A DNA stretch of 22,729 bases, taken from a virus. Its lineage: Duplodnaviria > Heunggongvirae > Uroviricota > Caudoviricetes. Both the position numbers and the translations under genes were made by a program. The notes below the pieces were generated by a model. That model was not told where the DNA came from. It saw only the letters and a list, made by a program, of their open reading frames with translations, and ran no database searches. Positions 1 to 22,729 of this stretch are shown here, one piece after another. The stretch is taken from IMG/VR virus record IMGVR_UViG_2529293062_000009. One strand, written 5' to 3'. Position 1 is the first letter of the stretch. Each line of letters opens with the position of its first letter.

Positions 1-1094
1 TGAGGCAACATGATTTCAGCAGCAGAGAAACCGGCTCTCATTGCATCCAATTCATCATCTGTAGGTGTTCTCGCTGTAGTACCGTTTTCAGATGCTGTAA
101 ATAGAATAATGTTATTGCCATCGATATTATTACTTAGCAACGATGGACTGTGAGTGCTAATGATGATTTGCTTTTGATTTCGAGCACCTTTAAGCGTGTT
201 TTCAATGATTTCAGGTATAAATTTCACAATTTCACTGTTCAAAGATAATTCAGGTTCTTCCATTAAAAGTAGCTGTCTTTTCTCAAGAAGTGACCACATC
301 AAACCGATTAAACGTAATGTTCCATCTGAAAACTGCTCTTCTTTTTGCCATCCAGCATTTGGCCTCCAGTGCTCGTACCTTGCTTCTAAGTGTGGTTGCC
401 CTGATTCATCTCTTTCAAAGCGTAACTCTTTAAACTGCGGAACAGCAATAGATAGCCCTGCTTGTATTTTTTTTAGCCAGGCATCTCTGGTTCGTGTTTG
501 AGTATTTGCTAATCGGTCAAGAAACCCTTGTCCAAATGGGTCATCATCTATTTTATTAACCCCAATTTCTTTGGCGAATTTGAGCAACTGTGGAACTATA
601 TGCAAGTATGTAACAGATGTGAAGAAATCTGAAATCACTCTAAAATTTTGATTTGCTAAAATTTGCTCAAGATGTGTTTGAGTCAACTGAACAGCATCAG
701 CATGATCATGAGCATTGGGGCGGCTCAATATATGCTCACCATTTTTATATACATTTTCACTAGTGACGTGAATTAACTGTTTCCCTCGGCCAGATGCCTT
801 GAAAATAAGTTCATAAATCCACTCGTTATCGTCTTCCTCAAAATATATGGTTATACCTACTTCGGTATCATTTCTCGCTTGAAGACAACGGAGTTTTGTT
901 ATGCCACCTCTATCATTGACCGCTTTTTGTAAACCACCACCATCTCTACAAATATCACTCATAAAGCGAAAGACATCAAGGAAGTTTGATTTACCTACAG
1001 CATTTGGCCCTATGATGTAAACACGGTCATGAAGAGGAACATCAATATTCCTGAAGTTTTTCCAATTTTTCAGTTTTAATCGAGTAATATTCAT
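1..1094 (-). CDS. ABC/AAA-type ATPase (OLD/AriA/PtuA-like superfamily), 3' end truncated by window; candidate defence component
   Basis: Minus-strand ORF with ATG at 1094..1092, SD AAGAGG upstream, running past position 1 (about 364 codons in window). Translation starts MNITRLKLKNWKNFRNIDVPLHDRVYIIGPNAVGKSNF (Walker A GPNAVGKS) and contains LLLMEEPE (Walker B-like) and IIISTHSP (H-loop-like). The start lies 1 nt after the cI stop codon. Confidence 0.7.
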   Translation of the reverse strand, partial: MNITRLKLKNWKNFRNIDVPLHDRVYIIGPNAVGKSNFLDVFRFMSDICRDGGGLQKAVNDRGGITKLRCLQARNDTEVGITIYFEEDDNEWIYELIFKASGRGKQLIHVTSENVYKNGEHILSRPNAHDHADAVQLTQTHLEQILANQNFRVISDFFTSVTYLHIVPQLLKFAKEIGVNKIDDDPFGQGFLDRLANTQTRTRDAWLKKIQAGLSIAVPQFKELRFERDESGQPHLEARYEHWRPNAGWQKEEQFSDGTLRLIGLMWSLLEKRQLLLMEEPELSLNSEIVKFIPEIIENTLKGARNQKQIIISTHSPSLLSNNIDGNNIILFTASENGTTARTPTDDELDAMRAGFSAAEIMLP

Positions 1095-1095
1095 A

Positions 1096-1662
1096 TTAGC
1101 CTCTTATCTTGAATTCTGCTATAACTTTGCCGATGAATACAAGGTCATTAATGTTCATATCAACAATGATATTCCCATAGTTAATCTTAACTTTATTATC
1201 AGGAATTCTAATAACTTGTTTTATAGAATGCTTTCCATCAATGGAGATTAACCAATCACCATCAACTACATCTGTGAAATCCCTCTCAATAAAATAAGAG
1301 TTATTCCCGTTTGATATCACAGATGGTGATGATAAACCATCAGGAATGAACACCTTGTCAAACATTAGTGTTCCTGCATCCAATAGCACTCCATCAATCA
1401 ATTTTATTTTTTGAATATTGATGATGTCAGAAGTTAAATATTCATGTTTAGGAGGTAAGCCTGTTACCAGCCACTTTATGTTTACTCCTGTTTCGAGCGC
1501 GCACTGAATAACCCAATCAGAAGGGAATGAATCTCTCATGTAGCGTGTAGCAAGACTGCTTTTTGATATGCCTAGTTGTTCACATAACGCCTGTCTTGTA
1601 GTGAACCCATAGGCTTCAACCATCCTTTCGATAGCTTTCTTTCCACCTTGACTAAAATCCAT
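1096..1662 (-). CDS. cI: 186-type CI immunity repressor (N-terminal helix-turn-helix)
   Basis: Minus-strand ORF; start chosen at the internal ATG 1662..1660 (MDFSQGGKKAIERM...) with SD AAGGTG 6 nt upstream; stop TAA 1096..1098. HTH-like segment TRQALCEQLGISKSSLATRYMR. Divergent from the Apl-like gene. About 188 aa, similar to 186 CI. Confidence 0.75.
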   Translation of the reverse strand: MDFSQGGKKAIERMVEAYGFTTRQALCEQLGISKSSLATRYMRDSFPSDWVIQCALETGVNIKWLVTGLPPKHEYLTSDIINIQKIKLIDGVLLDAGTLMFDKVFIPDGLSSPSVISNGNNSYFIERDFTDVVDGDWLISIDGKHSIKQVIRIPDNKVKINYGNIIVDMNINDLVFIGKVIAEFKIRG

Positions 1663-1788
1663 CGATTTCACCTTGTGAACTTTATGGTTGACGATTTCAA
1701 TTTGTGATCTTATAGTCGCATTGATTTCAAAATGTGACTTACAACTACTCGTCAATGTTAAACACACTTAAACAGGAGATGTTGCCTT
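1663..1788. promoter_or_regulatory. Lysis/lysogeny switch region between divergent cI and apl-like genes, with three phased direct repeats (candidate operator/Apl sites)
   Basis: Direct repeats GATTTCA-N4-GTGA at 1664..1678, 1693..1707 and 1723..1737, spaced 29 to 30 bp; the first overlaps the cI SD and start. Confidence 0.5.
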
Positions 1789-2010
1789 ATGACTCAGCAC
1801 ATTTCAATCACATTAGCTGTCCCATCCATTTCGGTTGAAAAGTACAGTGAACTCACAGGGTTATCTGTAGACACTATCAACAGTATGCTCGCAGATGGAC
1901 GCCTTAAGCGGCATCGTCTTCGCAAGGATAAAAAACGTGAAAAGGTAATGATCAACATTGCAGCCATGACAGTGGATGCGCTTGCCGATTCCAATGTCGT
2001 AATCAATTGA
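1789..2010 (+). CDS. apl: Apl/Cox-like excisionase and switch regulator (small HTH protein)
   Basis: 73-aa ORF, ATG 1789, SD AGGAG upstream. First gene rightward of the repressor, as for Apl in 186 and Cox in P2. Basic C-terminal half (RLKRHRLRKDKKREK). Confidence 0.6.
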   Translation: MTQHISITLAVPSISVEKYSELTGLSVDTINSMLADGRLKRHRLRKDKKREKVMINIAAMTVDALADSNVVIN

Positions 2011-2042
2011 TTCGATTTTGAAATAAAGGGAAGGGGCTGACT

Positions 2043-2552
2043 ATGTTTGATTATCAAGTTTCCAAACATCCACATTTTGACGAAGCCTGTCGTGCATTCG
2101 CACTGCGCCACAACCTGGTGCGACTGGCAGAACGTGCAGGCATGAATGTACAGATTCTGCGGAACAAGCTGAACCCAGCTCAACCTCATTTATTAACCGC
2201 ACCAGAAATCTGGTTGCTTACCGATCTGACTGAAGATTCAACGCTGGTAGATGGCTTTCTGGCACAGATTCACTGCCTGCCATGTGTACCGATTAATGAG
2301 GTGGCAAAAGAGAAACTGCCGCATTATGTCATGAGTGCAACCGCAGAGATCGGGCGTGTTGCTGCAGGTGCGGTATCTGGCGATGTAAAAACCAGTGCAG
2401 GTCGTCGTGATGCTATCAGCAGCATTAACTCTGTAACACGACTGATGGCGCTGGCCGCTGTTTCATTGCAGGCCCGTTTACAGGCTAATCCTGCGATGGC
2501 GAGTGCAGTTGATACCGTGACTGGCCTCGGTGCTTCATTCGGTTTGCTGTGA
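2043..2552 (+). CDS. cII: CII-like lysogeny establishment regulator (186 CII-type)
   Basis: 169-aa ORF directly after the apl-like gene, SD AAGGGG upstream; position and length match 186 CII (169 aa as recalled). Confidence 0.55.
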
Positions 2553-2559
2553 GGTGCTT

Positions 2560-2760
2560 ATGCTGACGAAAGAACCATCATTTGCATCGCTGCTGGTAAA
2601 ACAAAGTCCGGCAATGCACTACGGTCACGGCTGGATCATGGGTGAGGATGGTAAACGCTGGCATCCGTGCCGTTCACAAGATGAATTGCTGGCAGAACTA
2701 TCTACGAAAAAACGGGGGAACAAATGGCTATTGAAGGCGCTGCGGCGACTGTTCCATTAA
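2560..2760 (+). CDS. hypothetical early protein
   Basis: ATG 2560 with SD GAGGTG 2551..2556, in frame with track ORF 2530..2760; 66 aa. Position corresponds to the fil/dhr region of 186 but no motif recognised. Confidence 0.45.
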   Translation: MLTKEPSFASLLVKQSPAMHYGHGWIMGEDGKRWHPCRSQDELLAELSTKKRGNKWLLKALRRLFH

Positions 2761-3065
2761 GACCCGGTGAACGCCTGAATGGACTTAATCATATTGCGGA
2801 GTTAAGGGCGAAATTTTTTGGTTTGAATATTGAGTCAGAGCTTGAGCGGTTTATTAAAGATATGCGTGATCCTCGGGATATCAATAATGAACAAAATAAA
2901 CGGGCACTGGCTGCCATATTCTTTATGGCAAAAATTCCAGCTGAACGTCATAGCATCAGCATTAATGAGCTGACCACTGACGAAAAGCGGGAGTTGATTA
3001 AAGCAATGAATCATTTTCGTGCAGTGGTGAGCTTATTTCCCAGACGGCTAACCATGCCGAATTAA
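2724..3065 (+). CDS. hypothetical early protein
   Basis: 113-aa ORF, ATG 2724 preceded by GGGGG; overlaps the previous ORF by 37 nt in another frame. Confidence 0.45.
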   Translation: MAIEGAAATVPLRPGERLNGLNHIAELRAKFFGLNIESELERFIKDMRDPRDINNEQNKRALAAIFFMAKIPAERHSISINELTTDEKRELIKAMNHFRAVVSLFPRRLTMPN

Positions 3066-3132
3066 CCAACTAATGAAATTAATGGCGTAAACCCGCCGGG
3101 CATCCCTTTATCTAAATTCAGGAGAATTGCTT

Positions 3133-3366
3133 ATGCGTAATATTGAAACCCTCACGACCAAAACCGGACCGGATGATGCAGGTCTTAATCTTTTACTGAC
3201 AGAGGCTCGTCTGGAAGAACGCCGGGCAAGGGCTGAAGCAATGGCTGCTCGCCTCGATAGCCTGGCGTGTCATATCACCTCCCGCCAGCTAAACCACGTC
3301 GAAGCGGCAGAACTGCTGCGTGTGACTGCTGAAGCAATCCAGAACGAAGCGCAGGAGATCCACTGA
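3133..3366 (+). CDS. hypothetical early protein
   Basis: ATG 3133 with SD AGGAGAA 7 nt upstream (the track ORF starts at an upstream TTG); 77 aa; stop overlaps the next start (TGATG). Confidence 0.5.
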   Translation: MRNIETLTTKTGPDDAGLNLLLTEARLEERRARAEAMAARLDSLACHITSRQLNHVEAAELLRVTAEAIQNEAQEIH

Positions 3367-3593
3367 TGGCTGATGCAATGGATCTCGTACAGCAGCGCGT
3401 TGAAGAAGAACGCCAACGCCATATCCGTGCTGCCCGTGCCAAAACGCCGGGCGTGTCCCGCGTGCTTTGCGTTGAGTGTGAAGCGCCAATTCCGCCAGCA
3501 CGCCGCCGTGCCATTCCGGGTGTGCAGCTTTGCATTACCTGTCAGGAAATCGCAGAGCTGAAAGGCAAACATTACAACGGAGGTGCTGTATGA
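3366..3593 (+). CDS. TraR/DksA-family C4 zinc-finger protein
   Basis: 75 aa with CxxC-N17-CxxC (CVECEAPIPPARRRAIPGVQLCITC); such a protein is typical of P2-like early operons. Confidence 0.7.
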   Translation: MADAMDLVQQRVEEERQRHIRAARAKTPGVSRVLCVECEAPIPPARRRAIPGVQLCITCQEIAELKGKHYNGGAV

Positions 3594-4444
3594 GCACCAT
3601 CCTGAAATGGGCAGGAAATAAAACCGCCATAATGTCCGAACTGAAAAAGCATCTTCCTGCTGGCCCGCGACTGGTTGAACCTTTCGCGGGTTCCTGTGCA
3701 GTGATGATGGAGACGGATTACCCCAGCTATCTTGTTGCGGATATTAATCCTGATTTAATCAACCTCTATAAAAAGGTTGCTGCTGATTGTGAGGCGTTTA
3801 TATCTCGTGCCAGAGCTTTATTTGAGGAAGCAAACAGGGAGGTGGCTTATTACAACATAAGGCAGGAGTTTAATTACTCCACTGAAATTACTGATTTCAT
3901 GAAAGCGGTATATTTCCTGTATCTCAATCGTCACGGTTACCGTGGTTTATGTCGCTATAACAAGAGCGGGCATTTCAACATTCCCTACGGTAATTATAAA
4001 AATCCGTATTTCCCTGAAAAAGAAATTCGCGCATTTGCAGAGAAAGCCCAGCGGGCAACGTTTATCTGCGCCAGCTTTGATGAAACGCTGGCGATGTTGA
4101 AGGTGGGGGATGTGGTGTATTGCGATCCGCCTTATGACGGTACGTTTTCCGGCTATCACACTGATGGTTTCACTGAAGATGATCAGTATCACCTGGCATC
4201 CATTCTTGAACATCGGTCATCAGAAGGACATCCGGTCATTGTTTCTAACAGTAACACGTCTTTGACCCGGTCCCTTTATCGTAATTTCACTCACCACTAC
4301 ATCAGGGCGAAACGCAGCATCGGCGTTGCAGCGGGGGAGGGAAAATTTGCAACAGAGATGATTGCCACTAAATCTGCTAATTGGTTTAGTGCCGATTTTA
4401 GTAGGGGACGTGACTCTACTGTTATTTTCGGGGTGCAAGTGTGA
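3590..4444 (+). CDS. dam: Dam-family DNA N6-adenine methyltransferase
   Basis: ATG 3590 with SD GGAGGTG, overlapping the upstream stop (ATGA). N-terminal ILKWAGNK motif (Dam FxKWAGGK-like) and catalytic DPPY (CDPPYDGTF). Confidence 0.85.
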
Positions 4445-5271
4445 AAGAAATGCACCACGGAATTCATCATTTCCATGGGACGCCTGTCTGGGGAAGTGCT
4501 GGCGACGTTCATCGTATTGCGGTGAGCGGAGCTGGCGCTTTCGTCTCCTATGTACGACCAGATCAGATTGCGGCGTCCATTCAGCACGCTCAGGTCGTCG
4601 GCATTGATAACGGCGCATTTTCTGCATGGGTGCGTGGGCTAAAAATTAACTGGAGTGATTTTTATAAATGGCTCCTGAACTATTACCACCATCCTAAGGT
4701 CGCTTTTTTTGTCATTCCTGATGTTGTGGACGGAGGTGAACGTGACAATGATGCCCTGATAAACGAAGTTCCGAAAATGTTCTACGGGAAGGCAACTCCC
4801 GTCTGGCATCTGCACGAGTCAATCGATCGGCTTATCGAGCTATGTCGTGAATGGCCTCGTGTCTGCTTTGGATCGTCTGGTGAATATGCGGCTATCAGAA
4901 CTGCGCACTGGCATCGTCGTATGCAGGACGCTTTTGAAGCAATTTATTGCCGACACAATTTCAAAACAGCTGTTCATGGTTTGCGCATGCTTGACGGTCG
5001 TGTGTTGGGAAATTACCCACTGGCGACTGCCGACAGTACAAATCTTGCCTGCAATGTCCCCAAATTTAATAGCAAATATCCTGAGCTGACGCGGGCTATT
5101 CAGGAGGCTGAGTATTCGCGCAATCTGACGGAAAAGGAGCTGAAAGCTGTCATTCTGAAAAACCGTTGCGCAATTTTAAAAGGTGCAATTGAAGCTGTTC
5201 GCCCACCTTCAGTTTCTGATTGGCTGTCGAATGGTTTGCAGCCTTCACAGCTCGAACTGGAGATTGCGTAA
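4441..5271 (+). CDS. hypothetical early protein, possibly TGT-fold (DpdA-like) DNA-modification enzyme
   Basis: 276-aa ORF; start GTG 4441 (overlapping the dam stop) or ATG 4450. Weak by-eye resemblance to tRNA-guanine transglycosylase motifs (TPVWG; IDNGAFS vs DSGGFQ; FFVIPD vs FDECT; FGSSGE vs GGLAVGE). Function not established. Confidence 0.4.
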
Positions 5272-7643
5272 TGAACTACAGCTATTCCTGGAATGCTGAG
5301 AAAAAAGCAATCAATCCTTACGTAGAGACGGAAGAGCAATCTTCAGTTTCTGCGCTTTCAAACCTGATCGCTCTGTACGCTGCCGATAACGAGCAGGAAC
5401 AGCTGCGCCGCGAGGCACTGAGTGATCAGGTCTGGGAGCGTTATTTCTTTAATGAATCCCGTGATCCTGTCCAGCGCGAAATGGAGCAGGATAAGCTCAT
5501 TAGTCGGGCAAAGCTGGCGCATGAGCAGCAGCGTTTTAATCCAGATATGGTCATTCTGGCGGACGTTAATGCCCAGCCTTCCCATATCAGCAAGCCACTG
5601 ATGCAACGTATTGAATACTTCAGCAGCCTGGGCAGGCCAAAGGCTTATTCCCGCTATTTGCGTGAGACGATTAAGCCATGTCTGGAACGGCTGGAGCATG
5701 TACGCGACTGTCAGCTATCCACTTCTTTTCGCTTTATGGCAAGCCATGAAGGGCTGGACGGCCTGCTGATCCTGCCTGAAATGAGTCAGGATCAGGTGAA
5801 ACGCCTGTCCACCCTGGTAGCTGCGCATATGAGCATGTGCCTTGATGCAGCTTGTGGCGATTTGTATGTCACCGATGACGTTAAGCCAGAAGAAATCCGC
5901 AAGACATGGGAAAAGGTGGCAGCGGAAACCCTGCGTCTGGATGTCATCCCGCCTGCGTTTGAGCAACTCCGCCGGAAAAGAAACCGCCGTAAACCCGTGC
6001 CCTATGAACTCATTCCGGGTTCGCTGGCGCGTATGTTGTGCGCTGACTGGTGGTACCGGAAATTATGGAAGATGCGTTGCGAATGGCGGGAAGAGCAGTT
6101 GCGTGCTGTCTGCCTGGTCAGCAAAAAAGCATCTCCCTATGTCAGCTATGAAGCCGTGATGCATAAACGTGAGCAGCGCCGTAAGTCGCTGGAGTTTTTT
6201 CGTTCTCATGAACTGGTGAACGAAGACGGCGACACGCTGGACATGGAGGATGTGGTAAACGCCAGCAGCAGCAACCCTGCGCATCGCCGCAATGAGATGA
6301 TGGCCTGTGTTAAAGGCCTGGAGCTTATCGCGGAAATGCGCGGTGACTGCGCCGTTTTCTACACCATCACCTGTCCGTCACGTTTCCATTCCACGCTAAA
6401 TAATGGCAGGCCCAACCCAACTTGGACAAATGCGACGGTAAGACAAAGCAGTGATTATCTGGTCGGCATGTTTGCTGCATTTCGTAAGGCGATGCACAAA
6501 GCCGGATTGCGGTGGTATGGCGTGCGGGTGGCTGAGCCGCATCATGACGGTACAGTTCACTGGCACCTGTTGTGTTTTATGCGCAAAAAAGACCGCCGCG
6601 CCATCACTGCATTACTGCGTAAGTTTGCCATCCGTGAAGACCGCGAGGAACTGGGCAATAACACTGGGCCGCGCTTTAAGTCTGAGTTGATTAACCCGCG
6701 CAAAGGTACGCCAACAAGCTACATCGCGAAATACATCAGTAAGAACATTGACGGGCGTGGTCTGGCTGGCGAGATCAGCAAGGAAACGGGGAAATCCCTG
6801 CGTGATAATGCTGAATACGTTAATGCCTGGGCGTCTCTGCATCGTGTTCAGCAATTCCGCTTCTTTGGCATTCCGGGGCGTCAGGCTTACCGTGAACTGC
6901 GATTGCTGGCTGGTCAGGCGGCAAGGCAACAGGGGGACAAAAAAGCAGGTGCGCCGGTACTGGATAACCCGCGCCTTGATGCCATCCTGGCTGCTGCTGA
7001 TGCTGGTTGTTTTGCCACCTACATCATGAAGCAGGGCGGCGTACTGGTTCCCCGCAAATATCACCTCATCAGAACCGCTTATGAAATCAACGAAGAGCCG
7101 ACCGCCTATGGCGATCACGGCATTCGTATTTATGGCATCTGGTCACCTATTGCAGAGGGCAAGATCTGCACTCATGCCGTGAAGTGGAAAATGGTTCGTA
7201 AGGCCGTTGATGTTCAGGAGGCGGCAGCCGACCAGGGCGCTTGCGCCCCTTGGACTCGTGGCAATAACTGTCCCCTTGCTGAAAATTTGAACCAACAGGA
7301 GAAAGATAAATCAGCTGATGGGGACCCCAGAACGGACATTACCAGCATGGATGACAAGGAGTTGCACGAATACCTGCACAGTATGAGCAAAAAAGAGCGC
7401 CGGGAACTGGCAGCAAGGTTACGCCTGGTGAAACCGAAACGGCGTAAAGACTACAAACAGCGAATTACAGACCATCAGCGACTGCAGCTCGTGTATGAGC
7501 TGAAGTCCAGAGGATTTGATGGCAGCGAGAAAGAGGTCGATTTACTCCTTCGCGGAGGCAGTATTCCGTCAGGAGCAGGCCTGCGTATCTTCTATCGGAA
7601 CCAGCGTTTGCAGGAAGATGATCAGTGGCGGAACCTGTATTAA
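5271..7643 (+). CDS. A: Replication initiation endonuclease (P2 gpA-type rolling-circle HUH nickase)
   Basis: 790 aa from ATG 5271 (TAATG overlap with the upstream stop). HUH-like [10 protein letters not shown] and tyrosine motif YIAKYISK. Size and position as P2 A (about 761 aa as recalled). Confidence 0.88.
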
Positions 7644-7735
7644 TTACGCGGGTTAACAATTCGTACTCTTAATAATACCAGGCATATCAGGCTGATGAAC
7701 GTAAAAAATCGTTTTACATCAGTAAGATTATTATA

Positions 7736-7755
7736 TACTGTAAATATAAACAGTG
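7736..7755 (+). promoter_or_regulatory. LexA (SOS) box overlapping a promoter upstream of the small-ORF/DinI-like pair
   Basis: TACTGTAAATATAAACAGTG, i.e. CTGT-N8-ACAG with an AT-rich spacer (consensus TACTGTATATATATACAGTA); TTTACA-like -35 just upstream at about 7713..7718. Confidence 0.7.
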
Positions 7756-7796
7756 GTTATGCATACAGCGTTGCGTGTGGTGTCATAGGAGGAAAG

Positions 7797-7985
7797 ATGC
7801 AGGACTATTTTTTGGAGTCTTTGAAGCTCCAGCGCATTGATTTTTTTCTTAAGCTTGTAGCGGCTAGTGAGTGTAGTGATGAAGAGAAGGGGCTGGCTCT
7901 GCAGTGGGTTTCTGAATTGACTGATGAACTCATGGCAAAAATCAGAACCCACGAATACAACCGCTCAATGGATGTCATCAGCTGA
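7797..7985 (+). CDS. small SOS-regulated protein, candidate Tum-like antirepressor
   Basis: ATG 7797 with SD AGGAGG 7787..7792; 62 aa (MQDYFLESLKLQRIDFF...); directly downstream of the LexA box and upstream of the DinI-like gene. Confidence 0.5.
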   Translation: MQDYFLESLKLQRIDFFLKLVAASECSDEEKGLALQWVSELTDELMAKIRTHEYNRSMDVIS

Positions 7986-7995
7986 GGTGACTTTT

Positions 7996-8229
7996 ATGCG
8001 CATTGAAATAATGATCGATAAAGAGCAGAAGATTAGCCAGTCTACCCTGGACGCCCTTGAATCCGAGCTTTACCGCAATCTGCGCCCCCTGTATCCCAAA
8101 ACGGTAATTCGCATTCGCAAAGGTAGCTCTAACGGTGTGGAACTAACCGGACTGCAACTGGACGAAGAAAGAAAACAAGTGATGAAAATTATGCAGAAGG
8201 TGTGGGAAGACGACAGCTGGCTGCATTAA
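7996..8229 (+). CDS. DinI-family protein
   Basis: ATG 7996 with SD GAGGTG; 77 aa, MRIEIMIDKEQKIS...KVWEDDSWLH, resembling E. coli DinI (MRIEVTIAK...TWESADDWF). Confidence 0.75.
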   Translation: MRIEIMIDKEQKISQSTLDALESELYRNLRPLYPKTVIRIRKGSSNGVELTGLQLDEERKQVMKIMQKVWEDDSWLH

Positions 8230-8364
8230 GAAACGTTGCTGGCGTCTGAACTTGCTTCTGGCGTCAGCAAGGTTGAACAACGAGCCCTTGCGAGGCGTTA
8301 GCTCTGTAGTGCATGTCTATGCCGCATGAGATCGCATGATCGTTTGAGGATCGTTTTTGCTAAG

Positions 8365-8388
8365 GCCCGCCAGAACTGGCGGGCTTTT
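8365..8388 (+). terminator. Rho-independent terminator downstream of the DinI-like gene
   Basis: GC-rich inverted repeat GCCCGCCAG / CTGGCGGGC with a short loop, followed by TTTT. Confidence 0.6.
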
Positions 8389-8481
8389 GCGTAGATCATG
8401 CAGGTGCATGAAAACCACTACATAAAGCGGGCAGGCGTGGCGGGGATACGAGCGCGCGTTAAGCCATATAAGAGTTATATA

Positions 8482-8510
8482 TTGATTTGATTGCTGGACA
8501 TACATACAGT
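8482..8510 (+). promoter_or_regulatory. putative sigma70 promoter for the kinase operon
   Basis: TTGATT, 17-nt spacer, TACAGT, about 95 nt upstream of ATG 8605 in an AT-rich tract; by-eye match only. Confidence 0.3.
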
Positions 8511-8604
8511 ATCGCTCTATCATCTAATAAATCTTAGGGTATTTGACAATGTTTGGATAAAATGGAACCTAACTTATTCATAATCCGCTAAACAGGGATG
8601 TCAG

Positions 8605-9519
8605 ATGCCATACCAATTGGTAGAGCTTAGCCCCGTAGCTAACGATCTTGAACAGTTAGGAACCAAAGAGAAGTTTTGGTTCTATTTCTCCGATGACACT
8701 GTAAATTTGCAGTTGTTTAAGTACTCTAGGCCAGGTACTGGCGAGCATTGGTCTGAAAAGTGTGCTGCTGAGTTATGTCATTTGCTTAACATTCCACATG
8801 CTAGCTATGATTTGGCGCGATACAATGGTCGATTCGGTGTGGTGACTCAGAATATCATTCCATCTGGTTTCCGGATGGTAATGGGAAATGAAGTGCTTCA
8901 CAGTTCGACATTCGATTATCCTGGGCCTTTACAAGCCGGGGAAAAGCCGGTAAGGGTCAGAGAACACACTGTCACAAGGGTCTTGGGTTGTTTAGATAGG
9001 GAATCTATCAAGCCTCCTCCGAGTGTATATGATCTAACCGGGCTAAATGCAGCAGATGTATTTTGTGGATATTTGATGCTCGATGCACTTGTGAGTAATC
9101 AAGATCGCCACCATGAAAATTGGGCAATCATGCTTAACAATGAAACTGGTGAGCAGTTTTTGTGTCCAACATACGATCATGCCGCTAGTTTAGGAAGGGA
9201 GATGTTAGATGATGAGCGTAACGAACGGCTTAATACTAAAGATAAAAATCGACAAATCCCATGTTTTGTAAGAAAAGCTCGCTCTGAGCTATTCAAAGCA
9301 AAAACTGATAAAAAGCCCTTGCTGACTGTTGAAGCATTTCAACATGCAGTTGAAGGGAGAGTTGCCGCTCGCGACCATTGGTTAGGTAAGTTGAGCGTTT
9401 TAACAGAAGATTCCATTACAGATGTGTTTAACCAAGTGCCTTCATCGTGTATATCCGACAGTGCACGTAGATTTGCAACGTTAATGGTAATGGAAAATCG
9501 CAGAAGGTTACTAGAATGA
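8605..9519 (+). CDS. HipA-like Ser/Thr protein kinase (compact, HipA C-terminal kinase core)
   Basis: 304 aa. Gly-rich loop-like GTKEKFWF (residues 19-26), catalytic DxHxxN as D167-R-H169-H-E-N172 within LVSNQDRHHENWAIM (nt about 9094..9120), downstream CPTYDHAASLG resembling the HipA Mg-binding Asp motif. Stop overlaps the next start (ATGA). Confidence 0.75.
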   Translation: MPYQLVELSPVANDLEQLGTKEKFWFYFSDDTVNLQLFKYSRPGTGEHWSEKCAAELCHLLNIPHASYDLARYNGRFGVVTQNIIPSGFRMVMGNEVLHSSTFDYPGPLQAGEKPVRVREHTVTRVLGCLDRESIKPPPSVYDLTGLNAADVFCGYLMLDALVSNQDRHHENWAIMLNNETGEQFLCPTYDHAASLGREMLDDERNERLNTKDKNRQIPCFVRKARSELFKAKTDKKPLLTVEAFQHAVEGRVAARDHWLGKLSVLTEDSITDVFNQVPSSCISDSARRFATLMVMENRRRLLE

Positions 9520-10256
9520 CTAATACAAACTCCGTTTACGTCGCATGGCAGGCACCAGATACCAGAGACTGGCATGTTGTTGGTAACTTGCAAGAGCGCA
9601 AATCGGGGTATGTTTTCAGGTATACCAAAGGTGCTCTTAAATCTTCTAAATTTACAAAGTTTAGCGGCATGAGTGATGTTCGTGAAACTTATGTATCGGA
9701 AGAATTGTTTCCTCTTTTTAAAAATCGCCTTTTATCACCGAGACGTCCAGAGTATCCGAGTTTCATTAAATGGCTTGGATTTGAAGAAGATAAGGTAAAT
9801 CCTATCGATATTCTTGCTCGCTCGGGAGGCTTACGAAGCACTGATCAGCTGCAGATTTTCAAAAAAATTGATTTTGATTCTGATGGTAACTTTGAGCATT
9901 TTTTCTTCTTACATGGACTTGGTTACTTGAATAGCTTAGCTAATGCTCGTGTATCTGAATTGAAACCGGGGCAAATTTTGCGTCTTTGCTTGGATCTTCA
10001 AAATGAATACGATGGGGATGCTGTTGTCGTTCGTGCAGATAAACCAGCTGAAATCGTTGGTTACTGCCCTAGGTATTTAAGTAATGACATCAAGAAGATG
10101 TTATTGGATGATCCAAAATCAATCACTTTAACGGTCGAAAAGATTAGCGATGATGCTCCTCATAACTATCGGTTATTATGTAAATTATCAGGGGTACTAA
10201 GCCAAGCCTGTCAATCGACGCTGATTCCTCAAGATGAGTTTGAACCTATTGAGTAA
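9516..10256 (+). CDS. HIRAN-motif protein (C-terminal HIRAN-like domain), partner of the HipA-like kinase
   Basis: 246 aa, translationally coupled to the kinase gene. C-terminal LRLCLDLQNEYDGDAVVVRADKPAEIVGYCPRYLSN matches the HIRAN pattern (NPYDxNAIxV...VGYIPR); N-terminal part unassigned. Confidence 0.55.
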   Translation: MTNTNSVYVAWQAPDTRDWHVVGNLQERKSGYVFRYTKGALKSSKFTKFSGMSDVRETYVSEELFPLFKNRLLSPRRPEYPSFIKWLGFEEDKVNPIDILARSGGLRSTDQLQIFKKIDFDSDGNFEHFFFLHGLGYLNSLANARVSELKPGQILRLCLDLQNEYDGDAVVVRADKPAEIVGYCPRYLSNDIKKMLLDDPKSITLTVEKISDDAPHNYRLLCKLSGVLSQACQSTLIPQDEFEPIE

Positions 10257-10263
10257 ATGAAGA

Positions 10264-10290
10264 AAAGCCACCAAACGGTGGCTTTTCTTA
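10264..10290. terminator. Bidirectional rho-independent terminator between the convergent HIRAN gene and portal gene
   Basis: AAAGCCACC-aaac-GGTGGCTTT with A-tract on the left and T-tract on the right; the portal stop codon is at 10291..10293. Confidence 0.65.
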
Positions 10291-11331
10291 TTATGGGGCT
10301 ATATCTAGCGAGTAGGTATCAAACCGTATCGCCTCCTTGCCAAGCCAATCATTCATCTCCTGTAATCGCTTTTGTAGTGGCATTAGCTCATTTCGGACGA
10401 ATACACGGCTTGCCTTCTCCACATCCCCAAACCCCCCAACATTATTCGGCATAATCCCCATCATTTGCGGTGGCACACGGTGCGCTGCCATCATGTCATC
10501 GCGGCTGACATTTTTGATATTCAGAAACTCATCCTTCGCCGCGACTTCTGACAATGGGATGATCTGAAGTCCGTCCTTTTTGCCGTTAGGCGAGTACATA
10601 AACAGATTGCGGAAGTTACCTGGTCCTTTGGCGCTTTTCATCGCGTTACGGAGGTTGTTTACATCCTCCTGGTTCTGCGCGGCGTCGGTCATGTACATGA
10701 TGAAGCCTGCATGACTGCCGTTAATGTAATACTTTCGACGGAACAGCGTGGCGGACTCGTTGAGCAGGGCTGACGGAATGGCAGAAAGATAACCAGGCAG
10801 GCCGTAGATCTCCTGGTTGATGTCCGGTTCCATCAGATGAAAAATGTTGCCTTTCGTGAACTGATACGGCTGTGTAGTCATGCCGTATTGCACAAACCAG
10901 TAGGTATCAAGGTCTAACCCGCGTCGGGTGTATTTTGCCAGTGCAGGCTCAAGGGCGATAACTTCACCGAAGCGGTTCGTGCGTTTCTCCAGGTAGGCGT
11001 TACCAAAAACCAGATAGTCCTGTACAAAACGCGAAAAAGCCTGCTGGCTGAGCAGCGGGTGAGGGATGTAGGTGCTGGTCAGAATGTTGCACTTCACTGC
11101 AATCGGTGAGCTGTGATGCACGGCGGCGCGGAAGGTTCGCGCCAGTCCGTCGAAACTCACAGGCGGCTCGTACCAACGATCCATCTGTACGCATTCCACA
11201 TAGTCCAGCAGTTCGCGGCGGTCCAGAACAGGAACGGGATCACCGAAGCTGAATGCTTCGGCTGAAGTCTGGCTTTTATGCTGGATCTGTTTCGTCGACG
11301 CAGCGCGGTTCTTCTTACTCTTTCCCATCAA
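10291..11331 (-). CDS. Q: Portal protein (P2 gpQ-type)
   Basis: 346 aa, minus strand, directly downstream of the terminase gene and overlapping its stop; size and position as P2 Q (about 344 aa as recalled). Confidence 0.88.
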   Translation of the reverse strand: MMGKSKKNRAASTKQIQHKSQTSAEAFSFGDPVPVLDRRELLDYVECVQMDRWYEPPVSFDGLARTFRAAVHHSSPIAVKCNILTSTYIPHPLLSQQAFSRFVQDYLVFGNAYLEKRTNRFGEVIALEPALAKYTRRGLDLDTYWFVQYGMTTQPYQFTKGNIFHLMEPDINQEIYGLPGYLSAIPSALLNESATLFRRKYYINGSHAGFIMYMTDAAQNQEDVNNLRNAMKSAKGPGNFRNLFMYSPNGKKDGLQIIPLSEVAAKDEFLNIKNVSRDDMMAAHRVPPQMMGIMPNNVGGFGDVEKASRVFVRNELMPLQKRLQEMNDWLGKEAIRFDTYSLDIAP

Positions 11332-13094
11332 AAAATCTCCACAATATTGCTGGTATTGGCGGACTCGCCCTGCAGCGGTTCGTTAAACAGTGCGTGCATT
11401 GTTGCCCAGGCCAGATCGGCATGGCTGGCTTCTTCGCTGCGGCTGGCTTCATAGGTCGGGCGGTTGCCACTGGCAGTGGTAGCGCGACGGATTGCCATAA
11501 ATGACTGCGCAATGTCGGTGTGCCCGGCGTCAAACTCCAGACGGCGGTGGCTGATAATGTCGTAGGCCTTGAGTACCAGGGCGTTTTTAACGTTGGGGTT
11601 ATAGACAAACTCCCTGACGGCAGGAAAAAACGCTTTCACGTTCTCGTAAACCCCGTGACCGACGCCGGTCGAGTCGATACCGATATAGGTCACGTTATAC
11701 TGTTCGGTCAGTTTTTTGATGGCGTCAGCCTGGGCGCGGAAGTCCATCCCGCGCCACTGGTGACGCTCAAGAATGCGGAACTTACCACCCGGCACGGCTG
11801 GCGGAGCCACCACCACGCATCCGGCACTGTCGCCGTTCTGCGTACCTTTTGCCGGGTCATAACCGATCCACACTTCGCGCCAGCCAAACGGGCGCAGGGC
11901 CAGTGCATGAAAGTCGGTCCAGACTTCCCAGCTGTCCACCATGCACGCCTGCAGTTCGCTGAGCGGGAACACGGACGCGAGATCGTCCACGAACTCGCAC
12001 ATCAGCAGGTTCTGGTATTCGTCCGGGCTGTACTCCATGCGCAGCTGGTCGAGGTCGAACAGGTTACAGCCGCCGCGCACCGCATCTTCCACGGTGACTA
12101 TCTGGCGGTATTGCCCGTCTGCGCACAGTAGGCCGGGGGCCAGATTGCTGTGGGACAGGTCGATGTCCACCTTGTCAGCTTTGTTGCGTCCACGGTTGAA
12201 CAGCGCACCGGACCAGAACGGATAAGCACTGTGGGTCAGGCTGGATGGCGTGGAAAAATAGGTTTGTCGCCATTTCTTGTGAATAGCCATACCGGAAGCC
12301 ACTTTGCGCAACTCCTGGAATTTCGGTATCCAGAAATATTCATCCAGATACAGGTTGCCGTGGTAACTCTGCGCCGTGCGGGCATTGGTGCCGAGGAAGT
12401 AAAGCGTGGCCCCGTTAGGAAGCACCATCGGATCGCCTTTCAGCTCCACCTCGACTTCTTTGGCGAAGTCGATGATGTACTGCTTAAAGACGTGAGCCTG
12501 TGCCTTACTGGCAGAAAGGAAAATCTGGTTACGTCCGGTAAGCAGGGCGTCAATCAGGGCTTCACGGGCAAAGTAAAAGGTCGCGCCGATCTGGCGTGAC
12601 TTCAGCAGGTTGCGGATGCGGTTGGTTTTTCCGGCTTCCCACCAGTGGCGCTGGTAGTTGAACATGGAGGAATGGAAGATTTCTTCCAGTTTCTCTATCT
12701 GTTCATCGGTGAAAACATTCTTTTCCGGCTGACGGCGCGGGCCTTTGTTGCGGTTGGCGACGTTAGGGTTTAAGTCGGCTTCGTTGCCGCCATTGTTAAA
12801 CTTGCCGATCCGCGCGTGGCGCTCCGACTGGCGCGCCAGCAGGTCAATTTCTTTGAAATCTTTCCCTTCTTTGTGCTCCTTCATAATGAGCTGGCAGTAA
12901 CGTGCGGCGGTGGTGAGCTGCATCTGATCCAGCGGCCCATAGTCACCCCACTTGTCGCGTTTCTTCCAGCTGTGAACGGTTGCAACTTTCTCGCCCAGCA
13001 TTTCAGCAATGCGGGCTACGCGGTATCCCTGAAAGTACAGCAGCATGGCCTGCCGACGGGGATCGAGATCTGCGGGTGTCAGTGTGGTGTTCAT
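11328..13094 (-). CDS. P: Terminase large (ATPase) subunit (P2 gpP-type)
   Basis: 588 aa, minus strand, divergent from the scaffold/capsid operon as in P2 (P about 590 aa as recalled). Confidence 0.88.
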   Translation of the reverse strand: MNTTLTPADLDPRRQAMLLYFQGYRVARIAEMLGEKVATVHSWKKRDKWGDYGPLDQMQLTTAARYCQLIMKEHKEGKDFKEIDLLARQSERHARIGKFNNGGNEADLNPNVANRNKGPRRQPEKNVFTDEQIEKLEEIFHSSMFNYQRHWWEAGKTNRIRNLLKSRQIGATFYFAREALIDALLTGRNQIFLSASKAQAHVFKQYIIDFAKEVEVELKGDPMVLPNGATLYFLGTNARTAQSYHGNLYLDEYFWIPKFQELRKVASGMAIHKKWRQTYFSTPSSLTHSAYPFWSGALFNRGRNKADKVDIDLSHSNLAPGLLCADGQYRQIVTVEDAVRGGCNLFDLDQLRMEYSPDEYQNLLMCEFVDDLASVFPLSELQACMVDSWEVWTDFHALALRPFGWREVWIGYDPAKGTQNGDSAGCVVVAPPAVPGGKFRILERHQWRGMDFRAQADAIKKLTEQYNVTYIGIDSTGVGHGVYENVKAFFPAVREFVYNPNVKNALVLKAYDIISHRRLEFDAGHTDIAQSFMAIRRATTASGNRPTYEASRSEEASHADLAWATMHALFNEPLQGESANTSNIVEIF

Positions 13095-13140
13095 GGCACA
13101 AACCTACAGCCTTGAATGAAGGCTTTCCCCGCCTGCGGTT

Positions 13141-13158
13141 TGTGTGGTTGTCGGTACA
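13141..13158. promoter_or_regulatory. Late-promoter activator dyad (TGT-N12-ACA; Ogr/B/Delta-type) in the divergent P/O intergenic region
   Basis: TGTgtggttgtcggtACA lies about 80 bp upstream of ATG 13237, in the position of P2 P_O/P_P. Confidence 0.6.
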
Positions 13159-13236
13159 AATACCGCGCATTGTTTCACTGCCCCCATCACCGCAACCATA
13201 AGGCTCCAGTAAGTTATTTCTAACGGAGCACGGCTC

Positions 13237-14070
13237 ATGACAGTGAAAGCAAAGCGTTTTCGCATCGGGGTGGAAGGTGCCACCACCGACGGACGCGAAA
13301 TCCAGCGTGAATGGCTGGAACAGATGGCAGCCAGCTACAACCCGGCGGTGTATACCGCGCTGATTAACCTTGAGCACATCAAGTCTTATCTCCCGGACAG
13401 CACCTTTAACCGTTACGGCAAGGTGACGGCGCTGTTTGCTGAAGAAATCACGGAAGGCCCGCTGGCAGGCAAGATGGCGCTGTATGCCGACGTTGAGCCA
13501 ACGGAGTCCCTGGTGGAATTGGTGAAAAAAGGCCAGAAATTATTCACCTCTATGGAAGTCAGCCCGAAGTTCGCTGATACGGGCAAAGCCTACCTGGTCG
13601 GCCTGGCTGCCACTGATGACCCTGCCAGTTTGGGTACGGAAATGCTGACATTCAGCGCCAGTGCAGCCCATAACCCGCTGGCAAACCGCAAGCAGAATCC
13701 CGCCAATCTCTTTACCGCCGCAGAGGAAACGGTGATCGAACTGGAAGAAATCCAGGAGGACAAACCGTCCCTGTTTGCCCGTGTCACGGCGCTGTTTACC
13801 AAAAAAGAGCAGTCCGACGATGCCCGGTTCTCTGATGTGCATAAGGCCGTGGAGCTGGTCGCCACTGAGCAGCAAAACCTGAGCGCACGCACCGAAAAAT
13901 CCCTGTCTGAGCAGGAAGAACGTCTGTCTGAGCTGGAGACTGCCCTGCAGGCACAGCAGACCGCCTTTAACGAACTGGTGGACAAGCTGAGTCATGAAGA
14001 CAGCCGCCAGGACTACCGCCAGCGTGCAACAGGCGGTAACGCCCCCGCTGACACTCTGACCAATTGCTGA
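13237..14070 (+). CDS. O: Capsid scaffolding protein (P2 gpO-type)
   Basis: 277 aa, first gene of the rightward late operon, SD GGAG upstream; acidic, coiled-coil-like C-terminal half. Confidence 0.85.
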   Translation: MTVKAKRFRIGVEGATTDGREIQREWLEQMAASYNPAVYTALINLEHIKSYLPDSTFNRYGKVTALFAEEITEGPLAGKMALYADVEPTESLVELVKKGQKLFTSMEVSPKFADTGKAYLVGLAATDDPASLGTEMLTFSASAAHNPLANRKQNPANLFTAAEETVIELEEIQEDKPSLFARVTALFTKKEQSDDARFSDVHKAVELVATEQQNLSARTEKSLSEQEERLSELETALQAQQTAFNELVDKLSHEDSRQDYRQRATGGNAPADTLTNC

Positions 14071-14086
14071 TGGAGCACAAAACCCG

Positions 14087-15145
14087 ATGAAGAAGAATAC
14101 CCGCTTTGCTTTTAACGCTTACCTGCAGCAGCTGGCGCGTCTGAACGGTGTGGCAGTTGAAGAACTGTCCAGCAAGTTCACCGTAGAGCCGTCCGTGCAG
14201 CAGACGCTGGAAGACCAGATCCAGCAGTCCGCCTCTTTCCTGACGCTGATTAACGTCACGCCAGTGACTGAGCAGTCTGGTCAGTTGCTGGGGCTGGGTG
14301 TTGGCAGCACCATTGCCGGAACCACTGATACCACCGCGAAAGAGCGAGAACCTGTCGATCCGACGCTGATGGTCGATGTGGAATACAAATGCGAACAGAC
14401 CAACTTTGACACGGTGCTGACCTACGCGAAGCTGGACCTGTGGGCGAAGTTTCAGGATTTCCAGGTGCGTATCCGTAACGCCATCGTGAAACGTCAGGCA
14501 CTGGACCGCATCATGATCGGCTTTAACGGCGTGAAGCGTGCGAAAACCTCCAACCGTAGCGAAAACCCGCTGCTGCAGGATGTGAACAAAGGCTGGCTGC
14601 AGAAAATCCGTGAGGATGCACCGGATCACGTCATGGGCAGCACCACCACGGGCGGTGAAACCACACCGGGCGCGGTGAAAGTCGGGAAAGGTGGCGAATA
14701 TGCCAACCTGGACGCCGTAGTGATGGATGCCGTCAATGAGCTTATCGACGTGGTCTACCAGGACGATGACGATCTGGTGGTGATTTGCGGTCGTGAACTG
14801 CTGTCTGACAAGTATTTCCCGCTGGTCAACAAAGAGCAGGAAAACAGTGAAAAACTGGCTGCCGATATGATCATCAGTCAGAAACGCATGGGTGGTCTGC
14901 AGGCGGTGCGTGCGCCGTTCTTCCCGCCGAATGCGCTGCTGATCACCCGTCTGGATAACCTGTCCATCTACTGGCAGGAAGATACCCGCCGCCGTTCAGT
15001 TATCGACAACCCGAAACGTGACCGGATTGAAAATTTTGAATCCGTTAACGAAGCCTATGTGGTTGAGGACTATCGCTGCGCTGCACTGGTGGAAAACATC
15101 CAGATTGGTGACTTCAGCGCCACCGCAGCAGAAACCGGAGCGTAA
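14087..15145 (+). CDS. N: Major capsid protein (P2 gpN-type)
   Basis: 352 aa, follows the scaffold gene; P2 N is about 357 aa as recalled. Confidence 0.88.
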   Translation: MKKNTRFAFNAYLQQLARLNGVAVEELSSKFTVEPSVQQTLEDQIQQSASFLTLINVTPVTEQSGQLLGLGVGSTIAGTTDTTAKEREPVDPTLMVDVEYKCEQTNFDTVLTYAKLDLWAKFQDFQVRIRNAIVKRQALDRIMIGFNGVKRAKTSNRSENPLLQDVNKGWLQKIREDAPDHVMGSTTTGGETTPGAVKVGKGGEYANLDAVVMDAVNELIDVVYQDDDDLVVICGRELLSDKYFPLVNKEQENSEKLAADMIISQKRMGGLQAVRAPFFPPNALLITRLDNLSIYWQEDTRRRSVIDNPKRDRIENFESVNEAYVVEDYRCAALVENIQIGDFSATAAETGA

Positions 15146-15148
15146 TTC

Positions 15149-15799
15149 ATGAGCCTGAGTCCCGCACGGCAGCATCGCCTGCGCGTTCAGGCTGAACAGG
15201 CCGCTCGCGAGGGTGGCAGTGTTCGCCACGCGTCGGGCTATGACCTGATGCTGCTGCAACTGGCGGAAGACCGCCGCCGTCTCAAGGGCGTTCAGTCCAC
15301 GGTCAAAAAAGCGGAAATCAAGGTGGAGCTGCTGCCGAAATATGCCGCCTGGGCGGAGGGCGTTCTGGCTGCCGGAGGCGCTCAACAGGATGACGTGCTG
15401 ATGTACGTGATGCTGTGGCGCATTGATGCCGGAGATTATGCAGGGGCGCTGGAGATCGGGCGTCATGCCCTGCGTCATGGCTGGGTGATGCCGCTGGGTA
15501 ACCGCAACGTGCAGACCGTGCTGGCAGAGGAAATGGCAGACGCGGCGCAGAGCGCAATGCTTGCCGCCACCGGCTTTGATGCCGATCTGTTGCTGCAGAC
15601 GCTGGAGCTGGCAGACGGTCTGGATATGCCGGACCAGTCACGGGCGCGTCTGCATAAAGCGATTGGCGCTGTCCTGAGTGAAAGCAACCCGGCTTCCGCC
15701 CTTAATCATCTCAACCATGCGTTACAGCTCGATCCTCGCTGTGGCGTGAAAAAAGACAAACAGCAGCTGGAGCGCAGACTGCGCAATGACAGCCGCTGA
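15149..15799 (+). CDS. M: Terminase small (endonuclease) subunit (P2 gpM-type)
   Basis: 216 aa, ATG 15149 with SD GGAG, immediately after the capsid gene as in P2. Confidence 0.8.
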   Translation: MSLSPARQHRLRVQAEQAAREGGSVRHASGYDLMLLQLAEDRRRLKGVQSTVKKAEIKVELLPKYAAWAEGVLAAGGAQQDDVLMYVMLWRIDAGDYAGALEIGRHALRHGWVMPLGNRNVQTVLAEEMADAAQSAMLAATGFDADLLLQTLELADGLDMPDQSRARLHKAIGAVLSESNPASALNHLNHALQLDPRCGVKKDKQQLERRLRNDSR

Positions 15800-15894
15800 C
15801 AGAACGTGCCCCCGCGCACGGGCGGCACGGGGTGGCGAAAGGCACTGCCACATCAAAACCCCGTCCACCGCCCTCTATTTCAGGAGAAAGCAGC

Positions 15895-16359
15895 ATGAAG
15901 TTTGTTGCGCCAGAACAGGCACCGGAACAGGCGGAAATCATCAGGAATACGCCGTTCTGGCCTGATGTGGACCTGTCGGAGTTTCGCAGCGTGATGCGCA
16001 CTGACGGCACGGTGACGCAGCCGCGTTTAAAGCAGGTTGCGCTGTCGGCAATTTCGGAGGTCAACGCAGAGCTGTATGAGTTTCGCAGACGCCAGCAGAT
16101 GCTGGGGTATGCCTCGCTGGCAGAAGTTCCGGCGGAACAGCTGGACGGCAAAAGTGAGCGCATTCAGCACTATTTCAACGCGGTTTACTGCTGGGCACGC
16201 GCCATGCTCAACGAACGATACCAGGACTATGACGCCACGGCGTCCGGTGTGAAGCGGGGCGAGGAACTGGCGGAAGCAAGCGGTGATTTGTGGCGTGACG
16301 CCCGCTGGGCCATCAGCCGGGTGCAGGATGCGCCGCACTGCACAGTGGAGCTTATCTGA
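15895..16359 (+). CDS. L: Head completion/stabilisation protein (P2 gpL-type)
   Basis: ATG 15895 with strong SD AGGAGAAAG; the track ORF extension to 15832 needs a GTG start with no SD. Stop overlaps the X start. Confidence 0.8.
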   Translation: MKFVAPEQAPEQAEIIRNTPFWPDVDLSEFRSVMRTDGTVTQPRLKQVALSAISEVNAELYEFRRRQQMLGYASLAEVPAEQLDGKSERIQHYFNAVYCWARAMLNERYQDYDATASGVKRGEELAEASGDLWRDARWAISRVQDAPHCTVELI

Positions 16360-16562
16360 TGAAAGTGCGTGCGCATCAGTATGACACGGTGGACGCGCTT
16401 TGCTGGCGTCATTACGGGCGCACGCAGGGGGTCACGGAGCAGGTACTGAAGGCAAATCCGGGGCTTGCCGAATACGGCCCCTTTTTACCTCACGGGCTGC
16501 AGGTGGAGCTGCCGGACATTCCGACCACCACCACCGTGCAGACCGTCCAGCTATGGGACTGA
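16359..16562 (+). CDS. X: Tail protein X (P2 gpX-type)
   Basis: 67 aa, the same length as P2 X, in the same position between L and the lysis genes. Confidence 0.8.
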   Translation: MKVRAHQYDTVDALCWRHYGRTQGVTEQVLKANPGLAEYGPFLPHGLQVELPDIPTTTTVQTVQLWD

Positions 16563-16565
16563 ATT

Positions 16566-16781
16566 ATGACGCTTGAGCGAATCAGCGCCTTTATCACGTA
16601 TTGCATCGCCGTCGTGCTGGCCTGGCTGGGCGATTTGTCCATCAAGGATGCCTCAACGCTGGGCGGCCTGATGATTGGTGTACTGATGCTGGCTATCAAC
16701 TGGTACTACAAACACAAATCCTACCAGCTTCTGCGCGACGGGCAGATCTCGCGGGAGGACTATGAATCCATCAATCGTTAA
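16566..16781 (+). CDS. Class II holin, probable pinholin
   Basis: 71 aa with two hydrophobic segments (ISAFITYCIAVVLAWLG, LGGLMIGVLMLAINWYY) and a charged C-terminus; directly upstream of a SAR-type endolysin. Confidence 0.65.
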   Translation: MTLERISAFITYCIAVVLAWLGDLSIKDASTLGGLMIGVLMLAINWYYKHKSYQLLRDGQISREDYESINR

Positions 16782-17274
16782 ACGCTGCCTTGTCGGGGCC
16801 GTGCTGGCTATTGCTGCCACGCTGCCGGGTTTTCAGCAGCTTCACACCTCCGTGGAGGGGCTGAAACTGATTGCTGATTACGAAGGCTGTCGTCTGCAGC
16901 CGTATCAGTGCAGCGCGGGTGTCTGGACCGACGGCATTGGTAATACATCGGGCGTCATTCCCGGCAAAACAATCACGGAACGACAGGCAGCAGAAGGGCT
17001 GATCTCCAACGTGCTGCGTGTGGAGCGGGTACTGGAAAGGTGTGTGAAGCAACTGCCACCACAGAAGGTGTATGACGCTACGGTGTCGTTTGCCTTCAAC
17101 GTGGGGACGGGCAATGCCTGCAGCTCCACGCTGGTGAAATTGCTCAATCAGCGGCGCTGGGCGGATGCGTGCCGACAGTTGCCGCGCTGGGTTTATGTAA
17201 AAGGTGTGTTTAATCAGGGGCTGGATAACCGCCGTGCGCGGGAGATGGCCTGGTGTTTACAGGGAGCAAACTGA
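16762..17274 (+). CDS. SAR endolysin (T4-lysozyme-like muramidase with N-terminal signal-anchor-release domain)
   Basis: 170 aa. N-terminal weakly hydrophobic Gly/Ala-rich segment CLVGAVLAIAATLPG, then catalytic E-D-T arrangement (DYEGCRLQPYQCSAGVWTDGIGNT). SD GGGAGGA upstream. Confidence 0.8.
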   Translation: MNPSIVKRCLVGAVLAIAATLPGFQQLHTSVEGLKLIADYEGCRLQPYQCSAGVWTDGIGNTSGVIPGKTITERQAAEGLISNVLRVERVLERCVKQLPPQKVYDATVSFAFNVGTGNACSSTLVKLLNQRRWADACRQLPRWVYVKGVFNQGLDNRRAREMAWCLQGAN

Positions 17275-17275
17275 A

Positions 17276-17653
17276 ATGAAAAAGAAATTAATCAGCGGAC
17301 TGTTTCTGATGTTATGGATGGCGCTGTTAATCGCAGCAATGGTGTATCCGCAGGGGATTTTTCCGGTACTGGCAGCGTCCGGCGTTTGGGTAGCCTGTTT
17401 GCTGACATGGGCGGTAATTCCGGTAGCACTGGCTGCGTTAATTAAGAATGGCCCGCTCTGGCAGGAGTTAAGGGCATCTTTACTGAAGACAATTACCCGA
17501 AAAGAAAACGTATTTATCAGTTGGGTGATGCGATTGCTGATTGTTGTAAGTCTCGCCTGGACGGGGTGGGCTATTACCCTGGTCTTTTATCTACTGACCG
17601 TTATTGCCTTCTGGATCACCCGTAATCAGATGGCGAAACAGGTAGCAGCATGA
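17276..17653 (+). CDS. lysA: LysA-like membrane protein (lysis timing)
   Basis: ATG 17276 with SD GGAG; 125 aa with several hydrophobic helices; follows the endolysin as in P2. Confidence 0.6.
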   Translation: MKKKLISGLFLMLWMALLIAAMVYPQGIFPVLAASGVWVACLLTWAVIPVALAALIKNGPLWQELRASLLKTITRKENVFISWVMRLLIVVSLAWTGWAITLVFYLLTVIAFWITRNQMAKQVAA

Positions 17654-18078
17654 ACCGGTTGCTGCTGGTTGTGCTGGCGTTATTACTGGCGGCGCTGGGC
17701 TGGCAGACGTGGCGGCTGGCTGATGCCAGCCAGACCATCAGCACGCAGGCAGACGAGCTGCAGAGCAAAAGCCAGGCACTGGCAAAGAGCAACAGCCAGC
17801 TTATCAGCCTGTCCATTCTGACTGAAACCAATAACCGGGAGCAGGCGCGGCTCTATGCCGAAGCAGAACAGACCAGCACGCTGCTGAGACAACGACAACA
17901 CCGGATCGAGGAACTGAAACGTGAGAACGAGGATTTACGCCGCTGGGCTGATACTCCTTTGCCTGCTGACATTATCCGGCTGCGGAAACGTCCGGCACTC
18001 ACCGGAGGTATGGCTTACCGTCAGTGGTTGTCCGCGAGTGACGCCGTGTCGGCTGGATCAGGCAACGCCGCGCACTAA
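17650..18078 (+). CDS. lysB: LysB, Rz-like inner-membrane spanin
   Basis: 142 aa; N-terminal TM segment LLLVVLALLLAALGW, then a charged coiled-coil-like region; ATGA overlap with lysA. Confidence 0.7.
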   Translation: MNRLLLVVLALLLAALGWQTWRLADASQTISTQADELQSKSQALAKSNSQLISLSILTETNNREQARLYAEAEQTSTLLRQRQHRIEELKRENEDLRRWADTPLPADIIRLRKRPALTGGMAYRQWLSASDAVSAGSGNAAH

Positions 18079-18211
18079 CGGTGATCTGAACGCGTTGCTG
18101 GATGAAACGGAGGCCGCCTGGGCGGTCTGTGCAGACAAAGTGGACATGATTATTGCGTGTCAGGAGCGAAACAGTGAACAAACCACAATCCCTGCGCCAC
18201 GCCCTCAATAA
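17921..18211 (+). CDS. lysC: LysC, Rz1-like outer-membrane lipoprotein spanin, embedded in lysB in another frame
   Basis: 96-aa ORF in a different frame starting inside lysB (GTG 17921); signal peptide plus lipobox LLCLLTLSGC; Pro-rich C-terminus. Confidence 0.55.
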   Translation: MRTRIYAAGLILLCLLTLSGCGNVRHSPEVWLTVSGCPRVTPCRLDQATPRTNGDLNALLDETEAAWAVCADKVDMIIACQERNSEQTTIPAPRPQ

Positions 18212-18605
18212 AGCGGTGCCTTATGTCCGCAATAACCCGGACAAACTGCATCTGTTTGTGGATAACGGTTCGCTGGTTGCCACGGGGGCCAGCTCCATGT
18301 CGTGGGAGTACCGTTACACACTGAACGCGGTGATTGAGGATTTCAGCGGCGACCAGAATCTGCTGATGGCCCCGGTTTTGCTGTGGCTGAGGGATAACCA
18401 GCCCGATGCCATCAATAACCCGGCGTTACGGGAAAAGCTATTCACCTTTGAGGTGGATATTCTGCGCAACGATGTCTGTGATATCAGCCTGAACCTGCAA
18501 CTGACGGAACGTGTGCTGGTCAGCACTGACGGCAGTGTGTCGAGCGTTGAAGCTATAGCGGAACCTGATGCACCTGAAGAAATGTGGACGGTGAAACGTG
18601 GCTGA
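18174..18605 (+). CDS. R: Tail completion protein (P2 gpR-type)
   Basis: Start chosen at GTG 18174 with SD AGGAG 18162..18166 (the track ORF begins at an upstream TTG); about 143 aa; position as P2 R. Confidence 0.75.
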   Translation: MNKPQSLRHALNKAVPYVRNNPDKLHLFVDNGSLVATGASSMSWEYRYTLNAVIEDFSGDQNLLMAPVLLWLRDNQPDAINNPALREKLFTFEVDILRNDVCDISLNLQLTERVLVSTDGSVSSVEAIAEPDAPEEMWTVKRG

Positions 18606-19044
18606 ACTGCAGAAGGTGGACGACTGGCTGAGTGCCTTGCTGGCGAATCTGGAACCAGCCTCGAGAAGCCGCATGATGCGCCAGCTGGCGCAGGAACTTC
18701 GCCGGACACAGCAGCAGAATATCAGGATGCAGCGCAACCCTGACGGCAGCAGCTATGAACCGCGACGGGTAACAGCACGCAGTAAAAAAGGCCGTATCAA
18801 ACGTCAGATGTTTGCAAAGCTGCGCACCACAAAATACCTGAAAACTGCCGCCAGCACCGACTCTGCCAGCGTGCAGTTTGAAGGCAAGGTGCAGCGCATT
18901 GCCCGCGTTCACCATTACGGCCTGCGAGATCGCGTCAGTCGTAAGGGACCGGAGGTGCGTTACGCAGAGCGTCGCCTTCTGGGTGTAAATGATGATGTTG
19001 AGGCAATGACCCGCGACATGATTCTGCAATGGCTGGCGGGGTGA
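18598..19044 (+). CDS. S: Tail completion protein (P2 gpS-type)
   Basis: 148 aa (P2 S about 150 aa as recalled); GTG start overlapping the end of R. Confidence 0.75.
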   Translation: MAELQKVDDWLSALLANLEPASRSRMMRQLAQELRRTQQQNIRMQRNPDGSSYEPRRVTARSKKGRIKRQMFAKLRTTKYLKTAASTDSASVQFEGKVQRIARVHHYGLRDRVSRKGPEVRYAERRLLGVNDDVEAMTRDMILQWLAG

Positions 19045-19048
19045 TCTT

Positions 19049-19066
19049 TGTATCAGCACTGATACA
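19049..19066. promoter_or_regulatory. Late-promoter activator dyad (TGT-N12-ACA) upstream of the baseplate operon (P_V-equivalent)
   Basis: Near-perfect palindrome TGTATCAGCACTGATACA, 47 bp upstream of the V start, in the S/V intergenic gap where P2 has P_V. Confidence 0.75.
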
Positions 19067-19112
19067 AGTTGCAGCACTGCCGCCTTTCTTCCCCTGATGG
19101 CAACCTTTCCCT

Positions 19113-19691
19113 ATGAACGCACAATTAACCGAAATCATGCGCCTTATCACCAACCTGATCCGCACAGGGGTAGTCACCGAAGTGGACAGGGAAAACTGGC
19201 TTTGCCGGGTGAAAACGGGCGAGCTTGAAACCAACTGGATCAGCTGGCTGACGCTGCGTGCCGGGAATGCCCGTACATGGTGGCGACCATCGGAAGGTGA
19301 GCAGGTGGTGCTGCTGAGTCTGGGCGGCAATCTGGAAACCGCCTTTGCGCTGCCCGCTGTCTATTCGAATCAGTTCGCACCACCGTCGACGTCGGCGGAC
19401 GCCTGCGTGACAGAACATCCTGACGGTGGCTGGTTTGAATACGAACCCGCCACCGGGCGCTGGTATGTCAGGGGCATCAAATCAATGGTCATTGAGGCTG
19501 CTGACAACATCACCATGAAAACCAGTGAGTTTGTACTGGAGGCTGACCGCACGCGCATTAACAGCGAAGTGGTGATCAATGGTGGCGTTACCCAGGGCGG
19601 CGGAGCGATGAGTTCTAACGGGATCGTGGTTGATGCGCATCAGCATACTGGCGTCCTGAAAGGCGGCGATACAACCGGAGGCCCGGTATGA
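19113..19691 (+). CDS. V: Baseplate spike/assembly protein (P2 gpV-type)
   Basis: 192 aa, first gene after the late-promoter dyad; order V-W-J-I-H follows. Confidence 0.8.
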   Translation: MNAQLTEIMRLITNLIRTGVVTEVDRENWLCRVKTGELETNWISWLTLRAGNARTWWRPSEGEQVVLLSLGGNLETAFALPAVYSNQFAPPSTSADACVTEHPDGGWFEYEPATGRWYVRGIKSMVIEAADNITMKTSEFVLEADRTRINSEVVINGGVTQGGGAMSSNGIVVDAHQHTGVLKGGDTTGGPV

Positions 19692-20047
19692 CGCTTTATA
19701 GCGGGATGAACAATACCAGCGGCAAAGTCATTACTGATATTGATCATCTGCGCCAGTCGGTGCGGGACATTCTGCTGACACCGCAGGGTAGCCGTATTGC
19801 CCGCCGGGAATATGGTTCCCTGCTGTCGGCACTGATAGATCAGCCACAAAATCCGGCATTACGCCTGCAGGTCATGTCGGCAGTGTATGTGGCGCTGAGT
19901 CGCTGGGAGCCACGGTTGACGCTGGATTCCATCACCATCAACAGCAATTTTGACGGTTCAATGGTGGTGGAGCTGACCGGGCGGCGGAATAACGGTGTGC
20001 CTGTGTCCCTTTCCGTATCAACAGGAGCAGAGAATGGCAGTGATTGA
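19688..20047 (+). CDS. W: Baseplate wedge protein (P2 gpW / gp25-like)
   Basis: 119 aa, SD GGAGG, ATGA overlap with V. Confidence 0.8.
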   Translation: MTLYSGMNNTSGKVITDIDHLRQSVRDILLTPQGSRIARREYGSLLSALIDQPQNPALRLQVMSAVYVALSRWEPRLTLDSITINSNFDGSMVVELTGRRNNGVPVSLSVSTGAENGSD

Positions 20048-20942
20048 CCTTTCGCAGTTGCCTGCACCGCAGATTGTGGATGTGCCGGACTTTGAGACGC
20101 TGCTTGCCGAACGCAAGGCAGAATTTGTGGCGCTTCATCCGAAAGATGAGCAGGAAGCAGTGATCCGCACGCTGGAACTGGAATCTGAACCCGCCACTAA
20201 ATTGTTGCAGGAGAATGCTTACCGTGAGTTGCTTCTGCGCCAGCGCATTAACGAAGCCGCGCAGGCGGTGATGGTGGCTTACGCGATGGGCGGCGATCTT
20301 GACCAGCTCGCTGCCAACTACAACGTGACACGCCTGACGGTGACGCCTGCTGATAATGATGCTGTGCCGCCCGTTGCAGCTGTGATGGAAAGCGATGAAG
20401 CGTTACGCCTGCGTGTGCCTGCAGCCTTTGAAGGGCTTTCTGTTGCGGGGCCAACTGCAGCTTATGAATTTCATGCCCGAAGCGCCGACGGTCGGGTGGC
20501 GGATGCCAGTGCAACCAGCCCGGCACCTGCAGAGGTGGTGCTGACTGTCCTTAGCCGCGAAGGCGATGGAACTGCAGAAAAAGACCTGCTGGACGTGGTG
20601 GAAAAAGCTCTGAACAGTGAGAACGTCCGCCCGGTGGCTGACCGTCTTACGGTTCGCAGCGCAGAAATCATCCCGTATCGCGTGGAAGCCACCATTTTTC
20701 TCTATCCTGGACCGGAAGCAGAGCCGGTAATGGCAGCGGCAAAAGCCAGCCTGCAGAAGTACATCGCCAGTCAGACGCGTCTTGGTCGGGATATTCGCCG
20801 TAGCGCCATCTTTGCCGCCCTGCATGTTGAGGGGGTGCAGCGTGTGGAGCTGGCTTCTCCTCTGGCGGATGTGGTCCTGAACAAAACACAGGCGGCATCA
20901 TGTACGCAGTGGAGCGTAACCAACGGAGGAACGGATGAATAG
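20034..20942 (+). CDS. J: Baseplate assembly protein J (P2 gpJ-type)
   Basis: ATG 20034 with SD AGGAG gives 302 aa, matching P2 J; the track ORF has a 13-codon upstream extension. Confidence 0.85.
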   Translation: MAVIDLSQLPAPQIVDVPDFETLLAERKAEFVALHPKDEQEAVIRTLELESEPATKLLQENAYRELLLRQRINEAAQAVMVAYAMGGDLDQLAANYNVTRLTVTPADNDAVPPVAAVMESDEALRLRVPAAFEGLSVAGPTAAYEFHARSADGRVADASATSPAPAEVVLTVLSREGDGTAEKDLLDVVEKALNSENVRPVADRLTVRSAEIIPYRVEATIFLYPGPEAEPVMAAAKASLQKYIASQTRLGRDIRRSAIFAALHVEGVQRVELASPLADVVLNKTQAASCTQWSVTNGGTDE

Positions 20943-21540
20943 TCTGCTGCCACCGGGTTCAACACCACTGGAGCGCCGACTGGCGCAAACCTGCAGCGGG
21001 ATTTCTGATCTGCAGGTGCCGCTTCGTGACTTGTGGAATCCGGCAACCTGTCCGGTCAGTTTCCTGCCTTATCTCGCCTGGGCGTTCTCTGTGGATCGCT
21101 GGGACGAGGGCTGGACAGAAAGCGTCAAGCGCCAGGTGGTGAAGGATGCTTTTTATATTCATCAGCATAAAGGGACCACCAGTGCCGTGCGGCGGGTGGT
21201 GGAGCCGTTCGGATTCCTGATCCGCATTATTGAGTGGTGGCAGACCGGAGAAACACCGGGCACGTTTCGCCTGGATATCGGCGTGCAGGACCAGGGCATC
21301 ACTGAAGATACCTATCTGGAACTTGAGCGACTGATAAGCGATGCCAAACCATGTAGCCGCCACATGATCGGCATGTCCATCAATCTGCAGACCAGCGGCC
21401 CGCATTGGGTGGGAGCCGCCAGCTATCTTGGCGAAGAAATCACGATCTATCCGTATATCAACGAAACGATTATTTCCGGTGGCACCGCGCATGAAGGCGG
21501 GGCGGTCCATGTTATTGATACAATGAGAGTGAATCCATGA
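20935..21540 (+). CDS. I: Baseplate protein I (P2 gpI-type)
   Basis: 201 aa, SD GGAGGA, overlaps the J stop; position as P2 I. Confidence 0.8.
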   Translation: MNSLLPPGSTPLERRLAQTCSGISDLQVPLRDLWNPATCPVSFLPYLAWAFSVDRWDEGWTESVKRQVVKDAFYIHQHKGTTSAVRRVVEPFGFLIRIIEWWQTGETPGTFRLDIGVQDQGITEDTYLELERLISDAKPCSRHMIGMSINLQTSGPHWVGAASYLGEEITIYPYINETIISGGTAHEGGAVHVIDTMRVNP

Positions 21541-22729
21541 GCACAAAATTTTATACCCTGCTGACGGATATTGGCGCGGCGAAACTTGCCAGCGCCGCCG
21601 CGCTCGGTGTGCCGCTAAAAATTACCCATATGGCGGTGGGCGATGGCGGTGGAGTATTGCCAACGCCGGACGCAAAGCAGACGGCACTGGTAAATGAGAA
21701 ACGCCGGGCTGCGCTGAATATGCTTTATATCGACCCGCAGAACAGCAGCCAGATTATTGCCGAACAGGTGATCCCTGAAAACGAGGGCGGTTGGTGGATA
21801 CGTGAAGTGGGCTTGTTTGATGAGTCCGGGGCATTGATTGCCGTGGGCAACTGCCCGGAAAGCTATAAGCCGCAACTGGCTGAAGGTAGCGGGCGCACTC
21901 AGACCGTGCGCATGGTGCTGATTACCAGCAGCACGGACAATATCACCCTGAAAATCGACCCTGCTGTAGTGCTGGCAACCCGCAAGTATGTGGATGACAA
22001 GGCACTGGAGCTGAAGGTGTACGCGGATGATCAGATGGCAAAACATCTTGCCGCACCGGACCCGCATTCACAGTACGCGCCAAAAGCCAGCCCGACATTT
22101 ACCGGAACCCCCAAAGCGCCAACGCCAGCGGCGGGGAATAATACCACGCAGGTTGCGACCACTGCGTTTGTACAGGCGGCACTGACGGCCCTTATTAATG
22201 GTGCGCCAGCCACGCTGGACACGCTGAAAGAAATAGCCGCAGCCATTAACAATGATCCGAATTTCAGTACCACCATTAACAATGCGCTGGCACTAAAAGC
22301 ACCGTTGTCGAGTCCGGCACTCACCGGAACGCCAACAGCCCCCACGGCGGCGCAGTCGGTCAACAATACACAGATTGCCACTACGGCTTTTGTGAAATCG
22401 GCGATTGCAGGAATGGTGGGTTCTGCACCTGCTGCACTGGATACACTGAACGAACTGGCGGCGGCACTGGGGAATGATCCGAACTTTGCCACGACAATGC
22501 TTAATGCGCTGGCAGGTAAACAACCGCTGGACAATACGCTTACCAATTTGAGTGGAAAGGATGTAGCTGGTCTTCTCACATACCTTGGTTTGGGAGAAGG
22601 CTCTGCATTACCTGTTGGTGTCCCTGTTCCGTGGCCTTCAGCCACTCCGCCGACAGGCTGGCTGAAATGCAACGGTGCGGCTTTTTCTGCCGAAGAATAC
22701 CCGGAACTGGCAAAGGCTTACCCGACAAA
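21537..22729 (+). CDS. H: Tail fibre protein (P2 gpH-type), 5' portion; continues beyond window end
   Basis: Open frame from ATG 21537 (overlapping the I stop) to the window end with no stop, so it is missing from the ORF track. N-terminus MSTKFYTLLTDIGAAKLASAAALG... resembles the conserved gpH N-terminus; contains tandem tail-fibre repeats. Confidence 0.8.
   Translation, partial: MSTKFYTLLTDIGAAKLASAAALGVPLKITHMAVGDGGGVLPTPDAKQTALVNEKRRAALNMLYIDPQNSSQIIAEQVIPENEGGWWIREVGLFDESGALIAVGNCPESYKPQLAEGSGRTQTVRMVLITSSTDNITLKIDPAVVLATRKYVDDKALELKVYADDQMAKHLAAPDPHSQYAPKASPTFTGTPKAPTPAAGNNTTQVATTAFVQAALTALINGAPATLDTLKEIAAAINNDPNFSTTINNALALKAPLSSPALTGTPTAPTAAQSVNNTQIATTAFVKSAIAGMVGSAPAALDTLNELAAALGNDPNFATTMLNALAGKQPLDNTLTNLSGKDVAGLLTYLGLGEGSALPVGVPVPWPSATPPTGWLKCNGAAFSAEEYPELAKAYPT
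22092..22535 (+). repeat. Tandem duplication of a ~74-codon tail-fibre repeat unit within gene H
   Basis: Two consecutive units: PTFTGTPKAPTPAAGNNTTQVATTAFVQAALTALINGAPATLDTLKEIAAAINNDPNFSTTINNALALKAP and PALTGTPTAPTAAQSVNNTQIATTAFVKSAIAGMVGSAPAALDTLNELAAALGNDPNFATTMLNALAGKQP. Confidence 0.7.

Follow-up and report, generated by a model that had tools for sequence, protein, structure and literature searches.

A HEC-01-type ATPase–TOPRIM gene pair behind the repressor gene of a 186-like Escherichia coli prophage: a candidate lysogen-expressed anti-phage cassette

The window analysed here is the whole 22,729-nucleotide stretch of Caudoviricetes DNA deposited as IMG/VR record IMGVR_UViG_2529293062_000009, and it comes from a prophage of 186-like (P2-related) type that is inserted beside rcdA. 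At its left edge the minus strand carries the gene of a 186-type immunity repressor (cI), annotated in RefSeq as 'phage repressor protein CI', followed by the gene of an ATPase (Table 1). The repressor gene ends with the TAA codon at 1098-1096, the single base 1095 follows, and the ATPase gene starts with the ATG at 1094-1092 and runs without a stop through 364 codons as far as base 1; an earlier, sequence-only reading had described this junction in the same way. That reading had also called the ATPase gene AT-rich, which holds since its GC content (0.38 at 1-1094), like that of cI (0.36), lies well below the 0.56 of the late genes at 10291-22729.

Table 1. Coordinates, strands and supporting evidence for features of the window
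Feature	Position	Strand	Evidence or remark
ATPase gene (HEC-01A type)	1..1094	-	codons 1-364 of 377 in window
H-loop region IIISTHSP	144..167	-	residues 310-317
Walker B and catalytic Glu, LLLMEEPE	249..272	-	residues 275-282
ABC signature-like FSDGTLRL	309..332	-	residues 255-262
Walker A / P-loop GPNAVGKS	987..1010	-	residues 29-36
Putative Shine-Dalgarno AAGAGG for ATPase	1100..1105	-	read from sequence; within last cI codons
186-type immunity repressor cI, 188 aa	1096..1662	-	Pfam Phage_CI_repr 1e-28, Phage_CI_C 1.7e-26
pR-like promoter TTGACG-17 nt-TATAGT, facing cI side	1688..1716	+	consensus scan; equals L001 9688-9716
Dam-like methylase gene	3530-4444		
Replication gene A	5220-7643		
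DinI-like ORF	7924-8229	+	Pfam DinI 1.3e-22
ORF	8605-9519	+	PADLOC PDC-M03A 2e-122; weak HipA_C
ORF	9516-10256	+	PADLOC PDC-M03B 7e-93; HIRAN domain
Portal gene	10291-11331	-	

Several features further into the window are recorded here in their own right. A second low-GC cargo pair occupies 8605-10256 on the plus strand, in the classical P2 hotspot between gene A and the portal gene, and its matches to the PDC-M03A and PDC-M03B models make it a candidate defence system. The only exact CTGT-N8-ACAG in the window (7738-7753, plus strand) is situated just ahead of the DinI-like ORF, an arrangement that presumably resembles that of the LexA-controlled Tum antirepressor of phage 186. An ORF of 276 aa (4441-5271, plus strand), located between the Dam-like methylase gene and gene A, has no Pfam or PADLOC match; at the equivalent point the phage 186 record annotates a phosphoadenosine phosphosulfate reductase-like gene.

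The part of the ATPase gene beyond the window could be recovered from complete genomes. Positions 1-1700 of the window are at least 99.6% identical in 17 of 5,426 complete E. coli genomes, and the same 17 genomes hold together one cI allele, the cassette formed by the ATPase gene and its downstream neighbour, and one int allele. In the prophage of E. coli strain 300709 (L001; NZ_CP025903) cI is followed after 1 nt by the ATPase gene (377 aa), after a further 3 nt by the gene of a DUF4276 protein (198 aa) on the same strand, and after another 79 nt by the integrase gene (339 aa). The last 13 codons of the ATPase gene and its stop thus lie to the left of the window, as does the whole partner gene. 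The sequence-only reading had placed the ATPase where integrase would be expected; the ATPase does follow cI, but int is displaced two genes further and not replaced. The gene does run off the window, as that reading had noted, and the partner does lie outside; the C-terminal domain that it suspected there does not exist, as 364 of the 377 residues are inside the window. Megablast of window 1-1700 against 50,697 deposited phage genomes gave no match, and tblastn of the ATPase against the same genomes gave no homologue; prophages and genomes are the only known sources of the cassette. By megablast only window 1-2080 matches the prophage of strain 300709 (99.6%). Past position 2080 the early region is mosaic relative to it, with a replication protein A of 807 aa against one of 671 aa in L001. 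Beyond int this prophage carries a glycine-rich 104-aa ORF and then ends, adjoining rcdA. The ORF (L001 5838-6152, minus strand, left of the window) contains about nine GPGGGLYT-like repeats, has a GC3 of 0.66 and no Pfam, PADLOC or PHROG match, and, lying between int and the prophage end, occupies the place of orf69 in 186.

The ATPase retains an intact Walker A motif, ABC signature, Walker B motif and H-loop, the first, third and last of which had been pointed out before and are all present, and this qualifies it as an OLD-family ATPase in the broad sense. Among 20 ATPase homologues, down to 54% identity, G29, P30, N31, A32, G34, K35 and S36 of the P-loop are invariant, as are F255, S256, G258, T259, L260, R261 and L262 of the signature-like motif, E279, E280, P281 and E282 around the catalytic glutamate, and Q309, T314, H315 and S316 of the H-loop region. 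In the HEC-01A family as examined here the invariant EEPE stands in place of the usual DEPE of ABC ATPases, a glutamate replacing the Walker B aspartate. The Pfam matches are AAA_21 (2e-34) and AAA_15 (5e-17), and matches to PHROGs are confined to families without known function. The PADLOC model HEC-01A (PDLC04180) aligns with the full protein at 2.1e-154, pairing residues 1-375 with profile positions 1-379 of 382, and with the window fragment at 2.4e-151 (profile positions 1-367 of 382). Sequence comparison with the PDB aligns the P-loop N-terminus alone (with GajA, PtuA, Rad50, OLD and AriA), so that the ATPase has no close solved structure. Its AlphaFold model (pLDDT 84) is predicted to be an SMC/Rad50/PtuA/AriA-like ABC head and not a transporter subunit; from the motifs an architecture shared with P2 Old, GajA, AriA and PtuA had been proposed before. 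A housekeeping ABC-transporter ATP-binding subunit, to which weak ABC_tran and transporter-family matches would point, is refuted by the extended sequence; the ABC_tran match stays below the Pfam threshold, the modelled head is of SMC/Rad50 type, and membership, which calls for an ABC_tran domain above threshold and a permease partner, was rejected. Next to no weight is given to it.

The extension of the sequence to the left also brought to light a nuclease-type partner of the kind that had been predicted, a TOPRIM-type protein. It matches the PADLOC model HEC-01B (PDLC04193) at 6.1e-63, with residues 1-194 aligned to positions 1-191 of 195, and all 13 of its PADLOC matches are HEC-01 models. 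Its sole Pfam match is DUF4276, which in this copy scores 26.7 bits against a cut-off of 30.2; the same label is given to the protein by the precomputed Pfam annotation and by RefSeq. A comparison with PHROGs gave no match. Across 31 partner homologues E8, D9, E13, D61, D63, E94 and E96 are invariant, and a conserved glutamate together with a DxD motif is the pattern expected of a TOPRIM site, here predicted from sequence conservation. The structural model of the partner most resembles the TOPRIM parts of AriB and the OLD nucleases. A TOPRIM fold with a conserved Glu and DxD metal site is what defines the nuclease half of the OLD family in the broad sense, and the partner would accordingly be placed there beside its ATPase.

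HEC-01 (Hma-embedded candidate 01) was described as a candidate system composed of an ABC ATPase together with a TOPRIM protein (Payne et al., 10.1101/2024.01.29.577857). The cassette is a HEC-01 pair by the PADLOC definition on ATPase, partner and adjacency: both genes match the models end to end, are adjacent on the same strand, and encode an ABC ATPase along with a TOPRIM-like DUF4276 protein. The earlier reading of the locus as a defence candidate holds up. The pair differs from the original HEC-01 in that it lies outside any Hma system, as prophage cargo directly behind the immunity repressor. The record of HEC-01 in protection assays is divided. With the representative of Payne et al. 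no protection was seen against any phage used (10.1101/2024.01.29.577857), whereas a different homologue was protective in E. coli B against one or more of T4, T5 and T7 (10.1101/2024.09.26.614923).

Other systems that combine such an ATPase with a nuclease fit less well. PARIS pairs the ABC ATPase AriA with AriB, a DUF4435 TOPRIM protein, and forms class 4 of the OLD family. The partner described here is a DUF4276 protein without an AriB match and the ATPase of 377 aa is to be compared with the 53-55 kDa of AriA, to which its similarity is limited to generic AAA_21 motifs; membership of PARIS was rejected for want of an AriB-type DUF4435 partner. In the eight-gene methylation-associated defence system (MADS) of Pseudomonas aeruginosa the MAD3-MAD4 pair likewise consists of an AAA_15/21 ATPase and a DUF4276 protein, and the MAD3 equivalog NF047739 is the best NCBIfam match of the ATPase. 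That match reaches 76.5 bits against a cut-off of 420, however, and mad1, mad2 and mad5-8 are all absent nearby, where the neighbours are cI and int. Membership of MADS was rejected on this score and on the absence of the mandatory mad6-8. P2 Old and the other class 1 OLD proteins hold ATPase and TOPRIM in one polypeptide and P2 Old sits at a different phage locus, while the cassette has two separate ORFs and a partial PADLOC Old match (2e-16), and this class was rejected too. Gabija, OLD class 2, consists of the single-polypeptide GajA and the UvrD-like helicase GajB; it was dismissed because the two genes here come without a helicase between cI and int, and GajA matches cover the P-loop region only. 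The AbiLi match of the ATPase is partial (3.5e-26, 50-259 of 326) and the partner has no match to the RloB-type AbiLii, which led to the rejection of AbiL.

More than 8000 ATPase homologues were counted at E <1e-10, and at least 537 stretches in a collection of one genome per species encode a relative. When the partner was sought by profile in 80 species-level loci, 78 of which have room downstream, a DUF4276-type gene was found directly after the ATPase gene and on the same strand in 77 of the 78. In Morganella and P. aeruginosa the two-gene unit stands alone between housekeeping genes. At the nucleotide level the copies of Morganella and Erwinia resemble that of E. coli from the ATPase start codon onward, and the resemblance fades within the partner gene. 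A Klebsiella prophage has the cassette in the same slot between cI and int, with gaps of 2 and 5 nt; its element is collinear at 74% nucleotide identity, its ATPase 90% identical and its cI only 59%. The same slot is used in a Ewingella prophage, where cI and ATPase as well as ATPase and partner genes overlap by 4 nt. According to a Pfam scan of nine directly flanking proteins from the 80 loci, many distant copies have an N6_N4 methylase on one side and a ResIII helicase on the other, or adjoin DUF499. HEC-01 was originally defined from this 'Hma-embedded' setting.

Since many distant homologues lie within methylase-helicase operons, the pair might depend on partners missing from this locus. 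It could then be an accessory of methylation-linked systems (Hma, MADS, type III-like restriction-modification) that is stranded without them and is either inert or dependent on a host or phage methylase. This is in line with the lack of protection by the isolated pair of Payne et al. and with MADS, in which MAD3-MAD4 are accessory genes and a mad5 deletion was obtainable only with mad2 or mad3 removed as well. The authors of that work suggest that loss of mad5 alone is lethal, which may reflect a share of the MAD3 ATPase in a toxic activity. The accessory role is nevertheless improbable, given that the pair occurs alone in Morganella, in P. aeruginosa and in prophages of three genera. The fully conserved catalytic residues, the 70-90% identity of the ATPase among the three prophage genera and the solitary pairs argue for selection on an autonomous unit. 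A tie to the Dam-like methylase of the window in particular was rejected, as sister prophages carry that methylase whatever their cargo. A different and only tentative proposal is that HEC-01 pairs are guards in the manner of PARIS, set off once restriction is knocked out by a phage, with the prophage copy as a free-standing version and the slot between cI and int as a repressor-driven expression site for swappable cargo, set apart from an SOS-controlled int. It is possible, if rather unlikely; a guard role would explain the usual embedding of HEC-01 in methylase-helicase, restriction-like operons.

The position of the cassette directly behind cI bears on its expression. The putative Shine-Dalgarno sequence of the ATPase gene lies inside cI, and translation of the ATPase is apparently coupled to that of the repressor. 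The predicted pR-like promoter marks the switch region in which the leftward lysogenic transcript must start. Its layout agrees with that of the pR/pL switch in the record of phage 186; no leftward promoter was pinpointed. In that record pL drives a 'lysogenic operon' of cI, int and orf69, in which cI and int overlap by one base and the terminator lies beyond attP. In L001 no terminator-like site was found between cI and int on the cassette strand, and co-expression with the repressor would be the natural reading. The one-nucleotide gap, the Shine-Dalgarno sequence in cI and the lack of a terminator-like site fit the anatomy of a lysogenic operon, as do the overlapping stop and start codons in Ewingella. 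Because of its tight packing after cI, the cassette is most likely expressed from the repressor transcript and transcribed with cI in every lysogen, much as proposed from the junction alone.

The region ahead of int, between it and the DUF4276 gene and outside the window, has features of its own (L001 7282-7360). A LexA-box-like CTG-N10-CAG about 40-55 nt upstream of int overlaps a TTGA-type -35 element, and a hairpin that follows it covers the ribosome-binding site of int. The -35 element, LexA-box-like site and hairpin are present in 7 of 7 related prophages with any cargo and are absent in phage 186, and in three of the sister prophages (L002, L004 and L006) the hairpin carries a T-run and is terminator-like. 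With a LexA-box-like promoter and a hairpin before int, the stretch from cI to int may not be one simple operon. The arrangement suggests a transcription unit of cI and cargo, and an int under separate SOS control; such a possible separate control of int leaves the coupling of the cassette to cI unaffected.

Sister prophages show that the slot between cI and int is variable. Two prophages at the same rcdA attachment site have there a 662-aa ATPase with AriA- and Old-like matches (L002 5542-7530) and a 63-aa ORF (L003 5669-5860), respectively. Two more have PD-Lambda-1 (DUF4041) between cI and int (L004 5555-7231, where the match is 2.3e-120, and L006 4576-6252), and phage vB_EcoM-813R9 has a homologous 558-aa ORF at the position of the L004 gene. 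PD-Lambda-1 is a validated defence system. On the cI side nucleotide similarity among the sister prophages ends inside cI, past the N-terminal domain, so that the variable block comprises the C-terminal half of cI and the cargo. An attempt to fix precise insertion boundaries was given up for the same reason, as no clean insertion scar is definable. A defence hotspot between cI and int is known from K139-like P2-related Vibrio phages (Rousset et al. 2022, PMC9122126), and another one, between int and primase, from P2-related phages (PMC13586616). The cassette shares with the K139-like hotspot the variable slot between cI and int, and with that hotspot and lambda rexAB the placing of defence cargo downstream of the repressor, where it would be expressed in every lysogen. 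The host clade (Enterobacterales 186-like phages at the rcdA site) and the type of cargo differ, and the proteins of the cassette are unrelated to RexAB.

The same comparison speaks to two further explanations. The pair could serve the phage's own DNA transactions, such as integration and excision, replication restart or recombination, in the manner of RecF, SbcCD or Rad50, as its place beside int and the resemblance of the modelled fold to SMC, Rad50 and RecF heads may suggest. Phage 186 and sister prophages at the same attachment site lack the pair, however, which is therefore dispensable; it is moreover AT-rich cargo, and elsewhere this module forms part of restriction-like operons. Such a role is highly improbable. 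The pair could also be a toxin-antitoxin-like addiction module, in which the ATPase restrains a TOPRIM toxin and the module stabilises the prophage, or its immunity region, without any protection against other phages. The Pfam name of the AAA_21 domain is 'putative AbiEii toxin, Type IV TA system', PDB entry 8v45 labels AriA an antitoxin, the cassette always accompanies one cI and one int allele in the 17 E. coli genomes, and the negative result of Payne et al. would agree with it. Against this stand the anti-phage activity of PARIS, itself an ATPase-TOPRIM pair of the same logic, the validated PD-Lambda-1 in the same slot of sister prophages and the HEC-01 homologue reported to protect, and an addiction module is quite unlikely.

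The pair is probably a lysogen-expressed ATPase-TOPRIM anti-phage cassette of HEC-01 type, carried as cargo between cI and int. Produced from the repressor transcript in every lysogen, the ATPase would bind the nuclease in a complex, keep it under control and detect the incoming phage, if OLD nucleases, Gabija and PARIS are a guide. The TOPRIM nuclease, activated or released in an ATP-dependent step, would thereupon cut nucleic acid, either DNA or tRNA, and the infection would be halted, to the protection of the lysogen.

The literature already covers this type of system, its fold assignments and hotspots of this kind, and the cassette is no new kind of system. HEC-01 is a widespread ATPase-TOPRIM candidate system whose activity is contested, and the prophage supplies a repressor-linked copy in E. 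coli in what would be its natural expression context behind a prophage repressor. As a native E. coli copy behind a repressor it is open to tests with the usual coliphage panels in its own host. The cargo slot between cI and int gains from it an enterobacterial example; in sister prophages that slot is taken by PD-Lambda-1 or an OLD-like ATPase. Should the tentative guard reading be true, the prophage copy would offer a native-host model for the trigger and the substrate of HEC-01.

Follow-up and report, generated by a model that had tools for sequence, protein, structure and literature searches.

Three near-identical 17-bp repeats over the pR promoter of an Escherichia coli prophage as probable operators of its 186-family CI repressor

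Introduction

The switch of coliphage 186 is the closest described system to the one considered here. In the annotated 186 record, three CI sites lie within 57 bp, running from the cI ATG across pR, and seven Apl sites lie between pR and pL, with the −10 hexamer of pL placed 5 bp upstream of the apl ATG. Further 17-bp CI operators of 186 occur singly at FL (CTTCACTTAATGTGAAT) and FR (ATTCACTTTATGTGAAT), which lie ~300 bp away, one on each side, and as a pair at pB (ATTCACAAAAAGTGAAT and ATTCACGAATTGAGAAT, 32 bp apart). The pR operators are two turns (~21 bp) apart, the operators of the pB pair, 32 bp apart, are of the A type, and 186 CI is a wheel of seven dimers (PMC3675496). The Apl protein of 186 binds 6-bp direct repeats 10–11 bp apart, at least three of which must be adjacent for binding, and it also binds at attP; in P2-like switches, the convergent promoters are typically 40–60 bp apart (PMC7498355).

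Here, we analysed a window (the whole stretch of 22,729 bp) in which an initial annotation had noticed three direct repeats between a cI-like and an apl-like gene. Judging from sequence comparison, these repeats most probably serve CI as the operators of a 186-like switch whose immunity specificity is new. The resulting operator map, which comprises O1–O3, the promoters pR and pL, and a candidate Apl array, is testable and concerns an uncharacterised 186-like immunity type, related forms of which occur in five genera besides E. coli.

Results

The gene content bore out the initial annotation, which had placed the repeats in a cI/apl switch region, and the matches of its genes showed this switch to be of the 186 type. 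The cI gene (1096–1662, minus strand) encodes a 188-aa repressor of the 186 CI family (PF07022, E = 1e−28; PF16452, E = 1.7e−26), labelled "phage repressor protein CI" in RefSeq, with an N-terminal helix-turn-helix domain (Phage_CI_repr) and a C-terminal oligomerisation domain (Phage_CI_C). Its residues 10–184 matched the crystal structure of coliphage 186 CI (PDB 2FJR, E = 4e−24), and a further match was obtained with 2FKD (E = 4e−8). The repressor, with its 188 aa, two domains, and 186 CI kinship, is not of the P2 C type, on which the initial annotation had drawn for an analogy. The apl/cox gene (1789–2010, plus strand), the first of the pR operon, encodes a 73-aa Cox-like excisionase/repressor (phrog_575, E = 3.6e−26), and it is followed by cII (2043–2552, plus strand), which encodes a 186-type CII activator (Phage_CP76, PF06892, E = 8.7e−42; phrog_101).

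The segment is a prophage of E. coli. Of 5,426 complete genomes of this species, 17 carry the cI gene and the switch at an identity of at least 99.7%. Among annotated or deposited phages, none carried this cI and switch at high identity; homology resumed only inside apl, and the cII side alone matched annotated phages, at ~90%. For comparison, relatives of the CI protein were collected from six genomic loci (Rahnella, Yersinia ruckeri, Kluyvera, two Brenneria, and Hafnia) and from 24 viral contigs. Removal of duplicates left 20 non-redundant switches from six genera, counting E. coli, and these loci are not phylogenetically independent.

The early lytic promoter pR was located at 1688–1716 on the plus strand (TTGACG-17-TATAGT), where a promoter scan gave 10 of 12 matches, with a predicted start near 1723. 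This promoter is sigma-70-like and strong and points into apl–cII and the downstream genes; its −35 and −10 hexamers keep a constant offset from the cI ATG in the relatives, and its position corresponds to that of the annotated 186 pR. A lysogenic promoter for cI, pL, was predicted at 1779–1807 on the minus strand (TTGAAA at 1807–1802, a 17-bp spacer, and CAACAT at 1784–1779), with a predicted start near 1772. The pL hexamers were conserved in 20 of 20 switches, a conservation confounded by the location of the −35 hexamer within conserved apl codons, and their offsets from the apl ATG match those of the annotated 186 pL (TTGCGA-17-CATGAT). An alternative pL, formed by TTGACG at 1755–1750 with TTTTGA, was rejected, since the TTGAAA-17-CAACAT arrangement was kept in every switch and is positionally equal to the 186 pL. 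Measured between the predicted starts, pR and pL converge ~50 bp apart. The converging pR/pL-type promoters that had been proposed for this region were thus recovered, with a strong rightward pR facing a conserved leftward predicted pL.

The sequence GATTTCANNNNGTGA matched exactly at 1664–1678, 1693–1707, and 1723–1737 on the plus strand, and these are its sole occurrences in the 22,729-bp window. At chance level, a mean of 0.01 matches was obtained, and none of 100 dinucleotide-preserving shuffles reached three; a repeat-finding program, run independently, returned the same family with start-to-start spacings of 29 and 30 bp, and when two mismatches were allowed, extra matches appeared at chance level only. 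The initial observation of three GATTTCA-N4-GTGA copies 29–30 bp apart is therefore sound by exact matching and by comparison with shuffles. The unit that had been described was too short, however, because the relatives show a conserved unit of 17 bp (1664–1680, 1693–1709, and 1723–1739; designated O1, O2, and O3). The three copies had also been placed about three helical turns apart on the same DNA face, which holds approximately: at 10.5 bp per turn, 29 bp corresponds to 2.76 turns and 30 bp to 2.86 turns, but the two steps add up to an offset of ~137 degrees from O1 to O3 if the DNA is straight B-form, and the three sites lie only loosely on one face. When the window and a complete prophage copy (L014) were scanned with a position weight matrix (PWM), O1–O3 scored 23–27 bits, and no other site exceeded 14 bits.

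O1 (1664–1680, plus strand; GATTTCACCTTGTGAAC) is an exact motif match with a PWM score of 26.6 bits and spans about −59 to −43 with respect to the predicted pR start. It recurs, at +2/+3 relative to the cI ATG, in each of the 20 related switches. Its centre, CACCTT (1669–1674), is the cI Shine-Dalgarno sequence AAGGTG on the minus strand, and it has an internal dyad, TTCAC-CTT-GTGAA. The first copy had been described as overlapping both the ribosome-binding site and the start of cI; it does cover the Shine-Dalgarno sequence, but it ends one base short of the start codon (CAT, 1660–1662), which it only abuts. The centre of O1 differs from those of O2 and O3 because the GGTG of the cI Shine-Dalgarno sequence is kept there; this GGTG was retained in most relatives, and Brenneria has TGGAA instead. 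In the minus-strand RNA of positions 1655–1690, a hairpin made of UUCAC/GUGAA and CCAU/AUGG would pair part of the Shine-Dalgarno sequence and the AUG.

O2 (1693–1709, plus strand; GATTTCAATTTGTGATC), identified by exact motif match, PWM, and conservation, occupies the pR spacer, beginning at the final base of the −35 hexamer and stopping 2 bp short of the −10 hexamer. It is symmetric in six of eight pairs (GAT..CAA.TTG..ATC), and a palindrome occupies this position in the pR spacer in other family members too (RE2010 and YenM_324). O3 (1723–1739, plus strand; GATTTCAAAATGTGACT), supported by the same three lines of evidence, covers about +1 to +17 of pR and is the best-conserved site across the relatives (GATTTCAAAATGTGAAC in L004, L005, L025, and L034). 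Together, O1–O3 cover pR, not pL.

Each repeat is a 17-bp imperfect inverted repeat, or pseudo-palindrome, with a constant asymmetry at positions 4–5. Across 23 distinct sites of the clade, the dyad about position 9 had a mean of 4.43 symmetric pairs of eight, against 2.0 expected, and column permutation gave p = 0.011 for the WIN-type sites, in which the left half is GATTTCA, and p < 0.001 for two sister types. The WIN-type sites are symmetric at positions 1, 3, 6, and 7 (G..C, T..A, C..G, and A..T), whereas positions 4–5 are always asymmetric, with TT in the left half and CA in the right half (read as its reverse complement), in all three sites alike. This dyad symmetry (4.4 of eight pairs versus 2.0) runs counter to the initial analogy with P2 C or Apl/Cox, according to which the repeats would be direct repeats rather than palindromes. 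The right half, GTGAAC or GTGATC (G12-T-G-A-A-[C/T]17), shares its register with the A-type operators of 186 (ATTCAC-N5-GTGAAT). In the Hafnia lineage, the left half is AATCAC or GGTCAC, giving the full A-type geometry, with both halves of the A type (AATCAC-ACCGT-GTGAAC). When scored on the matrix of the clade, the four A-type operators of 186 fell within the top 0.01–0.06% of random 17-mers.

Comparison with related prophage switches, which the initial annotation had named as a check, showed the repeats to be present and conserved in position in 20 relatives. All 20 switches had a pR of the TTGAC(G)-17-TATAGT kind with O2 in the spacer and O3 at the start site, and the operators were spaced by 28–30 and 30–32 bp. 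In several lineages, the site sequence changed in all three sites together: Brenneria has GATTCCAAAAGCRAWC, with GATTCCAAAAGC(A/G)A(T/A)C at all three positions; L041 and L044 have left halves GAT(C/A)ACA or GTCTACA in all three sites; and Hafnia has TCAC left halves. Such a concerted change of all copies within a lineage is expected of sites that are read by one lineage-specific protein. The CI helix 3 of Rahnella recurs unchanged in Brenneria, which has another right half-site, and in Hafnia, which has another left half-site; this helix therefore cannot be the sole determinant of the site sequence.

Within the CI protein, residues 1–68 (the N-terminal domain) are 72–85% identical among relatives of the clade, whereas the linker and C-terminal domain are 25–40% identical within the clade, and the C-terminal domain is 24% identical to that of 186. 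As far as the alignments show, the DNA-binding domain and its putative operators are a conserved module carried on very divergent oligomerisation domains. The usual pattern of immunity repressors is the reverse of this. In Klebsiella phage 4LV2017 (L015) and ST437-OXA245phi4.2 (L016), the annotated CI has ~313 aa (CDS 523–1464 and 523–1458, respectively), each gave two separate tblastn matches to the CI of the window, and an extra CI-like N-terminal segment is apparent, so that this protein is possibly a tandem helix-turn-helix repressor.

Downstream of O3, a second kind of repeat was found. In this region, autocorrelation over 11 related switches gave z = 6.6 at lag 10 and z = 4.4 at lag 20, values that are inflated by kinship, and a candidate Apl/Cox-type array was delimited at 1739–1776 (plus strand), with units TTACAAC at 1739, CGTCAAT at 1750, AAACACA at 1760, and AAACAGG at 1770, spaced by 10–11 bp. 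The candidate array lies between the pR start and pL, where 186 has its own array, and its geometry matches that of the 186 Apl operators. A matrix made from this array and scanned for copies at att found only that same array and is thus circular.

The identity of the sites correlated more with CI than with Apl (rho 0.76 versus 0.67; within one Apl type, 0.71 versus 0.46), in figures that come, like the z-scores, from related sequences, are hence inflated, and are confounded by shared ancestry. We therefore relied on the contrast between L025 and L044, in which Apl is 100% identical over the first 50 residues, the recognition helices of CI read SKSTLATRY and SKGTLANRY, respectively, and position 5 is changed (T5 to A5) in each of the three sites. 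Phage vB_EcoM-813R9 shares the Apl type of the window, ESSI2_ev040 has a more divergent form of it, and the repeats of both are unrelated (GTACCCAATTGGGTAC in 813R9 and TTCC-N6-GGAA in ev040). On the strength of these contrasts between repeats and Apl, together with the 10-bp array downstream, we attribute O1–O3 to CI and the array of short units to Apl.

No distal copies resembling FL, FR, or pB were found above chance, either by PWM scan of the window and the complete prophage L014 or by a 12-of-17 similarity search within 700–1000 bp of 12 related switches; because the distal sites of 186 differ from its pR sites, a search with the pR motif could miss distal ones here. Positions 2009–2025, in the apl–cII spacer, were tried as a distal operator and rejected, since they are conserved regardless of operator type and are more likely part of pE. 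Within this spacer (2011–2042), TTCGATTTTGAAATA is kept as TTCGATWTTG(C/A)RATA in relatives with quite different operator types; this sequence, at the position of FR/pE in 186, is probably the −10 region of a leftward pE (reverse complement CAAAAT/CAATAT). In addition, a 17-nt direct repeat, AGTGAAC(C/T)CA(T/C)AGG(C/G)TT, occurs at 1600–1616 in cI and at 1846–1862 in apl, and an inverted pair, GTTCAC...GTGAAC, occurs inside cI (1578–1583 and 1601–1606). Both contain the operator half-site word, but they lie in conserved coding sequence and may be due to chance.

Discussion

O1–O3 are likely to be three operators for the prophage's own 186-family CI repressor. Of the two possibilities named in the initial annotation, operators or Apl sites, the former very probably applies, the position of the repeats being kept in 20 switches, whereas the latter fits poorly, because the sites vary while Apl stays constant. 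A role of the repeats as Apl/Cox sites, through which the excisionase-repressor would repress both pR and pL, would agree with the binding of direct repeats by Apl/Cox proteins in P2/186 switches (PMC7498355). It would also agree with the Brenneria switches (L007 and L009), where the Apl type changes as well as the sites and CI helix 3 does not. We nevertheless regard this role as very improbable: the Apl units of 186 are 6 bp long at 10–11 bp, with a "101" arrangement left unbound, whereas the units here are 17 bp long at 29–30 bp; one Apl type accompanies at least four unrelated repeat types (WIN, Hafnia, 813R9, and ev040); the identical Apl N-termini of L025 and L044 go with different sites; and in the complete prophage no motif copy above 14 bits lies near att, int, or ogr. 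Moreover, a separate array with a 10-bp period exists downstream of O3. Still harder to credit is an action of the repeats in RNA, for example through cI leader hairpins that regulate translation, or an action on behalf of a host factor, for example through CRP-like TGTGA half-sites. A hairpin of the O1 palindrome could sequester the cI Shine-Dalgarno sequence and AUG (−7.7 kcal/mol, z = −2.2), and TGTGA is indeed the half-site word of CRP, but whole leaders folded no better than shuffles (z = −0.9 and +1.7), the outer stem of the hairpin is not conserved in the relatives, no Rfam matches were obtained, and no TCACA partner lies at CRP spacing. The lineage-specific, concerted change of the three sites, in turn, points to a reader encoded by the phage.

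It may also be asked how CI reads the sites. All three have the same orientation, which is kept in all 20 relatives, and the asymmetry at positions 4–5 is constant across the WIN-type lineages and shared by O1–O3, a feature that a purely symmetric dimer model does not predict. Furthermore, reading of direct repeats is within the reach of a phage repressor dimer, as the example of P2 C demonstrates (PMC2995052), and CI might, like P2 C, read GATTTCA...GTGA as a directly repeated word, in a polar array without the dyad of a symmetric dimer. This seems unlikely, since the repressor is not homologous to P2 C and the 186 CI operators FL, FR, and pB are inverted repeats. In addition, the dyad of the unit is significant, both halves of the sites of Hafnia and of L041/L044 are of the TCAC/ACA type, and perfect palindromes are found at the O2 position in other family members. 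Shearwin, Dodd and Egan are said to have found in 2002 that 186 CI accepts two kinds of recognition sequence, and such dual recognition could explain the mixed half-sites.

Read as CI operators, the repeats resemble those at pR of 186, the locus of its vir mutations, in the family of the repressor and in having three sites that run from the cI start over pR, with the central one in the spacer; the convergent pL downstream and an Apl array between the promoters (here a candidate array) are likewise shared. The difference is that the 186 pR operators are dissimilar in sequence and span 57 bp at a spacing of ~21 bp, whereas the repeats here are near-identical and span 76 bp at 29–30 bp. The two-turn (~21 bp) spacing of 186 pR was thus not found; the spacing was 28–32 bp in the 20 relatives. 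Like the A-type operators of 186 (the pB pair, FL, and FR), the repeats are inverted units of 17 bp that carry a TTCAC/GTGAA half-site in matching register, but WIN-type sites match them by the right half only. The pB pair is also similar in its roughly three-turn arrangement over a promoter (32 bp, start to start) and differs in comprising two sites at a late-activator promoter, 32 bp apart, rather than three at pR, 29–30 bp apart.

The likeness to other described systems is more distant. The operators O1 and O2 of P2 C belong to the same kind of switch, with face-to-face promoters and repeats in one orientation flanking promoter elements, but they are two non-palindromic direct repeats read by an unrelated short repressor (PMC2995052, PMC1904268). 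The arrays of 186 Apl and P2 Cox consist of direct repeats in the same switch region, with 6-bp units at 10–11 bp, a geometry that the array at 1739–1776 fits and the 17-bp units do not. The lambda OR1-OR2-OR3 operators are likewise three 17-bp pseudo-palindromes over a lytic promoter beside the repressor gene, and binding there is cooperative; however, they are 23–24 bp apart, the promoters are divergent, and the fold and oligomerisation of the repressor are unrelated.

The spacing of adjacent operators was also considered in other members of the family. It is 30 and 33 bp in ev040, 29 and 32 bp in YenM_324, and ~31–32 bp in RE2010, while HP1 has two palindromes 27 bp apart and 813R9 has only two clear sites, ~60 bp apart. 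In the clade of the window, the ~30-bp register was kept despite C-terminal domains at 25–40% identity. We tentatively suggest, as a possibility rather than an expectation, that ~29–32 bp (2.8–3 turns), and not the two turns from which the 14-mer wheel model of 186 was derived (PMC3675496), is the natural register of adjacent operators in this and apparently several other branches of the 186 CI family, with the operators as hetero-dyads of fixed polarity; on these comparisons, it may be 186 pR that is the unusual case in spacing. A three-turn spacing would fit the ~180–200 bp that 186 CI occupies in AFM and TPM (PMC3675496). If the suggestion is true, the ~30-bp register would amount to a natural test of the "three-turn" alternative for the 186 CI footprint discussed there (PMC3675496). 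If CI forms a wheel here, a wrap of 7 × 30 = 210 bp would result, with a progressive offset of 50–85 degrees per step, and the DNA would then have to follow a ramped or over-twisted path; that this CI forms a 14-mer wheel is assumed, its C-terminal domain being only 24% identical to that of 186.

In the model that we propose, CI binding, oligomeric state, cooperativity, transcription start sites, and the interference mechanism are all inferred. One CI dimer would occupy each 17-bp operator through its N-terminal helix-turn-helix domains, and dimers joined through the C-terminal oligomerisation domain would bind cooperatively at O1–O3, 29–30 bp apart. RNA polymerase would be kept off pR by CI bound at O2, in the spacer, and at O3, over the start. 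The chief task of O1, which lies upstream of the −35 hexamer, would be to anchor cooperative binding. Silencing of pR would lessen transcriptional interference on the convergent, weaker pL, and in this indirect way CI would maintain its own production, as in 186. The target of Apl would be the separate array of short repeats, spaced by 10 bp, between pR and pL. The conserved ~30-bp register offers natural material on how operator spacing relates to wheel geometry in 186 CI, and the conserved DNA-binding domain and operators, set against the divergent oligomerisation domain, are likewise material for studies of the 186 CI wheel. Beyond the 186 CI field, the repeats are an ordinary, expected kind of regulatory element.

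Several further features of the prophage were observed around the switch. In phage 186, cI and int are adjacent. In the lysogenic operon examined here, cI is followed by a gene for an AAA_21/AAA_15 ATPase, a gene for a DUF4276 protein, and then int. The ATPase and DUF4276 genes lie at 3–1094 of the window on the minus strand, where they are cut at the window start, and the full genes are present in L011 at 18866–19999 and 18266–18862. The pair matched the A and B components of the PADLOC candidate defence system HEC-01 (E = 2e−154 and 6e−63) and looks like cargo inserted into the immunity operon. Two overlapping genes on the plus strand, at 8605–9519 and 9516–10256, lie between the replication and portal genes and encode a 304-aa protein with a weak HipA_C match and a 246-aa protein with a HIRAN domain, respectively; this pair matched the A and B components of the PADLOC candidate system PDC-M03 (E = 2e−122 and 7e−93). 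At the same spot, other copies of the prophage carry an AAA ATPase with a toxin-17 domain protein (L011) or a TIR protein (L014). Just past int in L014, outside the window at ~42950–43260, there is a small gene encoding a highly repetitive Gly-rich protein with YTGPGGG units.

Follow-up and report, generated by a model that had tools for sequence, protein, structure and literature searches.

Gene content and boundaries of the gpA-portal interval

The window, meaning the whole 22,729-nt stretch of viral DNA that was analyzed, is a 186-like (Peduoviridae) prophage and encodes 186-type CI, CII, Fil, and Dam; the CI repressor is the protein encoded at 1096 to 1767 on the minus strand, which contains PF07022 and PF16452. 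The interval from 7644 to 10290 lies between two anchor genes.

5220 to 7643, plus strand: gpA replication endonuclease, left anchor (PF05840, 4.7e-128; 31% identical to P2 A)
10291 to 11331, minus strand: portal gene (gpQ/W homologue), right anchor (PF04860; 62% identical to P2 Q)

The order is gpA, an orf62/DinI-like operon preceded by a LexA box, cos, an operon encoding a HipA-like kinase and a HIRAN protein, and the portal gene. The genes and coordinates listed in an earlier note on this DNA were confirmed, including the end of gpA at 7643, the DinI-like gene (PF06183), the kinase gene, the HIRAN gene (PF08797), and the portal gene (PF04860). Bounded by homologues of gpA and gpQ (PF05840 and PF04860) and containing cos at 8434 to 8452, the interval is the already described gpA-gpQ, cos-adjacent defense hotspot of P2-family phages. 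The available text of Rousset et al. (2022, PMC9122126) reports 1,650 arrangements among 18,150 loci at this hotspot, and that of Moura de Sousa et al. (2026, PMC13586616) describes rapid swapping of defense loci at the P2-like hotspot. The same anchors, adjacency to cos, and variable content on near-identical backbones are found here, and nothing essential differs from the published hotspot. The earlier note was therefore right to see modular cargo exchange between A and the portal gene, yet this had been published before.

Relatives with 91 to 99% identical flanks carry unrelated genes within the A-to-portal interval. The homology common to relatives extends from 5346 to 8227 or 8458 at 96 to 99% identity (the DNA identity of gpA to relatives is 95 to 97%) and continues in the portal gene from 10301 to 10372 onward. 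Alternative cargo in near-identical relatives comprises Hypoth_Ymh, retron St85, Abi-alpha/AIPR, and TIR. Among 52 species-representative slots, length varied widely on both sides of cos, with a cos-to-portal interval of more than 400 bp in 44 and an A-to-cos interval of more than 1,100 bp in 30, and 103 of 138 open reading frame families were seen once.

The hipIN gene pair

The portal-proximal operon contains two genes.

8605 to 9519, plus strand: hipI, predicted small HipA-family Ser/Thr kinase, 304 aa (PDC-M03A, 2.1e-122; AF2 pLDDT 83.6)
9516 to 10256, plus strand: hipN, predicted HipS-like N-terminal domain and C-terminal HIRAN domain, 246 aa (PDC-M03B, 6.8e-93; PF08797, 1e-13)

The PDC-M03A and PDC-M03B models both match over their full length, and the gene pair belongs to the hipIN family of Gerdes, Baerentsen & Brodersen (2021), catalogued by PADLOC as candidate PDC-M03. 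The two genes overlap by 4 nt (ATGA, 9516 to 9519) in a bicistronic arrangement with the kinase first; in the hipIN family a small HipA-family kinase gene likewise overlaps a downstream gene for a HipS-like and HIRAN protein (PMC8262856). Each of the 11 other contexts examined retains the pair. PMC8262856 states that no hipIN-clade member has been studied experimentally, and our literature search found no paper validating candidate PDC-M03. In the available part of Table S5A of PMC9122126, the exact pair appears with DinI at the hotspot, as WP_023568565, the kinase, labeled "hypothetical," and WP_000185757 (HIRAN); the same two accessions are also the annotation in locus L093.

The assignment of these proteins to the HipA and HipS families rests mainly on predicted folds, the links at the sequence level being weak (hhalign E values of 0.05 to 0.09). 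The Pfam HipA_C match of HipI taken alone scores 20.7 bits, under the curated cutoff of 30.5. In Foldseek searches, the HipI model matched CtkA (3e-10), HipA (about 1e-5), and HipT; the protein lacks HipA N-subdomain 1, and its invariant residues D167, N172, and D191 align, in what is a weak alignment, with D309, N314, and D332 of HipA. The HipN model (pLDDT 89.5) matched the HIRAN structures 3k2y and HLTF 4xzg/4s0n (E values of about 1e-5 to 1e-4), PF08797 spanning residues 127 to 228, and its N-terminal domain matched HipS of HipBST (7ab3_E; E value of 1.8e-3, TM score of 0.70) and also 7vkb_B. HipBST (Escherichia coli O127; PDB 7AB3) resembles HipI/HipN in having a kinase without HipA N-subdomain 1 and a separate polypeptide with the HipS fold. 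Unlike HipBST, hipIN has no HipB-like helix-turn-helix component, its HipS is fused to HIRAN, and the kinase gene comes first. hipIN is likely a toxin/antitoxin-like kinase pair.

Promoter of hipIN and a second LexA-like box

Two overlapping elements precede hipI.

8492 to 8511, not stranded: LexA-like box 2 (TGCTGGACATACATACAGTA; 16/20 with the CTG/CAG core preserved), sharing positions with the -35 hexamer of the kinase promoter
8495 to 8523, plus strand: promoter-like site for the kinase genes (TGGACA, 17 nt, TATCAT; 10/12 match)

The promoter-like tract claimed for the kinase operon in the earlier note is borne out by the 10/12 match, although the region has no excess of such sites; L014 and the unrelated island L094 retain both hexamers. 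Only two sites in the window differ from the LexA consensus at no more than 5 positions, and box 2 is one of them. This box is a CTG-N10-CAG palindrome near TACTGTATATATATACAGTA, lies over a promoter, and is kept in orthologues: all 9 Enterobacterales contexts have a LexA-like box at -101 to -136 relative to hipI, and 32 of the 43 unique IMG/VR regions upstream of hipI contain one as well, against a background of 0.013 per 300 nt, and the core was intact in every one of 27 distinct box sequences. In this lineage the box has CTGG instead of CTGT and 4 mismatches. No LexA-like box was found upstream of the more distant Vibrio and Pseudomonas-type hipI homologues. The left half of box 2 also serves as the -35 hexamer, so selection on the promoter could account for part of the conservation of the box. 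On balance, the site pattern somewhat favors repression of hipIN transcription by LexA through the cassette's own predicted box. With a conserved LexA-like box inside the cassette itself, SOS regulation probably extends to the kinase operon, and the operon, which the earlier note called independent, is not clearly so with respect to SOS, its promoter overlapping the box. The terms "LexA" and "SOS" do not occur in PMC8262856, and the conserved box of hipIN is apparently previously unreported.

Possible function of hipIN

By analogy with other HipA-family kinases, a mechanism of kinase toxin, HIRAN sensing, and arrest is probable. HipA acts on GltX, and HipT acts on TrpS. HipI would be a HipA-family Ser/Thr kinase toxin that HipN keeps in check through its HipS-like N-terminal domain, and the HIRAN domain of HipN would sense free 3' DNA ends, such as the ends of phage genomes or intermediates of replication and packaging. 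Once released, HipI could phosphorylate an essential translation factor, as HipA does GltX and HipT does TrpS, and the outcome would be growth arrest or abortive infection. HIRAN domains bind 3' DNA ends and act at damaged or stalled forks (PMC8262856). The chances that candidate hipIN has an anti-phage role appear about even. Tentatively, hipIN may be an SOS-wired sensor-kinase switch, in which the pair has its own LexA operator, HIRAN reads 3' ends, and the kinase arrests the cell; RecA activation, whether by DNA damage, phage attack, or induction of the prophage itself, would then derepress hipIN at any insertion site.

It is rather doubtful that hipIN is instead an SOS-induced dormancy or addiction module and not an anti-phage system, with damage derepressing the pair and the kinase either arresting growth (persistence) or stabilizing the prophage. 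The LexA-like box kept 5' of hipI in Enterobacterales, the action of HIRAN at damaged or stalled forks, the status of HipA-family kinases as classic persistence toxins, and the copy of hipIN in the core chromosomal gap between asd and gyrB would all suit such a module. A strong tie to prophage hotspots rich in validated defense genes, candidate status in PADLOC as a defense system, and a turnover as fast as that of defense cargo all argue for defense over dormancy.

The SOS operon is part of the lineage backbone

Directly downstream of gpA lie the following features.

7713 to 7741, plus strand: p95-like promoter of the SOS operon, read from the sequence (-35 TTTACA at 7713 to 7718, 17-nt spacer, -10 TACTGT at 7736 to 7741)
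7736 to 7755, not stranded: LexA box 1 (TACTGTAAATATAAACAGTG, 17/20 to consensus)
7797 to 7985, plus strand: orf62, first gene of the SOS operon, candidate antirepressor partner (phrog_698, 3.6e-38)
7996 to 8229, plus strand: DinI-like protein, 77 aa (PF06183, 6.6e-23), equivalent of the C-terminal domain of phage 186 Tum

That this module is SOS regulated, as previously noted, is supported by the CTGT-N8-ACAG at 7738 to 7753, the sole perfect copy in the window; 200 shuffles produced no site with 4 or fewer mismatches to the LexA consensus. Of 52 related slots, 36 have a LexA box no more than 150 nt ahead of their first SOS gene. The DinI-like protein is 41% identical to residues 71 to 145 of Tum (E value of 3e-24) and is identical to the "DinI-like protein in retron Ec67." The other product, encoded by orf62, had no match in a Pfam search, and homologues occur in 44 of 57 related slots; because no similarity to the N terminus of Tum was detected, its candidate role as an antirepressor is assigned by position.

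The arrangement follows that of p95-tum-orf97 in phage 186, which also comes directly after gene A and is followed by terminators and then cos. The 186 p95 promoter (TTCACA, 18 nt, TACTGT) has the same layout as the promoter here, with a -10 hexamer that doubles as the opening 6 nt of the LexA box. Phage 186 encodes Tum as one 146-aa protein, whereas here two genes are present, orf62 and the gene for the 77-aa DinI-like protein, and no homologue of 186 orf97 was found. By analogy with 186 tum, the SOS operon would couple prophage induction to the SOS response, since the 186-type CI repressor is not RecA cleavable.

The earlier note took the SOS/DinI module and the kinase operon to be cargo alike, jointly replacing orf91, tin, and old at the same position, which is very unlikely. 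P2 does have orf91, tin, and old after A and no SOS module, the SOS segment has an overall GC content of 0.43, below that of the late genes, and DinI is absent in 32 of 57 related slots. However, 52 of the 57 carry orf62 or DinI, mostly with a LexA box just 5', so that orf62/DinI is not missing from most close relatives, and the module is 96 to 99% identical among relatives with differing cargo. Its GC3 of 0.52 to 0.56 is like that of gpA, its promoter/operator design is that of 186 p95-tum, and it co-occurs with a 186-type CI; rather than replacing tin/old, it is the counterpart of the 186 p95-tum operon. Nor does the kinase operon take the place of tin/old. The tin and old genes are nonessential anti-phage cargo of the same A-to-Q interval, but in P2 they lie between A and cos in opposite transcription, whereas hipIN lies across cos, between cos and Q. 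A tblastn search of 7644 to 10290 for Tin and Old at E values up to 10 returned only noise. Elsewhere, a single Old-like match lies at 39 to 272, which is a separate locus. The slot survey thus largely refutes the reading of both modules as cargo, and the SOS module is very likely lineage backbone.

cos and two independently filled sub-slots

Between the SOS operon and the portal gene, the interval is organized as follows.

8228 to 8310, not stranded: sub-slot 1, from DinI to cos, empty here (hairpin at 8232 to 8274 without a U-tract)
8362 to 8389, plus strand: intrinsic terminator of the SOS operon, t95b-like (GGCCCGCCAG-AACU-CUGGCGGGCC, then UUUU)
8405 to 8460, not stranded: cos region (19-nt cohesive end GGCGTGGCGGGGATACGAG at 8434 to 8452)
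8461 to 10290, plus strand: hipIN cassette (PADLOC PDC-M03), exchangeable cargo, sub-slot 2, cos to portal (GC 0.406; missing from same-flank relatives)
10260 to 10289, not stranded: bidirectional intrinsic terminator common to the kinase and portal/terminase operons (13-bp stem, U-tracts on both strands)

The first 13 nt of the cohesive end are the same as in 186 cos, and the cos region aligns with the circularized end junctions of P2 and 186. The site had been missed in the earlier note; it separates the SOS and kinase modules. Terminators flanking the kinase operon had been claimed and agree with the predicted folding of the hairpins at 8362 to 8389 (-23.4 kcal/mol, z of -4.3) and 10260 to 10289 (z of -6.7 and -7.0). 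Neither was reported by a simple terminator scan, and both rest on folding; the former is kept in relatives and aligns with the 186 junction. The hairpin in sub-slot 1 folds at -23.5 kcal/mol (z of -3.3).

At sub-slot 1, the homology of relatives stops at 8227 or 8284 and resumes at 8308 to 8311, the inserts being a 678-bp open reading frame, a 531-bp open reading frame, or SIR2 plus an ATPase; the position is that of 186 orf97 and P2 tin/old. To the right of cos, homology stops at 8458 to 8464, and in P2 and 186 only about 140 to 145 bp separate the cohesive end from the portal-gene terminator. Two sub-slots thus flank cos and are filled independently of each other, one and the same hipIN occurring with four different fillings of sub-slot 1. 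The resolution of the hotspot into two sub-slots and a conserved SOS operon is not spelled out in the available text of PMC9122126 and PMC13586616.

The cargo within the slot is 8461 to 10290 only. This segment has a GC3 of 0.33 to 0.37 in addition to its low GC, compared with a backbone GC of 0.55 and GC3 of 0.57 to 0.70, and its codon usage diverges from the backbone by 0.136 to 0.138 (0.03 to 0.06 for backbone genes). The cargo status that the earlier note gave to the whole slot, and the compositional difference that it saw in the kinase operon, hold for the kinase operon alone: comparison across P2/186-like relatives and the GC and codon-usage analysis set hipIN apart as cargo and leave the SOS module, with its gpA-like GC3, in the backbone. 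Far from occurring in most 186-like prophages, hipIN (at least 99% identical) is present in 21 of 5,426 E. coli genomes, 1,281 of which have the left flank, and in 1 of 57 species-representative slots. Other hipIN pairs are found in an E217-like prophage, in lambdoid nin regions, in the chromosomal asd-gyrB gap, in a two-partner-secretion island, and on Vibrio and Ectopseudomonas chromosomes.

The cassette was acquired by recombination and is inserted directly right of cos, with its left junction 6 to 12 bp beyond the cohesive end and its right junction within the last ~25 portal codons, ending in the bidirectional terminator at the portal stop codon. On the portal side, homology is regained only at 10358 to 10372 in 3 of 4 phage relatives, and the C-terminal residues of the portal protein vary among relatives and are identical among hipIN carriers; the last ~20 to 27 portal codons (10291 to ~10370) are the right recombination junction.

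A role for HipN and HipI in the phage's own cycle at cos, by binding or protecting the cohesive 3' end or by regulating packaging, would explain why the cassette directly adjoins cos and would suit the binding of 3' DNA ends by HIRAN domains; it is highly improbable, given that hipIN occurs in only about 1.6% of E. coli genomes with this flank, that unrelated genes occupy the same spot in other relatives, and that lambdoid and E217-like prophages and chromosomal sites also harbor hipIN at a great distance from any cos. The idea that the GC dip is a local trait of short AT-rich regulatory genes and not a sign of foreign origin has next to no likelihood and is refuted by the agreement of breakpoints with composition: other early-region genes also fall below the late genes (0.46 to 0.51), but the edges of the dip fall exactly on the homology breakpoints, 8458 to 8464 and 10301 to 10372, 1,830-bp backbone windows right of 1780 reach a minimum of 0.469 and never 0.406, and the cos block between the two modules (8230 to 8460) has a GC of 0.55.

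Implications for the hotspot and for hipIN

The layout of the slot and the status of hipIN as cargo can be held with high confidence, and the whole three-layer account, consisting of a backbone SOS operon, a terminator with cos, and the hipIN cassette, with good confidence. As the kinase/HIRAN pair had already been catalogued at the hotspot, the value of this locus is mostly that of a correctly annotated example. In 186-like phages, the hotspot combines a conserved operon for SOS induction with two sub-slots, one on either side of cos, that are filled separately. Because the SOS operon is backbone inside the slot, automated extraction that treats everything between A and Q as cargo over-calls cargo, which may explain the recurrence of DinI among the loci in the available part of Table S5A of Rousset et al. 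The apparently conserved LexA operator offers a simple, testable regulatory hypothesis for candidate hipIN/PDC-M03. If the tentative reading of hipIN as an SOS-wired sensor-kinase switch is true, the pair would be a defense or dormancy system with two successive inputs of the DNA-damage type, one transcriptional and one posttranslational, and its activation in this prophage would coincide with that of the Tum-like induction operon, which lies at a distance of 0.7 kb.

Organization of the gpA-portal slot

The window holds a 186-like member of the P2 family (Peduoviridae) that carries a 186-type CI repressor and also encodes CII/CP76, Fil, a DksA-like zinc finger protein, and a Dam methylase. 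Positions 7644 to 10290 form the exact gap from the gpA stop codon to the portal stop codon, and the gene content that the earlier note had placed in this slot is real. Homology searches found no homologs of tin, old, orf91, or orf97 within the slot, and Rfam and tRNA scans found no RNA genes in the whole window.

Genes of the CI region, the slot, and its flanks
1096-1767, minus strand: CI repressor, 186-type (PF07022 and PF16452)
5220-7643: gpA
7797-7985: orf62 (phrog_698, without a Pfam match)
7996-8229: DinI-like gene (PF06183, 6.6e-23)
8605-9519: kinase gene, hipI (304 aa)
9516-10256: HIRAN gene, hipN (246 aa; PF08797, 1e-13), with a 4-nt overlap with the kinase gene
10291-11331, minus strand: portal gene, followed by the terminase and capsid genes

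Two further open reading frames lie outside the slot. One, of 276 aa and with no Pfam match (4441 to 5271), is located between the Dam methylase gene and gpA and overlaps the TTG start listed for gpA (5220); relatives annotate a slightly later gpA start. The other (MNITRLKLKNW...; at least 364 aa) begins immediately downstream of the CI gene, at about 1094 on the minus strand, and is cut short by the left edge of the window. Its matches are the PADLOC candidate HEC-01A (2.4e-151) and Pfam AAA_21/AAA_15; it also bears a weak resemblance to Old, and the GC content of the region is low (0.33 to 0.39). Positions 1 to 1094 look like a second cargo or defense-candidate locus, situated in the CI-int interval of the same prophage.

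The slot is divided by cos. The first 13 nt of GGCGTGGCGGGGATACGAG (8434 to 8452) are the same as the 186 cohesive end, the block from 8300 to 8460 aligns with the circularized end junctions of both P2 and 186, and a canonical terminator at 8362 to 8389 precedes cos (z of -4.3 on folding). In P2, orf91, tin, and old are placed between A and cosR, and in 186, tum and orf97 are placed between A and cos; in both phages only about 140 to 145 bp lie between the cohesive end and the portal-gene terminator. In the window, by contrast, about 1.84 kb separates cos from the portal stop codon, and the kinase operon sits there, a position that would fall at the far left of the genome once packaged. The proposal that the slot contents replace tin and old is therefore positionally inexact, since the kinase operon lies on the other side of cos. 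Sub-slot 1 (8228 to 8310), which runs from the DinI stop codon to the terminator and cos block, is empty here except for a strong hairpin (8232 to 8274) without a U-tract. A promoter and terminator scan showed no enrichment of promoter-like sites (2 found versus 5.6 expected) and overlooked the two real hairpins, which were folded separately.

The kinase operon is cargo and the SOS operon is core

The slot was surveyed in 80 loci from species-representative genomes, retrieved by portal similarity. Of these, 57 had gpA downstream of the portal gene and a slot 1.0 to 5.2 kb long, and a cos core was recognizable in 52 of the 57 slots, at 460 to 4,390 bp from A and 169 to 3,511 bp from the portal gene. 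The right sub-slot was occupied (>400 bp) in 44 loci, the left side held more than the SOS operon (>1,100 bp) in 30, and both sub-slots were occupied in 23. The 250 slot ORFs fell into 138 families, 103 of which occurred once; orf62 and DinI were the only families with a wide distribution, if one formed by a spurious ORF across the conserved cos block (14 loci) is left aside. At least one of orf62 and DinI was present in 52/57 slots, versus a single slot (1/57) with hipI and hipN together. A perfect LexA core preceded the first SOS gene by no more than 150 nt in 36 of 52 slots. Among 5,426 complete E. coli genomes, the left flank (7644 to 8460) was found in 1,281 (828 with at least 80% query coverage) and the cargo (8470 to 10290) in only 21, always at 99% identity or more. 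The earlier note had described the entire slot as exchangeable cargo and had taken conservation of its gene content at this position as the sign of core; on that measure, these counts make the SOS module lineage core and the kinase operon cargo.

The same division is seen among close relatives. The flanks were matched by 73 phage records, none of which covered 80% of 5220 to 11331. The four compared in detail are 96 to 99% identical to the window from gpA up to 8227 or 8458; homology resumes inside the portal 3' end (10358 to 10372) at 90 to 94% identity in three of them and at 10301 with 81% identity in the fourth. To the right of cos, these relatives instead contain genes for a Hypoth_Ymh protein, a retron St85 reverse transcriptase and effector, an Abi-alpha/AIPR protein, or a TIR protein. 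In two of the four, extra sequence is also inserted after the DinI stop codon (8229) and before 8310; this gap is a second, smaller sub-slot, empty in the window. Since the same hipIN pair (hipI plus hipN), in E. coli genomes that have the cargo, is accompanied in sub-slot 1 by a 531-bp ORF, by SIR2 and an ATPase, by a 678-bp ORF, or, in the window, by nothing, the two sub-slots assort independently. The last ~20 to 27 codons of the portal gene (10291 to 10370, minus strand) vary among close relatives and are the same in all hipIN carriers, which puts the right recombination junction inside the portal 3' end and indicates that the portal C-terminal tail travels with the cassette.

Base composition of the slot and backbone
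Cargo (8461-10290): GC 0.406; GC3 0.37 (kinase) and 0.33 (HIRAN)
Cos block (8230-8460): GC 0.55; GC3 not applicable
SOS genes: GC 0.44-0.47; GC3 0.52-0.56
Late backbone: GC 0.562; GC3 0.57-0.70 (gpA and late genes)

The expected compositional contrast with the late backbone was borne out for the cargo but not for the SOS genes, whose GC3 resembles that of gpA. Codon-usage divergence from the backbone is 0.136 to 0.138 for the cargo genes versus 0.03 to 0.06 for backbone genes, and every backbone window as long as the cargo and right of position 1780 has a GC of at least 0.469. The compositional boundaries match the homology breakpoints, and for this reason the view of the GC dip as a regulatory-region artifact was rejected.

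A split counterpart of the 186 tum operon

The single perfect CTGT-N8-ACAG in the window (7738 to 7753) lies in a 20-nt LexA box, TACTGTAAATATAAACAGTG (7736 to 7755), that has three mismatches to the LexA consensus; sites with four or fewer mismatches occurred in none of 200 dinucleotide shuffles of the window. TACTGT, the first six bases of the box, makes up a -10 hexamer that a 17-nt spacer separates from TTTACA upstream. This layout is shared by the p95 promoter of phage 186, annotated as LexA regulated, in which TTCACA and TACTGT are 18 nt apart and the LexA box begins at the -10. The DinI-like protein is 41% identical to residues 71 to 145 of 186 Tum (E of 3e-24), whereas orf62 gave no BLASTP alignment to 186 Tum, and the idea that it represents the Tum N terminus was dropped. 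In position and regulation the module thus corresponds to the 186 tum operon, but it is split into two genes; by analogy with 186, it may supply a putative SOS antirepressor for the noncleavable 186-type CI.

At 77 aa, the DinI-like protein has exactly the sequence of a UniProt entry, "DinI-like protein in retron Ec67." The classic phage with retron Ec67 therefore has the backbone seen here, with its retron placed in this hotspot too. Starting instead from an upstream ATG in the same frame, at 7924, would yield the 101-aa form annotated in Fels-2. A second perfect CTGT-N8-ACAG (CTGTATCCCAAAACAG) is found inside the DinI coding sequence, at about slot position 455 to 459, in retrieved loci L014, L019, L021, L023, L026, L029, and L033; its counterpart in the window, ctgtatcccaaaacgg (about 8091 to 8106), has one mismatch. 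This internal box is probably a coding coincidence (LYPKT motif).

The hipIN cassette and its distribution

The kinase and HIRAN proteins match both components of the PADLOC candidate PDC-M03 over their full length (2.1e-122 and 6.8e-93), and the pair is organized like the hipIN that Gerdes et al. 2021 (PMC8262856) place in their phylogeny of Hip kinases, where HipI is a small kinase and hipIN a family without an experimentally analyzed member. A 2025 paper still gives the HipA/HIRAN pair only a predicted defense function, and literature searches, including HIRAN with kinase and anti-phage, found no experimental validation of hipIN or PDC-M03. Searches of the PDB with the single HipI and HipN sequences returned nothing significant, profile searches gave only CtkA (1.4e-3) and lp_0118 (0.38), and hhalign against E. 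coli HipA was weak; fold comparison was therefore used. The AlphaFold model of HipN (pLDDT 89.5) matches HIRAN domains (lp_0118 and HLTF with and without DNA; E of about 1e-5 to 1e-4) and, separately, HipS of the HipBST complex (7ab3_E, E of 1.8e-3, TM of 0.70; also 7vkb_B). The HipI model (pLDDT 83.6) matches the HipA-family kinases CtkA (3e-10), HipA (about 1e-5), and HipT, and invariant HipI residues D167, N172, and D191 align with HipA D309, N314, and D332 in a weak alignment (E of 0.047).

The mobility of the cassette is evident from homologous pairs, in which the kinase gene always comes first, in other P2-like slots, among the tail genes of an E217-like prophage, in lambdoid nin regions, between asd and gyrB on a Proteus-type chromosome, next to a two-partner secretion locus in E. 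coli, and on Vibrio and Ectopseudomonas chromosomes.

As a whole, the slot is an instance of an already published phenomenon. Rousset et al. 2022 (PMC9122126) describe the cos-adjacent hotspot between gpA and gpQ and count 1,650 arrangements among 18,150 loci of E. coli. The pair WP_023568565 and WP_000185757 (HIRAN) appears in their Table S5A with DinI, combined with DarTG or Mrr, and these two accessions are the annotations on a 99%-identical cassette in strain EC361; for a Vibrio prophage hotspot, their Table S6 has an entry named "HIRAN-kinase." Moura de Sousa et al. 2026 (PMC13586616) report that P2-like phages swap defense loci rapidly and that nearly identical systems are present in other elements and at cryptic chromosomal sites.

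A conserved LexA-like box upstream of hipI

The kinase operon has a promoter-like site (TGGACA, 17 nt, TATCAT; 8495 to 8523) whose -35 is overlapped by TGCTGGACATACATACAGTA (8492 to 8511), a 16/20 match to the LexA consensus with the CTG and CAG cores intact. This box and the tum-like operator are the only sites in 22.7 kb with five or fewer mismatches to the consensus. A CTG-N10-CAG box at -101 to -136 from the kinase start codon is present in 9/9 Enterobacterales contexts, whatever the surrounding element, and several are near perfect (e.g., TGCTGTATATAAATACAGTA and TACTGTATATAAATACAGTC); retrieved loci L014, L094, L101-L106, and L107-L152 were among those surveyed upstream of hipI. In IMG/VR, 32 of 43 unique hipI upstream regions carry the box with at most five mismatches, and three more carry it with six, against a background rate of 0.013 per 300 nt in 1.59 Mb of P2-like loci. 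The box occurs in all homologs of at least 66% identity and in none of 60% or less, and it is absent upstream of hipI in the Vibrio and Ectopseudomonas homologs. Positions 3 to 5 and 15 to 18 are invariant among 27 distinct box sequences.

With the box conserved in this way, the cassette seems to travel with its own predicted SOS operator. In the clade of the window, CTGG forms the left half-site, which also serves as the -35 hexamer, so part of its conservation may stem from constraint on the promoter; CTGG is likewise found in the functional ruvA operator of E. coli. The paper of Gerdes et al. (PMC8262856) makes no mention of LexA or SOS, and no account of SOS control of hipIN turned up in a literature search that covered HIRAN together with LexA. 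Of everything described for the slot, only the conserved LexA-like operator of hipIN seems unreported.

How hipIN might act can be outlined from these predictions. LexA would keep hipIN expression low, and HipN would bind HipI through its HipS-like domain, as HipS binds HipT. The HIRAN domain may then bind free 3' DNA ends arising during infection or damage, a form of DNA-end sensing proposed by Gerdes et al. (PMC8262856), to which the LexA layer is added here. Once released, HipI would phosphorylate an essential translation factor, expected by analogy to be an aminoacyl-tRNA synthetase, and the resulting cell arrest could lead to abortive infection or dormancy. In the main rival reading, hipIN is not specific to anti-phage defense and acts instead in dormancy or addiction once induced by the SOS response. 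Involvement of the pair in cos function or packaging for the phage itself is unlikely and was rejected, as hipIN is rare among phages with the same flank and is also found away from any cos. Under LexA control of hipIN as predicted from the conserved box, both modules of the slot, the SOS operon and the kinase operon, would probably respond to the same signal.

Follow-up and report, generated by a model that had tools for sequence, protein, structure and literature searches.

In phage 186, Tum is a LexA-regulated inhibitor of the CI repressor and has been used to induce the prophage (PMC7708051). The 186 sequence record includes an SOS promoter (p95), a LexA site, Tum itself, annotated as 'inhibits CI DNA binding', and a truncated DinI-like Tum that begins at an internal GTG. 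Lemire et al. 2011 (PMC3121763) state that a stop codon splits tum in both Fels-2 and PSP3 and that the PSP3 antirepressor is the product of the upstream gene; as far as it could be traced, the evidence that a split tumA acts as an antirepressor is a personal communication on PSP3 that has been relayed through two papers (PMC3121763). The PSP3 record names both tumA ('similar to 5' end 186 tum; UV induction of prophage') and tumB, and the record of Fels-2, a prophage of Salmonella LT2, labels STM2728 a 'hypothetical protein'. Bunny 2002, as summarised elsewhere, found that every lexA-null survivor had lost Fels-2 (PMC12626290), and the literature attributes the lethality of lexA-null mutations to this prophage. 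The two-gene tumA/tumB arrangement is already known, and the underlying biology (186 Tum and the split genes of PSP3 and Fels-2) goes back to publications of about 2002-2011 and is unsurprising to a specialist.

The window analyzed here, meaning the whole stretch of 22,729 nt (22.7 kb), is a Fels-2/186-like prophage of the P2 family. Its gene set is 186/Fels-2-like and comprises CI, an Apl/Cox-like protein, CII (69% identical to 186 CII), and the replication gene A product gpA (Pfam Phage_GPA, 4.5e-128). Gene A ends at position 7643, and immediately 3' of it, on the same strand and beginning at 7713, is a small two-gene module that occupies the same slot as the LexA-controlled tum of 186. This post-gene-A layout is common to the window, 186, PSP3, Fels-2, and vB_EcoM-813R9. 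The module is very probably the tumA-tumB form of the 186 tum locus, and would thus be the SOS operon that wakes this Fels-2/186-like prophage after DNA damage. A preliminary description of the DNA had proposed an SOS-controlled module of the Tum type serving as the induction trigger, and every part of that proposal that can be examined by sequence (position, LexA box, both open reading frames, and the stop codon between them) holds.

The LexA box and the predicted promoter of the tum operon

A 20 bp LexA (SOS) box, TACTGTAAATATAAACAGTG, was located by its sequence pattern at positions 7736–7755, and is given without strand. Its core, CTGTAAATATAAACAG (7738–7753), is the sole CTGT-N8-ACAG in the window, and such a core is not significant by itself, with 0.38 occurrences expected by chance and a match present in 31/100 shuffled sequences. 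The extended form TACTGT-W8-ACAGT (7736–7754) is found in none of the 100 shuffles, even when two mismatches are allowed, and the 20-mer agrees at 17/20 positions with the palindromic LexA consensus TACTGTATATATATACAGTA. These comparisons bear out the near-consensus LexA box that had been described as overlapping the promoter of the first open reading frame.

The predicted tum operon promoter spans 7713–7741 on the plus strand, with a -35 hexamer TTTACA (7713–7718) and a -10 hexamer TACTGT (7736–7741) separated by a 17 nt spacer; the -10 hexamer forms the left half of the LexA box. It was read from the sequence and placed by analogy with the annotated 186 p95, in which the -10 hexamer is likewise TACTGT and constitutes the first six bases of the LexA site (186 coordinates 29044–29063). 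A generic sigma-70 promoter scan of the window did not call the tum promoter, because its -10 hexamer has only 3/6 consensus bases. The LexA box aligns with its counterparts in Fels-2, in PSP3, and in p95, the SOS-dependent promoter of 186, and a TTTACA-like -35 hexamer is retained in the relatives. A CTGT-N8-[AC]CAG box is positioned 5' of tumA in every intact related locus for which upstream sequence is available, and the only related locus with a degenerate box is itself decayed (L036). In a lysogen, host LexA bound at 7736–7755 would cover the -10 hexamer and keep the promoter shut; following DNA damage, activated RecA would promote LexA self-cleavage and the promoter would fire.

The tumA and tumB genes

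The first gene of the module, tumA (ORF1; 7797–7985, plus strand), encodes a predicted antirepressor of 62 aa of the Fels-2 type, with an ATG at 7797, a TGA stop at 7983–7985, and the Shine-Dalgarno (SD) sequence AGGAGG at 7788–7793. It is followed by a gap of 10 nt (GGTGACTTTT) and then by tumB (ORF2; 7996–8229, plus strand), a 77-aa DinI-family gene with an ATG at 7996, a TAA stop at 8227–8229, and the SD sequence GAGGTG at 7984–7989, which spans the tumA stop codon. Both genes, their spacing, and a strong SD for each are present as first reported. Translation of the two genes is probably coupled, given the 10 nt spacing and the overlap of the tumB SD with the tumA stop. The automatic scan flagged a terminator-like hairpin where the two genes meet (7974–7991), which was considered as a translational coupling device and dropped, as its pairing is not conserved in the relatives. 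A second terminator-like hairpin is predicted after tumB at 8362–8389 on the plus strand, where the RNA fold of 8225–8400 has an 11 bp stem with seven G-C pairs, a 4 nt loop, and UUUU; its position is analogous to that of t95a in 186. An automatic terminator scan passed over it, since no more than four Ts make up the T-run, and an Rfam scan of 7500–8700 found no RNA family, the sole match being a chance one to an lncRNA (E 0.47).

ORF2 matches Pfam DinI (PF06183) over the whole profile (1–63 of 63; E 6.6e-23, 81.3 bits against a gathering score of 24.2 bits), as well as the solved structure of DinI (PDB 1GHH; E 2.7e-6, residues 1–75). It is 100% identical to Fels-2 STM2726.1, 78% identical to PSP3 TumB, and about 30% identical to E. 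coli DinI, and the same sequence is in Swiss-Prot as 'DinI-like protein in retron Ec67'. It is also 41–42% identical to residues 71–145 of 186 Tum, in an alignment that starts exactly at the internal GTG from which 186 makes its truncated DinI-like Tum; the DinI-like C-terminal part that the preliminary description ascribed to Tum is therefore correct, and the literature agrees. The score of ORF2 against the NCBIfam DinI equivalog model NF007893 is 42.7 bits, below the cutoff of 111 bits. By these sequence scores, TumB is a phage-borne DinI paralogue and not an equivalog of chromosomal DinI. It most likely acts on RecA filaments, tuning the strength or duration of the SOS signal, and would be an accessory and not the trigger.

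The ORF1 product is 98.4% identical to Fels-2 STM2728 and matches the PHROG profile phrog_698 (E 3.6e-38). BLASTP aligned ORF1 with neither 186 Tum nor PSP3 TumA, and the case for homology was therefore made with profiles. ORF1 also matches the families of Tum, phrog_8554 (2.4e-8), and of PSP3 TumA, phrog_1993 (2.2e-3), and the relationship is reciprocal in that residues 1–70 of 186 Tum match both phrog_8554 (3.4e-12) and the ORF1 family phrog_698 (E 5.9e-6). Alignment by hhalign pairs residues 1–43 of ORF1 with residues 1–43 of the 186 Tum 1–70 segment (E 7e-5), with a weak result against the PSP3 family alone (E 0.058), and these profile comparisons involve shallow alignments with Neff of about 1.5. 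Sequence identity between ORF1 and the 186 Tum N-terminus is ~21%, with Cys26 and Ala34-Leu35 invariant. At the profile level only, ORF1 shows homology to the stretch of 186 Tum that carries the antirepressor function (residues about 1–45). No match to ORF1 was found in Pfam, NCBIfam, PADLOC, or the PDB sequences. An AF2 model of TumA predicts a helical hairpin (pLDDT 91.6), for which a Foldseek search of the PDB gave nothing at E <= 0.001 and returned only generic coiled-coil hairpins.

Of 36 loci drawn from about 15 enterobacterial genera, nearly all have tumA as an intact 62-aa open reading frame, and strong purifying selection is indicated by a median dN/dS of about 0.06 over 33 distinct sequences, with synonymous divergence saturated. 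The tumB gene is absent from 13 of 33 enterobacterial loci, and these 13 keep tumA; the invariant partner of the LexA box is tumA, not tumB. Together with the kinship to the Tum N-terminus, this conservation supports the earlier suggestion that the small open reading frame is a candidate antirepressor. The stop codon between the two parts, whose conservation had been raised as a point to check, is indeed kept in the relatives. To call the module a split Tum may have the direction wrong; because separate genes are the usual condition, tumA frequently stands without tumB, and 186 still has an internal SD with a start codon, it is the 146-aa Tum of 186 that looks like the fusion. The module is found in 1144/5426 complete E. 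coli genomes and the exact 62-aa protein on >1000 contigs, where the database labels are 'hypothetical protein' or, in error, 'levan regulatory protein'. The practical value of the analysis is in annotation, both of this mislabelled protein and of the neighboring DinI gene, for which many annotations choose a start that gives 101 aa and overlaps tumA.

The CI repressor as the presumed target of TumA

The presumed target of TumA is the 186-type immunity repressor encoded by cI at 1099–1662 on the minus strand, which matches Pfam Phage_CI_repr (1e-28) and Phage_CI_C (1.7e-26). A Pfam search found no S24 peptidase (Peptidase_S24) domain in it, and without a self-cleavage domain in CI, SOS induction requires an antirepressor. 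We propose that TumA, as a 62-aa helical hairpin, would bind this CI and block its binding to the operator, such that the early lytic promoter would be derepressed, with excision and lytic growth to follow. The module would thereby explain the DNA-damage response of a prophage whose repressor cannot cleave itself, and is relevant to predicting which P2-like prophages are inducible by SOS-triggering antibiotics.

The CI proteins are considerably more variable than TumA. Over its full length the window CI is 30% identical to 186 CI and 35% identical to Fels-2 CI, and its best match among the phages of the collection is at no more than about 47% identity. Prophages with identical or near-identical TumA have CIs that are 35–49% identical overall to the window CI (47–49% for those whose TumA is 100% identical), and recognition of the window CI by TumA is therefore not guaranteed. 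A genuine SOS-expressed tumA-tumB operon could thus be a conserved cassette that is uncoupled from induction of this prophage, either because the divergent CI is not recognized or because TumA works only in trans on other resident prophages. Within the Fels-2 type, TumA identity and CI identity do not correlate (Spearman about 0), which is consistent with such an arrangement. We nonetheless consider it unlikely, since tumA is complete, retains its promoter and LexA box, and evolves under purifying selection. The N-terminal domain of the window CI is 62% identical to that of Fels-2, and its N-terminal helix-turn-helix (HTH) shares its class, and 56–78% identity, with the HTH domains of further prophages that carry a Fels-2-type TumA. 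Moreover, 27 loci as a rule combine a near-invariant TumA with a variable CI, a pattern that speaks for the conserved CI domain as the target of TumA.

In a larger set of loci, the type of TumA (Fels-2, 186, or PSP3) and the class to which the CI N-terminal domain belongs correspond in 166/170, with four exceptions, although this match could partly reflect shared ancestry and not functional coupling; the CI C-terminal domains are highly divergent. One exception is a prophage of Pantoea stewartii, in which a CI of the 186 class accompanies a TumA of the Fels-2 type. A literature search for the CI domain bound by Tum found nothing. It is possible, and we suggest it tentatively, that Fels-2-type TumA is a near-invariant broad-spectrum antirepressor that recognizes the conserved N-terminal HTH of many heteroimmune 186-type CIs and not one cognate repressor, that it could induce co-resident P2-like prophages of the same class in trans, and that tumB is a dispensable add-on. 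If so, prophage cross-talk of the kind described for the Gifsy phages would extend to P2-family prophages, through a module that about one in five complete E. coli genomes carries.

ORF1 could alternatively be a real SOS-induced small protein whose target is something other than CI, such as a host factor, RecA/LexA in concert with its DinI-like partner, or a competing phage or defense system, with prophage induction depending on something else. The weak, profile-level likeness to the 186 Tum N-terminus, a predicted fold (the helical hairpin) that is generic and has no informative neighbor among known structures, and database entries under the name 'hypothetical protein' are all compatible with this. 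The position, length, promoter, and LexA control are those of PSP3 tumA and the 186 Tum N-terminus, however, and the correspondence between TumA type and CI class, the constant association of tumA with the LexA box, and the LexA-dependent induction of Fels-2, set beside a window CI without a self-cleavage domain, all point to the repressor, making a different target very unlikely. Finally, that ORF1 is not a gene, and that the true product is the 101-aa DinI-family open reading frame at 7924–8229 preceded by a mere leader, is scarcely credible: many records do annotate such a protein from the ATG at 7924 within ORF1, but ORF1 has a consensus SD, a conserved length, its low dN/dS, and its own PHROG family, in alignments the start of the 77-aa frame coincides with M1 of E. 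coli DinI and PSP3 TumB and with the internal start in 186 Tum, and the region 5' of that start varies among relatives in sequence, stop codon, and spacing.

Relationship to described SOS modules

The closest described counterpart of the tumA-tumB operon is that of Fels-2 (STM2728/STM2726.1), which shares near-identical TumA and identical TumB proteins, an identical LexA box and promoter, the 10 nt gap, and the location after gene A. The two prophages differ in CI, as noted above, and in the cargo downstream, which consists of STM2726 and STM2723.1 in Fels-2 and of PDC-M03 genes in the window. PSP3 similarly has two genes behind a LexA box after gene A and a closely related TumB, but its leader is shorter than that of the window, its TumA belongs to a different family (phrog_1993, compared with phrog_698 in the window) and is 22% identical, and its CI is of another class, with 286 aa and a duplicated HTH.

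Phage 186 has the same order of elements, with a LexA-repressed promoter followed by an antirepressor part and then a DinI-like part, located after gene A and acting on a non-cleavable 186-type CI. It differs in that a linker of about 25 aa joins both parts in a single reading frame, the fused state being found in 77/80 of the 186-type loci, although 186 also translates the DinI-like part separately from its internal SD and GTG. The 186 operon runs on into orf97, whereas the tum operon of the window is followed by the terminator-like hairpin and then by unrelated defense cargo.

More distantly, TumB shares the PF06183 fold family and, by prediction, LexA control with the chromosomal DinI of E. 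coli (PDB 1GHH). The dinI-gfoA, dinI-gftA, and dinI-gfhA operons of Gifsy-1, -2, and -3 are also LexA-controlled and combine a DinI homologue with a small antirepressor directed against a non-cleavable repressor, and the Gifsy antirepressors can act in trans on other prophages (PMC3121763). They differ from the tumA-tumB module in that dinI is the first gene, the phages are lambdoid, and both the repressors and the antirepressor sequences are unrelated (PMC3121763).

Prophage context and operon anatomy

The window represents a 186/Fels-2-like prophage of the P2 family. Its minus-strand cI gene (1099-1662) has Pfam Phage_CI_repr and Phage_CI_C matches, with no S24 peptidase domain in the encoded repressor, and is followed by a small ORF assigned to the apl/cox position by location alone (1789-2010; no family match), cII (2043-2552; 69% identity to 186 CII), a Dam-like methylase ORF (3530-4444), and the large replication gene gpA (5220-7643), whose stop at 7643 lies upstream of the tum promoter. 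Downstream of the module there is a cargo slot, beyond which portal and terminase are encoded on the opposite strand. Over 7600-8400 the nearest phage records, at 99.1%, are vB_EcoM-813R9 and 500465-1, both E. coli phages, with many Klebsiella, Salmonella and Fels-2-like prophages ranked next.

The tum promoter is composed of a -35-like TTTACA read from the sequence (7713-7718) and, after a 17-nt spacer, a -10 hexamer TACTGT (7736-7741). The LexA box is a 20-mer, TACTGTAAATATAAACAGTG (7736-7755), in which both the CTGT and ACAG half-sites are present, the spacer is entirely A/T, and the palindromic consensus is matched at 17 of 20 positions. The bare CTGT-N8-ACAG core, present once in the window, is not rare (0.38 copies expected by chance); the extended form TACTGT-W8-ACAGT, with two mismatches tolerated, occurred in none of 100 dinucleotide-preserving shuffles. 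ORF1 (tumA; 7797-7985, 62 aa) has the Shine-Dalgarno (SD) sequence AGGAGG, and ORF2 (tumB; 7996-8229, 77 aa) starts 10 nt after it, with its own SD, GAGGTG, lying across the ORF1 stop. The region thus holds the near-consensus box, promoter, ORFs, 10-nt gap and SDs just as the preliminary description gave them. A G+C-rich hairpin followed by UUUU (8362-8389) looks like the terminator of the operon.

The stretch at ~8340-8460, which includes this hairpin, translates as ...AKARQNWRAFA*IMQVHENHYIKRAGVAGIRAR. It is kept in Pantoea/Erwinia prophages without tumB (L031, L034 and L035), where it lies just after tumA as an open ORF of 50-84 aa (MKSHDPKRISDAQARQYWRAFVYVMQVHENHYIKRAGVAGLRARA...), the window copy being broken by a TAG at 8392. 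It has no Rfam match; a conserved nucleotide element and the remnant of a small gene are both possible readings.

The P2-family cargo slot from tumB to the portal gene is filled by an overlapping pair of plus-strand genes (8605-9519 and 9516-10256) that match the PADLOC candidate defence system PDC-M03 and code for a HipA_C-like kinase (A protein, E 2e-122) and a HIRAN-domain protein with a HipA-N-like N-terminus (B protein, E 7e-93). These genes have their own promoter-like site (8495-8523); that read-through past the tumB terminator might also bring them in part under SOS regulation is speculation. A second defence-type cargo gene, on the minus strand and running off the left end of the window (1-1094), codes for an AAA/ABC-type ATPase (PADLOC HEC-01A, E 2.4e-151; weaker matches to AriA, AbiLi, GajA and Old) and adjoins cI in the place expected for the integrase; in vB_EcoM-813R9 an ATPase likewise occupies the slot adjoining cI.

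TumA and TumB as Tum homologues

ORF2 is a full-length member of the DinI family (Pfam E 6.6e-23), as had been proposed, and aligns with the solved E. coli DinI (1GHH) and with residues 71-145 of 186 Tum (41% identity), the latter alignment beginning exactly at the 186 internal GTG start. The second half of Tum is described as DinI-like by Lemire, Figueroa-Bossi and Bossi (2011, PMC3121763), in agreement with the preliminary description. Many public records, including Fels-2 in LT2, give the DinI-family gene as 101 aa (7924-8229), beginning at an ATG within tumA in another frame; the 77-aa start at 7996 is preferred on the strength of its SD and of its alignment with DinI, TumB and the 186 Tum internal start. 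Residue for residue, the 77-aa protein is Swiss-Prot DINIR_ECOLX, 'DinI-like protein in retron Ec67', and the Fels-2 record notes a Dam-like methylase similar to that of retron Ec67, equivalent to the window ORF at 3530-4444; these links make the window a relative of the prophage that carries retron Ec67.

Database records nearly always call ORF1 a 'hypothetical protein' and now and then a 'levan regulatory protein'. Its suggested likeness to 186 Tum is found by profile methods and not by pairwise comparison, as BLASTP of ORF1 against 186 Tum and PSP3 TumA gave no match. ORF1 is a member of phrog_698 (E 3.6e-38) with further matches to phrog_8554 (2.4e-8) and phrog_1993 (2.2e-3), residues 1-70 of 186 Tum match phrog_1993 (1.5e-23), phrog_8554 (3.4e-12) and phrog_698 (5.9e-6), and PSP3 TumA belongs to phrog_1993 (2.7e-32). 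With family alignments built from fetched loci, hhalign relates Fels-2-type TumA 1-43 to 186 Tum 1-43 (E 7e-5, probability 63%) and 186 Tum to PSP3 TumA (E 1e-5), the direct Fels-2-type to PSP3 comparison being weak (E 0.058). Cys26 and Ala34-Leu35 are invariant in the four-way TumA/Tum alignment. AF2, run on the single sequence, folds ORF1 confidently (pLDDT 91.6) into a hairpin of two helices, 2-23 and 28-61, the conserved Cys lying in the turn; Foldseek returned no informative neighbour for this model. We therefore regard ORF1 as a divergent homologue of the antirepressor part of Tum, and one of at least three sequence types.

Conservation of tumA, the LexA box and tumB

ORF1 is conserved in relatives. 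A genome scan for Fels-2-type tumA, using one genome per species, gave 33 loci (71-100% identity) in Escherichia, Citrobacter, Klebsiella, Enterobacter, Serratia, Pantoea, Erwinia, Tatumella and others. The gene is intact (56-72 aa, and 62 aa in 31) in 35 of 36 loci, with a consensus SD throughout, and the sole broken copy (L036) has also lost the LexA box. In all intact loci with upstream sequence, a box of the form CTGT-N8-ACAG or CTGT-N8-CCAG precedes tumA by 40-97 nt, and a -35 TTTACA-like hexamer is retained. The median pairwise dN/dS of tumA is 0.06, with dS saturated, and ORF1 is therefore protein-coding and strongly constrained. The module is very common, with 1144 carriers among 5426 complete E. 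coli genomes and the exact ORF1 protein on more than 1000 contigs, yet it is poorly annotated.

The stop codon separating tumA from tumB (TGA, TAA or TAG, with a gap of 9-12 nt) is always present in the Fels-2 type, among which we found no fused form; of 80 viral contigs with 186-type Tum, 77 have the fused form, and in all 80 PSP3-type loci tumA stands apart. Of the 33 genome loci with Fels-2-type tumA, 13 (L011, L015, L021, L025, L029-L036 and L038) lack tumB, and so do 36 of the 80 PSP3-type loci (L278-L357). In L015, L025 and L038 the tumA stop is directly followed by …GGAACGTTGCTGGCGT…, which resembles the stretch just past tumB in the window (8230-8250), as though through a clean insertion or deletion of tumB. 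Because tumB is often absent while tumA and the box persist, these two form the core and the DinI-like gene is optional. This optional status, the separate genes in relatives, and the internal SD and start codon kept in 186 tum suggest that 186 tum is a fusion, rather than the other loci being splits.

Repressor classes and known systems

We consider it highly probable that the module is a LexA-repressed operon in which TumA acts against CI and TumB is accessory. LexA would shut the operon by occluding the -10 hexamer, and the SOS response would lift this repression; TumA would then sequester the non-cleavable CI, derepressing the lytic promoter, and TumB would modulate RecA/SOS activity while being dispensable as a trigger.

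The CI closest to that of the window in the phage collection is 47% identical over its full length, and prophages with a TumA identical to the window's have CIs 47-49% identical to the window CI. By sequence, the window CI appears to be a distinct immunity type, the remaining early region being close to known phages; there is a small chance that the cassette and so divergent a CI are functionally uncoupled. Across 27 loci, Fels-2-type TumA is 67-100% identical (median 87%), whereas the CI C-terminal domains are 20-99% identical (median 31%) and the N-terminal HTH domains 33-100% (median 65%). The three TumA types (Fels-2, 186 and PSP3) match the CI N-terminal domain class in 166 of 170 loci, a raw co-occurrence uncorrected for phylogeny, with most CIs distinct and four exceptions (L027, from Pantoea stewartii, L245, L269 and L341). 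This match supports, and does not prove, recognition by TumA of the DNA-binding domain of a repressor class, which would permit action in trans on heteroimmune prophages; a target other than CI is improbable. That ORF1 is no gene and the 101-aa DinI annotation is correct is scarcely credible given the dN/dS of ORF1 and the start-site alignments favouring the 77-aa ORF2. The only mildly new elements are the three TumA types tracking CI N-terminal domain classes, a near-invariant TumA facing hypervariable CI C-terminal domains, and the dispensability of tumB.

The Fels-2 counterparts STM2728 and STM2726.1 are 98.4% identical to ORF1 and 100% identical to ORF2 respectively, the latter noted in its record as 'similar to TumB [PSP3]'. 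The PSP3 record describes tumA (60 aa) as "similar to 5' end 186 tum; UV induction of prophage" and tumB as "similar to dinI and 3' end of 186 tum". That of 186 includes the 146-aa Tum, glossed as 'expression repressed by LexA; inhibits CI DNA binding', the promoter p95 ('SOS-dependent transcription'), and truncated in-frame Tum products, to which it ascribes a modulating role in SOS induction and among which one starts at an internal GTG. In an alignment, the LexA boxes of Fels-2, PSP3, 186 and the window stay in register; the first six bases of the 186 site, TACTGT, are its -10 hexamer, and TACTGT likewise opens the window box. Lemire and colleagues (PMC3121763) describe tum in Fels-2 and PSP3 as interrupted by a stop codon, and for PSP3 they assign the antirepressor role to the first of the two genes. 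p95-tum has been employed as an SOS-driven inhibitor of 186 CI (PMC7708051), and viable lexA-null isolates had all lost Fels-2 (Bunny 2002, as summarised in PMC12626290). Since literature and records cover the Fels-2, PSP3 and 186 loci, the arrangement is already described: the split Tum-type module of the preliminary description was correctly read, and is the known tumA-tumB locus of Fels-2/PSP3-type phages, the window copy being essentially the Fels-2 allele.

What the first reader, a model, noticed from the sequence alone, without database searches (positions are those of the whole stretch)
8605..10256. Kinase/HIRAN two-gene operon in the prophage cargo slot: candidate undescribed defence or toxin system
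Two translationally coupled genes (ATGA overlap at 9516..9519) form a self-contained unit between replication gene A and the portal gene, the slot where P2 carries its tin and old exclusion genes. The first product has HipA-kinase hallmarks: GTKEKFWF near the N-terminus, DxHxxN as D167/H169/N172, and a downstream YDHA motif. The second has a C-terminal HIRAN-like motif (QNEYDGDAVVV...VGYCPRYL); HIRAN domains recognise 3' DNA ends at stalled or replicating forks. The operon is visibly more AT-rich than the flanking phage backbone and is bracketed by terminator hairpins at 8365..8388 and 10264..10290. I do not recognise a HipA-like kinase paired with a HIRAN protein as a named system. A DNA-end sensor coupled to a growth-arresting kinase would fit an abortive-infection logic, but that is inference.
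Basis: partly seen in the sequence, partly recalled or inferred. Interest (0 to 1): 0.88.

Follow-up and report, generated by a model that had tools for sequence, protein, structure and literature searches.

The report
Split HipA kinase with HIRAN partner
This E. coli P2-like prophage carries a real two-gene kinase/DNA-end-binding module, but it is the already catalogued "hipIN" / PADLOC PDC-M03 candidate toxin-antitoxin or phage-defence system, which was predicted in 2021 and has still not been tested experimentally.

The parts
8362..8387 (+). Upstream rho-independent terminator-like hairpin (11-bp stem then a T-run). It ends the DinI-side transcription unit and lies in the conserved backbone, not in the cassette.
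   Evidence: RNA fold -23.4 kcal/mol, z -4.65, 0 of 200 shuffles as stable; sequence.
8434..8452 (+). cos-like 19-mer GGCGTGGCGGGGATACGAG. It is context that marks the left edge of the variable slot.
   Evidence: 14/19 identical to P2 cosL, with GCGCG shared directly after it. Unique in the window. Backbone similarity to Klebsiella P2-like phages ends about 15 nt later, near 8467. That it functions as cos is inferred.
8495..8523 (+). Candidate sigma-70 promoter (TGGACA-17-TATCAT) about 80 nt upstream of the kinase start; weak evidence.
   Evidence: 10/12 consensus match. The scan found fewer sites in the region than in shuffles, so this is only a candidate.
8605..9519 (+). hipI-type gene: a 304-aa HipA-superfamily core Ser/Thr kinase lacking N-subdomain-1. 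It is the putative toxin or effector.
9516..10256 (+). [quoted passage not shown] It is the putative antitoxin and sensor.
10260..10289 (.). Bidirectional terminator hairpin (13-bp stem) between the convergent hipN and portal genes.
   Evidence: -21.0 kcal/mol (z -5.65) on the + strand and -20.4 kcal/mol (z -7.28) on the - strand.

Best explanation
The cassette is a hipIN-type 'split HipA' kinase module (PADLOC PDC-M03) carried as cargo in the A-to-portal hotspot of an E. coli P2-like prophage. Shown here: protein 1 (HipI-type) is a core HipA/CtkA-fold kinase with intact catalytic residues and no N-subdomain-1. Protein 2 (HipN-type) supplies that missing subdomain as a HipS-like domain fused to a HIRAN domain whose 3'-end pocket residues are conserved. 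The two genes are translationally coupled and almost never separated in evolution. [quoted passage not shown] The HIRAN domain binds DNA 3' ends that appear during phage infection, such as injected genome ends or replication and recombination intermediates. That binding would relieve the inhibition. The freed kinase would then phosphorylate an essential translation factor, most likely an aminoacyl-tRNA synthetase as for HipA (GltX) and HipT (TrpS), arresting growth before the competing phage completes its cycle (abortive infection). My step-wise confidence is: identity as hipIN/PDC-M03 about 0.95; toxin-antitoxin behaviour about 0.65; anti-phage role about 0.55; HIRAN as the trigger sensor about 0.35.
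For: Identity: PADLOC hits; fold matches to CtkA, HipT and HipA for protein 1 and to HIRAN plus HipS and the HipA N-domain for protein 2; catalytic register D167/H169/N172/D191 matching HipA D309/H311/N314/D332; HipN 20-72 aligning to HipA 11-65; the published definition of hipIN. Functional coupling: 78 of 79 related loci with room downstream, from Gamma- and Deltaproteobacteria, Cyanobacteria, Acidobacteria, Planctomycetes and Clostridia, have a HipS-like+HIRAN ORF directly downstream. 56 of 79 junctions overlap, 34 of them by 4 nt. The kinase co-varies more with the HipS-like domain than with HIRAN (partial r 0.68 vs 0.38; bootstrap difference 0.30, 95% CI 0.14-0.47). DNA-end sensing: HLTF N91/Y93/D94/G109/K113 correspond to HipN N163/Y165/D166/G182/R186, and N163, D166, G182 and R186 are invariant. 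Defence context: the slot is the validated P2 defence hotspot. The same pair travels in a Pseudomonas integrase island beside a PIN/FitA TA and Fic, in an Escherichia AlpA/primase island, as a 2-gene insertion in V. cholerae, and next to the integrase of Vibrio Vinavirales elements. It is AT-rich relative to the backbone. There is no HipB/HTH gene in the cassette, as in hipIN.
Against: I found no experiment on any HipI/HipN pair; a 2025 paper still says the link 'remains to be investigated'. The only related construct tested, pFR108 from a P2 hotspot (a fused HipL-like kinase plus exonuclease), is listed among systems without detected activity on eight coliphages. However, its kinase shares only the catalytic loop with this one. 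Sequence-level links to HipA are weak: Pfam is below the gathering score and hhalign to single sequences gave E 0.05-0.08. I could not model the complex, so the inhibitory contact is inferred. The co-variation result could partly reflect the faster, noisier evolution of the HIRAN domain. The target and the trigger are unknown.
Confidence: 0.5

Rival explanations
1. It is a plain addiction (post-segregational killing) module that stabilises the prophage. HipI is the toxin and HipN the labile antitoxin. The HIRAN domain would serve as the DNA-binding or autoregulatory part that HipB provides in hipBA and hipBST, with no role in sensing phages.
For: No HTH/HipB gene is present, so some other element must regulate the operon. 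TA modules are common cargo of mobile elements, and about a quarter of P2 hotspots carry plasmid-partition genes, i.e. maintenance functions. The pair also occurs in chromosomal islands.
Against: Characterised HIRAN domains bind DNA 3' ends rather than duplex operators, and the end-binding pocket residues are the invariant ones here (PMC8262856 section 15). The cassette sits in a slot where several tested systems are anti-phage. An integrated prophage gains little from post-segregational killing.
Confidence: 0.2
2. It is not a toxin-antitoxin pair but a two-subunit holoenzyme. HipN would complete the kinase, as N-subdomain-1 does within HipA, and tether it through HIRAN to DNA ends. There it would phosphorylate end-associated phage or host proteins such as replication, recombination or packaging factors.
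For: In HipA the equivalent subdomain is an integral part of an active kinase. The strict 1:1 coupling and co-variation fit an obligate complex as well as they fit a TA pair. The gene order (kinase first) is the reverse of hipBST. The closest solved relative, CtkA, is not part of a known TA pair (its biology is from my own knowledge).
Against: Free-standing HipS is experimentally an antitoxin of HipT (PMC10627512). No substrate evidence exists. Related short kinases pair with varied putative antitoxins (Stl-like, resolvase-like), which fits a TA logic.
Confidence: 0.15
3. It is a lysogenic-conversion function unrelated to phages, for example persistence or stress tolerance of the lysogen triggered by host DNA damage: HIRAN would sense stalled forks and the kinase would slow growth.
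For: HipA is the classic persistence kinase. Eukaryotic HIRAN proteins act at stalled forks. The neighbouring backbone gene encodes a DinI-like SOS modulator.
Against: DinI belongs to the conserved backbone and is seen with many different cargos. The patchy, mobile distribution (21 of 5426 complete E. coli genomes, all >=99% identical) and the hotspot location fit conflict systems better.
Confidence: 0.1

Closest known systems
hipIN modules (HipI kinase + HipN) of Gerdes, Baerentsen & Brodersen 2021, mBio (PMC8262856)
   Same: A short core kinase (their range is 279-321 aa; this one is 304 aa) with the Gly-rich loop near the N-terminus. The downstream gene encodes a HipS-like domain plus a C-terminal HIRAN. 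The operon is bicistronic with no HipB. They describe a subclade mixing Proteobacteria and Cyanobacteria, which is what my 80-locus survey shows.
   Different: Nothing in the architecture differs. Their set held only 14 hipIN modules, and I could not check whether this protein or a close relative was among them because the held copy of Table S1 is truncated.
PADLOC phage-defence candidate PDC-M03 (A and B)
   Same: Both proteins match full-length at 2e-122 and 7e-93, and the genes are adjacent. A 2026 paper describes PDC-M03 as HipA plus HIRAN domain proteins.
   Different: PDC-M03 is a candidate defined by genomic association. It is not a validated system.
HipBST of E. coli O127:H6 and Legionella (PDB 7AB3, 7VKB, 7WCF)
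   Different: There is no HipB. The HipS-like domain is fused to HIRAN. The gene order is reversed (kinase first). Sequence similarity is not detectable by HMM searches. The kinase is closer to CtkA than to HipT.
HipL kinases, and the P2-hotspot 'Exonuclease + HipA' system pFR108 (Rousset et al. 2022)
   Same: They combine the same three parts (kinase core, HipS-like and, as defined for HipL, HIRAN), and pFR108 comes from a P2 hotspot (the printed pFR108 sequence is cut before any HIRAN part).
   Different: The parts are fused in one polypeptide and accompanied by a DEDD exonuclease. The kinase shares only the catalytic loop with this one (37% over 51 aa). No DEDD exonuclease is present here or in the 80 related loci. 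pFR108 showed no detected activity.
CtkA (JHP940) of Helicobacter pylori, PDB 3AKJ
   Different: 15% identity. To my knowledge CtkA has no known HipS/HIRAN partner, and it is described as a secreted pro-inflammatory kinase.
P2 old and tin exclusion genes
   Same: They are also non-essential, AT-rich anti-phage cargo in the gene A-to-portal interval next to cos.
   Different: There is no homology. In P2 they lie between A and cosR and are transcribed leftward, whereas this cassette lies between the cos-like site and the portal gene.

Membership tests
HipA-superfamily Ser/Thr kinase (Pfam HipA_C, PF07804) | Profile match above Pfam's gathering score | tested here: not met
   The window protein scores 20.7 bits against a cut-off of 30.5 (E 3.6e-4). 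31 of 32 family members match at E<=0.01, best 3.4e-8.
HipA-superfamily Ser/Thr kinase (Pfam HipA_C, PF07804) | HipA/HipT/CtkA kinase fold | tested here: met
   [not shown]
HipA-superfamily Ser/Thr kinase (Pfam HipA_C, PF07804) | Catalytic D-x-H-x-x-N loop, Mg-binding Asp, and Gly-rich loop with Lys | tested here: met
   D167/H169/N172/D191 align with HipA D309/H311/N314/D332. D167 and D191 align with Asp at CtkA chain positions 155 and 179. All four, and G19-T-K-E-K23, are invariant in 32 sequences.
HipA-superfamily Ser/Thr kinase (Pfam HipA_C, PF07804) | Protein kinase activity and growth inhibition | not testable with these tools
   Requires expression and phosphorylation assays.
hipIN module (Gerdes et al. 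2021) | Short core kinase (279-321 aa) without N-subdomain-1 and with the Gly-rich loop near the N-terminus | tested here: met
   304 aa with G19 in the first beta-hairpin of the model. Definition.
hipIN module (Gerdes et al. 2021) | [quoted passage not shown] | tested here: met
   [not shown]
hipIN module (Gerdes et al. 2021) | Bicistronic operon without a HipB/HTH partner | tested here: met
   ATGA overlap. No Pfam domain in the small ORFs of the cassette region. 78 of 79 related loci keep the pair.
hipIN module (Gerdes et al. 2021) | Phylogenetic placement in a HipI subclade of main clade XI | not tested
   The held copy of Table S1 is truncated. The taxon mix of relatives (Proteobacteria plus Cyanobacteria) agrees with their fourth HipI subclade.
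PADLOC PDC-M03 | Adjacent genes matching the PDC-M03A and PDC-M03B models | tested here: met
   2.1e-122 (residues 2-304) and 6.8e-93 (residues 1-244).
HIRAN domain (PF08797) | Profile match above the gathering score, and the HIRAN fold | tested here: met
   [not shown]
HIRAN domain (PF08797) | Conserved 3'-end binding pocket (HLTF N91, Y93, D94, H110, K113) | tested here: met
   N163, Y165, D166, Y183 and R186 align to them (E 1.1e-3). N163, D166 and R186 are invariant. The HLTF sequence was verified against the PDB. Residue roles are from the HLTF literature cited in PMC8262856.
HIRAN domain (PF08797) | Binding of DNA 3'-OH ends | not testable with these tools
   Requires binding assays.
HipBST tripartite TA | Three genes hipB-hipS-hipT with an HTH HipB and a free-standing HipS | tested here: not met
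   No HipB, HipS-like domain fused to HIRAN, and kinase gene first. It may work like HipBST but is not a member.

The most novel reading that the evidence does not exclude
Probability: 0.06. Interest if true: 0.85.

Novelty: already known. Interest (0 to 1): 0.3.

Why it matters
If the published hypothesis is right, this would be a clean, two-protein example of how a HipA-type kinase toxin is switched on: a defined molecular cue (a DNA 3' end read by a HIRAN domain) acting through a HipS-like inhibitory domain. That would link the persistence-kinase field to anti-phage immunity and give a bacterial function to a domain best known from eukaryotic fork-remodelling enzymes. The E. coli P2-prophage copy is a convenient model: native host, small cassette, clear mutational targets. 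None of this is a new discovery from this window. The value is as a well-defined and still untested experimental target.

Tried and rejected
- **Single-sequence and profile HMM searches against PDB sequences:** they reached only CtkA (E 0.43, then 1.1e-3) for the kinase and nothing meaningful for HipN. Fold comparison was needed.
- **hhalign of the family profiles against single HipA and HLTF sequences:** the alignments were correctly registered but statistically weak (E 0.048, 0.083 and 1.1e-3). I used them only for residue mapping.
- **Megablast of the cassette against sequenced phages:** no match. tblastn found only four Vibrio Vinavirales elements and one distant C. difficile phage hit.
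- **DEDD exonuclease partner:** I looked for the partner reported next to other HipA-HIRAN operons using the pFR108 exonuclease as query. There were no hits in the window or in 80 related loci. This was one query only, so sensitivity is limited.
- **HipB-like regulator:** small ORFs around the cassette have no Pfam hit apart from the backbone DinI.
- **Exact P2 cos sequence:** absent at up to 3 mismatches. A diverged cos-like site was found by eye and confirmed as unique.
- **Gerdes Table S1:** I tried to confirm that this accession is listed, but the held file is truncated.
- **Rousset pFR108 negative result:** I considered it as evidence against defence and rejected it as uninformative, because that kinase is only remotely related.
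- **Pseudokinase or decaying remnant:** rejected, because all catalytic residues are invariant and all 21 E. coli copies are intact and at least 99% identical.
- **Literature:** searches under HipI, HipN, hipIN, PDC-M03 and HIRAN plus defence terms found no experimental study. Subscription-only papers are not covered.

Full report
**1. The observation**

The window contains two same-strand ORFs, 8605..9519 (304 aa) and 9516..10256 (246 aa), which overlap in the sequence ATGA. GC content falls to 0.38-0.45 across them, against 0.51-0.62 in the flanking genes.

- 8362-8387 folds at -23.4 kcal/mol (z -4.65).
- 10260-10289 folds at -21.0 kcal/mol (z -5.65). It folds equally well on the opposite strand, so it is a bidirectional terminator between the second gene and the convergent portal gene.

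Megablast shows that the window is an E. coli P2-like prophage. RefSeq annotates the flanks of a genome whose copy of the pair is 100% identical as replication endonuclease (gene A) and DinI-like protein on the left, and portal and terminase on the right. It annotates the two genes themselves as "HipA domain-containing protein" (WP_001146828.1) and "HIRAN domain-containing protein" (WP_000185756.1).

**2. What the proteins are**

*Protein 1.* It matches Pfam HipA_C only below the gathering score (20.7 vs 30.5 bits), although 31 of 32 family members match that model. Its AlphaFold model (pLDDT 84) is closest to these solved structures:

Residue mapping to a HipA sequence that I verified against PDB 2WIU puts D167/H169/N172/D191 on HipA D309/H311/N314/D332, the catalytic loop and the Mg-binding aspartate. 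D167 and D191 also align with Asp at positions 155 and 179 of the CtkA chain. The protein starts almost directly with the Gly-rich loop (G19-T-K-E-K23). It therefore lacks the N-terminal subdomain of HipA.

*Protein 2.* It has a HIRAN domain above Pfam's cut-off (1e-13). It also has, at residues 20-72, a weak match to Couple_hipA, the HipA N-terminal domain (22 of 32 members match). Its model (pLDDT 88.6) matches two separate sets of structures:

Aligning the family profile to the verified HLTF HIRAN sequence maps HLTF N91/Y93/D94/G109/H110/K113 onto N163/Y165/D166/G182/Y183/R186. Of these, N163, D166, G182 and R186 are invariant.

So protein 2 supplies the HipA subdomain that protein 1 lacks, fused to a DNA-3'-end-binding module.

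**3. It is already described**

- PADLOC's library matches the two proteins full-length as PDC-M03A (2e-122) and PDC-M03B (7e-93). [quoted passage not shown]
- Gerdes, Baerentsen and Brodersen (mBio 2021, PMC8262856) defined this exact architecture as hipIN: a short HipI core kinase followed by HipN, which is a HipS-like domain plus HIRAN. They proposed that HIRAN recognises DNA ends of invading phages or replication intermediates, which activates the kinase and causes abortive infection.
- Rousset et al. (Cell Host Microbe 2022, PMC9122126) defined the gpA-gpQ interval of P2-like phages as a defence hotspot. Their Table S5 lists WP_001146828 with WP_000185756/7 in many E. coli P2 loci, alongside varying co-cargo such as Mrr_cat or DarT/Macro. 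Their Table S6 labels a Vibrio prophage pair "HIRAN-kinase (HipA_C + Couple_hipA/HIRAN)".
- Both proteins have their own PHROG families, labelled unknown function.

I found no experimental test of any HipI/HipN pair. A January 2025 paper still says the function "remains to be investigated". The one related construct that was tested is pFR108, a fused HipL-like kinase with a DEDD exonuclease from another P2 hotspot. It is listed among systems without detected activity. Its kinase shares only the catalytic loop with this one, so that result says little about this pair.

**4. What my analysis adds**

- *Distribution in E. coli.* The pair is present in 21 of 5426 complete E. coli genomes, always intact and at least 99% identical.
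- *Family size.* Homologs number about 955 (kinase) and 535 (HipN) in the word-indexed search. An exhaustive profile search finds 315 HipN-like cluster representatives at E<=1e-30 among 1.84 billion, and nearly all of the 150 best hits listed are 240-265 aa. The family is distinct but modest in size.
- *Pairing.* In 80 loci from one-genome-per-species contigs (35-89% kinase identity), 78 of the 79 with room downstream carry a HipS-like+HIRAN ORF immediately downstream on the same strand. None is fused to the kinase. The loci come from Gammaproteobacteria, many Cyanobacteria, Deltaproteobacteria, Acidobacteria, Planctomycetes and a Clostridia MAG.
- *Translational coupling.* 56 of 79 junctions overlap, 34 of them by the same 4 nt.
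- *Co-variation.* Across 67 complete pairs, kinase distances track the HipS-like domain more closely than the HIRAN domain (partial r 0.68 vs 0.38; bootstrap difference 0.30, 95% CI 0.14-0.47). This is what a kinase-HipS-like contact would give. The faster evolution of HIRAN may contribute to the difference.
- *Mobility.* The module moves between unrelated elements. I found it in a Pseudomonas integrase island beside a PIN/FitA TA and Fic, as a two-gene insertion in V. cholerae, in an Escherichia AlpA/DUF3987/primase island, and next to the integrase of 14.6-kb Vibrio Vinavirales (PM2-like) elements.
- *No extra partners.* No HipB-like gene and no DEDD exonuclease accompanies it here.

**5. 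Position in the prophage**

The canonical P2 cos sequence is absent. A unique 19-mer at 8434-8452 is 14/19 identical to P2 cosL and shares the GCGCG that follows it. Similarity to Klebsiella P2-like phages stops about 15 nt later, near 8467.

In P2 the order is A, orf91, tin, old, cosR | cosL, tQ, Q. Here the cassette (about 8468-10290) would lie between cos and the portal gene. That is the same hotspot as tin and old, but on the other side of cos. That this site functions as cos is inferred, not shown.

**6. Mechanism**

The best-supported model is the published one.

Shown:
- An intact HipA-fold kinase lacking N-subdomain-1.
- A partner that carries that subdomain (HipS-like fold) fused to a HIRAN domain with a conserved 3'-end pocket.
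- Obligate genetic coupling of the two genes.
- Location on mobile elements and in a defence hotspot.

Inferred by analogy with HipBST: there, HipS is the antitoxin and wedges Trp65 into the cavity formed by the ejected Gly-rich loop of HipT (PMC10627512). By analogy, the HipS-like domain would keep HipI off. DNA 3' ends produced during infection would engage HIRAN and relieve that inhibition. The kinase would then phosphorylate an essential translation component and arrest the cell.

My step-wise confidence:

| Step | Confidence |
|---|---|
| Identity as hipIN/PDC-M03 | about 0.95 |
| Toxin-antitoxin behaviour | about 0.65 |
| Anti-phage role | about 0.55 |
| HIRAN as the trigger sensor | about 0.35 |

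The rivals are:
- A prophage-stabilising addiction module in which HIRAN replaces HipB's DNA-binding role.
- A two-subunit, DNA-end-tethered holoenzyme rather than a toxin-antitoxin pair.
- A DNA-damage or persistence function for the lysogen.

A dead remnant is excluded by the invariant catalytic residues and the intact, near-identical copies.

**7. Verdict**

It is not undescribed. It is the hipIN / PDC-M03 module, already listed as P2-hotspot cargo, with the same mechanistic hypothesis in print since 2021. What remains open is experimental: toxicity, neutralisation, target, trigger and phage range. I rate novelty as already known (as a predicted, unvalidated system) and interest at 0.3. It is a good, tractable experimental target, but it would not surprise a specialist.

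Noticed in passing
window 8434-8452 (context 8400-8470): A unique cos-like 19-mer, GGCGTGGCGGGGATACGAG, is 14/19 identical to P2 cosL. It places the kinase/HIRAN cassette between cos and the portal gene, whereas P2's tin and old lie between gene A and cos. Backbone similarity to Klebsiella P2-like phages ends about 15 nt after it.
   Followed up: partly
window 7924-8229 and 7797-7985: The backbone genes left of the cassette are a DinI-like protein (Pfam DinI 1.3e-22, phrog_189) and a small conserved hypothetical (phrog_698; RefSeq WP_001154434). Both recur with many different cargos in Rousset's Table S5, so they are not part of the system.
   Followed up: partly
L001:4913-5443 (minus strand), E. 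coli CFSAN061772: Some strains with an identical kinase/HIRAN pair carry an extra 176-aa hypothetical gene (WP_000246368.1, no Pfam hit) between DinI and the cassette. Other P2 loci combine the pair with Mrr_cat or DarT/Macro genes. The slot therefore stacks several cargos.
   Followed up: partly
L092 (Vibrio phage 10N.222.46.E12_PE001, PQ189286.1), locus 3935-5649: A 37%-identical kinase plus a HIRAN gene, overlapping by 4 nt, sit next to the integrase of a 14.6-kb Vinavirales (PM2-like) temperate element. The same module is thus cargo in an unrelated phage lineage.
   Followed up: partly
window 8650-8673 (kinase residues E16-K23): Aligning motifs by eye (G19-T-K-E-K23 with HipA G153-A-Q-E-K157), the invariant E16 falls where HipA has its autophosphorylated Ser150 and HipT has Ser57. 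The only hydroxyl residue in the loop is the invariant T20. This could mean a different mode of autoregulation. I did not check it structurally.
   Followed up: no
window 8890-8955 (kinase residues 96-117): This is the only low-confidence stretch of the kinase model (pLDDT below 50). It is variable in length across homologs and may be a flexible substrate- or partner-binding loop.
   Followed up: no
[not shown]
   Followed up: no
L078 (Paraliomyxa miuraensis), locus about 7803-8867: This is the one locus where the distance filter found no adjacent HipN. A later pass did find a HipS-like hit starting with a 4-nt overlap, but I saw no clear HIRAN part. It may be a HipS-only (hipJS-like) variant.
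   Followed up: no
window 10257-10454: A 65-aa ORF starts right after the hipN stop codon and runs antisense through the 3' end of the portal gene. It has no Pfam hit and is most likely spurious.
   Followed up: partly
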